Shown: positions 1 through 64,000 of the stretch, piece after piece
Position numbering within the stretch: the stretch's first letter is position 1
Layout of the letters: each line of letters opens with the position of its first letter
Assembly (NCBI RefSeq): GCF_018977255.1
Contig: NW_024704742.1
Location: 54,624,001-54,688,000, forward strand
DNA from: Callorhinchus milii
Lineage: Eukaryota
Length of the DNA stretch: 64,000 nt
Reading direction: 5' to 3'
The notes under the pieces: model-generated
Databases searched by the model: none
The model's input: only the letters and a program-made list of their open reading frames with translations
Told to the model about the DNA's origin: nothing
Translations under genes and position numbers: made by a program

Positions 1-679
1 GAACAACAGACGGAAGGAAGTCATTAGCATATACAAGTGCCACTGTTTTCAGTAAAACAACTCACAAGTAGGCAAAGGCATGCTTTTCTTCAATTTTTTT
101 GTAGCTCCCTGAATTGATTGAATCTCTGTCATAGTATGACTCAAAATTCTAATAAAAGGTGAAATTCAAAGCAAATTCAGAGTATTGTCGCTGAGCAGGA
201 TGGAAGAAGCATATTTAAGGATTGAGAGTAGCCGACAAACCCCATTTAAAATTCCCACACTTTATTGTGATTGATACAATTGATAAAATGAGTTGTGTAA
301 CCAGCATGAATATGGAGAAGGCAGGAACTGACTTACCCAGTGGGTTAAAAAAAGGATTAAAGTGGGTAGAGAATGAGACAAGAGATCTAAGGGAAGGTAG
401 ACCTCAGGTGCAGAGGAGAGGGGATGAGGGCAAGAGTGACTGAGGCGCAATAACGGGAAAAGGGGTCTATAAGATGGGAATAATGAAGATGAGAGCAAAA
501 GTGACTGGGGAGTAACAACTATAAAGCGTCTAAGAGGGCAATTTGAGCAAAAGAGGCTCATAAAATATAAAGAAGGAAACAGGTAACAATGGGAAACAAG
601 TGGTAATTCTGTACACCCGCTGGCTCCAACTAGGGATCTTCATAACAGAAGGCGACCGAGCACATCACAAGATCACAAA

Positions 680-1050
680 AGATTGATTCAGATGAAGAAG
701 GCCCTTCAGGCTATTTGATCTCATCCTTCCAGAATACCCAACCTACCATCTTCTCGTCACAGCATCAAGCTGTTTTTTTAAATGAATCCAGTGTCCTGGC
801 CTCAATCACCCTTTCTGGTAACCTGTCCCTGTCATTAGTTATCCTCTGTGTAAAGAAATACTTCCTGGGGTATGTCCTGAAATTATCCTTTGCAATCCTA
901 AACTTGTATGCTCTTCTTCTGCTGTCTCAGAGCATTCAAAAATATTTTTCTGTGTTTCCGTTCTCAATCCTAATTAAAATCTTGTATACCTCTGAGACAT
1001 CTGCTTTCAAAACTAAAAAACCATCAACTTGACTAATTATTGATCATAGC
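680..1050 (-). mobile_element. CR1 LINE 3' fragment (degenerate)
   Basis: Reverse complement resembles the CR1 ORF2 C-terminus (AAGTATTTCTTTACACAGAGG, KYFFTQR-like) and 3' UTR. A related piece lies at about 25070-25150. Confidence 0.7.
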
Positions 1051-2017
1051 TCATTTCCTTAACACTGTCACCAGTTTCCTTGTAGGGCAGACAAAGAAAG
1101 GGGGGTGGGGGCTGCACTTCATTTAGTTGGTCAAAATGAAATGCTTTTTGGTCTAATTTTCTTCTCCCTTGGACATATAGCACTTGGGGGAAGGGAGCTT
1201 TTCGGTTCCATTACTCCATTCATCCTGTTTGCCTCAGGGTTCGAAAATGTATTGAATGATTGCTGGCAGATTCCCATTGTAACATAGAAACACATTAAAT
1301 GAATTATTTAAAATATTTACGTCTGCTGCACAGATTTACGCTCTCAGTTATATATAGCTAGATTCCACATATCACAACATAGTCGCTGGTAAAATAGCAT
1401 CATATATTAACATAAGAGGAGCCAAAGAGAACATTGCCTAAATGTTGGCCCTTAATCAACTCCAAATTGTCTGCTTATTGCACAGTTGCTAAAACACAGG
1501 ATTAGCAGCTCCAGGGAAATTAGGGGCTATTTTAGCAACATGGTGAAGAAAATCTTTCCTGAATCTTTCAGTAAGCGAACAATTGTTTCTAACATCACAT
1601 CAATGTTACTTAATCACAGGCAGCATTTGAAATACAGTAGCAAGCAATTTTGCATGTTATCCAGAATAATGTATGACGTTGTTCTACATTATGTTTCGTG
1701 GATGGATAGATAGGACCCTAAAAGCAATTATTATATACACAATATAGTATGGGCAAAAAATGCTAATATTTTATAACAGGAACATTTCTCAGCTTTGGCA
1801 TAATGATTGGGTGCAAAAATCTCTCAAGCTCCTAATCAAGAACAGTACATGATTTGAACAACACAATATAGTGATAACTCAACTGATAGCCCATAAAGCA
1901 TCTCTCTGATGCTCATAAAGAAGAATTAGGTGCTAGGGCAAGATGACAGCTGAACAGTTATAAAAGTGTTGCATTTGTCAGCCCTATTGCTTTTACAGAA
2001 TCCTGCTTTATTTCAGA

Positions 2018-2587
2018 CTAGCTGTACTGGTTGCAGCTACGCTTGCAACCAAAGGATCCAATATGGAATGTAGATTGACACACAGACAGACATTTCATCT
2101 TTATCTATATTTATCTGGGAGGACTCCTGTGGGAGGAATCCTTTTGGGAGGACTCAGTGGGAGGACTCGGTGCTCTAAAAATGTAATTTTCTTGTTGTTG
2201 CCATGGCTTAGCTTTGTCTGTGTTCTTTATTTTGTTCCCACCGCTTGGCTACATGTGTGTTCCATGATGCAGGATGCCACAGCGCCACGGTCAGCCAGCG
2301 TGTCCACCAGGTGTAACGGCAGTGTGTGCGTATATACATACGTGATCTGTGACACATGATGCCACAGCACCACTTTGACTCAGCGGCCACCAGGTTTAAC
2401 TACAGCGAAAAACGCAAAACTGAACATAACTCATGAAAAATAGGAGATACCCCAAAACAAATATGCCCATGTCACTCCTAGATGCAAGACCTTTCCAATG
2501 AGGTATAAATAATGTCTCTACGTCAATCAGTTATTGAGATCCTTCTTGAAGCGCAGATAGACATTGTCGTTTTATTAGTATAGAAGA
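2018..2587 (-). mobile_element. Non-autonomous Helitron (570 bp)
   Basis: Minus strand begins A|TCTTCTATACTAATAAAA and ends with hairpin TGGTTGCA-8nt-TGCAACCA (2028-2051), then GTACAG CTAG|T. Inserted in an AT dinucleotide with no TSD. Confidence 0.85.
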
Positions 2588-3337
2588 TAAAAGTGACGTC
2601 AAACTGCCAGAGAAATGTTACTAGAATTAGTAGGGATTGAAGGGAATGGAAATATTTCACATCAACTCAGTGTCACATACAGGTATCTTGTAATTTTTGT
2701 TCAGAATATGATTGTGAAATGCTTCAGGGAATGCTTCAAAGATTTGTGGTGATCATTCATATCCTTGTTGAAAATATCAAACTATTGTAACAAAAATGAT
2801 GCAGCCATAGAGACAGAAACAAGCATCTGTAGGATTGTATCAGCATGTTTACCTATGGTGACAATGTGACAAGATAAGACACATTGTTCAATACAGCGTT
2901 GCTGCTCTATGAAGCCTTTACTCGCGCACAGGAGGAATATTGTAAATGCTATTGTGTACGCTGCAGAAAAAATCCACCTCTAGGTTCCTGAACTCAGTGT
3001 GGTACAAGTAAATAAAAACCAATAGACTGGATGAAAACCACCTACTTCATGTCCTACATAATATTGTGGAGAAATATGGTTGAGTCTTTCATTCACTACA
3101 GGGTCATAGCCAAAACAACACCACAAGAGTGATGTTTTATAATCTCTTCAATCATTAAGATTATTATATCTAAGCAATTTAAACATCCTATTCCTGATGT
3201 TTTATTTAGCACACGTTGGTGTATGATAAAACAAGTGTATTACAATGAATCTTTCAGGTTATATTAAATGTTAGAGACCTAAGTGTTGGAAATACACAGT
3301 TTAGAAACACAGACAGGTGTTAAGAATCCATCTCAAA

Positions 3338-3430
3338 TATCTGCATTTACAACATCTGTATCTGCAACATCTGAGTCTCTAATATCTCCATCTGTCAGTA
3401 TCTCAGTCTCCAACATTTGCATCTCTAACA
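3338..3430. repeat. Degenerate ~15-bp tandem repeat, about 6 units
   Basis: Minus-strand units GTTAGAGATGCAAAT / GTTGGAGACTGAGAT / ATTAGAGACTCAGAT / GTTGCAGATACAGAT / GTTGTAAATGCAGAT. Confidence 0.6.
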
Positions 3431-3789
3431 AGCGATGAAATGCACCATCTGCATAGTGCAGCACCGTGTGATAAATTTAAAACAAAAGACATTTAAACTG
3501 CCCAGATACAGTCTTCATAATCGTTGAACAAGTTATGGAAAACTCCATTTCAACCATAAGTTATTAAAAACATATTTAATAAGCCTTAAAATATGCATAA
3601 TCACTTGCAATATATAAATAATTTGATATTATTGTTTACCAAGATTGCTGAGCAAATGTACTAATTGTAACAACAAAAATTAACTTATGATTCAGAAACA
3701 ACCAATATAACATTTGTGGATGGTGCCACTGTGTGGTTATTCAAGTACTGCAGTCCTTTGTCCAAATTCTTGTACCTTCTACACAAATA

Positions 3790-4072
3790 CAGTGCACTAA
3801 AACCCCGCCTAGTGCTAGTACATTAATGGGGGCGGCGGGGGTGGGGAAGGAGATCCAGTCCAGCGAGACAGAATTTCTGGCTAAGTGTAATTTCAGGTGT
3901 AATGAGAAATGCTGGTAAATGCCAGTTCTGTGAGGCGGGGGCATGCTAGGAGAGTTGGGCTAGTGGGGGTCTACACTATGGGGACCCACGGAAATTTTAA
4001 AAAATATATCTTGGTTTCGAGCTGGTTCGGCTCGGTATGAAATCTGGATACTAGCAAGCTGGGGATTTACTG
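3790..4072. mobile_element. Putative Tc1/mariner (Tigger-like) MITE
   Basis: TA|CAGT...ACTG|TA ends. Imperfect TIRs CAGT(gcact)AAAACCCCGCCTAGTGCTAGTA versus CAGTAAATCCCCAGCTTGCTAGTA. Confidence 0.5.
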
Positions 4073-4115
4073 TAATGTCACTCCTGTCAGGGAAGAAATA
4101 TTTTTAAATGTTCCA

Positions 4116-4197
4116 TTTTTTTGGTCAACCGGGTGTCTGACACATGCGGAAACCCATTACTATGCTTAAGAGTCTCCAAACCAAACTGAGAATTCCA
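4116..4197 (-). mobile_element. Unclassified A-tailed repeat, copy 1 (3' end only)
   Basis: Aligns by eye to copies at 15567, 16880, 24139, 42230, 46350 and 54090. Confidence 0.75.
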
Positions 4198-4329
4198 TTT
4201 GAAATATTACCAAATTGATAAATTTATGAATTTATAAAGAACATAATTTCACAATAGGATTTTATGTACGTTTTTATGTGAGTTTATAATGGGAAGATTA
4301 ATTCTGGGGAGGTTTGATGCTGTTCTGGC

Positions 4330-4545
4330 AAGGTGTTAAAAATGTACAGACCAACAGGGTTTTTTCTATTATTATTAATCCATGCCTGTATCTGGCCTTG
4401 ACACCCTGTGACAGCAGTTTGGGAAGGAGTTTTTCATGTGGTACTTTGTTAAACGCCTTTTGGAAGTTAACGTACACAACATCATATGGTTTCCCAAGGT
4501 CAATTTATGCGGTAACCTCCTTAAAATTAACTATGTATCACTGAA
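4330..4545 (-). mobile_element. CR1 RT fragment (degenerate)
   Basis: Minus strand encodes GKPYDVVYVNFQKAFNKVPHEKLL, homologous to the CR1 RT motif DLVYLDFRKAFDKVPH. Confidence 0.75.
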
Positions 4546-5504
4546 AATGATTTCAGTCACAGAAATAGACAAGATGGGTATTTTATTGAGTTTTTACAGA
4601 ATTTTTCATTATAAAATATTATCGGTTTTGGTATTTTTCAATTAGATACTCATACCGATAACAAGCAAAGATATCCATAAACAATTCATTAAATATGAGA
4701 ATCACAGAATAATAGAGATTTATAGGGTAGAAGGAGACCAATCAGTCTATCGATTCTGCACCGTCATACACAGCAATCTAGATTAGAGCACAGGCTTTCA
4801 ATCCCACTGCCCTGCCTTCTCCCTATACCTCCAAGCTTCTACTGGAGAGAATCTCCAATTTTTGATAGACAGTGAGTGGGTTTTGCATAAAGAATACAAC
4901 AATTTTCTGCGTGAACTGTTCTGCTACTAGATCCTTTTTTTAATTCAGATCCATTCTTATATTCCCTTTTCAATGCCTTTTATGCCTGCTTCTCGATACA
5001 GAGAAAAAGCTACTGTGAATAAATTAATGCTGTCTTTGATATGCAATCAGACTTCATTCATGTCCATTTCACTGAAATAGTCTTTGACTTCTTTCTCTTT
5101 GCTTTTTCTACTCTTTTGCTTCTCGAACAATACCTAAAGATATGCAAACTCCATCGCAAAAACCTGCCAATTCCTTTCTTTGACAAGATTAAAAGAAATG
5201 AACAGGAGCGTCCAATTTCATCCCTGTCTACATTTTCAGAGAGCTCACCCAGTAATGCTTAGCCACTGCCAAATTGTATGACAAAGCAGAATATCCATAG
5301 AAAGAAAAAAAATTATGTAGTAGTAAGTGACAAAAACATTAGGCCATTAACTCTGCAGATGTTGAAGATTATTATAAATACTTGAGTTTTCAATGAATAC
5401 TGAAAATCAGGAAATATTTTGCTTTACAATTGTCTTTATACATCTCCATAATTATACTGCAGAATTGCTTATTGTGAACATGAGTATAAGTCCAATGCAC
5501 AAAT

Positions 5505-5650
5505 TATGGGGGATATGGGGAGATATGGGGAGAAAGTAGGAAACTGGAATTGAAAGGATTAGTTGAGGTACAGATCAACCATGATCTAATTAAATGGCAG
5601 AACAGGCTTGAAGGGCTGAATGGGCCACTCCTGTTCCTGTGTTCCTGTTC
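5505..5650 (+). mobile_element. CR1 3' end fragment
   Basis: GGGGATATGGGGAGAAAG...CATGATCTAATTAAATGGCAGAACAGGCTTGAAGGGCTGAATGG...CTCCTGTTCCTGTGTTCC matches the 3' UTR of the long CR1 in this window. Confidence 0.8.
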
Positions 5651-7089
5651 AAATGTAAAGCAAAATGCAGATATTACCAAGTACTGCTATTTTTCTGATC
5701 AGTGAAAAAATTAAGTGAAGCAATGCTGTCAGGTGGGGAAGGCAACATTCAGTCTCAATTGATGTCCTTGATGCCAATGATGTATTTTACAGTCAGTCAA
5801 TAGTGGTGCTCTGCTATGAATGGGTCCATTCCATGAACTTTATCCTGGATTACCTCTCTGTTCAAATGCTAGGCTCAATACTGTATTCAGCTGCCAATCG
5901 GATCGAGGTGAAACCAGGGTTTACATCCCGGTGTCCTGGTTTATGTAGTGCAGGGTCTGTCACTCACATTTTGTCAAGGGCCACCATCCATCCATCCAGC
6001 CTCAGCAACATCCCAAAGATACCAGATTTTGGATGGAGGCTTGTGGAGCAGAAGAGTTTCTGGGGTCCTTGTGTGCTGCAATTACAAACACTAATTGTGC
6101 AGAGTACAGTATTGCAGCACTGAGATAGTGAGATAGGTATCATTAAATTTTGAATGGATTTAGTTTTGGAGTCTGTACGTTGAACAATAAAGGGGTAAAA
6201 AATGTGACATCCAACGTGATAAATAATCAATCAAGTCAGAGCTGATATTCTGCTATCCAATATGGAATTGCTATGATCTGGTTCAATGGTGTTACACATG
6301 TCTTCCAAGCATTTTGACAACGTTCAGGGCTTGTTCACTCACATCAACCACCAGCCATTGACTGAACCATCAACAGGAGAAAAAATTCAGAAGATTTGAT
6401 ATCACTAATGATAATTAGCTCGTCAAATGTCTCATTTTTCCCCGCAAATTGTGATTATTCATCTCCCGGTGTCAGCATTTTCAAGCCTATAATTTCTATT
6501 TTGAATTGTTCTCACTTGTTCTCCTGAAGGACATGATTTCTAAAATAGCAATTAACTGCAGCTAGAATGTAAAATCAATGAAATTATGACGTATTCTTCC
6601 CCAAATTATATCTTTGTTAATTAAATATTCCTACCACTTCAGACAAGTATGTGGTAAATTTCAAGTCCTTTTTGTCAATCTGTTTGTAATTACTTCTCAG
6701 GATTATATCAAAGTAATATTAGCAAAGTATCATCACCATCCCATTGCCAGGCTGGCTCTCACTGAATGTCACTTGTTACTGTCATTATACCAGAATAAAT
6801 CACATGATTAAATTAAAAGTTCTACAACTATTGACCACAATAAAGGTGCCTGGAAAATAAACAACAATTTGCATTTATATAGCATCATTTATATAGTGAC
6901 AGTGTCTCAGGGTGCTTAATTAGAAAAACATAGACCTCCTCAGAAACTATATTTAGGTTAAAATAAGACCATGGGGGGATTTTACAATATTTCTTATTAA
7001 GGAGGAAACATGGGAATAGCAATATAATACAATTTACGGGAGGACATCTCAAATCGCTTGACAATTCTGGATGGGCATCTGAGCATAGC

Positions 7090-7380
7090 AATAGCAATAA
7101 GCGTAGTACAGAATAGAGAGAAAGAAAAAGGTTTAGGGGAAGAGAGATTGGAGACCAGAGGCGAGAGAAGTTTAGGAGAATATTTTTCACGCAGTGAGAT
7201 ATTGCTACATGGAATGCCCTGTCAAGAAAGGCTGTAGAAGCAGAATCGATTGTGGGGTTTCAAGAGGGAAGCAGACAAGTAGACAAGTATGACAGTGGGA
7301 TTGAATGGACAGTTTGCTCCAAAGGCCAGTGCAGGAATGGCCTCCTTCAGCGCTTTAAATTTCTATGATTCTATGATTCC
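7090..7380 (+). mobile_element. CR1 3' fragment
   Basis: TTTTTCACGCAG...TGGAATGCCCTG ORF2 C-terminal signature, ending in a (TTCTATGA)n tail. Confidence 0.8.
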
Positions 7381-8114
7381 CATATTTAATGCATTGCTAA
7401 TGGATGGCTTTGGCTTGTTATTGGTATGAACGTTTCATTGAAAAATAGCAATGCTAATCTAATGTTTTATAATGAGCTATAAAATCTCACCAATAAAACG
7501 CTCGTCTATGTCTATATCTGTGATTCTGCCCCCGGAGTATGGGAGAGGTGCTGGAAAACATCTCAAAACATGGGAGCAGGATTCATGCATGGGATGGATT
7601 GAGAGTTTAAGGGTATAACAGATAGCAAATTAATAGATGAGTAGAAGATTTATGCAGGTGTCTCCCTTGCTAAAATAATTAATGCCGTACCAATCATCAT
7701 CTTTAGAACAAATTGGATACATATCTGTCTTAGAGCAATAAAGTATATATAAACAAAAAATGTAATTCATTGTTATGTGGACATGCTAGATCCTGAAGAT
7801 GAGGAATTGTTTTCATATCACACAGGAAATGATTGCTCTTCCATCATTAATATGGATAAACTACTGTTCTATTATTCCTTAATAATCTATTTTGTGAATA
7901 CAATTCATAATAAGTAGTATTACCTTGGATTTTATAAATGCTAGATTAAATCTTCAAATTATTTATTTATTTGTGTGCTTTGGCCCTGTAGAATATCATA
8001 TATTACCTAGGAGCACAGATAATAAACTCTCTCTTTGACAATAACAACATATTAATATAAAAATGGAAAGTATAAATAGTAAACAAAATTAGTCAGTGCA
8101 TTTCTTCCATAAAA

Positions 8115-8290
8115 CATAGAAATGTACCATAGAACTGTAGAAATGTATAATATAGAAGAAGACCATTTGGCCCATCGTGTCTTTGCTGACTCTTTTAAGA
8201 GCAATTCGTTCAGTCCCATTTACCTGGCCTTTCTCCATACCTACCCTGTAGTTTACTCCTGTTTAGGTACTTATCTAGTTCCTTTTTAAA
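8115..8290 (-). mobile_element. CR1 3' end fragment
   Basis: CATAGAA-type tail repeats followed by GAAGAAGACCATTTGGCCCATCG on the plus strand. Confidence 0.65.
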
Positions 8291-9984
8291 TGATAATATT
8301 GTCCAGTCTTAGACAATGCCTAACATATTCACTTTCCTAAGAGAAGGATTTGTAAAGTATCTTCTTCACACCCAAACAACACCTTCATTCTTTAACCCAG
8401 CTGTTTTCCACAAAGACATTTTGGCCCAGAAGGAGGCTTTATATTTCCTAGTGTATGTGATTATTTGGGTTGTTTATATGTTTTGATTCTATTTCTATCC
8501 GCAGATGTATTCATCTCTGCTTCATTATGGCATTAACTATGATTTTGTTTTAAAAATCACCATAAAATAAGCTAGCGTCCCATGATGCCAACCAGCTGAA
8601 TAACATCAATTTTAATCACAAAATACCCAAATCAACATTTCTCTGGTTTATAATATGCTGTTTGACTCACTGCACAAGTGCTGATATCAGTTTGCTCATT
8701 GAGCGCCATAAATCCAAGTCCTATCTGTGCACAGTGACAATACATCAAGGAGCCCAGTCCAGATGGTGGAAAGGGTAGCATAAGCTGATGCTAGCCCTCA
8801 TGAGACGAGACACTAGGCAGCACCTGCTAGCAACATAACAACATAAGAACATAAGAATTAGGAGCAGGAGTAGTTAATTCGGCCCTTCGTGCCTGCCCCG
8901 CCATTCAATAAAATCATGGCTGATCTTCTCACCTAACTCTGATTACCTGCCCTCACCCCATATCCCCTAATCCCTCTATTTTTCAAGAATCTATCAGTCT
9001 CAGCCTTGAAAATGTTCAAGGACTGAGCATCTACAGCCTTCTGGGGGTAGTGAATTCCATAAATTCACTACCCTCTGAGTGAAGAAATGTTTCCTCAACT
9101 CTGTTCTAAGAGGCTGACCCTTAATTTTAAGACTGTGACCCCTGGTTATAGATTCTCCTATCAGGGGAAACAGTCCCTCTGTGTCTACTTTATCCAGCCC
9201 TTTAAGAATCTGATAAATTTCAATAAGATCCCCCCTAATTCTTGTGTACTCTAGAATATAGCCCTAGTTTATTCAGCCTATCCTCATAGGTCAGTCCCCT
9301 CATCCCAGGAACTAACCGAGTGAATCTACGCTGCACCCCCCCGAGGGCAAGTATGTCCTTTTTTAAATTAGGAGACCAAAACTGCACACAATACTCTAGG
9401 TGCGGTCTCACCAAAGCCCTATACAGTTGCAGCAAGACTTCCCTACTCTTATATTCTAAACCTTTCGAAATGAGCGCTAACATGCCATTCGCCTTCTTAG
9501 TTGCTTGCTGCACCTGCAAATTAACTTTTTGGGACTGGTGTACAAGGACACCCAAATCCCTTTGAATACTAGCACTACCTAACTTCTCCCCATCCAGAAA
9601 ATAATCTGTTCTTTTATTCTTGCGACCTAGGTGAATAATTTCACACTTGCTAACATTGAATTCCATCTGCCACCTACTTGCCCACTCCCCTAGCCTATCT
9701 ATATCTTGTTGCAATCTTTTTGCGTCATCCTGAGAGCTCACTCTGCTACCTAGTTTAGTATCATCCGCGAATTTAGACACATTACATTCAATGTCCTCGT
9801 CCAGATCATTGATGTAAATGGTAAATAGCTGAGGCCCAAGCACTGATCCTTGTGGCACTCCACTAGTTACATCCTGCCAATTCGAGAATGATCCATTTAT
9901 CACTACTCTCTGCTTTCTACCCGATAGCCACTCTTCTATCCATGTTAATATTTTCCCATTAATCCCATGGGCCTTGATCTTGAG

Positions 9985-10063
9985 TGATCTTGAGCGCCTT
10001 GGGACGTCCTCTCGACGTGAAAGGCACTCTATAAATGGAATCTTGTTGTTGTTGTTGTTGTTG
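9985..10063 (+). mobile_element. 79-bp 5'-truncated L2 3' tail nested in CR1
   Basis: AGCGCCTTGGGACGTCCTCTCGACGTGAAAGGCACTCTATAAATGGAATC(TTG)n. Removal restores CR1 HKRLL-LKIKAHG. Confidence 0.9.
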
Positions 10064-10144
10064 TAACAGCCTTTTGTGTGGCACCTTGTCAAATGCCTTC
10101 CTAAAATCCAAATATACCAAATCTGTGATGTGGTACTCATTTGT

Positions 10145-10470
10145 GGAGTCCTGTAGTTCAGTGGTTAGAGCACTCGCTTTGCAAGTGAGAGACCTGAGTT
10201 CAATTCCAGGCAGAGGGCGAAACCTTGGGCAAGTTTCCTTACTCCACACAGAGCCTCATAATAATCCCTCCAAAAAAAGCAAAACAATAATAAATTGGTC
10301 ATTTTCAATCTACGACTGTTTGTGGGACATTGCTGTGCGCAATTGGCTGCCGCGTTCGCCCACAAATATACAGTCAATTCACTTTACAGTATATTCTGTG
10401 AAGCGCTTTGGGACGTCCTCCCGACGTGAAAAGCGCTATATCAAATGCAAGGATTATTATTATTATTATT
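10145..10470 (+). mobile_element. tRNA-derived SINE with L2-type tail, nested in CR1
   Basis: A box TAGTTCAGTGG, B box GTTCAATTCC, TGC anticodon-like loop, (TTA)n tail. ATCT is duplicated at 10121-10124 and 10471-10474. Confidence 0.92.
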
Positions 10471-10884
10471 ATCTACTGGTTCCCCCTTATCCAACCTGCT
10501 AGATATATCCTCAAAAAATTCTAAAAGGTTAGTCAAGCATGACTTCCCTTTTGTAAAGCCATGTTGACTCTGTCTAATCTTTTTATGGTCTTCCAGGTAT
10601 CCCATAACTACGTCTTTTATTAAGGACTCAAGAATTTTCCCTACAACTGATGTCAAACTAACTGGTCTATAGTTTTCCCTATTTTCTCTCCCACCCTTCT
10701 TAAATAGTGGAGTTACGTTTGCAATCTTCCAATCAATGGGAACTTTTCCAGTATCCACAGACTTTTGGAAGATTGTAGACATGCCATCCACTATCTCAGT
10801 AGCCACCTCCTTTAAAACTCTCAGATGCAGGCCATCCGGTCCAGGAGATTTATCGGTTTTAAGACCCGACAATTTACCTAGAAC

Positions 10885-11735
10885 AGAAACTGCCCTGGTC
10901 AAGGTCACCAATGACATCCTGACCATCTGTGACCAGGGCTCTCTCTGCCTCCTCGTCCTCCTCGACCTATCGGCAGCATTCGATACGGTCGACCCTGAGC
11001 TGTCCTTTCTCCCCCATATCCGCACCACAACTGGCACCACCTTCCATCACCTCCGGAATGTCGCCAGACTACGGCACTACCTCACCCCTCACGCTGCTGA
11101 AACTCTGGTCCACGCCTTCATCACCTCAAGGCTGGACTATGGGAACTCTCTCCTCGCCGGCCTTCCCGCACCTCCCTCCACAAGCTGCAGGTCATTCAGA
11201 ACTCTGCAGCTCGTGTACTGTCCCGCACCAGGCTTCGCGACCACATCACTCCCACCCTCGCTCGCCTCCACTGGCTCCCCATCCCCCAGAGGATCAAATT
11301 CAAGATCCTCACCCTCACCTACAAGGCCATTCACGGCCTTGCTCCCTCCTACCTCTCCGACCTACTATTCCCCTACCTACCTGCCCGTACCCTCCGTTCC
11401 TCTGGCTCCGGTCTCCTCCAACCGCCCCAACCGCCCTACTATCGGTGGCCGGGCCTTCAGCCTCTCAGCCCCTAGGCTCTGGAACTCTATCCCCCAGTGC
11501 CTTCGCCCCCTCCTCCCTTTCCTCCTTCAAGGCCGGTCTCAAGACCTTTCTTTTTGACCGTGCCTTCAGCTCCCCTCTCGACTCTCTACCCCCTCCTCGC
11601 TCCCTCCCTTCCCTCCCCTCACCCTGACCATTTCCCCCCTGCTCGGGTCCTGACCCAACTGTACAGCGCCTTGGGACGTCCTCCCGACGTGAAAGGCGCT
11701 CAATAAATGGAATCGTGTTATTGTTGTTATTGTTG
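10885..11735 (+). mobile_element. 5'-truncated, internally deleted L2 LINE nested in CR1
   Basis: Encodes TETALVKVTND, LDLSAAFDTVD and SRLDYGNSLLAGLP. Has the L2 3' stem-loop and (TTG)n tail. TSD TAGAAC at 10879-10884 and 11736-11741. Confidence 0.93.
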
Positions 11736-13202
11736 TAGAACCATCTCTTTGCTAATGTTAATCTCTCTAAGTTGCTCGTTAACATTGTCTTCTTGGTCCT
11801 CTATTTTTGGTATGTTTCCAGTGTCTTCTACGGTGAAGACTGTAGAAAAATACTTGTTCAATGACTTTGCCATGTCTTTGTCCCCTATTATAATTCCTCC
11901 GGTCTCTGCCTGTAATGGACCCACATTTACCCTCGCTAGCCTTTTCCTCTTTATATATTTGTAAAAACTCTTGGAGTCTGTTTTTATGTTTTTTGCTAGT
12001 TTGCCCTCGTAATCTATTTTCTCCCTCTTGATCAATTTGTTGGTCCTCCTCTGTTGTTCCCTAAAGTTCTCCCAATCCTCGGGTTTACTACTCATCTTCG
12101 CTGTTTTATAGGCTTTTTCTTTTGATTTGATACTTTCCCTAACTGCTCTAGTTAGCCATGGCTGCACCACCTTTCCCATGGCATTTTTATTCCTCAAAGG
12201 AATATGTGCTCGTTGGGAATTTTGCACTATCTCCTTGAATGTCTGCCATTGCTGGTCTACCGTCAAATCTTTAAGTTTAGTCTCCCAGTTTATTCTGGCT
12301 AAATCCTCTCTCATACCAGCAAAGTTGGCTCGATTTAAATTGAAGACTTTTGCTTCAGACTTAACTACTTCCCTCTCTAACTTAACGCTAAATTCCATCA
12401 TATTATGATCGCTTTGCCCTAGAGGAGCCTTAAGTTCCAGTTTGCTGATCAGCCCTGTTTCATTACACAAAACAAGGTCTAATATGGCTTGTTCCCTGGT
12501 CGGCTCCTCAGCATATTGATCTAGAAAATTATCTCTAATACATTCTATAAACTCCTCTTCTATGTTACCTTTCCCAATTTGGTTGTCCCAGTCTATGTGC
12601 AGGTTAAAATCACCCACAATTAGTGTCTTTCCTTTGCTACATGCTCCACTAATCTCTTGATTTATACCTTGAGCGATACTTTGACCACTGTTTGGGGGTC
12701 TATAAACTACTCCCACTATAGTTTTCTGCCCCTTGAAGTTACGTATCTCTACCCATACTGACTCTACATCTTGCTTTTCAGATTTAAAATCTTTCCTCTC
12801 TACTGTTTTTATCCCATCCTTTATTAGCAGGGCCACTCCCCCTCCTCGTTTACCACATCGCCTATCTTTCCTATATACCACGTAGCCGGGAATATTCAGT
12901 TCCCATCCCTGATCACCCTGTAACCATGTCTCGGTGATGGCTACTAGATCATACCGGTTTGTCTCTATTTGTGCAACTAATTCATCTATCTTGTTACGAA
13001 TGCTTCGTGCATTCAGATATAGCGCCCTTAATTCTGACTTCCGGCTATTAACCCTATTCACCAGCACTCTATCACTGTACTTCCTTTCCCTGCTTGACAC
13101 ACTTTGCTCTTCTCCCTTGTTAATCTGCTCTCTTGCTTTTGTTGATCTCAAGTTTAACTGTGGTGGACTATACTTTACTATGCTTTTACCTCTCCCCCCC
13201 CC

Positions 13203-13812
13203 TTAGTAGTTTAAAGCCCTTTCTACCTCCCTATTTATTCGCGTAGCCAGGACATTTGTCCCAGCCCTATTTAGGTGGAGCCCATTCCTTTGGAAAAGCT
13301 CCCATCTTCCCCAATACTCGTCTACTTGTCTCCCTGCCACGGCTACAGAAAACTGTACCAGTCCTCTCGACTGTCTCATCCCCAATAAGAATTACATTTT
13401 TAACCTCCCGCACAGGGGTGTTGGGGTCAGTTTGTCCGTCTTCCTCGCAGATTTCCTTGTCCACACAGGTTGCCAATATTTCATACCTGTCAGACAAGGC
13501 TAAAGTCTGGGATTCTTCAGCTCCTCTCTTTCGGGAACGCTTGCCTGCCCGCCTGACTGTCACCCAGTCATGTCCGTCGCTGCTACATTCTTCTTCCTTG
13601 GGACTCAGGGGAGTGTCCGGCTCCAGGATAAAGCTGTCCAGGACGTTTTCTCCATCCCTAATGCTGCACAGCATCTCCACCTGAGACTCCAGCTCAGCTA
13701 CTCTCAGCTGGAGCTCTCTGATTTCCAGACACTTGCGGCAGACGAAGTCGCCCGGACTTAAGGCGCCCTCCATTGACTCCCACATGTGATAGACTCGCAG
13801 TTTACCTGCCAC
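13203..13812 (-). pseudogene. CR1 ORF1 remnant (zinc finger/leucine zipper + partial SGNH esterase)
   Basis: CRKC plus LQLRVAELESQV zipper, VILIGD (GDS-like block), and C-terminal NGLHLNRAG (DGLHL-like) in another frame. Confidence 0.85.
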
Positions 13813-13929
13813 ACCATCTTCACAAACTTTATATAGATACGAGAATAACAATTGAATATCCAAAGAGCTGAATCAGTCACTGTTCAATCATCAAGGCAGG
13901 GATTAAAGAACTGTCAGGATTTAATAAAC

Positions 13930-14180
13930 AGATGTGACAGGCTCCATGAGCTTACAGCCTCCTTTTCTTGCTAGAGGAAGGAGTTTCTTCCAAAGTCCAG
14001 GCCAACAATCCCCAAATAAAATTGATCATTCACTTCTCGGATGTTTGTGGGACATTGCTGTATGCAATTCACCCACAAGCACAGTCACAACATCTTACAG
14101 TAAATCCTGTGAAGCGGTTTGAGACATCCTTCCCGATGTAAAGAGAGCTATAAAAAAAGGAAGGATTATTTTTATTATTA
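13930..14180 (+). mobile_element. Old SINE 3' half (Deu-type body, L2-type tail)
   Basis: TTTGTGGGACATTGCTGT...GTGAAGCGGTTTGAGACATCC...AAGGATTATT. Confidence 0.65.
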
Positions 14181-14589
14181 TGTACCTAGGTGTGTAGGAA
14201 GATAGCTCTGTGATGTTTTATCATATGAATGACTGATTCAAACAATATGCAGCCAACCCTCATCCTCCAAGAATGCAATACATTTATACTTATATCACAC
14301 CTTTCACATTGGAAGGACATCTCAAAGTGCTTTACACACCTGGCTAAGCACTCAAGTCAGGAAGAGGGGGAAGCTGAATGGTGGGGGGAGAGGGATGGGG
14401 GCTTGAGAGTTCCTTGGTTGTCCCTTCCAATTTCCAAGTGGACTTCCCTTTAATAGCTGAGCATTGTCATACAATTCTATGTCAAGGAGCTTAGGCATGG
14501 GTATACTCTGGCATCAGTAGCTTTTGGATATATATACGCTATATATCCAATGTTCAACACTAAAAATACATTTTTAATTTGTATTAGCC

Positions 14590-14853
14590 TTCTGCTTGTC
14601 CCTCATGCTCTCCGTTCCACCAATGGTGGCTACGCTTTCAGTCACTAACCCCGAAACTCTGGAACCCTCTTCCTCTAACCCTCTGCCTTGCCCATTCTTT
14701 CCCCAGCTTCAGGTCACACCTGAAGACCTTCCTATTCAACCATGGCTACGGTAACTTCGCCCTTCCTATGACTCTGAGTCGTGATCCACCATTGTCAAGC
14801 GCTCTGGGGCGCTGCTCTGCATGAGGGGCACTATATAAATGTAAGTTGTTGTA
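14590..14853 (+). mobile_element. L2 3' fragment
   Basis: CTCTGGAACC...GAAGACCTTCCTATTCAACCATG...ATAAATGTAAGTTGTTG. Confidence 0.75.
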
Positions 14854-15009
14854 TTCTCAATTGAGGCCTTAGTCATTTTGCACTTTACTTTCCCTTTGTC
14901 TCTAGTTTGCCTGTAGTTTCTGTGCTCAGGATTCAAATTATTCCTATTTAACTTGAATTCTCTGCCCTCACCATCTTATTTTTTCAATTCAGATTATTCC
15001 ATTTTCTGT

Positions 15010-15420
15010 ATTTCTTTTCCATCGGTTAGAGATGGATGGTGATGCTGCCAGTGCCTGAGGTGTGGAAGAGCTGACGGGAGCCAAGCAGGAGGTCTTGTTG
15101 ACGTTCAACTGAGAAAGTTAGCTCTCATCCAGGACTTAATGTCTGACAGACATTCAATTGTAGGGGCAGAGAGGTAGAGTTGGGTGTCATCCGTATACAT
15201 GTGGAAGTTGATCCCATATCTGCGGATGACGTCAACAAGAGGGAGCATTTAGATATTGAAGAAGAGGGGACCAAGAACAGAGCCCTGAGGAATGCACACG
15301 AGATGTTGTGGAGGCTGGAGGAGAAGCCGTATGTGGAAACAAAGTGGAGATGGTGTGAAAGGTAGGATTTGAACCAGTCTTGCACAGGACCATGAGGTTG
15401 AGGTGAGAGGAGAGAGAGGG
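15010..15420 (-). mobile_element. L2 RT fragment (degenerate)
   Basis: Minus strand encodes WFKSYLS plus degenerate PQGSVLGPLLF and FHMYTDDTQLY segments. Confidence 0.8.
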
Positions 15421-15566
15421 TATCATTTCAAATGCAAGGATTATTACTATTATTATATTGTTATTATCCAGAAATGGTCAGGTAGTTTTGGACCCAACCA
15501 TGGTTTCAACGTTAAGCTGTATATCTTTGAGTATCATCGGTGCCAACAACATATCAGAATGATCGC

Positions 15567-15680
15567 TTTTTTTGGTCAGCTGGGTGTCTGACACATGTGG
15601 AAACCCATCACCATTCTTAAGAGTATCCAAACTAAACTGAGATTTCCATGCATCCCACCTACACATGGAAATTCCTGTTA
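15567..15680 (-). mobile_element. Unclassified A-tailed repeat, copy 2
   Basis: T-run followed by GGTCAGCTGGGTGTCTGACACATGTGGAAACCCATCACC. Confidence 0.75.
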
Positions 15681-16319
15681 TTGAATAACACCTTACAGTG
15701 AGAGAAATTGACCTTGTAGAATGAAAAAGTTTTATAACCATTTTCAGAATAAGATTACAGCCCAAAAATAATTGTGTTCTCAAAAGGAATAAGTTAATTA
15801 TGAGGAAAAATCAATTGCACATCTATTTTCAGCGTGTACTGTATTCCGTAACATAAAGTATTCTGTAACCACTTAATAAATTTTTTGCATTATTAAACAG
15901 CTAATTCAATTAGCACAGAAAGCAGCAAGAGCAGCAGCGTGGAAATATTTAATTAAGCTGTACACCTAAAGCTATCCATTTAGAATGAAAATGAATGGAA
16001 AAACAAGGAACTAGTTTTGGATAAGGTAAATAACTATAATGATACAGTCAAAGCACAGGATGCTTGGAGAGACCCCACATATTACCTTCAGACTCTGGTC
16101 TGCAACAAATGAATGAGAGGATGAGATAAATGGAGATATCCACAGAGATAATGGACTCAGAATCTTTATACTCAGTAGATGACATCAGTACTACAGCAAA
16201 GAATCAAGATTCTTTGGCCAAGTCTAACTCAACAATAGCATACCCTGCATCTTACCTCTTCTATCTGTCTTCAAGTCTTGCCTAAAAACCATCATTGAAT
16301 CTTGCCTAAAAACCATCTC

Positions 16320-16655
16320 AGAGTTTCACAGGATTTATTATAGTGTACTAATGTAGGTGAACACAACAGCCAATTTATGCACAGTAATGTCTCATAATCA
16401 GCCATGAAGTGAATGACCAATTTTGCCTTTGGGATTTTTGGACAGAATAATGGGAGAAATTATATTCTCTTTTCAAATAATGTCATGATATCTTTAACAT
16501 CCACCCGAACAGGTAGACAGAACCTTGATTTACCACCTCTTTTAGTGGAACCTCTGATAACTCAATGCTCCCCAGCATTGTAATAGAGTGTCTACCTAGG
16601 CTGTTAATTCAAAGTCCTGACATGAGGCATGAATCCATGACCTTCGGCCTCAATG
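16320..16655 (-). mobile_element. Deu-domain SINE (old)
   Basis: Plus-strand ATCTTTAACATCCACCCGAACAGGTAGACAG is the reverse complement of the Deu core. Confidence 0.65.
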
Positions 16656-16879
16656 GTGAGATGCTATTCTTCTTTGGGGAAGTACGAAGGTTCTCCTTGG
16701 GGCTGAGCTGACCCCAAAATGGCATTGGTACTTTGGAATCAGGACAATCCTTTGTGGTAGTTTTGGCATATCTGGTTCCTGAGCTAGGCACGGTCATCAT
16801 ATTTCGATTCACTGTTGATGACAAACCAGCCAGCTAGCTTATCAATAGAACTTGGAGAAAGAAACCAGTCCCTAGGGAC

Positions 16880-17251
16880 CAGCATTTTTGCCACACAGCT
16901 CCGGTTAACTCTGCAAGCCACAGCCCTAGTGGACAGGGTAATCCTTTTTGGACAAGTGATGCGAAGCTTTCCAGAAAGTGTTCATACTAGCAAATAATGT
17001 GGTTTTAGCTGATTAAACTCCAGCAGTACCACAACACACACCCAAGGCTTGGCTCCTATCTGTGCTTAATACTTTCTGGTATGAAATAAGCGAGGTGTAT
17101 CCCTCTGGAGACAGAATGCACACTTCATTTCAGACAAATGGGAATTTTCCATGTGTATGTGGCATGCATATGTGGATCGTTTGGCCTGATTTGGGTGCTC
17201 TTAAGCATGGTGAAAGGTCTCCGTAGGTGTCTAATACTCTGTTGACCAAAA
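16880..17251 (+). mobile_element. Unclassified A-tailed repeat, copy 3 (long)
   Basis: Shares TTTTAGCTGATTAAAYTCCAGCAGTACC with the copy at 42230, and the 3' end with all other copies. Confidence 0.7.
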
Positions 17252-17554
17252 CATAATTTGTGCCAGCAAACAGCTGGAGATCTCCATGCTTGCTATTCCA
17301 TTCCAAACCATCATACCCAGCAACTTCACAATTGGAACTCCAGGAACACCTGTATGGTTGGTTTGAAATCTGTGAATACAATTGTGAACACCTAAACACA
17401 AATAAATATTCAATATGTTTAAAAAATTCTAAATTATTTACATTTTGAATAATATGCAAATTACAAATACATGTCTAAAATGTTTTTTGGAATTTACTAT
17501 CAGAAAAATATAGTTGCAACTTTCTGAATAGACTTTGGGTGATGGAATTCCACT

Positions 17555-17573
17555 CCGCCACTAGGGGGAGATA
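17555..17573 (+). promoter_or_regulatory. CTCF-like binding motif
   Basis: CCGCCACTAGGGGGAGATA fits the CTCF core. TGGAATTCC just upstream resembles the auxiliary upstream motif. Confidence 0.55.
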
Positions 17574-17871
17574 GCATACCACCCTGAAAACTGCAGAGTT
17601 CAAACCTGCAACAAAATCATTGAGCCTTTATTTCTTTATTTTTTTCACTTTGCTTGGTAATGGGAGGGTAGTACAGCAAAAAATAATACCCCAGAATATA
17701 TATACATATATATACATATACATTTGTAGACAACAGTAGGTGGGTAGTGCTTTTATTCAGACTGAAGTAGAGAAGGAAAGCCTGAGTTTAATTCAAATGC
17801 AAGGATTATTATTATTATTAATTATCAGTAAAAAGATTTTTCCAACCCCCAAAAAATGTTAATCCACCTTT

Positions 17872-18100
17872 GGGGTAAAATTCCACCTGGGTCTAGATTT
17901 CCTCTATTGATGTAGTTTGCAGGATTTAGTAAATTGTTGAAATCAGTTTTAACTTTGAAGCCTGTTTTCTGTAGTTCTTAAAAGAAACTTAGATAATGAG
18001 TTTCAAAATTAAAGACTGTATTTAAGAATCTGACAAAATCCAAATGCTCTAAATTGTTATGTTAATAGAGTAAATCTAGACCCAGGTAGAATTTCTAACC
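17872..18100. mobile_element. Palindromic MITE-like element
   Basis: AAATTCCACCTGGGTCTAGATTTCCTCTATT versus reverse complement AAATTCTACCTGGGTCTAGATTTACTCTATT. Arms remain alignable for about 90 bp. Confidence 0.75.
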
Positions 18101-18631
18101 ACTTATCCGGTCGTATCTTTACGTTGCTTTGCAGGAGCTTTGAATAATTTCAGAACCAGACAGCATGGATTTGGCTTGAGAACATAGGACTTTTGACATG
18201 ATGTGGCGTGTCGTCCATTAATGACTTTTTCCCCTCTCCCTCATGTTGGCCATCGTTGCACCAGTGCCATTTCGCAATCTTTGTGCAAACTTTGAAAAAG
18301 GTCATTGTTCATTGTGAGGAAACAAGACAAGTTCAGATTTCCGCAGCATTATTCTGGCTTGGATGAGGACTGAAAGGGAGGGCAAAAAGACACATTTTCA
18401 GGATAATTTGCCGTGAAAGAAAAAGAAAGTGGTCCTTTTTTGCAGATTACCAAAATAAAGGGCTTCCAGTAGGTAAACTGGCCAAAAGGCCTGGTCTGGG
18501 TCATTCTAAAGTATTGATTGATATACAGATCCTATTATAAATACAATCATTGTTTTGTTGTGAGTGAAAAGATTTCCTGGATTCCTAATTTGTTGCACTG
18601 AGAGAATCAGAAGAAATAGGCGCCTGTGTTT

Positions 18632-18698
18632 AACAACAACAACAACAAGACTCCATTTATAGAGCGCCTTTCACGTCGGGAGGACGTCCCAAGGCGCT
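18632..18698 (-). mobile_element. Young L2 3' tail
   Basis: (AAC)n followed by AGCGCCTTTCACGTCGGGAGGACGTCCCAAGGCGCTG. Confidence 0.9.
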
Positions 18699-19116
18699 GA
18701 GTTTAAGGGTGGGGTAAAAAGAACCAGCAAACCAGCTTCAGTTTGTTTAGCTCCAATCAATATATTCAAAGATAAATAAATGGCTTTGTGCAGTTTCAGT
18801 GCGTTGTAGATGTCCTGTTCCACTCAGAGTAGATCTTGAAGATTACATTGTTTATTGTAGAGAAATGGAGTTCAATACTTTTCAACTGTAACTCTCACTA
18901 TGTGCAAGTGTTATCTGAACACATTAGCGAAAATATATAGATCAACGCACAATCCTCATTTTGGAATTGAACAACAGGAAGAAGATAAATGAGGACCAAC
19001 CTAGCTAACAACTGATAAGGTGTGAGAAATTAATGTTAATATTCTGGGCCTGAATTTCATTTCAAAAAGCTGTAAACTTGAGTATTTATGGAAACTGAAG
19101 CTGAACATGATGTTGA

Positions 19117-19230
19117 ATCATAGAATTGTACAGCGCAAAAGGAGGCCATTCGGCCCCTCATGCCTGTGCCATCTTTTTGCTATCCAACTATTCCCATTTC
19201 CCCGATCTTACCCATAGCCCTGCAAATTCT
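19117..19230 (-). mobile_element. CR1 3' end fragment
   Basis: GAATCATAGAATTGTACAGCGCAAAAGGAGGCCATTCGGCCC. Confidence 0.75.
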
Positions 19231-22200
19231 TCGTACAAAATCCTGACATCGCTCCTGCTAAGTACCTATCCAATACAAAGAGTTGTACAATATTCTACAC
19301 ATCAAACAGATACAGCACCAGCCTATGTTTATGTAGTAGAATCCTGTTAGATGCATTTTGTCACAATGCAGGTGATTTATAGTAGGTGTGATTGAGGTGT
19401 GAACGCCATGTTTACTTAGTCAAAAAATCTAAACTGTACACACAAGCTCTATTGGTGCTTCACAATGCCAGCTGGTGCAAAGGAAGCCAAAAACAGTCAT
19501 CAGGTCACCCCTGGTGTCATTTCCTGTGATCTTGTCAGCTTTATGAAGAGAAGGTAGAGCTGGGCATATCTCTGAGCACATGGATAGTGAATGTCAAAGC
19601 CTTGACTGGCAAACTCGATCCATTATTGAGCTGATTGGGCTTTTGTGGACCCTCAACTACTACTTTAACAGGACTCTCCTGTATTTCCTTGATGTTATTG
19701 TTCAATGAAGTAGAATCACAAAAAGAAAGTGATCAGACCTGCCAGATGTGCTAGGTTCCTACCCAGATACTCAGGCCTCCTCTGGTACTGCATTGGAGCG
19801 TCATCCACGCCTCTGAGCTCAAATCCTGACATCGGGCTTAATCCAGTAACCTTCTGACCAAGTGGTGACTGTGGTGCCAACTGACACACGGTAGCAGTGG
19901 AGATAAGTCATGGATTAAATACACATCACAATGTCCAGCAGGTCCCACCAAAAAAACAGTGGTGCTTTTCCCTTTCTTGTTAATGGATACATTTCATAAT
20001 TCAGGAATGCCAGAGTCTGCGGAGTAGCAGAGGAAGGTTCGTATCAGCAGAGCCAATTCCATTCATGAGAACAGAGATGTATTTATCTTGTCGCAGGCTT
20101 AAATACCATTTTTTCCTCTCCCTCTTTCATTTTCACTAAAGCTTTGATGTGGATTATAAAGCAGCCAAAAATCGACCAAATTACCTGGAGACTGAAACAT
20201 TTTTGACATAAGTCTCGAGTGCAGAGCAAGTCATTTTTCTTCTGGCCTGGCCAGGCTGTGTTTCATCTCTGAATCAAGATGACAGCAGCGATGATGGAAT
20301 GATGGGACAGCTGGCCGCAGTTCCACTACAGCTGAAACATACAGGGTCCGAACCTTTTGCAGATGACTGCGGCTGCAGACAAAATACATTGGTTGTAAAT
20401 AGGAAGGAATTTCCTGACATAGCTCAATATTGCAGTGACCCCCATTTTATTCAGCTTACTAAAATCAAATGTAATGACTTTGAAAAAAGTATTTTCTTGA
20501 TTTCAGTCGCCTACTGATATGTTAACACACATTGTAGAAGGGATGCAATGTTTCACAGTTGCTGCAAAATTTACGCAGACATTTTCTTCAATTAAAGTAC
20601 TGAGATAGTTCATTGAAATTGTTTCAAAATATTACTTAATGAGATATAGAGCATTGTCATGATTTATATATATCATAATCATAGATATTTGCAACACAGA
20701 AGGAGGCTATTTGGTCCATCATGCCTGAGGCAGTTAATTCTATTCTCCTATCTTTTCTGCATATCGTATCTCTAGCTGATCTGCAGGAATATCTGTGCAG
20801 TACTGCATCACAGTGTTTGCCTATTCAAAATGAGTTTTAACCACAAGAAAGTGATTTACTCTTCTATATTGTCCAACTCATGGAACCCTGATCTGTCTAA
20901 CATATTCTTACGAAGCAATAGAAAAATCATGTGAAGACTTAGAACTATAATTAGAATTCTACTAATCCTACTGCATCTGGCAAGTCAATTTTAAATAAAA
21001 ACGCCTCAGATAAATGTTGGTATTTTAAGCATAAAATTCCTTGGTGGCCTCAGAAGCGGAAAGGAACAAACACCACTAATGTTTTCAAAGTGATTGTTTA
21101 CGCGGTGAGAATGTTTAGAATAAATCAAACCAAGCAAAGTCTATCAGTCTCAGAGCTTTTAAGAGAAAAAGACCCTTTCCTCAGGTTCACTATTGTTTAA
21201 AATGTCCTGAATCCTAACATTCCTACCACTAATCTCAACCTGCATTACTGAACCTAATGTTATTTATTCCAGTCTTCAGAGCTAAGGCTTCACCATATCT
21301 GCTTCAAGTGGGTTTCAGATTTAGGCTTTAGAGTTTAGGCCAGGATGTCAGGATTTAGTTGATTCAGCTCCGGGTTTCAAGCTCATCTTCTACATCTGCA
21401 TCACTAATGTTATGTATATGATGCTCCAAATACCCAGCAAAATTATAACAAAAATAATAATAATCCTTGCAGTTGATACAGCACCATTCATGTCGGGAGG
21501 ACAACTCAGATTTATTGTAAAGTATGATGACTTTGTATTGTGTTGATGGAAAATGATTTGCTATTCCTGACTATAAGTGATTATATGTATATTTCAGTGA
21601 CCAATCAGAAATTTCAGATTGAAAGGTTAGAGCACATTTATTGAATGGAAAATCCAAGGACAATAAAATCCTCATAGTCTTAGCTTTAATAATGTTATGT
21701 TATTAAGCACTCAAGCACTCCGAGACATTACCCCCATGTAGGGCGCTATATAATGCAAATTATTGCTGTTGTTAACATTTAAGATTGTGCAGAATTTTTA
21801 GAATTCAATCTTAACTTGGAACCCAGGTTTCCCTAGGTTTTAGGAAAAAAAATCCCAGAAACCTTTTTTTTATTTGATTTTTTTTCCAAAACAATTATGT
21901 ACAATTTTATATTTTAAGACAACAGCCTTAATGCTAAGATCGTGGCAGATTCCATGCCTCTAATTCCAATCAGTCCAACCAAATCTGTCCTGTTTGGGTG
22001 GTGACCTGATCCCCTCTGATTCTAAATACTTTCTGTCATACAAATGCCATTGATCCCAAGGTTGACTGCTTTAAGGAGAAGGAATGTCAGCCTCTAGTAT
22101 TTATAATGCAGAGTGGATGTTCAAACAGATTCAGAGCTAAGGCTTCAGGCTTCCCATCTCTGCTTCAAATGGTTTCAGATTCAGGCTTTAAAGTTTAGCA

Positions 22201-22402
22201 GAGAGATTTACAAAACACAAATATTTGAAGTCAAAGAAGCTGGGGGGTTCTCAAGGATCTTTTGTGTGTATTAAGGTAAGGATGTCAATACTGGGAATTG
22301 GAATAGTTTCATATTTTGATGCAGAATAAAGCTTTCTCCACTCTATCATGAGAAGAGCATCCTAGAGTGCGTCAGTAATACATTATTACACTTTCTACTA
22401 CA

Positions 22403-22740
22403 GCAATAACAATTGCATTTATATACCACCTTTCACATCAGGAGGACATCCCACATTGCTAGACAGTCGAGGGTTTGCACCCAAGCTTGGGGTTGGATTA
22501 AGAGAGTTAGGGGGGAAGTAGGGTGGTGGTGGGAAGATGACTGAAGGCACAGTCAAAGAGGAAGGTCTTGAGACAGAATTTGAAGGAAGTAAAGGAAAGG
22601 GGCGAGGCAAAGGGACTCCGGGATGGAGTTCCAGAGTGTGGGGGCAGAAAGGATAAAGGCCCGACCTCCAATGCTGGGGCAGGCAGGGCAGAGGACATGA
22701 AGCAGGCCAGTGCCCACCAAGCGATGGGAGTGGGCGACTT
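22403..22740 (-). mobile_element. L2 3' fragment
   Basis: Encodes IGGRAF...APTLWNSIP and LKTFLFD. Has an L2 tail. Confidence 0.85.
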
Positions 22741-22984
22741 GGTAAGGTTTCGACATACCAACAGCCAAATAATTCAAGGAATTGCCTGTTTAAAACTTGG
22801 ATGTGTAGACATGCTCTTAACCATGAAACTTAGGCATTAGATTTTAAGACCAGCTCTCACTATTTAGTTCTCTCCATTATTGCTCAGCTCCAGGTACAGG
22901 TACCAAGTTTACTTTTCATCAATATCTAAAAGACAACCCTCCCTTCCTTCTTCAATTTACATCAACTGATTATAGAAAGAAACA

Positions 22985-23385
22985 ACTTGCAATTCTATAG
23001 CATTGGATCCAGCACACTGAAAAGTACTTTACAGGTAATTATTGCCAAGTATAGTTTTTGAAAGCAAACACAGCAGCTATTTCTGCTCCAACTAGGGTTA
23101 CACTAATTACATGACCAATTAAAGTAAAGGATTGTTAGCTAGGGCACCAGGAGGAACTACCTTCTCTTTTGGAAGAGTGCCTTGGGATCTTTCATATCCA
23201 TCTGAAAAGGCATGCAGGACCTTGGTTTAACATCTCATCAGAAAGATGATGCCTCTGACAATACAAAGACCCCCACCATTGCACAGGAATGTCAGTCTAG
23301 GACTATGAACTCAGTCTTGGTGGAGCTGGAACCTACAAACTTCTGATCCAGAAGTGAGAGTGCTAACACCTGAGCCATGCTGGCA
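22985..23385 (-). mobile_element. Deu-domain SINE (old)
   Basis: GGGATCTTTCATATCCATCTG...CTTGGTTTAACATCTCATC, with a tRNA-like head near 23380. Confidence 0.7.
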
Positions 23386-24138
23386 AATAAACACCTGACT
23401 TGTTCACTGATACAGTTAACATTGCATTGTTCGATACAAGCTATGCTAAACAGAGATAGAGTACATTTTTGTCCAATTTACTGTTATTGGGACATCGAGC
23501 TCCTACAAATGTTTTTCTTAAGGACTCAGAGACGATGACACAGATACTTGTATCATTAAAGCTTATGGTCATGGACTAAATCCAAGCTGTGTTTCTGCGA
23601 TGATGAGAGAAGAGGTGCTGCAAGAGCTGGAGCTGCATTTTGTTTGATCCACATTTCAAGGATATCAGATTCCAAAACTGACACCAAAAGCAGGCTGCAC
23701 CATAAACTCCAGGACATTTTTCATATCATACCCACTCAATCATCTTGGAAGTTTTCCTCATCCTGAGATAAGATCGGGAACTAAAAATGTAACCCCATGT
23801 GATGTTTCATTAGATCAGAGAACTACATAGGTCTAACATAAATATTTAACAGATATAATTTTATCTTATAAAGCCAGCCACATGCATTTCGGGTAAGATA
23901 TTAAAACAGTGTAATGCACATCAAATATTGCATTTGAATTGGAATGAGAGATTCCAGGTTTGTACAACTGAGAAAAGCACTTCAAAATTAAGGTTCCAAA
24001 AATGATATGAGGATGGAGCAGGAATGTAGGATTAAATAGCTCTATTGAGAGAGTTGCATAAGTACAGGCAGATTGGTCCAAACGGCAGAAATGTGTTTAA
24101 TTCCATCGCAATTGTCCAACTGGAAAAAGTGGATAATG

Positions 24139-24280
24139 GGAGAGAGTGCACATTCCAGTCCAATACATGGGAATTTCCATGTGTAGGTGGGATACATGGA
24201 ACTCTCAATTTGGTTTAGTTGATTTTAAGCACGGTGATGGGTTTCCACATTTGTCAGACACCCAGCTGACCAAAAGAAAA
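24139..24280 (+). mobile_element. Unclassified A-tailed repeat, copy 4
   Basis: GGTGATGGGTTTCCACATTTGTCAGACACCCAGCTGACCAAAAGAAAA. Confidence 0.75.
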
Positions 24281-24905
24281 ATTAAACTTGATGATTGGCG
24301 TAAAAGTTATGTTTTTCTTTTATTGTTCGTTAAACTAGCAAATATCACCAGGTGTGTGCTTCCAGCTTATGGAAATTAATTAATGCTGCCATTAGTTTTG
24401 AATTGCAAATTTTTTCTCCCATTGAGACCAATTGTATTTAATCTCATTTCTGCTCTATGTGAGATCAGGTACCTCAGCACAGAATAATCAATGAACCTGT
24501 GATCGTAATCTTTGCATTTAATACTGTGTGTGTAATATCCTGTAGCTCAGCTTGACGCCATTCAATGTGTTTCTCCATTAAGTCGATTCGTATGAATGTT
24601 TTACTTCAATCTGTGGTGGCAAGATCTCTGTGACTAGAACTGTTAGCTCTTGCCTTCTGTGAGGTCCTGCCCGATAGCTAATGTACAGGCAGATTGGTCC
24701 GAGTGATTTAGTTTGTTAAAATGAACAAAATGAACAAAAAGCTTTTAATAGACCCATGCACCTATACATGAACTTATACTGTACTCAACTTAAACAAATG
24801 TTAAGAAATAAACTGACAGTTGTGGGAGCCAGAGCCACTCTGACACACTGACAGCTGCCCGCTCTGCGCAGGTGCAGTGTGTGTTGGTGAAGGTCCTCTC
24901 AGCCA

Positions 24906-24924
24906 CAGTGCCGCCTAGTGTCCC
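24906..24924 (-). promoter_or_regulatory. CTCF-like binding motif
   Basis: Minus strand reads GGGACACTAGGCGGCACTG. Confidence 0.5.
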
Positions 24925-25369
24925 TGGTAGACTCATGCCTATATAGTCATCCTGGATATCCAGTCACTGAGCTCTCTCCTTGGATTGACGGTACATTTTG
25001 ATGACCTATGATATGTGCTTAGTTTTGATGATATCATGTGGCTCATGCATCCACAAGATAACAAGAGAGGTTTGACTGAAGAAGCCTTTCTTGCCCATCT
25101 GATCTCATCCTTCACAGCATCAAGCTGTTTTTTAATTGAGTCTAGTTTCAGACTTTTTATAATAATAATAATATAATAATAATTTTTCTTTAAGCCCTTT
25201 TTTTAAAAAAAATTACAATAAAATTAGTTGCTGTAGCTTCTGAAAAGCCGAATTATTAATTTGCATTAAAATATATTTTTCCAAGATCATGAATATGTTT
25301 GATAAGCTAAATAAAGATTCACTAACAAGAAGGAATAAATAGAGATTACCATTATGAATCCATAACAAC

Positions 25370-25550
25370 ATTTAATAGGGAATTTGCTAAGTACTGGAGG
25401 AAAAATAATATTAAAGAAAATGAGGAAGGAGCAGGGAAATGGGATTAGAGCATAGCTCCCATGGGGGAGTTAGCAATAGCGCAGACATGATTGGTCAAAA
25501 AGCCTCCTTCTGTGCTGTAAACTTTCTATTACTATATGATTGCTATGTAA
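25370..25550 (+). mobile_element. CR1 3' end fragment
   Basis: GAGCAGGGAAATGGGATTAG...GCCTCCTTCTGTGCTGTAAACTTTCTAT. Confidence 0.7.
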
Positions 25551-27861
25551 GGTTCAGTTTATACTTCACACATTTTTCACCATGACAATGCAGACTGTTA
25601 ACCTTTTGTAACTGTGTCTTGGGTTGCCAACACAAGGGTGCAACCTCTCCATGTTAACATGAGTACATGACATGGGAGGTCAATAACCAATTACACAGCT
25701 AGTACAGAGGTAATAATGCAGCTGACATAATGTAGATAACTGGAGGCAGTTCTCCTTGTCCCCCAATCAAAGCATTACCTCAGGGGAGCGTCTACTTGGT
25801 CGTTTTACGAAGCTCCTGAATGTTCAATTGGACAAGGTGAAAATTCAGCACATGAGCAAAGAGCAATTGCTGGAATATCATTAAAGCCACAGTGTTTCAG
25901 AACTGCATTTTTTTCTTGCACAAATTGGGCCTAAAACGACCGACCAGTGACAGAAACATTACCTGCAAATCTACTTTGAAGCAGTTGAACTTTTTGTAGC
26001 AGAGATCAATATCAGCCACACACAGTTTGTTTGCTTACAACACACTTCTGTTCCTTGCCTCAGGTTCCTGCCAATCAAAAAACAAGAAGCTGAGGTAAAA
26101 GATTATGTCAAGCAGACTCAGTTGCTCTGGCAGGAACGGAGGCTGTTTTAAGCATTTTGAGTGTAGAAAGCTTTTATAGTATGTCCAATCCCTGTGTTGT
26201 GACAATACACTGTTAACAAAATAATGTATCCAGTTTTCAGGAACTCACACTAACCAAAATCCAGTGAACCCAATGCCAATCCCAGAATTTTGCCTATTTT
26301 TTTTGATTTCCACCATTATCTTTATTTAATGTATCCCTAAAAATTGAATCTCACATATAATTGACCTTGCCAAAAATAATTAATCGTCCCAACTTGTCAC
26401 TTACTCACTTGACACAGGTTTTCCTCAGCATTGTTTGTGATAATGTAAAATCATGCTGATGTTACAAAGTTATAAAACAGTTAATGTAATGGTTTTGGTT
26501 AGCTAGAAAATTATAACATTTCTCCCAATGTTCCCTTAAAAAAAGAACTGACAATTTAAAGGCCTTGCCCAATGAAACAGTGGAGGTTTACAAAGTAGTG
26601 CTTAAAGGTTTAACAATCAGTTCTTGTTTTCAGTTTGGTTCATATTTTTAGTTCACAATTGTAAAATATGAAACAACAGTAACTTTTTTTTAGGCGTGAC
26701 GAATCCTTTGCCATCAATTCCCTATGAGACCAAAAACAGGATATTACTTAGAGGAAAGTCAAGGAATTTATTAGAAAAATGAAATTAAATTGAAAGAATC
26801 ACTGCACTAGGGCAAAAAGTACATTCCCCACAACATTGTAAAATAAGATGATTGGTCATTTTTAACCTACCCTTTGGTACTGCAAAAGAAGCCAACCATT
26901 CACTGCCATGATGAGTCTCCCTGCTGGAAAAGGTCTAATAAGGAAATGGACATTCTGGTCCAAGCTCCCACTTGCTCATCATGATATTATATGGGAATTG
27001 GCATCTCTCTTATTTCTGTATGCCAGTCATAGCATTTAAATCCAAATAAAGTGCTTAATGTTGGCTGGGACTCAACCCCATTTGTACCGATCTCAGTAAT
27101 TGTTCAGGAATACTAGAAACAATGCCAGTCCCTGCTTTAGATAACAAGAGGCAGCCAAAGATGAACCCACTCATAAACCTCTTAAATGGGTCTATTCCAT
27201 TCAGGAGTCTTAACATGGCCACATCCAACAGGCTTCTGGTCCACGTTAAAAAGTTGGAATTTTTCCAATCAGGCAAAAGAAATGATAAATTACTTTTGCT
27301 GTATGTATGGAGCTAATACTTTAGATGAAAAAGTTTCCATATCGTTCCCATACCTCTACCCACAACACCCCAATCAAGTACTATTCTCTGTTAGCCTAAA
27401 CTAGAGACCAGAGTGTAGTAAGAAGATCCAAACATAACTAGTAAATTTACAAAGTAAATGCAAATGACCCTGCTCCACATAACAAGAGGCAGCCAAAGAT
27501 GAACCCACTCATGAACCTCTGAAATTGGACTTTCCAATTCAAGAGACTTAACATGGATGTAAAAGGCGCTATACCAAATGTTTGCAAGTAAGTACATAGA
27601 GTTATGATATGAGTTGAGTTTCTGACAATGTTATGTGTCATTAAAGGACAATATGAAAATGAGAAGAATTTATTGGTTTATATTGGGATGTGTGAAATGC
27701 TGGCAGGGACAATATCCCTGGTTCCCCTGAGCAGCTGGTGATAGGACTTTCCTTGTGGCACAAGCTAGGAACTTTTCTGTCAAGGATTTTCTTACAAATA
27801 GCAGCTTGCATGGACATTTCAGAGGATGTCAAGAATGAACCACATAATGTGGGTCTGGAGT

Positions 27862-27945
27862 TGTGATAGAGAGAGGTGTGATAGAGAGAGGTGTGATAGA
27901 GAGAGGTGTGATAGAGAGAGGTGTGATAGAGAGAGAGAGATAGAG
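27862..27945. repeat. 15-bp minisatellite (GTGTGATAGAGAGAG) x about 5
   Basis: Direct reading. It explains the repeated SLYHT in ORF 27641..27994. Confidence 0.95.
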
Positions 27946-29094
27946 CTTTAGCTCTTTGCATGTGGTTTGCACATCGTGCATAATACACCTTCACTCTGTT
28001 TTGCTAGATATGGTATCACAGGTGGTCACAATTCTTTGGCATCAGCCACTTGTGGTCATTCTTCATGTGTGAACTTTGATCTTTTATACAGAAACATAAA
28101 TATCATCAGTATTAGGGGTTGAATTGTAAAATACTGTAAAATAGTGATCATGGGAAAACCATTTAACTTGAGACAGGGGACATCACAGTTAAGCCTGATA
28201 CTATCCTCATCACACAGACATGCACACACACATGAACACAAACTCACACTTGTACTAAATTAATTCAGTACAGACCAGAGATCAATTCTGAGATCTTCCT
28301 GGTCTGTATGTCTCCATTTCAGACTTGACAGCAGCTTTACCAACTGAGCCAGTGTGATATTTATGCTATTCTGGGCACCCAAAATAAAAGTCTTCTAAAT
28401 ATAATTGTTGTTCTTGCCGCCCTGCATTATGCTGAAGTTTGTGGCTGTCAGAGATGCAATGTGATTTCATGAATCTCAGCTAAAACTGCTCAGTGAGAAC
28501 TTTAATGTCAGAGCTGGCATTTTCAACATTTCTCTAATAAAGGTATGGTCACCTCAATCCAGCCATCACTACAACAAATTGAACCACAACACTATTCATT
28601 TCTGGTTAGAACATACCACAAATACAACTTGTAACTCCAGCATCTAAAGCACTCAGTGTACGAGTGGATCATGATGTTTTATTGTTTAATTCTCTCGTCT
28701 CAAATGTATTTAATCATTTTACACATCAATATCAGAGATGGGAACAATTTGTAAACTTGGCAGAGAAACTTAATTGAACTCGGTTGTATTTTCTGTTGCA
28801 TCATTAGCATAAGATAAGCACAGTGCAAGACTGTTTTGTTCCTCAGATGTTAGTGGCGTGCAAACTAGAAATATCAGGAACACAACAATATCCTGAATTG
28901 AAAAGTCTTAAAGTATAATAGAATACAAGTTACATTTATACAGCACTCAGGAGGACATCTTAAAGAGCTTGACTAAGCTGGGGAGCCACCTGAGCTGGGG
29001 GAACAAAAGTAGTTTTTGCTTATTCTACTGCTAGCTCATGATAAAGTTCTCAAAGTGTAACATAACAACTCTGGTGATAATACAATGAGATACT

Positions 29095-29490
29095 GATGCA
29101 CTCTCGTCTCTGAGTTAGAAGGTTATGAGTTTGGGCTCCACATCAGTTCTTTGAGCTCATTCAAAGTGACCCTCCAGTATCGTGCTGGGAGAGTCCTGCA
29201 TTGTCAGAGGTGCTATCTTTCAGATGTGATATTAAAATGAAGTCCCGTCTGCCTGTTTTGAAGAAAGATTCCATGGCACTATTTAAAAAGAGAAGGGAGT
29301 TAATTTACCACCCGGATAAAACATTAGTGATTGGTGAGTCATTCCATGCCTATTTATGGGTCATTACTGTGTGCACATTGGCTGACTCATTCGCAAACAA
29401 ATACACAGTGACTCCACTTTACAGAAAACTTTGTAAAGAGGTGTTTTGATGTGTTATTGCACAATATCAAATGCATGGAATATTATTATA
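29095..29490 (+). mobile_element. Deu-domain SINE (old)
   Basis: GCACTCTCGTCTCTGAGTTAGAAGGTT head, AAAGATTCCATGGCACTATTT core, L2-type tail. Confidence 0.75.
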
Positions 29491-29520
29491 TAGATATGAT
29501 TATGATTTACCAAATCTTAC

Positions 29521-29834
29521 GGAGTCCTGTAGCTCAGTGGTTAGAGCACTCGCTTTGCAAGCGAGAGACCTGAGTTCAATTCCAGGCAGGGCAAAACCTT
29601 GGACAAGTTTGCTTACTCCACACGCCTAATAATAATCCCTCCAAAAAACAAAACAATAATAAATTGGTCATTTTCAATCCACGACTATTTGTGGAACACT
29701 GCTGTGCACAATTAGCTGCCACGTTTCGCCCACAAATATACAGTCAGTTCACTTTACAGTATGTTCTGTGAAGCGCTTTGAGACGTCTAGAAGACGTGAA
29801 AAGCGCTATATCAAATGCAGGATTATTATTATTA
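29521..29834 (+). mobile_element. Full-length young tRNA-derived SINE (short subfamily)
   Basis: GGAGTCCTGTAGCTCAGTGGTTAGAGC head, (TTA)n tail, TSD CTTAC at 29516-29520 and 29835-29839. Confidence 0.92.
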
Positions 29835-30062
29835 CTTACTGATGTGGCATTAAGTGAGGTCCACCACTAGAGGTCATGTAACAGTGAAAATTGTTTCATA
29901 AAATTGATATTACAAGGAAACTTTCTTACAGAATTCAATATAAAAAATGCGTCTTAGTTCAGAGATTAAAGTTATGAATTTGTGCTAACCCTAAATTCTT
30001 ACTCAAATATTATTTTCCCCACAACCTATCCTTTATTTAAATAAATTAAATAAATAACAATA

Positions 30063-30385
30063 ATTTGGTCACTCAATCCATGACTGTTTGTGGGACACTG
30101 CTATGCGCAATTGGCTGCCGCATTTCGCCCACAAAATGTACAGTCAATTCACTTTACAATATAATATTAATAATAATCCTTGCATTTAATATCACCTTAT
30201 CACATATCAAGACAACAACAACTTGCACTTATATCGCACCCTCCACACAAGATAGTGTCTCAGAGAGCTTCAGAGAATATACTGTAAAGTGAATTGACTG
30301 TATATTTTGTGGGCAAAATGCAGCAGCCAATTTGTTCACAGCAATGTCCCACAAACAACCATGGAAGGAATGACCAATTTTATTT
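30063..30385. mobile_element. Two oppositely oriented SINE 3' fragments
   Basis: 30063-30158 (+) and 30165-30385 (-) are both homologous to the SINE at 29521. Confidence 0.8.
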
Positions 30386-32267
30386 GGAGGGTGTAAATTT
30401 GTGTCTTGCCACTCTATAGTGAATGGGTTAAGCTACCATCACCTTACCTTCTGAGCTGTATCTCTTAAAACATTTTATATTATATTCAATGAGTTGAGTA
30501 AATATATTATCCTAATTTTGCCTACAAAATACAGTCACTACACTTCACAGTAAAATCTTGTGAAGCAGTTTGAGACAATCTTGATGACGTGATAAGGTGC
30601 TATAGCAAATGCAAGTATTATTATTTATAATTTCCGTGTAACTCCATGATATTGCATTTTAATATTCATAGTTTTGATTTCCTCAATCATTTGTTGTTTA
30701 GCTCCGTGTGCTATTATCAGCACCTAGGGACATCCTCCCAACATGAAAGGCACTAAATCCAATTTGTTTGTTTGTTGTTGTTTTGGTTGAACCCCATCAA
30801 TCAATCATCTCATTCCTCATCAGTCGATTCCTATGGTTTACTTATATCATTATTTCTCTCGCATGGTAGCACATCTCTTCTGACAATTTGTTTTGTGTAA
30901 TTTAGTTGATCGCAAGCATATTGTATTGTATTTCACCAACACCAGCATCATCTGATTATGACACTCGAGTTGGTATCTCATCTCATAATCTCTGCCCTCA
31001 GGGCCAGTTAATGGAATCATTTGTGAAATAGGGATTGGGGAAAACAAGTTATTCCTGTCACTTCACCAGCTAGAGGCCTGACTCTCATTACTTGCAGAAT
31101 GAAGAATATAATTCCCTCTTGGTAGTTGTCCTATAACTAGTGGCTTTCCAGTCATAATTGGAAATTATTATACAAATCCCTCAGGCTAGTTGGTCTCTGA
31201 TTAGACCTGAGTTGAGTCACAAACAAGAGTGCATCCTGTTCCCGCGGGTTTGGTTGGAGCTTCCAGGTCTTTGTAAAAGGGGACAGCACAATGCAAGAAT
31301 GTTAAGGGAGCACCAAAACTTACTTAGAAAAACAGTTCCAAAAAACAGCAGTACAATGAACTTAGAGGTTCATGTTTCTACCTCACCCCCGCAAACAGCT
31401 CATTTTTAGACTTTATTGTCTTTTTTTCCCAAATGTTCAAAAAGGGAAGAGAGGGGGAAGAGAATGCGAATGCACATTTTCCCTCTTGTCAACTTTGACA
31501 GGTTGTTGGCATTGTTTCCTGATTAATGTCTCACTTATGTCAAGTTTGGAACATTTACCAATTTTCTACTCTTTCAATTGATCTAAAATAACAAAATAAT
31601 TGTTGAAAATTTAGATAATTAAGAGTGAAAATAATGTTCGTACTGTTTGGAAATTAAAATATTAAGACCAGACAGGTATTGTAAAATCTTAATAAAACTG
31701 TCCAATCACGGACGGAAGGAATATGTGTTTAAACAAATGTTTTCACTTTGTTCCACAGAGAGATTAGCCCTAACATTCTTGTCACAGCATAACCCATACT
31801 TGCCTGGGACTTGACAGTGTCACAAGTTGATATCTTCATAGATGTTTAGTGTGAATGTGAGCAGTTCCAGCATTCGGTTGTTTTGGTAAGACATAAAGAT
31901 GTGTTGGGTGGCTGTCAGCAAAACGTTCAAGAAGACGACTATAAAAGTCAACTTATGAAAGAACACAGTCGTCATTTGAATGCTACTTTATAAGGTGTAC
32001 GTGAGACAAATTAGCTATTTAACACTCCTATAATTCCAAATGATAGGTTATAGAGTTCCATTATGGAATGATTTTGCCTCAATCCTCTGCCTCGCACCCC
32101 ACTACCCTTTTATCTTTAAATCCCACTTTAAAATCTACCTCTTCAACCAGACCTATGATCACCTCCCACAACTCCCTTGTTCAGCACCAACGCTTCCTCT
32201 ATGCAGAGCTCTTGCATTAAAGGCACTACGTAAATCCAAATTGCTTTTATTGTTTTTGTTGTTAGTG

Positions 32268-32450
32268 TGTCAGCCTGGCTCAGTTGGTAGCACTTGTATC
32301 TGAGTCATAAGGTTGTGGGTTTAAGCCCCATGTCAGGACTTGGAACCCATATAGTCTAGGCCATCACTCCAGTCCAGTACTGGGGTTATGCTGCATTGTT
32401 GGAGGTGCCAATTTTCAAGGTAGATACTAAACCATATCTCATCTGCCTCT
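32268..32450 (+). mobile_element. Deu-type SINE 5' part
   Basis: GTCAGCCTGGCTCAGTTGGTAGCAC...CTGAGTCATAAGGTTGTGGGTTTAAGCCCC. Confidence 0.75.
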
Positions 32451-33914
32451 TCTCAGCATTTCATTCAAAGCACCTCATCTTCAACAATGCAACACTTCTC
32501 CATCACTTCTCTAGAGGGGCAGCCAGTTCAGAGTGGGTCTTGAACTCACAACCTTCAGATATGGATATCTAAAGGACATGAGAGGGCATGATTGTGGTGG
32601 GCCACTAATATATAGCTTGCCAGCACTCATTGTGAAGGCTCGCATTTAACGAATGACCACTTGGGCAAGTTAGCAGAGGGCAATCAACATCTAAAGAACT
32701 GTATTCTAGCAGAAGGAAAAATGGAAAAAGGGTCAAATGAAGAGAAGGGAAAATATACGGCAAACTATTTAAAGGCACAGTTGTACCCAAAATACAAAAT
32801 GAATTCTTGACCTCAAATTCTGATGCATTTCTGAAGTTCGAGTCCAACCACTGTGTCTTCTGTAACAATACCAAGTTAATCATCCTTCAACTGCAATGTG
32901 AGGATTGTACTCTTTGTAAAATTGCTCAAAACTTTGATAGAGCGCAATGTAATTTGAAGGAGCAATATTCTGCACAGCCCCTGGGTTATCCATCCTTAAC
33001 AGCCATCTGCTACAGTGGTTTGGTCCTTCCTGCTTCCCAAAGCTAATATATAGGGCTATATATATCTTCCAAAGAGGTGCCAAATTTAGTATTGAGAGCA
33101 ATATTTTACTCAAACAGAATTTTGAGGTGGTTAGCATTAGGGATTTCAAACAAAGATTTATAGTGATATTCTCTTTCATTTATTTTTATCTAATATCCTT
33201 TGGGGCCCAATCATACAGCTACAGGGAAGTAAGACCTATTGCAAAAAAAGAGGAACGGACTAGTAAAATAAATTACCAAAATAGGCCATTGAAGCACACA
33301 ATGTATGATTAGTTCAAAAAATAGCTTAGCATGTTTGTAGAAAGACAAGGGTTGAAAGATAGAGTGAGAAGCAGATAGCTGGGTTGGGAAATGTCAAAAC
33401 GAGATGGGTTTAATGGTCCTAAATAATATCATGTGTCCAATTGTTCTTATGAAATATTCTCATTCTCTTAGATACAAATTCAATGCTATACCATCATTTT
33501 CTTACTTGACAGAAATTGAGAGGAAGTCAAGATTTGAATTTCTGGATAATTAATCTGCCTAAATTAATTATTGAAAATAACTTTATTTAATTTAATAGAT
33601 TGAATTACCACTGGTGCTAAATCTACATATATAAATGCACTAAACTGTACCACTGTTATTAAACGCCTGAAAGATTTCTTGCGTTTGATGGGCTAAATAC
33701 TTTTCCATCATGAAAGACTATTTCATGCCAATTGAATTGCCTTTGTGCATGTTGATGTGTTGGACAAGTATCTTGCAAAATTGTTGACATTTTCTTTCAT
33801 TCACAACATTTGCACACCTGCAAAGAACCCCACCAACGATTTTTATACTAATTGTTATCTAGTTCAAATCATTATTGTCTACAGCAAAATAAAAGCAATC
33901 GTCTTGATTTTCTT

Positions 33915-34255
33915 TTTCTTAATCAATAAGGTAGATGTTTATAAGCTGTTTCCACTTGTTGGTGAGTCCAAAATGAGAGGGAATGAATGTAAAATAGCTA
34001 AAAGTAGATCTAATCAGGAGTTTAAGAGAAACTTCTTCAACCAGAGTGTGGTGAGAATGTGCAAATCGCTGTCAGAAGCTGTGGTTGAACCAAAGAACAT
34101 CAGTATTTAAGAGAAAACTTGATATATATATATGAGGGAGAAGGAAATAGAGGGGTATAGGCAAGGGGTTTACGAGGATTGGGAGCTCATGTGGACTGCT
34201 AACAGGCCCAAATGGCCTAATTTCATGCCATATCGTTCTATGTAATTCTATGCTT
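33915..34255 (+). mobile_element. CR1 3' fragment
   Basis: Encodes KVDVYKLFPLVGESKMRG...RNFFNQSVVRM. Has a TTCTATG tail. Confidence 0.85.
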
Positions 34256-35418
34256 ATTTGGATTTCCTATCTTCCCTGACCTAGGTTTAGACTACATAAA
34301 AATGTAAAGTGTATGAACAAGAAAACATTATTTTACGTATTTGGGTAAAAATTCAGTTCAGCATTAATCACAGTGCTTTTGATGATGCAGACCAATAATG
34401 TGAAATCCCATTAAAGGTCAACATTACGAAGACAATGCGTATAATCCTGAACAGATTTTTTAACCTGTTGAATTTGGATTTTCCCTAATATATTTAATCC
34501 CCAATAGCCACAGATAAAGCTGCCAAGAAGAGAAAAACTACAATGTTTCCCTCTAATTGGATATCCTTATCCTTGTCTCTTCCCTCTCACATAACACTCA
34601 GCTGCACTCTTTTCTGTGGTCTTGTCTTGTTGGGGTTTCAAAATGTTGCTCCATTGCTGGTTTACTTTGATAATTAAATCCCTCAACGTCAATGATAAAA
34701 CGAACAAAAAAGTAAATCAAATCACAAACAAACTTCTGATGTTTTTGTGTTATGGCAATAGGTAAGAATTATTCACAGACCACATTTAATGAAATAATAT
34801 GTAACACAGTATGTTACTGAAACAGTTAACACTGTTTATAAAGCATTTCATGAGTGCTTTTATCACATGCCACTTAAGATGAATAGTCTAATAAACCAAA
34901 CATCAATATCATAGCACCTGCATGGAAATTGTACAGTTGCGTCAGATGCCGTTTCAAGGTAAACTTAGGTTAGCTTAAGTAACATTAAACGCTGCTAAAA
35001 CTGCACCTGGGAAAACTCTAAATTTCCAAACGATTAAATTAAACTCCTGTATATATGAAGTAGCAACTGATAGTCAATAAAGTCAAGTTAATAACATATT
35101 TAAAATATTAAAAGTTATGCTTAATAATTAAAATGTTAATTATCTCTCGTTTGTTCAAGATCAATTTCCCATGTAATAATATAACTCTTGTATTTGATAT
35201 TGCACCTTTCACATTAGGAGTATGTAAAACAGTACACTGTAAATATTATGGCTGTATTTTGTAGATAAATACAGCAGCCAATTTGTGCACAGTAATGTCC
35301 TACAACAGCCATGATGTGACTGATGATTTTTTTCTGGGCATTGCTGGCTAGGACACTGGGAGAAACTCCTTTACTTCCAACCCTGTTAGGATTGGAATCA
35401 TTAGCTTTCCATACAGTT

Positions 35419-35771
35419 ATAATAATAATAATTATCCTTGCATTTGATATAACGCCTTATCACATTTTCGAGTCGTCTCAAAGCGCTTCACAGAATATAC
35501 TGTAAAGTGAATTGACTATATTTTGTGGGTGAAACACGGGAGCCAATTGTGCACAGCAGTGTCCTACAAACAGTTATGGATTGAGTGACTAATTTATATA
35601 TTTTTTAAGGAATTATTACCCCTGGAAAAGCGATCCGCCAATCAACTAACAACCGGGTTCCTACTTACTGTTAGGTAAACAGAGGCATGTGGAGTAAGGA
35701 AATGTGCCAGAAATCGAACCCAGGTTCCTTGCCTGTGAGGTGATGCTCTAACCACTGAGCCACGGGACTCC
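35419..35771 (-). mobile_element. tRNA-derived SINE, long subfamily
   Basis: Same head and tail as the copy at 29521, plus an extra internal block CTGTTTACCTAACAGTAAGTAGGAACCCGGTTGTTAGTTGATTGGCGG. Confidence 0.88.
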
Positions 35772-37189
35772 AGTATTTAATCATTAAATGTTTCTGGAAA
35801 TTAGGGTTTGAGTAATCAAGCAAAGCTTAGTGGATGTAAGGATGGAAGCAGACAAATTTTGGAACATCTTAAAGTCTCAAGTGCAATGATTCACGCGCCT
35901 ATTGTTGAGTGATTAAATGGGGCCACATTATTTTCTTATGTTAAAAAGTATTTTTTTTATTCAGTGGATCAAATTTGTAATCCATTTTCCGTGACAACAG
36001 TAGATATGACATCACTGTTGGCCTACAAATCTGGCACTATCCCCAAAAGATGGAAGATATGAAAAGAAGCAAATAGGGACACAAAGCGAGACAATTGTTG
36101 GAAAGGTATCATACAGTAAAAGCAGAAATCAGAATTTGGAAACAAGCCAGTTTTCTATGCCTTCTTTCAGCAAATACTCCAATCATCAGAGATTATTTTT
36201 CTAATTTTAAGAGGCTTACAATGCTTTAGCAACAAAGACCTGACTATAGAAAATTAGCTCTCATTCTGCAATAGATGGTGGTTTCGCTTTGGGAGATAGG
36301 ATTTATTGTCATAAAAAATACAGATTAGCAAACATCATACGAACTGTTATATTTAACATTATGGCAATTATGGCTGTAATTTTCTATTATTTGGCTGTAA
36401 TTTTATAAGCATCCCATAATAATTGGGTTCAATATATGGTTTCGATTAGTATAATACCACAACTTGCCTTCAATTTTGTTCCCCATTTTTGGTTAGCATT
36501 TGATCAATTGCTCTGTCCAGCAAAACACACGACGCTCCCTTTTTACGTAAACCTTATTGTTATTCATGTTGTTTCTGCCATTCCATTTCAAACAATGAAA
36601 AGAAAATTAGCAGGGAATTTCTTTAAATAAAAAAATTCAGCCAAGAAGAACAGGAATAATATTTGTTCTTAACTGCATGAGCTTTACCGTTTTGGAATTA
36701 CGCCAGGCCAGAGTTCTGCAGCTGCAGATCACACATTCCCACACAGGCTGACCCTATATCTATAACAAGACATCAATAGCAGGAAGAAGCACAATAAGCT
36801 TGCATGGCCTATCCCTACACTTCGGTCCACATGCACACAAAAGCCGGTAGGGATACTCAACCGAGGGTGTGCTATGTTAGACTAATACTTAAATTTGAAA
36901 AAAATGTTTAAAACAATCTGCAGTGACCACAGACACAGTAGGTAACAAGGCCATTAACTATATTTTTTCATTTCAAATCTAAACTTGAAGATCTTACAAC
37001 ACAAAGGATCACATACTTTATTCCCATCCTTAACTGGTATTCAGTCTTGCACTTTCTTACACTTTCTCTCTTTAGTTTGCTCTTCCAGATACCTCATTGG
37101 GAACTTTTACTGCCCTGTAAGGAAGTAAGCCATATAAATCAGGCCGATCTTAGATTGAAATCCACGGTCTGAGCTGAATTAGCTTTGCG

Positions 37190-37460
37190 TGTCAGCCTGG
37201 CTCGAGGTGGCACTCTCATCTCTGAAACAGAAAATTTTGTGTTGAAGCCCCACATTGGACTTTGAACTTGTATAGTTTAGGCTGACACTCCAATACAGCA
37301 CTGGGGATGTGCTGCATTGTTGGAGGTACCGTCCTTCAGCTACAGTATAAAATCAAGGTCCAATTTGCCTGTTCAGGTGGACGTTAAAGATCCAATGGCA
37401 CTGTTCATCAATCCCTCAAATAAAATTAATCATTCATCTCATGTTTCCCGGATATTGCAG
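37190..37460 (+). mobile_element. Deu-domain SINE
   Basis: tRNA-like head followed by TGCCTGTTCAGGTGGACGTTAAAGATCCAATGGCACT. Confidence 0.8.
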
Positions 37461-37689
37461 GAACCAAATTGGCCAAAACAACATTGCCAGTTAAAAAGCA
37501 TAATAGTTAACACTGCTTGTTATTTATTGCTGGAAGATTATTTACCACTTAATATTTCCATGGTCCTAGCAGAATATATTTATTTTTATAATTTTCAATC
37601 CATTCCCAACCTGATAGTTATTTAACTTTGTTATTAAGCAATTAATCAGAAAAGCACTAACTGTTTTATTAGATTCTAATGTACACGAT

Positions 37690-37880
37690 CAACAACAATA
37701 ACAACTTGCATTTATATAGTGCCACTCACACAGTGTCCCAGAGCGCTTGACAGTGGCAGAGCATGACACGGAGCCGGGGAGCGGTGACCGTAGGCACGGT
37801 CGAAGAGGAGTGTCTTCAGGCGCCATCTGAAAATGGGGAAGGGGCGGCAAGGCGGAGGAAGAATGTTCCAGAGTTCCGGA
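37690..37880 (-). mobile_element. L2 3' fragment
   Basis: Encodes PELWN...LKTLLFDRAY, with an (AAC)n tail on the plus strand. Confidence 0.8.
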
Positions 37881-37892
37881 GGAAAAAAGATC

Positions 37893-38920
37893 ACTCTTCT
37901 GTGTGAAAAAGTGTCTCCTAATACCCAGTCTCACTTGAATTTTCTTAGTTCTTAGCTCATATTGGAATGATAAATATGTATCTCTTGTACCTTATCTATT
38001 TGTCTCAATGTTTCATAAATTTGAACCCACACCAAAACTGTTTTATCCAGAGACAACAATTTAATTCTGCAAGTCTCCCATCGTAGCTAAGTCCTTAAAT
38101 CCCACTTGTCACTCATCTCTGAACCCTGGCCTCTCATGTTCTTTTGAACACAGGGCAGCCAAAATAATATACAACATCCCGAATGTCACCTTACAAAGAG
38201 GTCCTCGAAGTTAGAAAACTTGTATTCATAAACCCCTCAAGAGGCAGCCTAGTAACTGATTAGCTTTGTTGACAACAGCTACACACAGACAAGAACATTT
38301 CAGTGACAGTCAAGAATCACAGCTGCATCCTTTTCACTATTTCATCTTTGTTTTCATTTGTACACATTTTGTTCTTTTTGTTCCATTGAATATTACATTG
38401 CTTGTTTGTCCTATTACAATTCCACTCTTTGACCCATCCTATTAAATTATCTGAACTCCCTTTCCCTTCATATGGTATCAGTCTCCATTAATTTAATAAT
38501 CTGGACACATCTCCTTTTGTCAGCAGGAAAGTTAACAATATTGCCAGATGGTTTATCTTCCAAATAATGTATGATTAACGTAAACAAGAGGTTAACCCAG
38601 AACAAACTCTATAAAATTCTATAAAACTCCACCACTCACTGCCCTCTCACACAGCACTTTTGCATTTATTATCACTTATATTTGATTTGATTGTGCCAAA
38701 CTTCAATCCAATCAGTTTATTTCCATTCATTCGATGAGCTGTTATGTTTTTAAAAACCTTAAGTGGAACCATATCAAATCCATTCTAAAAATCCAACCAG
38801 ATTCTTATCAACAGGAATTGTTGTCCAACAATTTTAAATACTCCCTCATAGAATTACAAACAATTTTAAGCATGACCTATTGCTTCTAAATTCATGCTGA
38901 CACTTTATTATAATTTTCAC
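37893..38920 (-). mobile_element. Highly degenerate CR1 ORF2 fragment(s)
   Basis: RHFFTQ at about 37900. CAAAATAATATACAACATCC (LEYCVQFW region) at about 38160. AGCATGACCTATTGCTTCTAAATTCATGCTGAC (QHGF region) at about 38880. Confidence 0.6.
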
Positions 38921-39062
38921 ATTATAAGTGCCAGAGGTGAAAGTCCCAATGCCATTCTCAATGGTGAAGTCAGAGAAGCTGAACTTAGACTGTGGATTTC
39001 CTTTCACTTCCAGCGAGTGGTATATCAGTGTTTTGAGTTTGTTTTGTTTAGCTTTTAAATAA

Positions 39063-39280
39063 TGACAACAACAATTTTACATGTCGGAAAGACATCTCAA
39101 AGCTCTTCACAAAGTCGACTGGGAGTCTGAGCTGGGGATGGGGGAAACTGAGGATGGTGTAGTGAGGAAAAAGTGACCAAAAGTGTAGTTGAAAAGATGA
39201 CGGGTGATAGGGTTACAGGAAGTTGCAAAGTTAAGGTGGGGTGAGACTGTGGAGGGATTTGAAAGGGATTAAAAAGCAAT
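39063..39280 (-). mobile_element. L2-type 3' fragment (old)
   Basis: ACAACAACAATTTTACATGTCGGAAAGACATCTCAAAGCTCTTCACA tail. Confidence 0.6.
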
Positions 39281-39814
39281 ATCTGGCACTGAAAGGCAAT
39301 GATCCATGAGCTGGAAGTCTAACACTTCAGACCTGACTTCTTCAACTTTGTATCGGAGAATCTGCCTCCAGCTCATTTAGTGTGTTAAATGACAGATGGA
39401 CTGTAAATCAGATCTCAATGTGCTTCTAAAGGGGAAAGGGGCTAGAAAGGATAGGACAAGTTAGATTGGGCTGGAAAACAAAATGAAATTAAATTAAATA
39501 AATCGAAATTTGACCTAACTAAAGGGTGAATATATATATATATTCAGAAATTACTTTCAATCTCATATCCTTATGATTTATTCCATCACTTTCATCTAAT
39601 CCAAGATATTTGTACACTTCATTATATTATTATTAGTAATAGTGGTAGTATTAGCATTATTGGAATAAAATATGTGATATTTCTTTACAGATTGAATAGC
39701 ACTTTCCTCAACACATTAAATCTGTTGTGAAACATCACATTTTTCGCCAATTATCTGCTGGACAAATATCAACCAAAGCTCTAGTTATCCAGTGAATCTG
39801 CTGAAAGTTGCATC

Positions 39815-40028
39815 TATGAGGGTGTTGGTCAGGTGAGAACAGGGTCAAGCTCAGCTGTGATGCCTTCAAGTCAAATAGGCAGCTAATGTTCACTGTCTAG
39901 ACCTGTATCTAAAGAATGGTTTACTAGATTGAGGTACTGGCAAGCTGCCAGGGCTCGTAGAACTGTACCCCAGCAAATATCAGGGCCTTCAGGTAATGAC
40001 TGAGTGGAAAAGGAAAGAAAATTGGGGG
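39815..40028 (+). mobile_element. AmnSINE2-like ancient SINE fragment
   Basis: GCTGTGATGCC, TCACTGTCTAG, AAGAATGG, GAACTGTACCCCAGCA and GCCTTCAGG occur in the order I recall for AmnSINE2. A related piece lies at about 32590-32685. Confidence 0.5.
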
Positions 40029-40220
40029 ATACACTAATAAACTGAGACAAAGGAAACAAAAACAGGTGAATAAAAGGGTCTACAAGACAAGCATAGATTT
40101 TTTTAAAAAATATTTTTAAAAACATTTTATTACAACAAGATGTTTTATGTGACATGAAAGGTGTTGCAAACATGCAAGTTGTTGTTTTGCATTCTGTTAG
40201 TTGTTCAGGGTTGATATTCA

Positions 40221-40440
40221 GGGCTGGGTGGCACAGTGGGTTAGACATTGGCCTTTCACCTCTGTAACCTGGGTTTGCATCCAACCCTGACTAATGGGAT
40301 GAATGTCTCCTTTGTTTGTTGACTTAAGAGACCAAATAAAACAAGTTTGTCAGGTCTAAACCCAGTTCTTTGGGGCTTCTGGCTCAAAGCACAAAACAGC
40401 CTGATTCAAACTCAGGAGAGCAGTCCTTAAGTGAAGTGAG
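40221..40440 (+). mobile_element. LF-SINE-like ancient SINE, 5' half
   Basis: tRNA-like head with GCCTTTCACCTCT, then GGTCTAAACCCAGTTCT and CACAAAAC, collinear with the recalled LF-SINE consensus. Confidence 0.55.
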
Positions 40441-41171
40441 GCTGGCTACTTTTAGCTGGTTAAGTACTTACTGGCATGTGTCACCATATCATTTTAAAAT
40501 CCTTTTAATACATTTCCAATAAAAACTTACAACTCTATCAGCCAAACATATTAATTATGGTTGTTTAGTCCTTATAAAGAGCTGATTATCAACACTAAGT
40601 AGGATCAGTCTCAGTCTTGTTGCAGGTGAGCAAACACAGTGGCTAATTGGACATCTCCAAAAATGCAAATTGGCTACAGTGGTAAATACCATTTGTACAT
40701 CAACAGTTTGTTTGTACAGTCACAATAGATCCAGCCTGTGTCAAACCTTCTCCCTCTTTCTCTTCCTCTGCTTCCCTTTCTCATTACTTTGCTTCCCCCC
40801 CTCTTTCTCCCTCTCCCTCTATGCATGTATATACTGTATGTATATTTTCTACACTGTATAAAATATTGTACATATATTAATAATAATCATTGGATTCAAT
40901 GTAACGCTTTATCACATTGTTGAAATGTTTCAAATAGCTTTGTAGGATTGTACTGTAAAGTGTAATGACTGTTTTTTGAGCTGAACATAGCACCCTATTT
41001 ACACAGCAAAATCCATTAAAATCATGCACGGAATAACCAATTGAATCTGAGGGATTGTAAATATATAATCATACCTTCACTGTAGCTAAAAATGTGATTA
41101 TGCACATGACCTCAAGTCCAGTTACCCCCCTTGTCCCATATCCCCTAATAACCTGACCTAACAAATATCTA

Positions 41172-41312
41172 GCAAGAGTTCTGACGAAGGGTCATGGACC
41201 CGAAACGTTCACTCACTTTCCTTTCTCCATAGATGCTGCCTGACCTGCTGAGTTTTCCCAGCTCTCTGTTTTTGTTTCAGATTTCAGCATTTGCAGTATT
41301 TTGAGTTTTTTT
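41172..41312 (+). mobile_element. Penelope-type terminal fragment with hammerhead-like core, 14-bp TSD
   Basis: CTGACGAAGGGTCATGGACCCGAAACGTT...GATGCTGCCTGACCTGCTGAG, flanked by CTAACAAATATCTA at 41158-41171 and 41313-41326. Sits inside a minus-strand CR1 3' fragment (about 41115-41350). Confidence 0.8.
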
Positions 41313-42229
41313 CTAACAAATATCTATCTACCTCCATCTTGAAAATGTGAATGGTTCAAATGTAATAAATACGGTGTTAAATGAAGGCCAGTTCTTGCCC
41401 ATTAGAATTTAGAGTGTTTACATCAGCATAACAACAGCTGAGAGGGAATTGTAAAACAAAAACTTTAAGTAAAATAATGTCAAAGGCTATTGGGAAAGGG
41501 GAATGGGATTAGAGTAGAAAGCAACAGTAATGAACTTACTACATCAGTTAGAAATTTACAACCTGTTTTCAGGCAGCAGAAATACAACATTTAGGTGACC
41601 CGATGTATTTGAAATCCAATATGACACTGGACTTCTGCTTTCTTTACTATATTGAGCTCCTCATCCCAGCTATGAATCAATGGGAGGGTTCTGGACAAGG
41701 CCAGGGGAGAGGTAGCACACAACAGGCACAATGGTATCTAATAAGCCAATAAAAAGTGCTAATTGTATTTTATCCTAATTTATCCTTTACATGCTTGTCT
41801 ACAAATAGTCAATCACTAAACTTCAGAGTATATCCTGTGAAGTACTTTGGGACACCTTCCTGAAAGGAAAGGCACTATATCAAATGTAAGGATAATTTTT
41901 ATTCTCTGATACCTCATGTGTAGTTAAATATTTCATGAGTTATGGAACTATAAATAAACTCCCTTCTTTTATTTAAAATTCATCTACTGACCTGATTTGG
42001 ATATGACAGAAACTCACTAACATGAACCTGTGTAACTAAGCGTGTGAATAGCTTTTTGTCATCTCACAAATCAAGTGTATACATAGTACGTATAAAAATA
42101 AAGCACCTTAAACAATTACAGCTTTGGTATAATCCTTGAAACATTCAATTTTATTTAAGGATGTGGTTATTAGAGTCAAATAAACGACTTAGATATTTTT
42201 GCATAATTAAAATACAATATTGTTTTATT

Positions 42230-42556
42230 TCCTTTGCCAAAGCTCTAACGGATAAGGTGGTCCAAGCTGGGCAATCAATGGGAAGCTTGCCAGACAGTGG
42301 TCTCAATCACAAACAATGTAGTTTTAGCTGATTAAATTCCAGCAGTACCCCAACTCATACTCTGGAATCCCGAAGCATAGGCATTCATCAACCTGCACCT
42401 CTCTGGAATTAAACAAATAGGATGCATCTCTCCAGAGAGAGTGCACATTCCAGTCCAGGCAAGGAGAACATTTCCATATGTAGGTGGCATACAAATCTGG
42501 AACTCTCAGTCTGATTTGGATACTCTCATGGTGATTGTGTTAGCTGACCAAAAAAA
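42230..42556 (+). mobile_element. Unclassified A-tailed repeat, copy 5 (long)
   Basis: Homologous to 16880-17251 and ends AGCTGACCAAAAAAA. Confidence 0.72.
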
Positions 42557-42576
42557 TATATTTTTAACCAATTAAC

Positions 42577-42861
42577 CAAGCGAGAGACCTGAGTTCAATT
42601 CCAGGCAGGGCAAAACCTTGGGCAAGTTTCCTTACTCCACACGCCTAATAATAATCCCTCCAAAACCAAAAACAATAATAAATTGGTCATTTTCAATCTA
42701 CGACTGTTTGTGAGACATTGCTGTGCGCAATTGGCTGCCGCGTTCGTCCACAAATATACAGTCAATTCACTTTACAGTGTGTTCTGTGAAGCGCTTTGGG
42801 ACATCCTCCCGACTTGAAAAGCTCTGTATCAAAATGCAAGGATTATTATTATATTATTATT
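42577..42861 (+). mobile_element. Young tRNA-derived SINE, 5'-truncated
   Basis: Highly similar to 29521-29834 from CAAGCGAGAGACC onward. Confidence 0.9.
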
Positions 42862-43786
42862 AAAATTTCCTCAACACAGTTTTCCTACTTTTTTCAAATG
42901 TAAAGAATGTTTACTCAGATGCTGTGCATCCTTTACACATTATTTAGTATATAGTGCATAAAACATGGATACATATCAAAACACATCAGTAAATCTAATT
43001 TTTGTGGGGGATCCATTAGAATAAAGGAATTGTTACTAACTTGAAGAACACTTCCCCTATCTGCCTCCTCTCTCCTTATCTATCTACAAATGACATAGAA
43101 GTCATGTTAAGTAGGTCTTAGAAGAGCAATGGGCCATATAGGATCATGAAAAAACACTCTCTGCAAAACAAAAACTCTCAATGTTGGTTACACATCAAAG
43201 GTTTGCGCTGAGAATCACATTTCTTCTTTTGAAATGCAATGTAATGCTTAGAGTAAGTCAATTCATGAAGCATTATGTCAATGTATAATATACCCTAAGA
43301 AAAACATCTTGTACAGGCATTCAATTAGTTCTGAAATTCAGACAAGATCCCACATGAACTTAATAGTCCCAGGTTATTTCAAACAGTGTCTCTCTCTTTG
43401 CTTTGTCTGGATGGTGAATTGCTTTCAGTAGCTACCCTGCTGTGTGGGGCATTTCTTTTCATTCGGCTCTCAGACTGCAAGATATTTCACATCTTAGTCA
43501 TGTAAAATTGACTCCCATTTTAACCCCTTAAATGAGAAATGGAACACAATATAGCTGAACTTATTGACCTAAGGTGTTTATAATTTATTTGCTTAAACAT
43601 AATGTTATTTGCAAACACAATTTGTTGGCGTGTCTGGCCATACTAAAATAAATTCCTTTTTCATCATATTAACTCAATCATTTATAAACCAATACGATAC
43701 AAAGTTACATTTGTAACCCTAAAAAGATATTTTGTACTGCGAAAAAAATGTATATATGTGAATAATGTATGATGTATAGATGTGAC

Positions 43787-44090
43787 GGAGTCCTGTAACT
43801 CAGTGGTTAGAGCACTTGCAAGCAACACACCTGGGTTCAATTCCAGGCAGGGCGAAACCTTGGGTAAATTTCCTTACTCCACACACCTAATAATAATCCC
43901 TCCAAAACAAAACAATTGGTCATTTCAATCCACGACTGTTTGTGGGACACTGCTGTGCGCAATTGGCTGCCATGTTTCGCCCACAAATATACAGTCAATT
44001 CACTTTACAGTCTATTCTGTGAAGCGCTTTGAGACGTCGAGAAGATGTGAAAAGCACAATATCAAAGCAAGGATTATTATTATTATATTA
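43787..44090 (+). mobile_element. tRNA-derived SINE (short subfamily)
   Basis: GGAGTCCTGTAACTCAGTGG head and (TTA)n tail. Confidence 0.9.
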
Positions 44091-44434
44091 ACCTGCCTAC
44101 TCCTTTTTCTAATAAGGAGACTTTTATTTTAATAATCTGCAATTGTATTATGTTTTATTTTAGAAAGGCGTTCTGTCTGGTCTGGACAAAATCTTAATGT
44201 TCAGAGTATAAAAATACAAAATATATCCTCATTCATTATATGTATGACTCAATTGAATGGAAATGCTGGAAGTTATAATGTACCTGAAACCATAAAGCAG
44301 TAAAACACACTGCCTGACTTCACTGACGTGTGAAACGCAACATGCAAATTTAACAGAAGACAAGTGAACATGTCATGGCTCAACTCGGCTAGAATAATCT
44401 GCAGTTTGCCTCCACGAGATGTAGATTATTCGTA

Positions 44435-44926
44435 ACTCTGCAGCTCCTGTTATTCCCCCATATCAAGCTCTGTGACCCGTATCACCCCCATCCTCACCCG
44501 GCTCCACTGGCTTCCCATCCCTCAGAGGATCGAGTTTAAATTCCTTTAAAGTTCTCTGTGGTCATGCTCCTCCCTACCTTTGTGACCCATTAATACCATA
44601 CCAACCTGTCCACTCCCTCTGTTCAGCAGGCACTGGCGTCCTCCATGTCCCCCACCTGCCCGCCCCACTATTGGCAGTTGAGCCTTCATCTTTTCTGCCC
44701 CCATTCTCTGGAACTGCATCCTGGAGCCCGTCTGCCTCGCCCACTCCCTCTCTTGCCTCCTTCAAGACTCACCTCAAGACCTTCCTCTTTGACCATGCCT
44801 TCAGCCACCCTTCCATCCATACCCCTCTTTATTCCAATCCCCAGCTTGGGTGCAAACTGTCCAATGCATTGGGACATCCTTTCGATGTGAAAGGCGCTAT
44901 ATAAATGTAAAATGTTTTTGTTGTTG
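44435..44926 (+). mobile_element. L2 3' fragment
   Basis: CTCCACTGGCTTCCCATCCCTCAGAGGATCGAGTTTAAA (LHWLPIPQRIEFK), LKTFLFD, and L2 tail. Confidence 0.88.
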
Positions 44927-46349
44927 AAGTAGAATACATGAAAGAAATGGGTGTAATGAGAAAACAATGTTGAAGTCAAGTAATGAACTCATTTTTTCCA
45001 TAAAGTGGTATTTATTGTTGATTAGCGAACAGGAAGAAAACAATTCTCTGTTATAATTACAGGGATCACCCTATAAACAATAACCCCAGAAGCAAAATAA
45101 ATGTTCTAAATGCCCTAAAATCTGACAGGTGCCTCAATTCATAATCTGTGGCCAATGGTTTGGGAGATCTTGACTTCAATAATGACTAAAAACAAACCTG
45201 ACAAAATGAATGGTCAGGCTTTCACCAAGGTTTGTGGAATATTGAGAGATTTAATTGCTTTATAATAACCAGGTTGCTAATATTACATCTCAGTGAGTAT
45301 AAAATAGACAGCAGTTGCATTGTAATAGACTAAGTGCTTTGACTTTCAAGACAGTATTGTATTTCATCTCAGTTGTCGAGACTCACCACTTTCTCCAGGT
45401 TTCAAATAATAGCACTCCCTATCTCCACCTTCCCTCCCCCCCCCGCCCCCCCAGGCCCCCACAATAGAAGTCTCCCACCTTAAAGATGAAAAGCTGGTAG
45501 GAAAACTACATTGTGCCTTGATGAAATACATCAAACTTGGTGACTGGATTTTGATCTGTAGGAGACCCAGTGCTGGTGTATCGGGAGGGGGGAGGGGGTC
45601 ATATGGAACTTGTTGACGTTATCTAATGATAACCTTCTGAAAGGTTCCTGTCATCAGTTTTTGTTTATAGTACTATTTGCATAATACCCTCAACATTTTG
45701 TAGAACAGAACCATACAGGTGCGATGTGTTAAAGAAGCTGAACTTGAAAAAATAAGTAAAAATGAAAGTCAACAATAGCTGTAGCACTGAAAGCGTTGTT
45801 GGGTGTCCTATAGATGTCAGCTTTCAATCAGAAACTTGTAGGAGCATATCTTTATCAATAGGATAGTTAGCTTTATCGGCTGGCCCCTACTTCGGGACAT
45901 TTCTAATTATGTTTTTTAAAACAGCACTACAAAATCAGAAAAGGAAAGGGTACTGATGATTTCTCACATGTAACCAAGTTTGTTCCCATTTGATAATTAT
46001 TTATAAAGCATTGGTAAAATAATTTAGGCAAATAATAATGTCTATTGAACTCTATGAGTGTATCTTTTGAAACTGTTTTCTGGAAGTAATATCACACAGG
46101 CAAAAGATGAGTACAATATTTTAATAATTACTGCTTTTTTAAATTAGTAAGCAATTTAAAACTTGGGAATAATGTACCTGGAGCACACTTGGGACCATCA
46201 TTGATTGTCAATTAGCTTGACTGTCATTTTTGACATTCAAGCACCTTGGGGCGCTATCTTATGTGAGGGGCGCTATATAAATGCAAGGTGTTGTTTTGAC
46301 TATGATTATTATCACGATTTTCACCATCAAGTGTAAATGCATTTGTATC

Positions 46350-46715
46350 TTCTTTTTGGTCAGCTGGAAGTTGACACATATGGAAACCCATCAACGTGCT
46401 TAAGAGTATCCAAACTAACTGAGAGTTCAACACATGTATGCCACCTACCAATGGAAATTTCCCTATGTCTGGAATGGATCTGTACTTTCTCCCTGGAGAG
46501 ACGACCCTGCTCATTTAATTCTGAAGAGTATTAGGCACATGTTGCCAGAAGCGTGCATTGGGATACTGCTCGAGTTTAACAAGTTAAATCTATATAATTT
46601 GTCATTGATAAGCAGTGACTGGCAAGCTTCCCACTGCTGTCCAGCTGGGGCAATGGGTAGGCTTAACTGTTAGGGCTTTGGCTTGCAGGTTAGCGGGAAC
46701 TGAGTGGAAAAAATC
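46350..46715 (-). mobile_element. Unclassified A-tailed repeat, copy 6 (long)
   Basis: TTTTTGGTCAGCTGG...GGAAACCCATCA...CTTAAGAGTATCCAAACTAACTGAG. Confidence 0.72.
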
Positions 46716-49069
46716 TCTGCACACAGTAAAAGCCCTTAATTATGTAAATAGCGACCAGTGAAAAAAATTACCAAATCACATTACTGCTATTGGTGGTCAG
46801 CTACTACTGTTATTGATGGCTTCAAAAGTGAAAGGTGCTGTATAAATGTAAATTTGTATTGTATCAAAGGGGCATCAAAGCAAATTATAAGATCCCTCCT
46901 GCCACCTAATTCAGCATACAGTGGAGATCAAGCCTGAAACCTACCTGATCTGGCTGGATCAATTTCACACAAAGCTTATCAACTTACCAATTGAACCATT
47001 GAGGTAATACTTGTTTGATGATTTTCAATTGCTTGCTCTGTAACTGACTTCAATATTTTCCCACCATAGACTCTGGGTTAAAGGGTTTAGAACTCCCAAA
47101 CATTACCCTGGCTGGAATCATATTAACTATTGCCTAGTTTCATTGGATCCATTGCACATAGACTCATTACTTTATGAATCATTAAGTACTCCAGTTTCTT
47201 AATCATTGTGTCATTGTTGACCACTATTTTCTCCAACGAAATACAATACATACTCTTAACTTTTGATACTTTAAATGAACTAATACCAACTTTGTCTATA
47301 GTAAAAAAAGTTGCAAAAAAATGTAAAACTTCCACGATGCTTTTAGTCTTTCCACAGTCTTACCTTTCCACAGATTTTGTGTGTTCTTTAAAGAGTTATT
47401 CCAAATTTCCAAATTTCAGTCTCCTTAGATCATTTTTGATTATTTTAGTTTTCTGTTTTTATAATGAATTTCTTTTTAGGGGCTTTTACTTTATGTATAT
47501 CTTATAATAAGTCCTATGTTTACATTATTTATTTAGTTCAAATGCATTATATTGGAGGATTACACTGAACCATGTATGGTTTAGTCTAAGGCCACCGACC
47601 CTCTCTCACTGGCTCAGCATCAAGCTCCGCCATTGTTAAGCACTCTGAGTTGCTATCCAACATGAAGGGCACTATATAAATGCAAGTTATTATTGTTGTA
47701 TATCAGGAGGTGACTTGATAAGTGTTTTTTTTAAGGTTTATCATTACAACATGAGTTTACATGGGTATGCTTTACATTTTTCACGTGGTAATGGCTCAGA
47801 GAACTTATTATTATAATAATATTATTATCTGCTGGCATCAATGGCCTCACTCCAGTAAAAAAGATAATTTTACATACCACCTTTCACACAAAAAAAGTGT
47901 TGAAGAACTTTACAATATAAAATTGCTCAGAAGATGGCTGTTAAAATATTTAAACCAGCTCTCGTTTCAACAATTGTGTTGAAGTCAGGGCGCTTTCACT
48001 CCTGTGGTCAATGACAATTATTGACTGCAATTTTGGTCAATGTAATAATTCTCATCAGTCATAATATCTCTGGCAATTATATTACAGCACATGTCAAGCT
48101 TTGTTTCCCCTATCATCTATAAGCAATACTGCTAAGTGGTGTTATTTAAATGCACTTCAGCTTTTGAAATAAAATACGTGAATAAAGTTTTAAAGAAAGC
48201 TATTCACATGACATTGTGCAAAACTGTTCTTTATTTATCTCCTATTCTTTTCAAACGAGACAGCATGCCATTAAAGTCATCTAGTATTACCATTAAAAAT
48301 TTACAAGCTCTCGATGCAGTCTAATCTTACTCTATCTTCTGTATTAAATAAGAGTAGACATTAAAGGCTGACTGAATAGTCCATTTCCTCTTAAGGCCCA
48401 AGCATGCTACCTGCCTGTATAGGCCTTGGTTCTGCAGCTGTCGTCTTTCCCAGCATTTAACTAATGAAGGAATCTTTTGTTCTGCTGATAAGTGACACAT
48501 TGTTCACTGCTCAGGTGCCCAGATTGTGCAGGATAATGCAATACAATATTCTTCTATCCAGTATAGAACAACCTACCTTGAAGCTGGTTTGCAAATTCTC
48601 TTTCATTGAAACTTTCCTTGTCCCGATTCTAAATGGGAAAAATCCCTAAGTGTCTCTTTACCTTGAAACATAACTATTAATGTGCTGGTGTGTATAGAGT
48701 GTGAATCAAAGAGCTACCTTGTGCTGTGCTTCTTACACTGATGTTAGTAGTACCAGCTTTTCATCCTAGGAAGTCAAGCATTTCTTCCATTTGAAACACT
48801 ATAATTGTTTTGACCTAACACAACAGCACTAATTTGTTCCCAATTCGCTACTGCTTGCTTAACACAAGGTTTGCAAATATCTGTTTGTGACAGGTCACTC
48901 ATGCTTCAGTAAAACTGGCAACCAGCTGTAGCTGTTAAATGCTTTTTAATCTTTGTTGAATTTCTGCTAATGGTTTTGGTGTGAAGACAAAAAAGCCGTA
49001 CTTTCTCCAGTAGTCAATCCTATGTGTTCTTTTACACTTTAGTTTTGTTATTTCTTTGCTTGTTGAGTG

Positions 49070-49305
49070 TTTGAAACTCCATCCCACAATCCCTTCACCT
49101 CGCTTCCTCCCTTGCCTCCTTCAAGGCCGGTCTCAAGATCCTTCTCTTCGACCGTGCCTTTGGTCACCCTCCCACCTCTCTGCCTTCCCTCACCTCTACA
49201 CCACCCCTCCCCCATGCTCAGGCCCCGATACCTGACTTTTCAGTGCTTTGGGACATCCTTCCGAAGTGAAAGGCGCTCTATAAATGTCAATTTGTTGTTG
49301 TTGTT
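49070..49305 (+). mobile_element. L2 3' fragment
   Basis: CCTCCTTCAAGGCCGGTCTCAAGA and (TTG)n tail. Confidence 0.85.
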
Positions 49306-49489
49306 TGGTTCATTGTTTGTTCTTGCTTTAGAACAGATGAGGAATTTGCATCAGGTTTTTAAGCAAATCTAATTTGTGATAGTTTTCTGCCAAAATACAA
49401 TTTCTACAAATGCACTTTTACTCTACAAGGCTTATTCTCTGCTTCACAACAAAAGTACCATATTTGCTGATGATTATTGCACCCATAAT

Positions 49490-49685
49490 TGACCATAGCC
49501 AAGTTCAAAGAAGAAGTTCTTGAGATGGGCGTCAAAAGAGACAAAGGAGGTGGCGAGGCAAAGGGACTCTGGAATGGAGTTACAGAGGGTGGGGCAGAAA
49601 GGCTGAAGACCCGACCATCAATGGTGAGCTGGACAGGATGGGGAACATGGAACAGGCCAATGTTTGCCAAGCAGAGGTAGGGAGG
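49490..49685 (-). mobile_element. L2 3' fragment
   Basis: Encodes TIDGRVFSLSAP. Plus strand GGCGAGGCAAAGGGACTCTGGAATGGAGTT. Confidence 0.8.
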
Positions 49686-49739
49686 GCATCTTATCACATT
49701 AAAATGCCTCAACAAAGTTCACAGAGTTTTCTATAAAAC

Positions 49740-50105
49740 ATAATAAATATATTTGTAGCCAAACCCAGCAGTCAGTTTGTACACAGCAGTGCCCCACAAA
49801 CAGCCAGCCATGAAATGAACAATCATGTTTTATATGGGGGATGGTTGGACAGGAATAACGGAAGAAATTCACTTCTCTTTTTAAATACTATGGGACCTGT
49901 AACGTACACGTGAGGAGGCAGACAAATCTTGGTTTAACATCTCATCCAAATGACGGCACCTCTGACAACACAGGACACCTCCAGAACTGAATTGGAGACT
50001 CAGCCCTCTGTAGACTGTGAATTCATAGTCTCAACATAGGGCTTGTACCCACAACCTTCTCACTTCTCAGAGGCAAGAATACTTAAAACTAAGCCAGGCT
50101 GACAC
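49740..50105 (-). mobile_element. Deu-domain SINE
   Basis: GGTTTAACATCTCATCCAAATGACGGCACCTCTGACAA, with head AGCCAGGCTGACAC at about 50100. Confidence 0.78.
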
Positions 50106-51479
50106 CTCTTGTTGTCAGATGTATTTTCAACATAATTTAAAATGTAGAACAAGCACATGAGAGATGTTAGAAGCATGACTGTCTTTATTTTAGCAAACTA
50201 CTGAAACCCATGGACTAGAAGATGAAACTCAGCAGCCAGAAACCTTTTTTTTCCCCGAAATTGATTTTAGGCTTTGTTTAATTAAAGTATTAAAGAAACA
50301 AGATATATTATTTCACTCAGTAAACCAGATGACGGTTTTGTTTCAACTATCTGCACCTCAGCTCCGTTCAAGAAAAGACCATTGATAGCTCTGAGCTCCT
50401 AGCGGTGCTATGCGGGTGATCAAATTCATACATCCGTGGGACTTGAGATAAGGTAGACTTTCCAATAACATTCTTATCCATCTACTGGCAGAAATCTTTA
50501 AATATAAAAGAAGTGCAATAATGTGAAGGTTCTTTTTGCTATGGGATTTTGTTAAATGTACTTGTTCATAATTCTAATGTTCTGGTGAAATATGAGAGAA
50601 CAGAAACTTTCCTGTACTCTTTATTGTCAGTTTGTTTAATTCTTCATTATTCCTGTAACAAAAATGTCTGTGTAAGAATTGAGGCTTGCAAAATGTCGTA
50701 GACCTTTTGTTAAATATGTCTCTATATTTACTTAGCACTAAATGTCCCCTTACTTTCTATACTGTTCCTGCCCATTATTTCATAATCTATTTTAGTTTAG
50801 CTTCTTTTGCTTTGGTTTTTATTCTGTTGGTTTGCTAGTTTTTGCTTTAATACTCCCAAAATATTTGAACAGCCGTGGTGTGAGCCATATTCTGTGAAGG
50901 GACGTGGATTGATTTAACAAATGCAAGAATTGTCTTGTCCCTCACATCTATCAGGCAGGTTATTCCCATGATATGGATATTGGCAATGTGTAAAGAGTAA
51001 GAGCTTTCAGTTTCTTACCTCAGAAGCAACAATGCAAAATGTCAGTGGTGAAAGACCATGACCTCCATTCATTATATATCAAAGGAGAAACCATATTATA
51101 CACTACATCCAAAACCACACCCCTAATATGTTGAAGCATGTAAATATGCATGACTCCATCTACTACCCAGTACCAGTCGAGTGTTTTCCTCTATTCTCTG
51201 CAGGCTGCTATTCCCTATAAATGCAATTAATCACTCATGTTGCTTTGGAAGTGTGAACATGATTGCAGGTGGACACAGCTTCGTAAATTTTCCATGTACA
51301 AAGGTGATGACAATTGCTCAACGCCTGACCAGCGAATCACTGGAAATGCAAGAAGCTTTGTGGGTACTATTCAACAAATAAATTCCAGTTTTAACAGATG
51401 ATATGATAAGGCCACCCAGGACCCATGGTCTGATAGAAAGACACAATTGTAATATGCCATCAGTCCCATCCAGTTACAT

Positions 51480-51685
51480 TCCTGGTTCAAGAATGGTGGT
51501 TAGGATGTGGAATGATGATTGAGGCTGAAATCATAATGGCTTTTAAGAAGGAATTACATACATGTCTGAAAAGGTGGACTAGAAAATGATAGGAGACCAT
51601 GACTAGACGAATAACTCAATTCAGAGAGTCAGCACAGTGACCAAATTACCCACTTTCTCACTGTGAATTTCTATGGTTCTATGAA
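51480..51685 (+). mobile_element. CR1 3' fragment
   Basis: GTGGTTAGGATGTGGAATG...TTTCTATGGTTCTATGA tail. Confidence 0.7.
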
Positions 51686-52024
51686 ACTTTGCCAATTCCT
51701 CTTAATACTGGTTTCAATTATTATGTGAAGGAACCAGACCTAGAACAAATAGCTAGCGAGGCTTGAGTTACTCCACTGAAAATGCACCAGCTTGTTGGCC
51801 AGCCACAAATTCCTTGCTTCTTCCTTGACCATTTTATATTAATAAGCAAATCTATTTGGCTTCAGCACTGACAATACTGGAAATGTTTTGCCCACTATCA
51901 GATAAAGAGAAACTTTAATAGTCATGGAGTTATTTTATGGTGATTATGAGTCAAGGTGGTGGAATGTAACCTCAATATTTTAAATGTATGAGCAGATTGA
52001 ATGGACCTTTGCTAATTATGTAGT

Positions 52025-52304
52025 GGAGTCCTATAGCTCAGTGGTTAAAGCGAGGGACCCGGGTTCGATTCCCGGTAGGGTGAAACCTTCGGCAAGTTTC
52101 CTTACTCCACACGCCTGATAATAATCCCTAAAAAAAAGTTGGTCATTTTCAATCCACGACTGTTTATGGAACACTACTATGCTCAATTGGCTGCATTTCA
52201 CCACAAATATAGCCGTTCACTTTACAGTATATTCTGTGAAGCGCTTTGAGACGTCTAGAAGATGTGAAAAGTGCTATATCAAATGCAAGGATTATTATTA
52301 TTAT
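52025..52304 (+). mobile_element. tRNA-derived SINE (short subfamily)
   Basis: GGAGTCCTATAGCTCAGTGG head, B box GGTTCGATTCC, (TTA)n tail. Confidence 0.9.
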
Positions 52305-54089
52305 ACTATGTGTTTGTAGTGAATCATCATCATGAGTTACTGACATATAGATTCAATATTTTTTCACTCAAAATTGAAACATAAACAAAAATAGTCTTAC
52401 AGTGAATAGGGCAGATTGACTGCAGAAGATCACAAATGCAATGGTAAAGGGGGAACCAGGAAACTGGGGGTCCAGGCTCTGCGTGCTTCAGGGTATTACT
52501 TGGTATTGTTCTAAATCAATGTCTCTAAATTTGTCCTGACATGCATCTTGTTTACAATGGCTGAAATGTGTTACTTTTCATCCATGATATTTCAGTTCAT
52601 TTCACATCCAATTCAAGTTTCAAACACAAGATGAAAATGTCATTGAAAAGACATAAGGAAGACAACAGATTGTGTGTTACAAAACTTTTCATTGATATAA
52701 TATTCTCCTTTTTGCACAATGGGCTGTTACAAAAATCTACTTTGGTTTATTGGCCAGGTGGAGCCCCATCACTATATTAAGAACTATCCAAACTGGAATG
52801 AGAGTTTAACATATGTACAGAAATCCTCAATGGTCCATTGTGCCAAAAGTAAATTGATCTCCATTCTACTCTCTGTCTTAATGACCACGAGAAATGTCTC
52901 TTATTAGAAGCCATTGGATGTTTGCCTAACTTTTCCACTTCTACTTACAATCACCACCGAATGCACTTCCAGGCAAAACACTGTCGGAAAATTGCCAAAC
53001 ATGTTCTAATCTATTAGTAACTGTCCGTGATAGAAATTAGGCTACACATAGCTTTCCTGCCAACAATACCCATTAGTGGCTGCCAAGAGGAAAATCTAGG
53101 CTTAATGCTCTGCGGCTAAACTTGGCTTTTATATCTTGGTATCTACTTACATGTAATGTGATGAGACAAGGAAGTGAATTTTATTTGTGCATTTTAAATA
53201 AAGTTCCAGCTTTGTTTGTTGTCAGAAAAGGCTTGTGAGTTTAATTCACTCTGCACTAAAATAAGCCAATTTCAGAACATGTACAAACAGAAATATATCG
53301 CAACAGAATCAGATTAGTGTTCTGTTTAAAGCTACTCAAAGCATAGTCAGAGGAGGATTTTAATCTTTAATTATAAGCATTTTTATCTAGCGCTGGACAT
53401 ACAGCCTGTGCAACCCAACACCACTGAACGAAATTACAGGTTTCCAGGTCACACGATTAAAAGGGCAGAATTGCGCCACAACATTTTTTTCTTTTTAATA
53501 ATCTCTTCATGCAAAATTATAGAGTCAATAATAATGTACTAAATGAAAGTCAAGCATTAATTTTACAAACATCAGAAATTATCTACTGATTACACTGTTA
53601 ATTCCTATTTTTACATATCATCTCTCCTGACAGCAGTGATCGCCTTTCATATCATTCTATTTGTGAAATAGAACAAAACACACAGAATAAGCCACTGTTG
53701 CAGTTTTATCTCTGTTAACCTCTGTCATTTTATTCGTTCTCCACAACATACAGAGCTTAATTACTTTCAGAATGCAAAAAGGTTCACTACTAAGATTGCA
53801 TGCAATTTTTCATGAATCTGCTCACCATTCTTATTTATTTACTGTCCCATTTTCTACATATTATGCTTGTCCCACCAGTCCACTTATCCTCTAGTATCTA
53901 TCTATTTCATTGGTCAACATTGTGGAAAAATCAACGGATGTATGTTGGGGTCCTCCTGTCCATACTAACATGGTGGAGAGTACAACATGTTACATAATAA
54001 GATTGGCTGATGATACCAAGCTTGGCTGATTGGCAGAACCTAGAGGGGCAGACCAACCACTGGGAGAAAGGATTCCTCACACTCAGCTC

Positions 54090-54418
54090 CTGTTAACTCA
54101 GCAAGCCAAAGCTTTAACATGTCGGGTGGTCCTAGCTTGACAAGGAGTTGCAAACTATGTGGTTTGGTTAGTTAATATCCAGCATTAATCCAATGCTCAC
54201 TATAGAGTCCCCAAGCTTTGGTTCTTGCCAACCTGCACCTAATACCGCCGTAAACAAGGTACATCCCTCTAGGGAGAGAGATTGCATTCCATTTCAGACA
54301 CAGGAAATTTTCCAAGTGTAAATGGCCTCTATATGTAGAACTTTTACTAGTCTAGTTTGGGTACTCTTTAAGTATTATGATGGGTTTCTGCATGTATCAG
54401 ACCCGGTTGATCAAATAA
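54090..54418 (+). mobile_element. Unclassified A-tailed repeat, copy 7 (long)
   Basis: TTTGGGTACTCTTTAAGTATTATGATGGGTTTCTGCATGTATCAGACCCGGTTGATCAAA. Confidence 0.68.
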
Positions 54419-55687
54419 AGGCTCAATTTAGATGCTGTACATATAGGCTCTGTAGATACTTCTCCCCAATAGCTTTCCATTATCTTGTTGATCTATATCT
54501 TTTTGAAAGATTTACTGCTATGTTTGCCTGTATAACACCATTCACTTTAATTTTTAATCAATTTAACGTTTAAACCTCTTCAAGATATTTACATGAAGGG
54601 ATGTGTAAATACAAGTTATTAGAGTATTATCCATTTTAATATGATATGTATAGTTTGTCAATTTTAATTGTATTATATGAAAATAATTTCTATAACACTG
54701 AAACAAAACATAATTTTTTTTATAAAAAGAATATAAAAACAGGGAAAACGTCATAACCGTGACTGCAATCAATCGAGTACCAATCATTAAGACTGACAAA
54801 TGTTTCATAATGTATTTATGGTTCAAACAGGGGAATCAATCAGAAATCACATATATCTACCAATGGATACCTAGAAGGTTACTGTGCCAGATACAAATTC
54901 TAAACTTATTTTCTAAAAGTATTTTTTTATGTAGGACTTTGTTTGATCACATTTGAAACTTTAGAATTGATCCTTACTTGTTCACTTTGTTGGACTATTT
55001 TATGGGCCCTCTTTCAGAATTTAATATGTATTTATTAGTTCACACGTCTTTCAGAATATATTCAAGGCTGGGTGGTCAGATGCAATCAAATTTATTCAAA
55101 TGTCTGTGTTGGGGAGAAAATACACGTGATGTGATTTTAGTGTTAAATATTTAATCTATTATTATGTATCTTCTGCTGCTGCTCTGTAGGTATTAGAATG
55201 CAGTTATAAAAATAAAGGAATGATTGATTGTACCCATATTTGACAAATATATTATGCACTGTACCTTGTCAAAGCAATAAATCTGTATGTATTCAACCTC
55301 CAGCAGTTGAAATATGATATTTAGTACACCTACCACCCTCCAAGCTAAAAACAATGACCATGTTATACTTTTAACAAGCATTATTTACATTAAGGTCCAC
55401 TTGATATCAGATAACTCATGCACATCACCAAATCCCGTGAAGAGATAAGATGATACAAATAGCCAAAACCTTGTTATACTTACAGGACTCTGTTATAAAA
55501 CAGAGATAGAAAATGAAAGCTGCCACACCTTTATTGAACCACTGCCAGATTTGTTTGTAAAACATATAGCAACTCCTGAAGTCTAAATTCAACACTGTTT
55601 AATTAATTTTTCAGGCTAGAATTATTCATTTTCCAAAGTCAATTGAAAATAATATGCAGATAATATGTTTTGCATTCATTTTTTATG

Positions 55688-55938
55688 TGTCAGTCTGGCT
55701 CAGGTAGCAGCACTCTCACCTCTGAGTCAGAAGGTTGTAGGTTCAAGCCCCACATTGAGACTTGGAACTCATATAGTCTAAGTTGACACTATAGTGCAAT
55801 ACTGGGAAGTTGCTGTGTTGTTGGAGGTGCTGTCCATCGAATGGGTCATTAAAATGGGTTTGCCCATTCAAGTGGTTGTTAAAGATCTGATGGCAATATT
55901 TTGAAAATAGGAAGGAGTTTCTCCCATTGTCCTGGTCA
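55688..55938 (+). mobile_element. Deu-domain SINE lacking 3' tail
   Basis: GTGTCAGTCTGGCTCAGGTAGCAGCACTCTCACCTCTGAGTCAGAAGG head, with Deu core running to TGTCCTGGTCAAC. Confidence 0.8.
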
Positions 55939-55939
55939 A

Positions 55940-56186
55940 CAGCACAGAGAAGTGTCCCACAAACAGTCATGGATTGAGTGACCAAATTATAATTTTTTTG
56001 AAGGAATTATTACCCCCAGAAAGGCAATCCGCCAATCAACTAACAACCGGATTCCTACTTACTGCTAGGTAAACAGAGGCGTGTGGACTAAGGAAACTTG
56101 CCCAACATTTCACCCTGCCGGGAATCGAACCCTGCATCTCTCTTGCTTGTGAGGTGAGTTCTCTAAACAACAAGCTACAGGACTCC
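55940..56186 (-). mobile_element. tRNA-derived SINE, long subfamily, lacking 3' tail
   Basis: Homologous to 35530-35771, including the extra internal block. Confidence 0.85.
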
Positions 56187-58254
56187 AATATCCTGTGAAT
56201 CCCTTTGCAATGTCCTCTTAATGTGAAAAGCCCCATACCAAAGGCAAGGATATTATTACCAGTAGTACTAATAAGTATTATTATTTCGAAAATCATTCCC
56301 AGTGATGATTCTTGGCTTGGAGAAAAGTTTGGGTTGTTGGTGGAGGTAGTAGAGTATAATTCAGGTCAGTAATTCACTAGCTACAGTGGAGCCTTTTTGT
56401 AAGGGGTAGTTTTGTTATAATGAGGTTGTGATTTGTTTTTATTTTGGTGAGTGAGATTAGGCCCCACTCCCTCCCTTTAAAGTGAAGTAGGCCAAAACAC
56501 AATCCTCAAGGGGACGAGGATTGGCTCTGCAGACAACCATTTTCTCCACCCAAACTCTCAAGCCCCCAAGTCATCAAAGGATAATGCGGACCTCTGACAC
56601 CTGTCTTCACAACCACCCAAGTAAGTCAGGTGGCCAGATCGCCTCTCCAGCCTGACCAAGTGCTCAAGCTAGCTCCATATTCCAGTATCTCTGCTTCCCA
56701 GGGTAGATCAAACTCCTCAGATTGGAAGTACTGCAATACCGATCCCAATCAACAGAGGGCCGCAGCCATCGCTCCTGCCAGGTGCTCATCCAAATGAATC
56801 GTGGGGAGATTCCGTCATGGAACTGTAAACATAAGCCAATCTCAACAAGAGATCTTTCTGACAGTCATATATCACAAACAGTAACTGATAAGTATAAAAA
56901 CTACACTTGATCTTAGCCAAAAATCTGAGAAAGAGGTTGTGATAGTTAGTTTCTTGCCTCATGCACGCTGTTAGATAGATAGTTGATGATTGGCTTGCAT
57001 CATGCATGCTAGCCAGATCCCACACTAAGAAAAATGTGTCATCAGGTCACCAACATCACTTCCTGTGTATTGATATGGCGCGATATGAAATGCAAGGATT
57101 ATTATTATTGTGCATGCACAACACTTAGGTAATGATAGTGACTGCTGAATGACTAGAAGTCGGGCATGTTTAACCCAACGGAAAGGGAAGCCAGGCCAGT
57201 AAAGTGTGCTGGTTGCCTTGCACACATCCATTGAACAGGGTCCACGCACCATAAGCATTATAAATGAACCAACACTATTACAAAGCACCTCTGCAAGGTG
57301 GAGTGCAAGTTGATGCTGTCGGCACCTGAGGTGAGAAGGTGCTGAAAGGGACCAAGCAGGCGATACTCAGTCTGCCTATATTTAACAGTACAACACTCCT
57401 TCAATGCTGTAGTGGAGTGTCCAATCTAGACTATGAGCTCTGGCACAGGACTTGAGCCCACAACCTTCTGATATTAGCTTTTAAGAGGGAATTAGATAAA
57501 GGGTATAGCAGAAGAAATAGAAATGGGAATAAATGAATAGCTCTTTCAGACAGCCAGCACATCCACGATGGGCTGAATTATCTCCTCCTGTGCTGTAAAT
57601 TTGTATGGACTTAGTTGTAGTGTCTAAAAAGCAACTCTAAAACTCATCCTGATTAGCCGTGTTGCAAAAGGGTCAAATTGTTGAAAATCCACGATAGGTG
57701 TTTAAGCCATCACTCATGTTTGTTTAGGGTTTGCTATTGTGGCAGATCAGGTTTTATTTACAATTCTTTGTGTTTCAGTGATGCACAAACTAGCCAGTCA
57801 CTCACACAATTCAAATCTGGCCTAAATAGTGAATGCAAATGTGAACATTTTTGAGATGGTTGTTGGAGGTGTATTTGTCATGTTGGAGAGCTCTAGTATT
57901 TAGTACTGGAAGCAACCCTGGATACTAGCAATTGTAAGAATGTAAGATTATTTTGAAAAATATTTAAATTCATTTTTAATTTGGAAGCCAGTTTTCAAAC
58001 AAATGCTGAATTTTTTTTTTCCCCAAACTTGCATCATCTTAACTTTCAAGACAATGGGCTTCAGCCTAAAACTGAAAATTTGGGGCCTCAGAATGTTATC
58101 ACTGTAAAATAGGACAAGTTTCGACCAGAACAGATCCTTCAATTTGAACCAGGCAGCATTTTGTTTTAGCATTATCCAAATGTGAACCAAAAGCAGACTG
58201 TAACTGAAACAAAATCAGCCCCTTAATAAATATTTAATCCATGCTTTAGTAACT

Positions 58255-58697
58255 TGACAGCCTGGCTCAGTTGGTAGAACTTTTGCCATTGATTCAGAAG
58301 CTTGTGATTTAAGACCACTTCAGGTCTTTGAATTCACATAATCTAGGCTGACATTCCATTGCATTGCTGGGGGGAGTGGGTACTGCCTTGTTGTAGGTGT
58401 TGATCTTTAGATGAGGCATTAAATCGAGGCTCCATTTGCCTATTCGGGTGATCATTAAAGATCCCACGGCATTACTTGCAAAGAGAAGGGAGTTTCTCCC
58501 AGTGTCCTGTCCAACAACCCCCCAGATATATTTTGTGCTTCATTTCAGGGCTTTTTATGGAACATTATGGCATACAAGATGCCTGCTCCATTTACCTACA
58601 AAATATACAGTCACTTCACTTTACTGTAAATCCTGTGAAGTGCTTTGAATATCTTCCCAAAAGTGAAAGGCACCATATCAAATGCAAAGATTATTTT
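58255..58697 (+). mobile_element. Full-length Deu-domain SINE
   Basis: tRNA-like head, TAAAGATCCCACGGCA...GGGAGTTTCTCCCAGTGTCCTG core, tail CAAATGCAAAGATTATT. Confidence 0.8.
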
Positions 58698-59919
58698 CGT
58701 ATTTTGATATTCGGTTTGCATTATATAGAGCATGTGGAATAGCAATAGATGCAATGATTAATATCTTCACCCCCAAACTCAACAATGGACAAGGACTGAT
58801 GGAAGAAAAGGAGAGTGAAAGGCTCCCCTGTGTAATCTAGCACTTATATGTTGTAGACTCTCAATTCAAACAACCAGACCACAAGAAATAAGATCCCTCT
58901 CAACAAGTCACACTATTGTAACCAGTTCTCATGTGCCTAAGAAAAGATTTGATCTAAGAACAACAGTGGTCGATAAAAAAGTCAAAGGACTTTGGGATCT
59001 GGTTTCATTACGTGTCTTAATTTTGTGGCCTTAGTGGGAGCATCTCCATGAAGAAATATTTTGAGGTTACAAAAACAACGTTAAACATATGAGTGAAACA
59101 TTCATTATGAACCTGAAAACTAGGGGGTGATTTTCTGCGTTTGAAATATGAAATGCATGCATTGCAAAAGTGATAAATAGAAGGCACTGATGTGAATGAG
59201 TGTCTATGTTGCTTTGATAAAAGAGTGTAAGGTATTAATTGATCCACTAGAATCTTTATATCAGACTCTCAGACCCAGCAAGTAATTACACTTATCATAT
59301 GGCCAGTAATGCCACATGATCTTTCTTGCAAAAGGTAAATCAATTCTTTAAGATGTATCTCTCTGAAACTCCTCAATTCCATTTTTGTTTTAAATGCATA
59401 AAACTGATTAGTGTTTGTTAAATCAATAAGACTGTTTTCATATTCGAGCTCCTTCAGAGAGAAAGTAAACTCTAATTGCAAAAATGAGAAGAAATGCCAC
59501 CTGCGTCTAGATTTACTCTATGTATTTAGCATTTTAGAACATTCAACACTTTGTGTATTCATATAACAAATTGTACAGCATATTGTAAGTCCTTTTTTGG
59601 ACTTTTTTCAAATCTTTAGGAAGAGAGAACCAGATGAGTAGTAATTAATAATATGCATGAAATGATCAAATTCATCCTTTGTCAAAAGGTATAAATCACG
59701 AGACAAGCCTCAGTACACTGTGGTGTTTTGACTCCATAAAATGAGACACCACATCCTAATGGGTCTGTAAAACAATAAACTCTGGTCTCACTTCCGGGTC
59801 ATCAGGTTGCTGCTCACACCACTTCCAGGATCCTGGGGAATCCAGCCGAATAGCCACGACAGTCTTGCAAGTCTGTGGCTGTTTGTGGGACACAGCTGTG
59901 TGCAAATTGAATAAAACAT

Positions 59920-60235
59920 ATCAGCCTGGCTCAGTTGGTAGCACTCTCGCTTCTGAGTCAGAAGGTTGTGAGTTCCAACCCCATGTCAGACTTGGAACTC
60001 ATACAGTCTAAGAGGACTCTCCAATGCAATGCTGGGGGTATCCAGGGCCAATAATTCCCCCAACTAAAATGGTCACTAATTCCATAGCTGTTTGTGGCGC
60101 ATTTCTGTGCAAAAATTCGCCATCCCATTCACCCACAAAAAACATATACAGTCAGTCCATTTTACAATATATCCTGTGTTCGGACCTCCTCCTGATGTGA
60201 AAGGTGCTACATCAAATGTAAGGATTATGATTATT
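59920..60235 (+). mobile_element. Deu-type SINE with internal deletion
   Basis: TCAGCCTGGCTCAGTTGGTAGCACTCTCGCTTCTGAGTCAGAAGG head and L2-type tail. Confidence 0.78.
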
Positions 60236-62014
60236 AACATTTATCTTCAAATGAACAGTCTCTGTACTTTACAATAAATCCTGTGAACTGTTTTAAGATG
60301 CTTCAAAGAGGTGTTAAGGTGCTAACTCTTCTCACTCCAAAGCTTTACTTTGGTTGCATAAATACCTGTGACTTATCCAGCAAACACAGCAAAATCACAA
60401 TAGAGACTACTGAGTCATTTGCAGGAGGCATCTTTTATTCGTACAAAAGTTTTATTTAATTTAGTTACTGTGCTCATCTTAGAACTTTAGACAAATATGT
60501 CACAACTCCTACATATTGTACTATTTCTCAAATATCATTTTTTCCCCACACACCTGTTATAGTGGGGGTACATATTTATGAACCTAAAACACCACATTAT
60601 GATGAGGTTGACCTACAGGGAATCTTGGACGGATGTTGGTGTAAAAATAATAATCATAAAAATAAATCTTGCATTTGATATAGCACCTTTCATGTCAAAA
60701 GGACTTTCAAGATGCTTCTTCACAGGATTCACCATAAAGTGTAGTGACTGTGTATTTTGTAGGTGAACACTTAATTCATGGCACTAGTTCAAACCGGTCA
60801 ATACCACATGTTGCAGTAAAGTGCTACGAAGCTGCTCATTGTGTTCTTCTTCAAAAGTACAAAATCTCAAAGTAAATGCATCAGATTTCTGTGAAGTAAT
60901 TACACCTTAATCTGTCCACAGAGTTCCTGTGATCTAAATATAGATCTAACTAAACACCAATGGGAATTTCCAACTGAAACTCTTTGATGTGAGTGAATGT
61001 TACTATATATATATAACCAAATCTTACTGAAGTACTTTTTAGTTTGAAAGTGTCACATGTGAATGAACAGCTTTAGAATGAACAAGGAATACAAGGTTAT
61101 ATGATCTTTCTAGAGATGCTTCTAGCAACATATGATAAAAATGTGATGAGATTTCATTTTTTTGTCAACCTCGCATTGCCAATTGCTTCGATCAATTCCT
61201 AATGCCATTCGATCGTCTTTTCTCTTTACTTGGTCCTTAGTGTTACTGTTCCATACAATGGCCATTATTCATGTGTCAACCTCGACAGAGAGTGATGGCA
61301 GGTTATTCAAACACAAGGGTCATCCTGATGAACACCAATCCCTTATCAGGTCGTTGAGACGTCTCAAAGAGTGACACAGTGTACTGTACAAGTGAATTCT
61401 TAATACAATCAAGTTGACAAAGTGATCGAACAGAATATTTGTGTAATAAGCCAGAGAAAAAAGATCTGCAATAAAAATTGCATTTCCTGCATCAAGCTGA
61501 CTTACAAGATCTCAGGTTGGAGCTGAAGTCTCAGAAATTGACATAATTTACAGAGATTCCCTGCAGAAAACACAGTTTACATTACAGACCATTCTCCCAG
61601 CAGGTTACACATGGTTCAAGCAGTTTTTCAACCTTGCTAAATAAAATATCACATCATTTTTAGTAGAATGCTTGCATCATGTGATTTATTTTTAATCACA
61701 AGACAGTGATCAATGACTCTCACCAATAAGGTTACATTATTAATAAAGATATGCATAACCAAACCAGTACATGCTAATAACTGCATCTTGTTAGGAAATC
61801 AGAAATTACCATAATTTGCACACAATATAAAATCATAAAATAAATATACATCTTTTAGGGAGGTTATAACAACATCATAAGATAAGTAATATTTACAAAT
61901 AGGTAAGCTATGTTGACCTGTTTCATAAAGTCATAAAAGTCAAGATTTTGTCATACTTTACAAATCAAAGTGTAAATATCATTAAACAGTATGAAAGGAT
62001 AAACTTGTGCTTTC

Positions 62015-62260
62015 TCCCCCAGTGAGATTGAGCTCAAGATCCTCATCTTAATCTTTAGATCCTCCACAGTCTTACCCCCACCCTACCTCTGCAACCTCCT
62101 CAAGCTCTACAACCCTAGCCACTCCTTCCACCTCAGTGGGCACTAGCTTGCTTTACGTACCCCGCCCTACCCTCTCCACCTTCAGCAATCAGGCATTCAG
62201 CGAATCTACCCCCACCCTCTGGAACTCCATCTCAAATTGCCTACAACTCACTCCTTCCAA
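62015..62260 (+). mobile_element. L2 fragment
   Basis: GATTGAGCTCAAGATCCTC...CCCTCTGGAACTCCATC. Confidence 0.75.
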
Positions 62261-62479
62261 TGAAGAGAGCATAGCAAAATAACCTTGAGGCGACAGATAC
62301 AAGATAAAAGGATTATTAGAGATGGTGGTAAAATAAGTCCAAAAGTGAGCAAATGTTCTGGAAATGGAAGACTTCAGCAGTCCTGGCAATGGATTGAAAG
62401 AGGGTTTCGAAACGCAGCTCAGAGTCAAACAGAGCAATGAGTTTATGCACTCTGAAATCATGTACCATGATGGGTGAAA

Positions 62480-62705
62480 CTGGGGTGATGGGGTCACGGA
62501 GCCTAGTGCGTGAGAGGACATGAACTGCAGAGTTCTGGATGATCTGCAGCTTGTGGAGGGCAGAGTTGGGGAGGCCCAACAAGGAGGGAGTTTCCGTAGT
62601 CGAGCCTTGAAGTGACGAATGCGTGTATGAAGGTTTCGGCAGCCTGAGGGTTGAGGCAGTAGCGGAGTCGAGCAATGTTACAGAAGTGGGGGAAAGGCAG
62701 AGAGG
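62480..62705 (-). mobile_element. L2 ORF2 fragment
   Basis: Encodes NIARLRYCLNPQAAETFIHAFVTSRLDYGNSLL and LHKLQIIQNSA. Confidence 0.88.
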
Positions 62706-63724
62706 GTACATGGATACAGTAGTTCCAGCAGCTGTTGACAAGTTTTATATTGTGCCACAAGACTTATTCTATTACCTCCATCTCCATTACTTTCTTCTGG
62801 TTCCTTCAGAACTGCCTATCTGCCACATAGCATCCCTCCACTGACACCTTTCCGTGGCACCAAAAAATCAAACAAAAGTTACACATTTCCTGGGGATATA
62901 ACTTACAAGTGAGATCAGATATCTCAGCCTAATAGCCTCTGTATGGAGAATACCAAGGATGTAAGAGTTCAGGTTCCTGCATTGAACCTACTGCAATTCT
63001 CACATTCTGAGAATTTGCTATTGAGCTTATCTATAACTTTTGCCGATGAATCACACTACATACAATTAAGTCACAGCTTTGCCTCCAGTACACCAGGGCG
63101 GAGGTTCTGGAGGCTGCCAGAACCTTGAAAAATCCCAATGAAGCTCCTGGACTCTATACAATGCCTATTTATGGCTAGTGTAAGCAGGGTCCTCTGCAAT
63201 CCACAGACCTAACAGTTCTTATTGTGTTCAGCAACAAGGTATCATAGTTTCACATCCCCACAATAAACTTGTGATTGAAGTTCAGTGGAACCTTTAATAA
63301 TCTGAGGCAGTGATGTACAGTGTGTACCTGGAGCTGAGAAAACACCAAGAGGCCCTTTCTTTAGAGGCCCACCTACTCTGTAATTACACGACCCCAACCC
63401 ATGCAACACTGCCTACCCCAATAAGAGCTCCAAGACAGCAGACAACAGGAAAACCCCTGACCTGGACCACCCATCTAAAGACCCCAGCAATCATACACTG
63501 CTTCAATCCCCACCCATGCCAAACCCCCAACCTACCAGGAAATTGAAAGGAATAGAACAATATGAACTCCTCACTGTGCATCTTTGCATGTAGCTACCTG
63601 CAAGCACCCTGTAACCTATGGCGTATCATGACCAAAGACCACATGTAAATCTTCATTAACTCAATGATAAGTGATATTCTTACCTTTACAGTAGTTTATT
63701 TCTTTGATGTGTGTGGAGATGTGT

Positions 63725-64000
63725 GTGGCTCCCCATCCCTCAGAGAATCGAATTCAAGATCCTTGTCCTCACTTTCAAGGCCATCCATGGCCTTGCGCCC
63801 TCCTACCTCTCTGACCTGCTGACTCCCTACCAACCTGCCCACTCCCTCCATTCTGCGGGCTCCGGCTTGCTCCATGTCTCCCGCCCTACCATCAGTGGCC
63901 GGGCTTTCAGTCTCTCTGCCCCCGAACTCTGGAACTCCATCCCATAGTCCCTTTGCCTCGCTTCCTCCCTTGCCTCCTTCAAGGCCGGTCTCAAGACCCT
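63725..64000 (+). mobile_element. L2 3' fragment running off the window end
   Basis: Encodes WLPIPQRIEFKILVLTFKAIHGLAPSYLSDLL...GRAFSLSAPELWNSIP. Confidence 0.92.

What the first reader, a model, noticed from the sequence alone, without database searches (positions are those of the whole stretch)
2018..2587. Complete non-autonomous Helitron with textbook termini in a LINE/SINE-dominated vertebrate locus
Seen on the minus strand: 5' A|TC(TTCTATACTAATAAAA), a GC-rich 3' hairpin (TGGTTGCA/TGCAACCA) ending 6 nt before CTAG|T, an AT target and no TSD. The interior retains many CpGs relative to the flanks. Established: these are the diagnostic features of rolling-circle Helitrons, which are patchily distributed in vertebrates and known to move horizontally. 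Inference: a fairly young family, possibly uncatalogued or horizontally acquired.
Basis: partly seen in the sequence, partly recalled or inferred. Interest (0 to 1): 0.7.

Follow-up and report, generated by a model that had tools for sequence, protein, structure and literature searches.

The report
Ancient rolling-circle transposon in cartilaginous fish
This is a real 570-base non-coding Helitron (rolling-circle transposon) from a large repeat family in a cartilaginous fish, but it is an old insertion shared with distant relatives, not a young or recently transferred one, so it is an ordinary member of a known class.

Summary
The termini are as described: A|TC at 2587, an 8-bp hairpin, a 6-nt spacer, CTAG|T at 2018, no target duplication. 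Contigs of four coded runs laid on the locus show a high-copy dispersed family. Loose ends with unrelated AT-rich flanks pile up at the 3' end (196, 129, 70 and 26 contigs). Listed 5' piles lie at 2582 and 2584, 3-5 nt inside the stated end. So it is a non-autonomous canonical Helitron (HLE1). It is not young. The same site is filled in organism B (both junctions) and D (5' junction), whose flanks differ from the window by about 12%. Long paralogous pieces differ by about 16%. CpG content is no higher than in neighbouring SINEs. The host is a chondrichthyan, probably a holocephalan; if A versus B is the Callorhinchus-Chimaera split, the insertion is older than about 187 My. No sign of horizontal transfer was found. 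Repbase already holds an autonomous elephant-shark Helitron (Helitron-1_CM). I could not test whether this non-autonomous family is catalogued.

The parts
2018..2587 (-). Whole non-autonomous canonical Helitron (HLE1) copy, 570 bp, no coding capacity
   Evidence: summed contig depth 14-12,650 times that of the flanks in all four runs; no Pfam match in the ORFs of 48 aa or more that overlap it
2537..2587 (-). Left (5') terminal sequence, starting TC after the target A
   Evidence: loose-end piles at 2582 (51, 42, 28 contigs in X15, X3, X6) and 2584 (42 in X15, 10 in X14, loose part starting with the target base); a pile at 2536 in all four runs marks a second 5' subtype
2439..2572 (-). Abundant 5' module, shared with shorter derivatives
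   Evidence: Depth 15,600-28,200 in X15 against 2,200-3,800 in the middle; joints 2076>2482, 2082>2522 and 2092>2455 link it directly to the 3' module
2250..2405 (-). Low-copy interior with a two-unit direct repeat (period 83-85 bp, about 73% alike)
   Evidence: D1, D4; lowest depth of the element
2169..2200 (+). 32-nt piece like the 3' tail of the host L2-type LINE, antisense to the Helitron; probably captured by the family founder (inference)
   Evidence: Matches at 49272-49303, 10027-10054 and 18637-18668, E 7e-4 to 9e-3; alignment; paralogous contigs X3 record 18 and X6 records 25 and 26 run across it
2116..2171 (+). 14-bp minisatellite, about 4 copies
   Evidence: (D2)
2075..2113 (-). Internal degenerate copy of the 5' terminal sequence, just upstream of the 3' module
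   Evidence: D3, 20 nt at 80%; 26 of 50 columns identical when aligned with the 5' end
2018..2076 (-). Right (3') terminal module, the most abundant part, shared by other interiors
   Evidence: Bin 2037-2103 is 26-36 times deeper than the middle in X15, X3 and X6; pile behind 2076 with a common different interior, 46, 62 and 16 contigs
2028..2051 (-). Subterminal hairpin, 8-bp arms, the inferred transposition terminator
   Evidence: (I21); function by analogy with Helraiser (PMC4778049)
2017..2021 (-). CTAG 3' end (2021-2018) and target T (2017)
   Evidence: loose ends before 2017 in 196, 129, 70 and 26 contigs, agreement 0.42-0.48, so many unrelated flanks, with the T retained

Best explanation
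The segment is a complete, non-autonomous canonical Helitron (HLE1) of an old, high-copy family in a cartilaginous fish, most likely a holocephalan. Shown: TC and CTAG ends, terminal hairpin, A|T target without duplication, many copies with the same 3' end in unrelated AT-rich flanks, and the same insertion in relatives about 12% diverged. Inferred from established Helitron biology: a RepHel (HUH nuclease plus PIF1-type helicase) supplied in trans nicked the 5' TC, peeled off one strand, paused at the hairpin, cut at CTAG and joined a copy into an AT site. The conserved ends with interchangeable interiors, the internal 5'-end-like repeat and the L2-tail-like piece fit a history of internal deletion, nesting and read-through capture. 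The amplification came before the split of organism A from B, C and D. This copy has since been inherited vertically and is decaying by CpG loss.
For: Termini and hairpin. 5735, 3464, 3021 and 493 contigs laid in X15, X3, X6 and X14; depth rises in the bin holding 2018 and falls in the bin holding 2587. 3' loose-end pile at 2017, and a second 3' variant pile at 2031 (48, 69, 29, 10 contigs) that also ends CTAG|T. Filled orthologous site: X3 record 17 covers 1617-2071 (401 nt flank, 54 nt element), X3 record 23 covers 2545-2981 (43 nt element), X14 record 8 covers 2545-2746 (43 nt element). Pooled differences: B 143 of 1158, C 80 of 580, D 55 of 457, host allele 8 of 1456, long host paralogues 227 of 1376. 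C>T plus G>A make 134 of 266 changed places in X15. Named best hits of the neighbouring CR1 protein are sharks and rays at 48-62%. HLE1 definition (PMC11417382); mechanism and AT-rich target preference (PMC4778049).
Against: No empty site was seen: none of the 15 joints listed skips 2018-2587, and 614 are hidden. The 5' piles listed are 3-5 nt inside 2587. No RepHel was linked to these ends: none in 450 of 452 window ORFs of 48 aa or more, and no genome is held. Only contigs were laid, so depth is not a copy number, and the long paralogous pieces are biased towards divergent copies and cut at 80%. Organism C's 3' flank contig stops at 2009, so its site is undecided. X15 has 1.7-1.9 times more laid contigs than X3 and X6, so some later activity in the host lineage is not excluded. 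Host and relatives are coded; holocephalan identity and the 187-My date are inference.
Confidence: 0.86

Rival explanations
1. A young Helitron family, recently amplified in the host.
For: Ends look intact; CpG o/e is 0.54 against 0.16-0.26 in the flanks; 570 of 5735 X15 contigs are 99+% alike.
Against: The orthologous site is filled in B and D; B and C show the same share of 99+% contigs as the host; long paralogues differ by 14-19%; CpG is no higher than in local SINEs, and TpG/CpA o/e is 1.4, or 1.9 in the interior.
Confidence: 0.04
2. An old family for this copy, but with a younger subfamily that shares only the 3' 60-100 bp and stayed active after the lineages split.
For: The 3' module is 26-36 times deeper than the middle; distinct subtypes branch at 2031, 2076 and 2536; the host has more laid contigs than B or C.
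Against: The same branch points and depth profile occur in all four organisms, which points to subfamilies formed before the split.
Confidence: 0.25
3. The family entered the lineage by horizontal transfer, recently or in the stem lineage.
For: Helitron transfer among animals is documented (PMC2997563); DNA transposons are rare in the elephant shark, 0.14% (PMC6817897); HELIANO found HLE1 in only 4 of 8 elasmobranch assemblies.
Against: Every other organism laid (3 of 3) has the homologous flanks, so it is a relative. Terminal patterns found no homologue in metagenome, viral or prokaryote contigs.
Confidence: 0.2
4. An HLE2 (Helentron/DINE-1-like) element or a TIR MITE rather than an HLE1.
For: An imperfect 16-nt subterminal inverted match exists, 2073-2088 with 2513-2528, 81% (I3).
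Against: The target is A|T, not T|T; the ends are TC and CTAG; the first 15 nt of the two ends match at only 7 positions; there is no target duplication.
Confidence: 0.04
5. Chance motifs in unique intergenic DNA.
For: No second copy lies in the 64-kb window; TC and CTRR signals alone are common (PMC11417382).
Against: Thousands of contigs, and base-exact 3' pile-ups in four organisms.
Confidence: 0.01

Closest known systems
Helitron-1_CM (Repbase, Callorhinchus milii), autonomous HLE1
   Same: Same class (HLE1) and probably the same host lineage; listed with Rep and Hel domains in HELIANO Supplementary Table S1. It is the obvious candidate mobiliser.
   Different: It codes for RepHel; this element codes for nothing. 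I saw only its name, so shared termini are untested.
Helibat1/Helraiser and HelibatN1-N3 of vesper bats
   Same: 5'-TC, CTAG-3', subterminal palindrome, AT target in AT-rich DNA, non-autonomous derivatives, capture of host sequence (PMC4778049).
   Different: The bat palindrome is 19 bp and 11 nt from the end; here it spans 24 nt and ends 10 nt from the end. The bat families exceed 100,000 copies and are recent; this one is smaller and predates a deep host split. No sequence comparison was made.
HLE1 families of skates and rays found by HELIANO
   Same: Canonical Helitrons in cartilaginous fish: 11,154 in Leucoraja, 4,818 in Mobula, 1,651 in Hypanus, 1 in Carcharodon.
   Different: No holocephalan was among the 8 chondrichthyan assemblies scanned; relationship to this family is untested.
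Helitron1Nb_Mam and Helitron3Na_Mam (human Repbase repeats)
   Same: Fossil non-autonomous Helitrons in a vertebrate (listed in PMC5753468); their pan-mammalian age is recalled, not seen in a call.
   Different: Those are recalled as heavily decayed; here the ends are still readable, as expected in a slowly evolving lineage (PMC5381603).
Heligloria, Helisimi, Heliminu and Helianu (horizontally transferred Helitrons)
   Same: Same superfamily; reported in bat, lizard and lamprey (PMC2997563).
   Different: Defined by 80-97% identity between distant taxa and patchy presence; here only relatives with homologous flanks were found to hold the element.

Membership tests
Canonical Helitron (HLE1), non-autonomous | 5' end begins with TC | tested here: met
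   TC at 2587; pile at 2584, also a TC start, in other copies
Canonical Helitron (HLE1), non-autonomous | 3' end CTRR | tested here: met
   CTAG at 2021-2018; both listed 3' piles (2017, 2031) end in CTAG
Canonical Helitron (HLE1), non-autonomous | Short hairpin just upstream of the 3' end | tested here: met
   8-bp arms, 6 nt before CTAG; z -3.76 for the last 53 nt
Canonical Helitron (HLE1), non-autonomous | Insertion between A and T, no target duplication | tested here: met
   A at 2588 and T at 2017 (minus strand); no 2-12 nt duplication; target T kept across the 2017 pile and target A at the 2584 pile
Canonical Helitron (HLE1), non-autonomous | No terminal inverted repeats | tested here: met
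   7 of the first 15 positions match between the ends; no terminal pair among the 25 of 26 inverted repeats shown
Canonical Helitron (HLE1), non-autonomous | Dispersed copies with coinciding ends in unrelated flanks | tested here: met
   3' end exact in 196, 129, 70 and 26 contigs; 5' end within 3-5 nt in the rows shown
Canonical Helitron (HLE1), non-autonomous | Empty orthologous or paralogous site | tested here: inconclusive
   The site is filled in B and D; no skip of 2018-2587 among 15 joints shown, 614 hidden
Canonical Helitron (HLE1), non-autonomous | Autonomous RepHel partner sharing the termini | not testable with these tools
   No genome held; no RepHel domain in 450 of 452 window ORFs; Helitron-1_CM seen by name only
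HLE2 (Helentron, DINE-1-like) | Insertion between T and T | tested here: not met
   Target is A|T; definition
HLE2 (Helentron, DINE-1-like) | Short (sub)terminal inverted repeats | tested here: inconclusive
   One imperfect 16-nt pair 55-75 nt inside the ends, 81% (I3); chance not excluded
TIR MITE | Terminal inverted repeats and target duplication | tested here: not met
tRNA-derived SINE | tRNA-like head and simple-repeat tail | tested here: not met
   Rfam finds 3 tRNA-like matches in the window, none in 2018-2587
Horizontally transferred Helitron | Higher identity to a distant taxon than vertical descent allows | tested here: inconclusive
Helitron-1_CM family (Repbase) | Shared terminal sequences with the Repbase consensus | not testable with these tools
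   Sequence not available; the name gave 0 papers in main-text search

The most novel reading that the evidence does not exclude
An undescribed Helitron burst in the ancestor of living chimaeras, older than about 187 My, left hundreds to thousands of non-autonomous copies whose ends are still readable because the lineage evolves slowly. It would make up more of the genome (crudely 0.03-0.2% from summed depth) than the 0.007% Helitron share published for the elephant shark. It would give some of the oldest Helitron insertions datable by orthology, and a set of presence/absence markers for chimaera phylogeny.
Probability: 0.35. Interest if true: 0.45.

Novelty: new member of a known kind. Interest (0 to 1): 0.27.

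Why it matters
Modestly. Helitrons are known in cartilaginous fish and one is catalogued for the elephant shark, so the class is no surprise here. If the dating holds, the family records an early episode of rolling-circle activity in a lineage described as nearly free of DNA transposons, may show that its Helitron content is under-annotated, and offers insertion markers with little homoplasy.

Tried and rejected
Whole-genome search: no genome is held. Second copy in the window: none by blastn or by nhmmer with three modules at E<=1 (no shuffled control was run). RepHel or host exon in the window: Pfam on 450 of 452 stop-to-stop ORFs of 48 aa or more gave only RT and endonuclease domains of the CR1 at 9238-13202, plus sub-threshold hits; the weak beta-propeller hit at 39530 is AT-rich non-coding DNA. 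Terminal patterns in public contigs: 0 hits. A looser hairpin pattern gave 3 metagenome and 2 viral hits; none matches the element beyond the pattern, so I treat them as chance. Rfam: nothing in the element. Earlier scan notes: nothing. Six runs labelled organism A hold next to none of the words (X19-X24), which is unexplained and no proof of absence. Dating by mutation rate was dropped: the shark rate is per generation (7e-10) and I have no generation time. Literature: no paper describing this family in searches; the library lacks Repbase Reports and most subscription journals. The supplement of PMC4350176 could not be searched and may give elephant-shark Helitron counts; the repeat figures of PMC12952989 were not visible.

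Full report
1. Observation. On the minus strand the segment begins TC at 2587, preceded by A, and ends CTAG at 2018, followed by T; it is 570 bp. The hairpin arms (2044-2051 and 2028-2035) pair at 8 of 8 positions around an 8-nt loop and stop 6 nt before CTAG. The last 53 nt fold at -10.2 kcal/mol, z -3.76, with 0 of 200 shuffles as stable. There is no flanking duplication of 2-12 nt and no terminal inverted repeat. In 20 simulated 64-kb sequences such a 3' signal arose 0.15 times per window and was never paired with a 5'-like motif; that 5' motif was defined after the fact. The CpG remark is true against the flanks (o/e 0.54 against 0.16 and 0.26) but not against other repeats of the window (five SINEs 0.53-0.83, L2 0.66, CR1 0.50).

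2. Is it a repeat with fixed ends? No genome is held and the window has no second copy. The run index listed 24 runs, 18 holding part of the stretch, from coded organisms A, B, C, D and one unlabelled study. I laid 4 of them (X15 = A, X3 = B, X6 = C, X14 = D; all contigs, 80% likeness) on 1300-3300. 5735, 3464, 3021 and 493 contigs were laid. Summed depth is 2-10, 35-40, 22-45 and about 3 in fully covered flank bins. It is at least 2168, 2022, 2140 and 44 inside the element, and peaks at 59,204, 51,842, 76,897 and 605 in the 3' bin. The tool warns that this is no copy number. The loose-end counts are safer: 196, 129, 70 and 26 contigs leave the sequence exactly before 2017 into unrelated AT-rich DNA (agreement 0.42-0.48), keeping the target T. 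A second 3' variant (48, 69, 29, 10 contigs) also ends CTAG|T. At the 5' side the listed piles are at 2582 (51, 42, 28) and 2584 (42 in A, 10 in D); the 2584 pile is a TC start preceded by A. A pile at 2587/2588 is not among the 24 rows shown (1875 hidden). It could be diluted, because the A-run beyond 2588 matches AT-rich flanks by chance (inference).

3. Anatomy. The ends are far more abundant than the middle (26-36 times in X15, X3 and X6). Joints such as 2076>2482 (seen in B, C and D) and 2082>2522 link the two terminal modules directly, and common branch points at 2076 and 2536 mark other interiors and a second 5' subtype (15 of 629 joints shown, and joints at this likeness can come from repeats). 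This copy's interior holds a two-unit 83-85-bp direct repeat, a 14-bp minisatellite, a 32-nt piece like the host L2 tail, and a degenerate second copy of the 5' terminal sequence at 2075-2113. Paralogous contigs run across the L2-like piece, so it belongs to the family and not only to this copy. Conserved ends, more variable 5' than 3' ends, and doubled left ends are described for Helitron-like elements (PMC11417382, passages).

4. Age. The site is filled in relatives. X3 record 17 runs from 1617 across the 3' junction and ends 54 nt inside the element. X3 record 23 and X14 record 8 cross the 5' junction with 43 nt inside. All three meet the tool's 31-letter rule. Non-homologous overrun is unlikely: record 8 has only 21 differences in all, fewer than 43 unrelated letters would give. 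Organism C is undecided. Pooled differences over the listed flank and junction contigs are 143 of 1158 (B), 80 of 580 (C) and 55 of 457 (D), against 8 of 1456 for the host run. At 12 listed flank sites between 1678 and 1754, B, C and D share a letter against A, so A lies apart from the three (868 rows hidden). The identity spectrum of laid contigs is alike in A, B and C (99+%: 9.9, 7.6, 8.7%; 95-99%: 22.2, 22.2, 23.8%), which a recent host-specific burst would not give. Half of the changed places in X15 are C>T or G>A (134 of 266), and TpG/CpA are in excess. The family is old.

5. Host. The neighbouring CR1 protein (11730-13148) has 114 hits; the best named ones are sharks and rays at 48-62% identity, and others fall to about 35%. 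The deep runs assemble to 0.9-1.05 Gb, against 2.2-4.3 Gb for the 8 elasmobranch assemblies and 0.97 Gb for the elephant shark. CR1, L2 and tRNA-SINE dominance matches what is published for that species. I infer a holocephalan (about 0.85). If A versus B is the Callorhinchus-Chimaera split, dated about 187 My (PMC12952989, passage), the implied rate is 3.6e-10 per site per year, plausible for a slow lineage. That assignment is inference (about 0.65); a shallower split would lower the age but still leave it far from young.

6. Mechanism. Shown here: ends, hairpin, target, dispersal, vertical inheritance. Taken from Helraiser (PMC4778049, passages): RepHel cleaves at the 5' TC, the helicase unwinds one strand, the hairpin acts as terminator, CTAG is nicked, circles form, and integration is into AT within AT-rich DNA; bypass of the 3' end captures flanking DNA. 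Inferred: a RepHel in trans moved this family. None is in the window (450 of 452 ORFs). Helitron-1_CM is the natural candidate, untested.

7. Comparison with what is known. The element meets every HLE1 feature that I could test and fails the T|T target of HLE2. Helitrons are not foreign to this clade. Repbase holds Helitron-1_CM from Callorhinchus milii with Rep and Hel domains (HELIANO supplement rows). HELIANO reports HLE1 in 4 of 8 elasmobranch assemblies. Chalopin et al. count Helitrons among superfamilies found in most vertebrates studied and lost in birds (PMC4350176, passages). The published Helitron share of the elephant shark is 0.0068%, about 67 kb (PMC6817897 supplement). The listed 3' junction contigs in X15 alone (244) would equal 41-139 kb at 170-570 bp each, and summed depth gives 0.03-0.2%. 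This hints at under-annotation, but both figures are crude and assume the host. The elephant-shark genome paper's supplement has no mention of Helitrons (PMC3964593, supplement search). Other papers seen as passages only: PMC2997563, PMC5381603, PMC5753468, PMC10587355, PMC6404401.

8. Horizontal transfer. Nothing supports a recent one: 3 of 3 other organisms laid carry the homologous flanks. Pattern scans of metagenome, viral and prokaryote contigs found no homologue. These tools cannot see an old transfer or most animal genomes, so entry into the stem lineage by transfer stays open (about 0.2).

9. Verdict. A real, complete, non-autonomous HLE1; old and vertically inherited; a new or possibly already catalogued member of a known kind. 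Interest 0.27.

Noticed in passing
window 9238-13872 (-): A long CR1-type LINE with an ORF1-like frame (13267-13872) and an endonuclease/RT frame (11727-13202, 10441-10690, 9235-9990), interrupted by nested plus-strand insertions: an L2-like piece (about 10695-11730), a tRNA-SINE (10145-10472) and an L2-type tail (about 9990-10065). It could serve to order the retroelement waves.
   Followed up: partly
window 10145-10472, 29521-29834, 42577-42860, 43768-44090, 52025-52312 and fragments: A roughly 320-bp tRNA-derived SINE with an (ATT)n tail, five near-full copies 77-92% alike; Rfam scores a tRNA-like head in 3 of them.
   Followed up: partly
window 1300-1565 and 1617-2009; 2588-2981: The unique flanks align to organisms B, C and D at 84-90%, with 8-nt and 3-nt deletions in B at 1402 and 1534; no exon was detected, so this is probably neutral DNA in a slow lineage.
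   Followed up: partly
window 2537-2545: Both orthologous contigs (B and D) stop aligning at 2545, and many paralogues branch at 2536, so this copy may carry a host-specific change or a subtype junction here.
   Followed up: no
window 2304-2312 and 2387-2395 (+): Both units of the interior direct repeat contain CCACCAGG, which resembles half of a CTCF motif (recalled, untested; low confidence).
   Followed up: no
window 13718 (+) and 63096 (-): Two further hairpin-plus-CTRR|T signals without a 5' partner; the first lies inside the CR1 ORF1-like frame. Probably chance.
   Followed up: no
window 27858-27935: Young-looking 15-bp tandem array, 5.2 copies, 98% matches.
   Followed up: no
runs X19-X24: Six runs with the host's species label hold next to none of the element's words, one with 534 million letters; library type or labelling may explain it.
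   Followed up: no
whole window: No host protein-coding exon was detected by Pfam in 450 of 452 ORFs of 48 aa or more; the window looks like a large intron or intergenic DNA, though short exons would be missed.
   Followed up: partly

Follow-up and report, generated by a model that had tools for sequence, protein, structure and literature searches.

A 141-bp insert with a minimal hammerhead motif in Callorhinchus milii, probably the truncated end of a Penelope-like element

Minimal hammerhead ribozymes (min-HHRs) have been defined by a core motif that is found in the flanking repeats of Penelope-like elements (PLEs) and in thousands of single copies; the monomer was reported not to cleave, and cleavage of the dimer was low (PMC4209133). 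A PLE protein has been shown to cut DNA rich in A/T, to work mostly from RNA that is unprocessed and to help the ribozyme cleave (Frangieh et al. 2024, PMC11167929). In the anole PLE the hammerhead cuts at +26, and reverse transcription begins between +111 and +118, which is 85-92 nt past the cut (PMC11167929). Strong 5' truncation and inverted partner copies are standard for PLEs (PMC8557442, PMC3846280, PMC8969392). Minimal motifs are also admitted as retrozyme hammerheads; tandem hammerhead repeats with this motif are described in one cartilaginous fish, and one of nine dimer constructs cleaved (bioRxiv 10.64898/2026.07.22.740005).

The window, which is the whole stretch of DNA that was analysed (64 kb from Callorhinchus milii), is repeat-rich animal DNA with many dispersed repeats. 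An insert of 141 bp is found at 41172-41312 between two exact 14-bp direct repeats. The 14-mer CTAACAAATATCTA was located by repeat search, with no strand assigned, at 41158-41171 (left copy) and 41313-41326 (right copy). The match cannot be extended on either side, 11 of its 14 bases are A/T, and there is no third occurrence on either strand of the 64-kb window. Exact direct repeats of at least 14 bp that lie 50-600 bp apart number 4 in the window versus 48 in 200 shuffles (0.24 per shuffle).

The features of the insert are all on the plus strand. Five junction bases (41172-41176), presumably filler, are followed by a minimal type I hammerhead motif at 41177-41214 with a predicted cut after 41209, as located with the descriptor and the contig alignment described below. 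Sequence conserved in the family extends from there to 41305 (41215-41305, contig alignment) and is probably the end and tail of a PLE pseudo-LTR. A run of seven T at the 3' junction (41306-41312) closes the insert, in agreement with the terminal T-run reported in a sequence-only reading of the same DNA. The sole open sense frame has 23 codons and starts from the ATG at 41233; internal T runs are present at 41269-41273 (T5) and 41299-41302 (T4). The 3' end of the insert is 103 nt past the predicted cut site. The search for tandem arrays that had been proposed in the sequence-only reading was negative within the 64-kb window: no second copy of the insert was found, and the insert lies outside all six tandem arrays detected.

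Public contigs from 4 of the 24 listed runs were aligned to positions 41010-41610 at 80% likeness. Runs X4 and X16 are from organism A, X7 is from organism B, and X12 is from organism C. The numbers of contigs aligned were 8,150 (X4), 17,977 (X7), 18,682 (X12) and 2,912 (X16), with the contigs of the LINE target included. X16 is merely presumed to be RNA, and nothing about transcription, strand or circles can be read from its contigs.

The target was identified as the end of a LINE ORF2 fragment of CR1 type on the minus strand. Its left part (41094-41171) comprises the last codons and the 3' part of the ORF2 fragment, and its right part (41327-41355) belongs to the same fragment; both outer edges are approximate, the left one being taken from depth bins. 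With the insert and one repeat removed, the minus strand reads FKMEVDRYLLGQVIRGYG, which aligns straight over the junction with the end of the ORF2 of the window's own LINE at 8951-9022 (54% of 24 residues, E 5e-5). Public contigs that match from 41313 on continue leftward in a sequence like 41128-41157 in 118 records of X4 and 115 of X7, and joints from 41169-41170 to 41321-41334 bypass the insert in X7 and X12; these uninterrupted targets are paralogous LINE copies, which are distinct from an orthologous empty site. The contigs of X7 and X12 give no cover at 41367-41492. One contig of X4, a sample under the same species label, spans 41010-41204 without any difference, and therefore the left junction of the insert exists in X4 as well. 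The duplication of the target site is genuine: in other copies of the CR1-type LINE whose end was the target, the sequence runs through unbroken. The claim of a 141-bp unit with a perfect 14-bp target-site duplication is thus borne out by exact repeats, which cannot be extended, and by the uninterrupted paralogous targets.

The window's own LINE is located at about 8950-13200 on the minus strand and is taken to be of CR1 type from its domain order and motifs. It contains an endonuclease domain (PF03372, 11730-13202) and a reverse transcriptase domain in two parts (PF00078, 9238-10164 and 10444-11046). This LINE is broken by a tRNA-Ala-headed SINE near 10145-10465 and by a LINE-like fragment near 11050-11730, and short (AAT/TTA)n runs are present at junctions inside it. 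A frame of 201 codons upstream of the LINE (13270-13872) has no Pfam match. The SINE family has five near-full copies with 77-92% identity (10145-10472, 29501-29846, 42577-42860, 43768-44090 and 52023-52312), and a tRNA-Ala head was called by ARAGORN in two of them. Another repeat family has seven copies (4107-4198, 15555-15675, 16917-17260, 24138-24278, 42236-42540, 46345-46682 and 54251-54420), six of which have one sharp end with a T-run (A on the other strand) and a variable other end, like a 5'-truncated retroposon. A dispersed family with 69-81% identity appears at 32266-32409, 37189-37400, 49955-50105, 55686-55941, 58255-58516 and 59921-60043. An 89-bp direct repeat (87%) is present at 27130-27218 and 27468-27556, 338 bp apart; after it, at 27858-27935, comes a tandem array with a unit of 15 bp (5.2 copies, 98% identity).

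The hammerhead motif was read at 41176-41214 as originally claimed, with both boxes, stem II, the palindrome and a stem I paired at four of five positions. The core CUGACGA is at 41181-41187 and is followed by one extra A at 41188, which corresponds to the additional base that separates positions 9 and 10.1 in the described motif. Stem II has 5 bp and a 3-nt loop (41189-41201), and its pair G41189-C41201 corresponds to G10.1-C11.1. GAAA (41202-41205) precedes CGUU (41206-41209), and a palindromic ACGU replaces helix III, so that the core has the form CUGANGA plus GAAA-N-N'-UH with a palindromic 15.2-16.2 segment. The unpaired position of stem I adjoins the predicted cut site: helix I of 4-5 bp closes at the cut site in the family majority, and the copy at this locus is without the first pair. 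The site is the single match in the window to a descriptor of the minimal type I hammerhead; 200 dinucleotide shuffles gave one core match and none with at least four of five stem I pairs. By these sequence criteria, the locus belongs among the minimal hammerheads of PLE type.

A covariance-model check had also been suggested, and here the outcome was negative: an Rfam scan of 39000-43500 to E 10 gave 12 matches, all far under the gathering scores and none of them a hammerhead. The best predicted fold of the insert pairs the core boxes away (z of -1.36; 20 of 200 shuffles equally good), and neither the best predicted monomer fold nor the best dimer fold is catalytic. The catalytic dimer is predicted to lie 13.4 kcal/mol above the best dimer, for the locus copy and for the family-majority letter alike, and the predicted cost of the stem I mismatch is 2.4 kcal/mol; the energy models leave the hammerhead core unscored, and folding cannot judge activity. 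Cleavage would be unlikely for a single copy that lacks a nearby partner and in which the first pair of stem I is broken.

The contigs of three species contain a very abundant family of which the insert is a member. In X4 the highest summed depth, 732,575, lies over 41220-41240, versus 7.3 on the unique flank; these depths are not copy numbers. At 41210 the family has G in 95-96% of the depth in all four runs (95.8, 95.6, 96.4 and 95.0%). With this G, stem I gains a U-G pair adjoining the cut site, and the stem I mismatch noticed earlier is therefore real and a change private to the locus copy. The locus copy differs further from the X4 majority at 41254 (76%) and 41284 (90%), and small indels near 41264 and 41284 also set it apart. 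Transitions of CpG type appear at 6-17% of the depth at 41201, 41202 (core G12), 41206 and 41207 in all four runs, and these point to neutral decay of unselected genomic copies. For 41181-41187 and 41203-41205 no alternative letter is listed at 10% of depth or more, although absence from the listing is no proof. The CpG at 41185-41186 within CUGACGA has no transition listed at 10% or more in the four runs, unlike the CpGs at 41201-41202 and 41206-41207; clipping near the alignment starts may account for this quiet CpG.

Other searches for relatives gave the following results. A 21-22-base pattern from the tail matched four loci in genome contigs, none in viral contigs and five in metagenome contigs. 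The nine loci were dropped as chance matches; all are G+C-rich (56-68%) and have just 21-23 bases in common with the tail. A scan with the hammerhead pattern returned nothing in public genome contigs or in viral contigs, and a blastn search of plasmids with the insert gave no match. Among the listings of papers on Penelope and hammerheads in sharks, elasmobranchs and Callorhinchus, none describes the insert family. The supplementary tables of species and motifs of PMC4209133 and bioRxiv 10.64898/2026.07.22.740005 may already list the family.

The 5' ends of the family were analysed from the loose ends and the pieces of the aligned contigs. Loose ends before 41177 were detected in 179, 265, 380 and 67 contigs of the four runs, and these agree on a common consensus ending in CCCTCCCAACATGCCCC (30 letters only, with a modest agreement of 0.40-0.48). 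In one of the X7 joints listed, the CCCTCCCAACATGCCCC letters immediately precede the start of a variant hammerhead. Because the loose ends before 41177 share the consensus, some of the family appears to extend further in the 5' direction. The loose ends before 41178 (109, 167 and 212 contigs) and before 41179 (186 contigs in X12) have agreements of 0.34-0.37, with no common flank for those before 41178; many copies start at the edge of the ribozyme with unrelated flanks. These figures are from the rows listed, with 899 further rows, and they are not copy proportions since contigs collapse identical copies. Among the rows listed the 5' ends are non-random and clustered at 41177-41179; no large group of them falls on the cut site (41210), and no loose end on 41172.

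The 32 longest pieces were listed (48,581 further), of which two are the locus itself and the other 30 are from the family. Twenty-one of the 30 start at 41176-41181, two match 41176 and none starts before it. The first 4-5 bases of the insert are consequently not established as family sequence. The same absence leaves unsupported, for the locus copy, an origin of the 5' junction bases as a short spliced first exon. The 3' ends of the 30 pieces are mostly at 41277-41286, and four reach 41308-41310 in the T-run; these positions are confounded by contig breaks and by the indels of the locus copy. Endonuclease-bearing PLEs can have two classes of 3' end, owing to an optional tail extension of 30-40 bp. 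Eight of the 15 joints listed (41 further) connect 41176-41180 to 41213-41229 on the opposite strand, and they appear in X4, X7 and X12. These are head-to-head copies of the family with the junction on helix I, located elsewhere than this locus.

The common upstream sequence of the family, taken as the loose-end consensus plus 41177-41178, is rich in pyrimidines, and its terminal CAG lies at the 5' strand of helix I; the tail holds a pyrimidine run within 41261-41280 that ends in CAG at 41278-41280. The intron of the D. virilis Penelope element ends at the 5' strand of helix I (PMC4209133). In the parent element, either CAG-ended pyrimidine stretch might act as a splice acceptor.

The insert is probably a short, dead-on-arrival copy of the end (pseudo-LTR and tail) of an abundant endonuclease-bearing PLE. 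This assignment is made because the family has longer members and inverted forms, because there is no Pol III promoter, and because 103 nt separate the cut from the 3' end. The target-site duplication is at an A/T-rich site, and inverted 5'-truncated partner copies are present in the family in three of the four runs, although not at this locus. In the proposed mechanism the PLE protein would nick A/T-rich DNA with a 14-nt stagger, and reverse transcription would start inside the PLE RNA, at a point ~100 nt 3' of where the hammerhead cuts. Copying would pass through the hammerhead while it is uncut (or re-joined) and would stop at the 5' strand of helix I, either by pausing or fold-back or where the 5' end of the RNA is reached. 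Repair would then add a few filler bases and duplicate the target. On the preferred reading, the insert represents the first ~136 bases copied by the PLE reverse transcriptase, ended at helix I. Both sides of the scissile bond are present in one copy, which fits an uncleaved RNA template. Fold-back or pausing on the self-complementary helix I is favoured as the cause of the stop because of the inverted joints. We infer the PLE protein, the priming site and the reason for the stop. The large groups of 5' ends at 41178 and 41179 are not what plain random truncation would give, and they count against this reading.

Endonuclease-bearing PLEs have an ORF with a telomerase-like reverse transcriptase and a GIY-YIG endonuclease next to the pseudo-LTR. 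Searches for coding sequence did not tie the family to such a PLE frame, which counts against the preferred reading. The sense frame read through its stops (42 residues) gave nine candidates in a protein search, none at E 10 or better, and no hit among 1.84 billion representatives at E 0.001; both are weak tests with a query of that length. A crude pattern scan of the window returned no PLE-like motif.

The sequence-only reading had interpreted the locus as a stand-alone, retrozyme-like equivalent of a SINE. Of this interpretation, the retro-inserted unit, the true target-site duplication and the minimal hammerhead of PLE kind are retained. The stand-alone SINE equivalent is not: the copy is single in the window, it has no Pol III boxes and only a minimal core, and some family members extend further upstream. 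Even with one mismatch allowed, neither an A box nor a B box of Pol III was found in the insert, in a scan in which a control SINE showed its B box. The only tRNA-like heads called by ARAGORN in the window are at 10148 and 29524, with none at the insert, and no tRNA-, 7SL- or 5S-derived head was found. The locus is not a SINE, because it lacks a Pol III box, and by published definitions it is not a retrozyme, because it is not in tandem (PMC7229834; bioRxiv 10.64898/2026.07.22.740005).

What remains of the earlier idea is a discrete non-autonomous unit of ~135 nt that starts from helix I, owes its transcription to read-through or to a few master loci and is mobilised in trans by the PLE protein. 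Such a unit would account for the clustering of 5' ends at 41177-41179, for the starts of most of the longest pieces listed and for the very high abundance of the family. PLEs can act in trans on sequence flanked by pseudo-LTRs (PMC3846280), and non-autonomous PLE derivatives are known (PMC8557442). The explanation is nevertheless unlikely. The insert has no internal promoter, and its T5 and T4 runs would halt Pol III early. A cleaved read-through RNA would be without the 5' half of the ribozyme, longer family members exist, and the clustered positions are the fold-back points of the inverted joints, which supply a mechanical cause. It is equally doubtful that the ~135-nt unit from helix I is a promoterless self-propagating element, the smallest PLE-dependent parasite with a hammerhead and a priming site only; if this were true, such a unit would have multiplied in related cartilaginous fishes to at least tens of thousands of copies.

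Derivation from a non-LTR retrozyme would require a tandem array elsewhere, whose dimers self-cleave to give linear or circular RNA, part of which is inserted as a monomer by the PLE reverse transcriptase. A retrozyme source is conceivable because tandem copies with this motif are known from one cartilaginous fish; the non-LTR retrozymes of the one sampled have a mean unit of 363 bp, their monomers are often found dispersed, and a relationship links these units with the pseudo-LTRs of PLEs (bioRxiv 10.64898/2026.07.22.740005). The duplications of non-LTR retrozymes are longer than 4 bp (PMC7229834), and one X7 joint among those listed goes back from 41238 to 41216 with the hammerhead start between. 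Against this, tandem units with at least two hammerheads are absent from the locus and no tandem copy is present in the window, and none of the 15 joints listed connects a 3' end to a 5' start. Described retrozymes have canonical type I hammerheads with helix III and loop-loop contacts, which this locus lacks, in repeats of 150-450 bp, and minimal motifs are assigned to PLEs (PMC7229834). Fixed ends with a duplication would also fit a set, target-primed start better than entry at any point of a circle. A retrozyme monomer is thus quite improbable here.

Chance, on whose side stand the lack of an Rfam match at the hammerhead and an unremarkable best fold in which the core boxes pair elsewhere, is extremely improbable as the source of the motif or the duplication and is refuted for the duplication and the presence of the motif, catalysis aside, since no shuffle produced a motif that includes stem I, the absent pair is restored by the letter of the family majority and the paralogous targets are uninterrupted.

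The idea advanced in the sequence-only reading and the preferred PLE-end reading lie on one continuum, because the preprint reports tandem repeats, dispersed monomers and a PLE origin of retrozymes. As read here, the insert is one more dead copy of a kind of element already described in many animals. The family is a large natural data set on the role of a weakly active minimal hammerhead in PLEs, and it also bears on how the 5' ends and inverted arms of PLEs form. Should the short unit propagate itself, it would be a minimal intermediate linking PLE pseudo-LTRs and retrozymes. Even without self-propagation, the pile-up of 5' ends and fold-backs at helix I would be a genome-wide trace of the points at which reverse transcription by PLEs stops, and it would allow a test of whether PLE insertions are shaped by the fold of the hammerhead rather than by its cleavage.

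The min-HHRs of PLE pseudo-LTRs (Cervera and De la Pena 2014, PMC4209133) have, like the insert, a type I core without helix III and a palindromic 15.2-16.2 segment, an extra base before helix II, the G10.1-C11.1 pair, a helix I of 4-5 bp and thousands of dispersed single motifs. Helix II, at 5 bp in the insert, falls short of the 7-8 bp of the schistosome min-HHRs, a point against the PLE-end reading, and cartilaginous fishes are not among the hosts named in the accessible part of PMC4209133. The Poseidon PLE of Anolis carolinensis (PAc) resembles the insert in an end ~90-100 nt past the cut, an uncleaved template and an A/T-rich target (PMC11167929). The ORF of PAc starts at stem II, whereas the sole open sense frame of the insert starts at 41233, past the cut site; the 3' end is U-rich in the insert and an AC-rich stem-loop in PAc, and the likeness is one of description, not of sequence comparison (PMC11167929). 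Inverted 5'-truncated PLE insertions share with the insert family head-to-head forms, a duplication of ~10 bases and strong 5' truncation (PMC3846280, PMC8557442). Unlike these, the insert has no inverted arm, and its duplication is 14 bp versus 8-10 bp in the rotifer examples (PMC3846280, PMC8557442). Schistosome SINE-like elements of the Sm-alpha type are, like the insert, short dispersed repeats with a hammerhead, but they have a promoter ahead of the ribozyme (PMC6765202) and none was found in the insert. Animal non-LTR retrozymes are likewise short and non-coding, with a type I hammerhead, longer duplications and a proposed PLE origin (PMC7229834; bioRxiv 10.64898/2026.07.22.740005); their defining features are circular RNA and units in tandem that include two or more hammerheads, whereas the insert is a lone unit with a minimal core.
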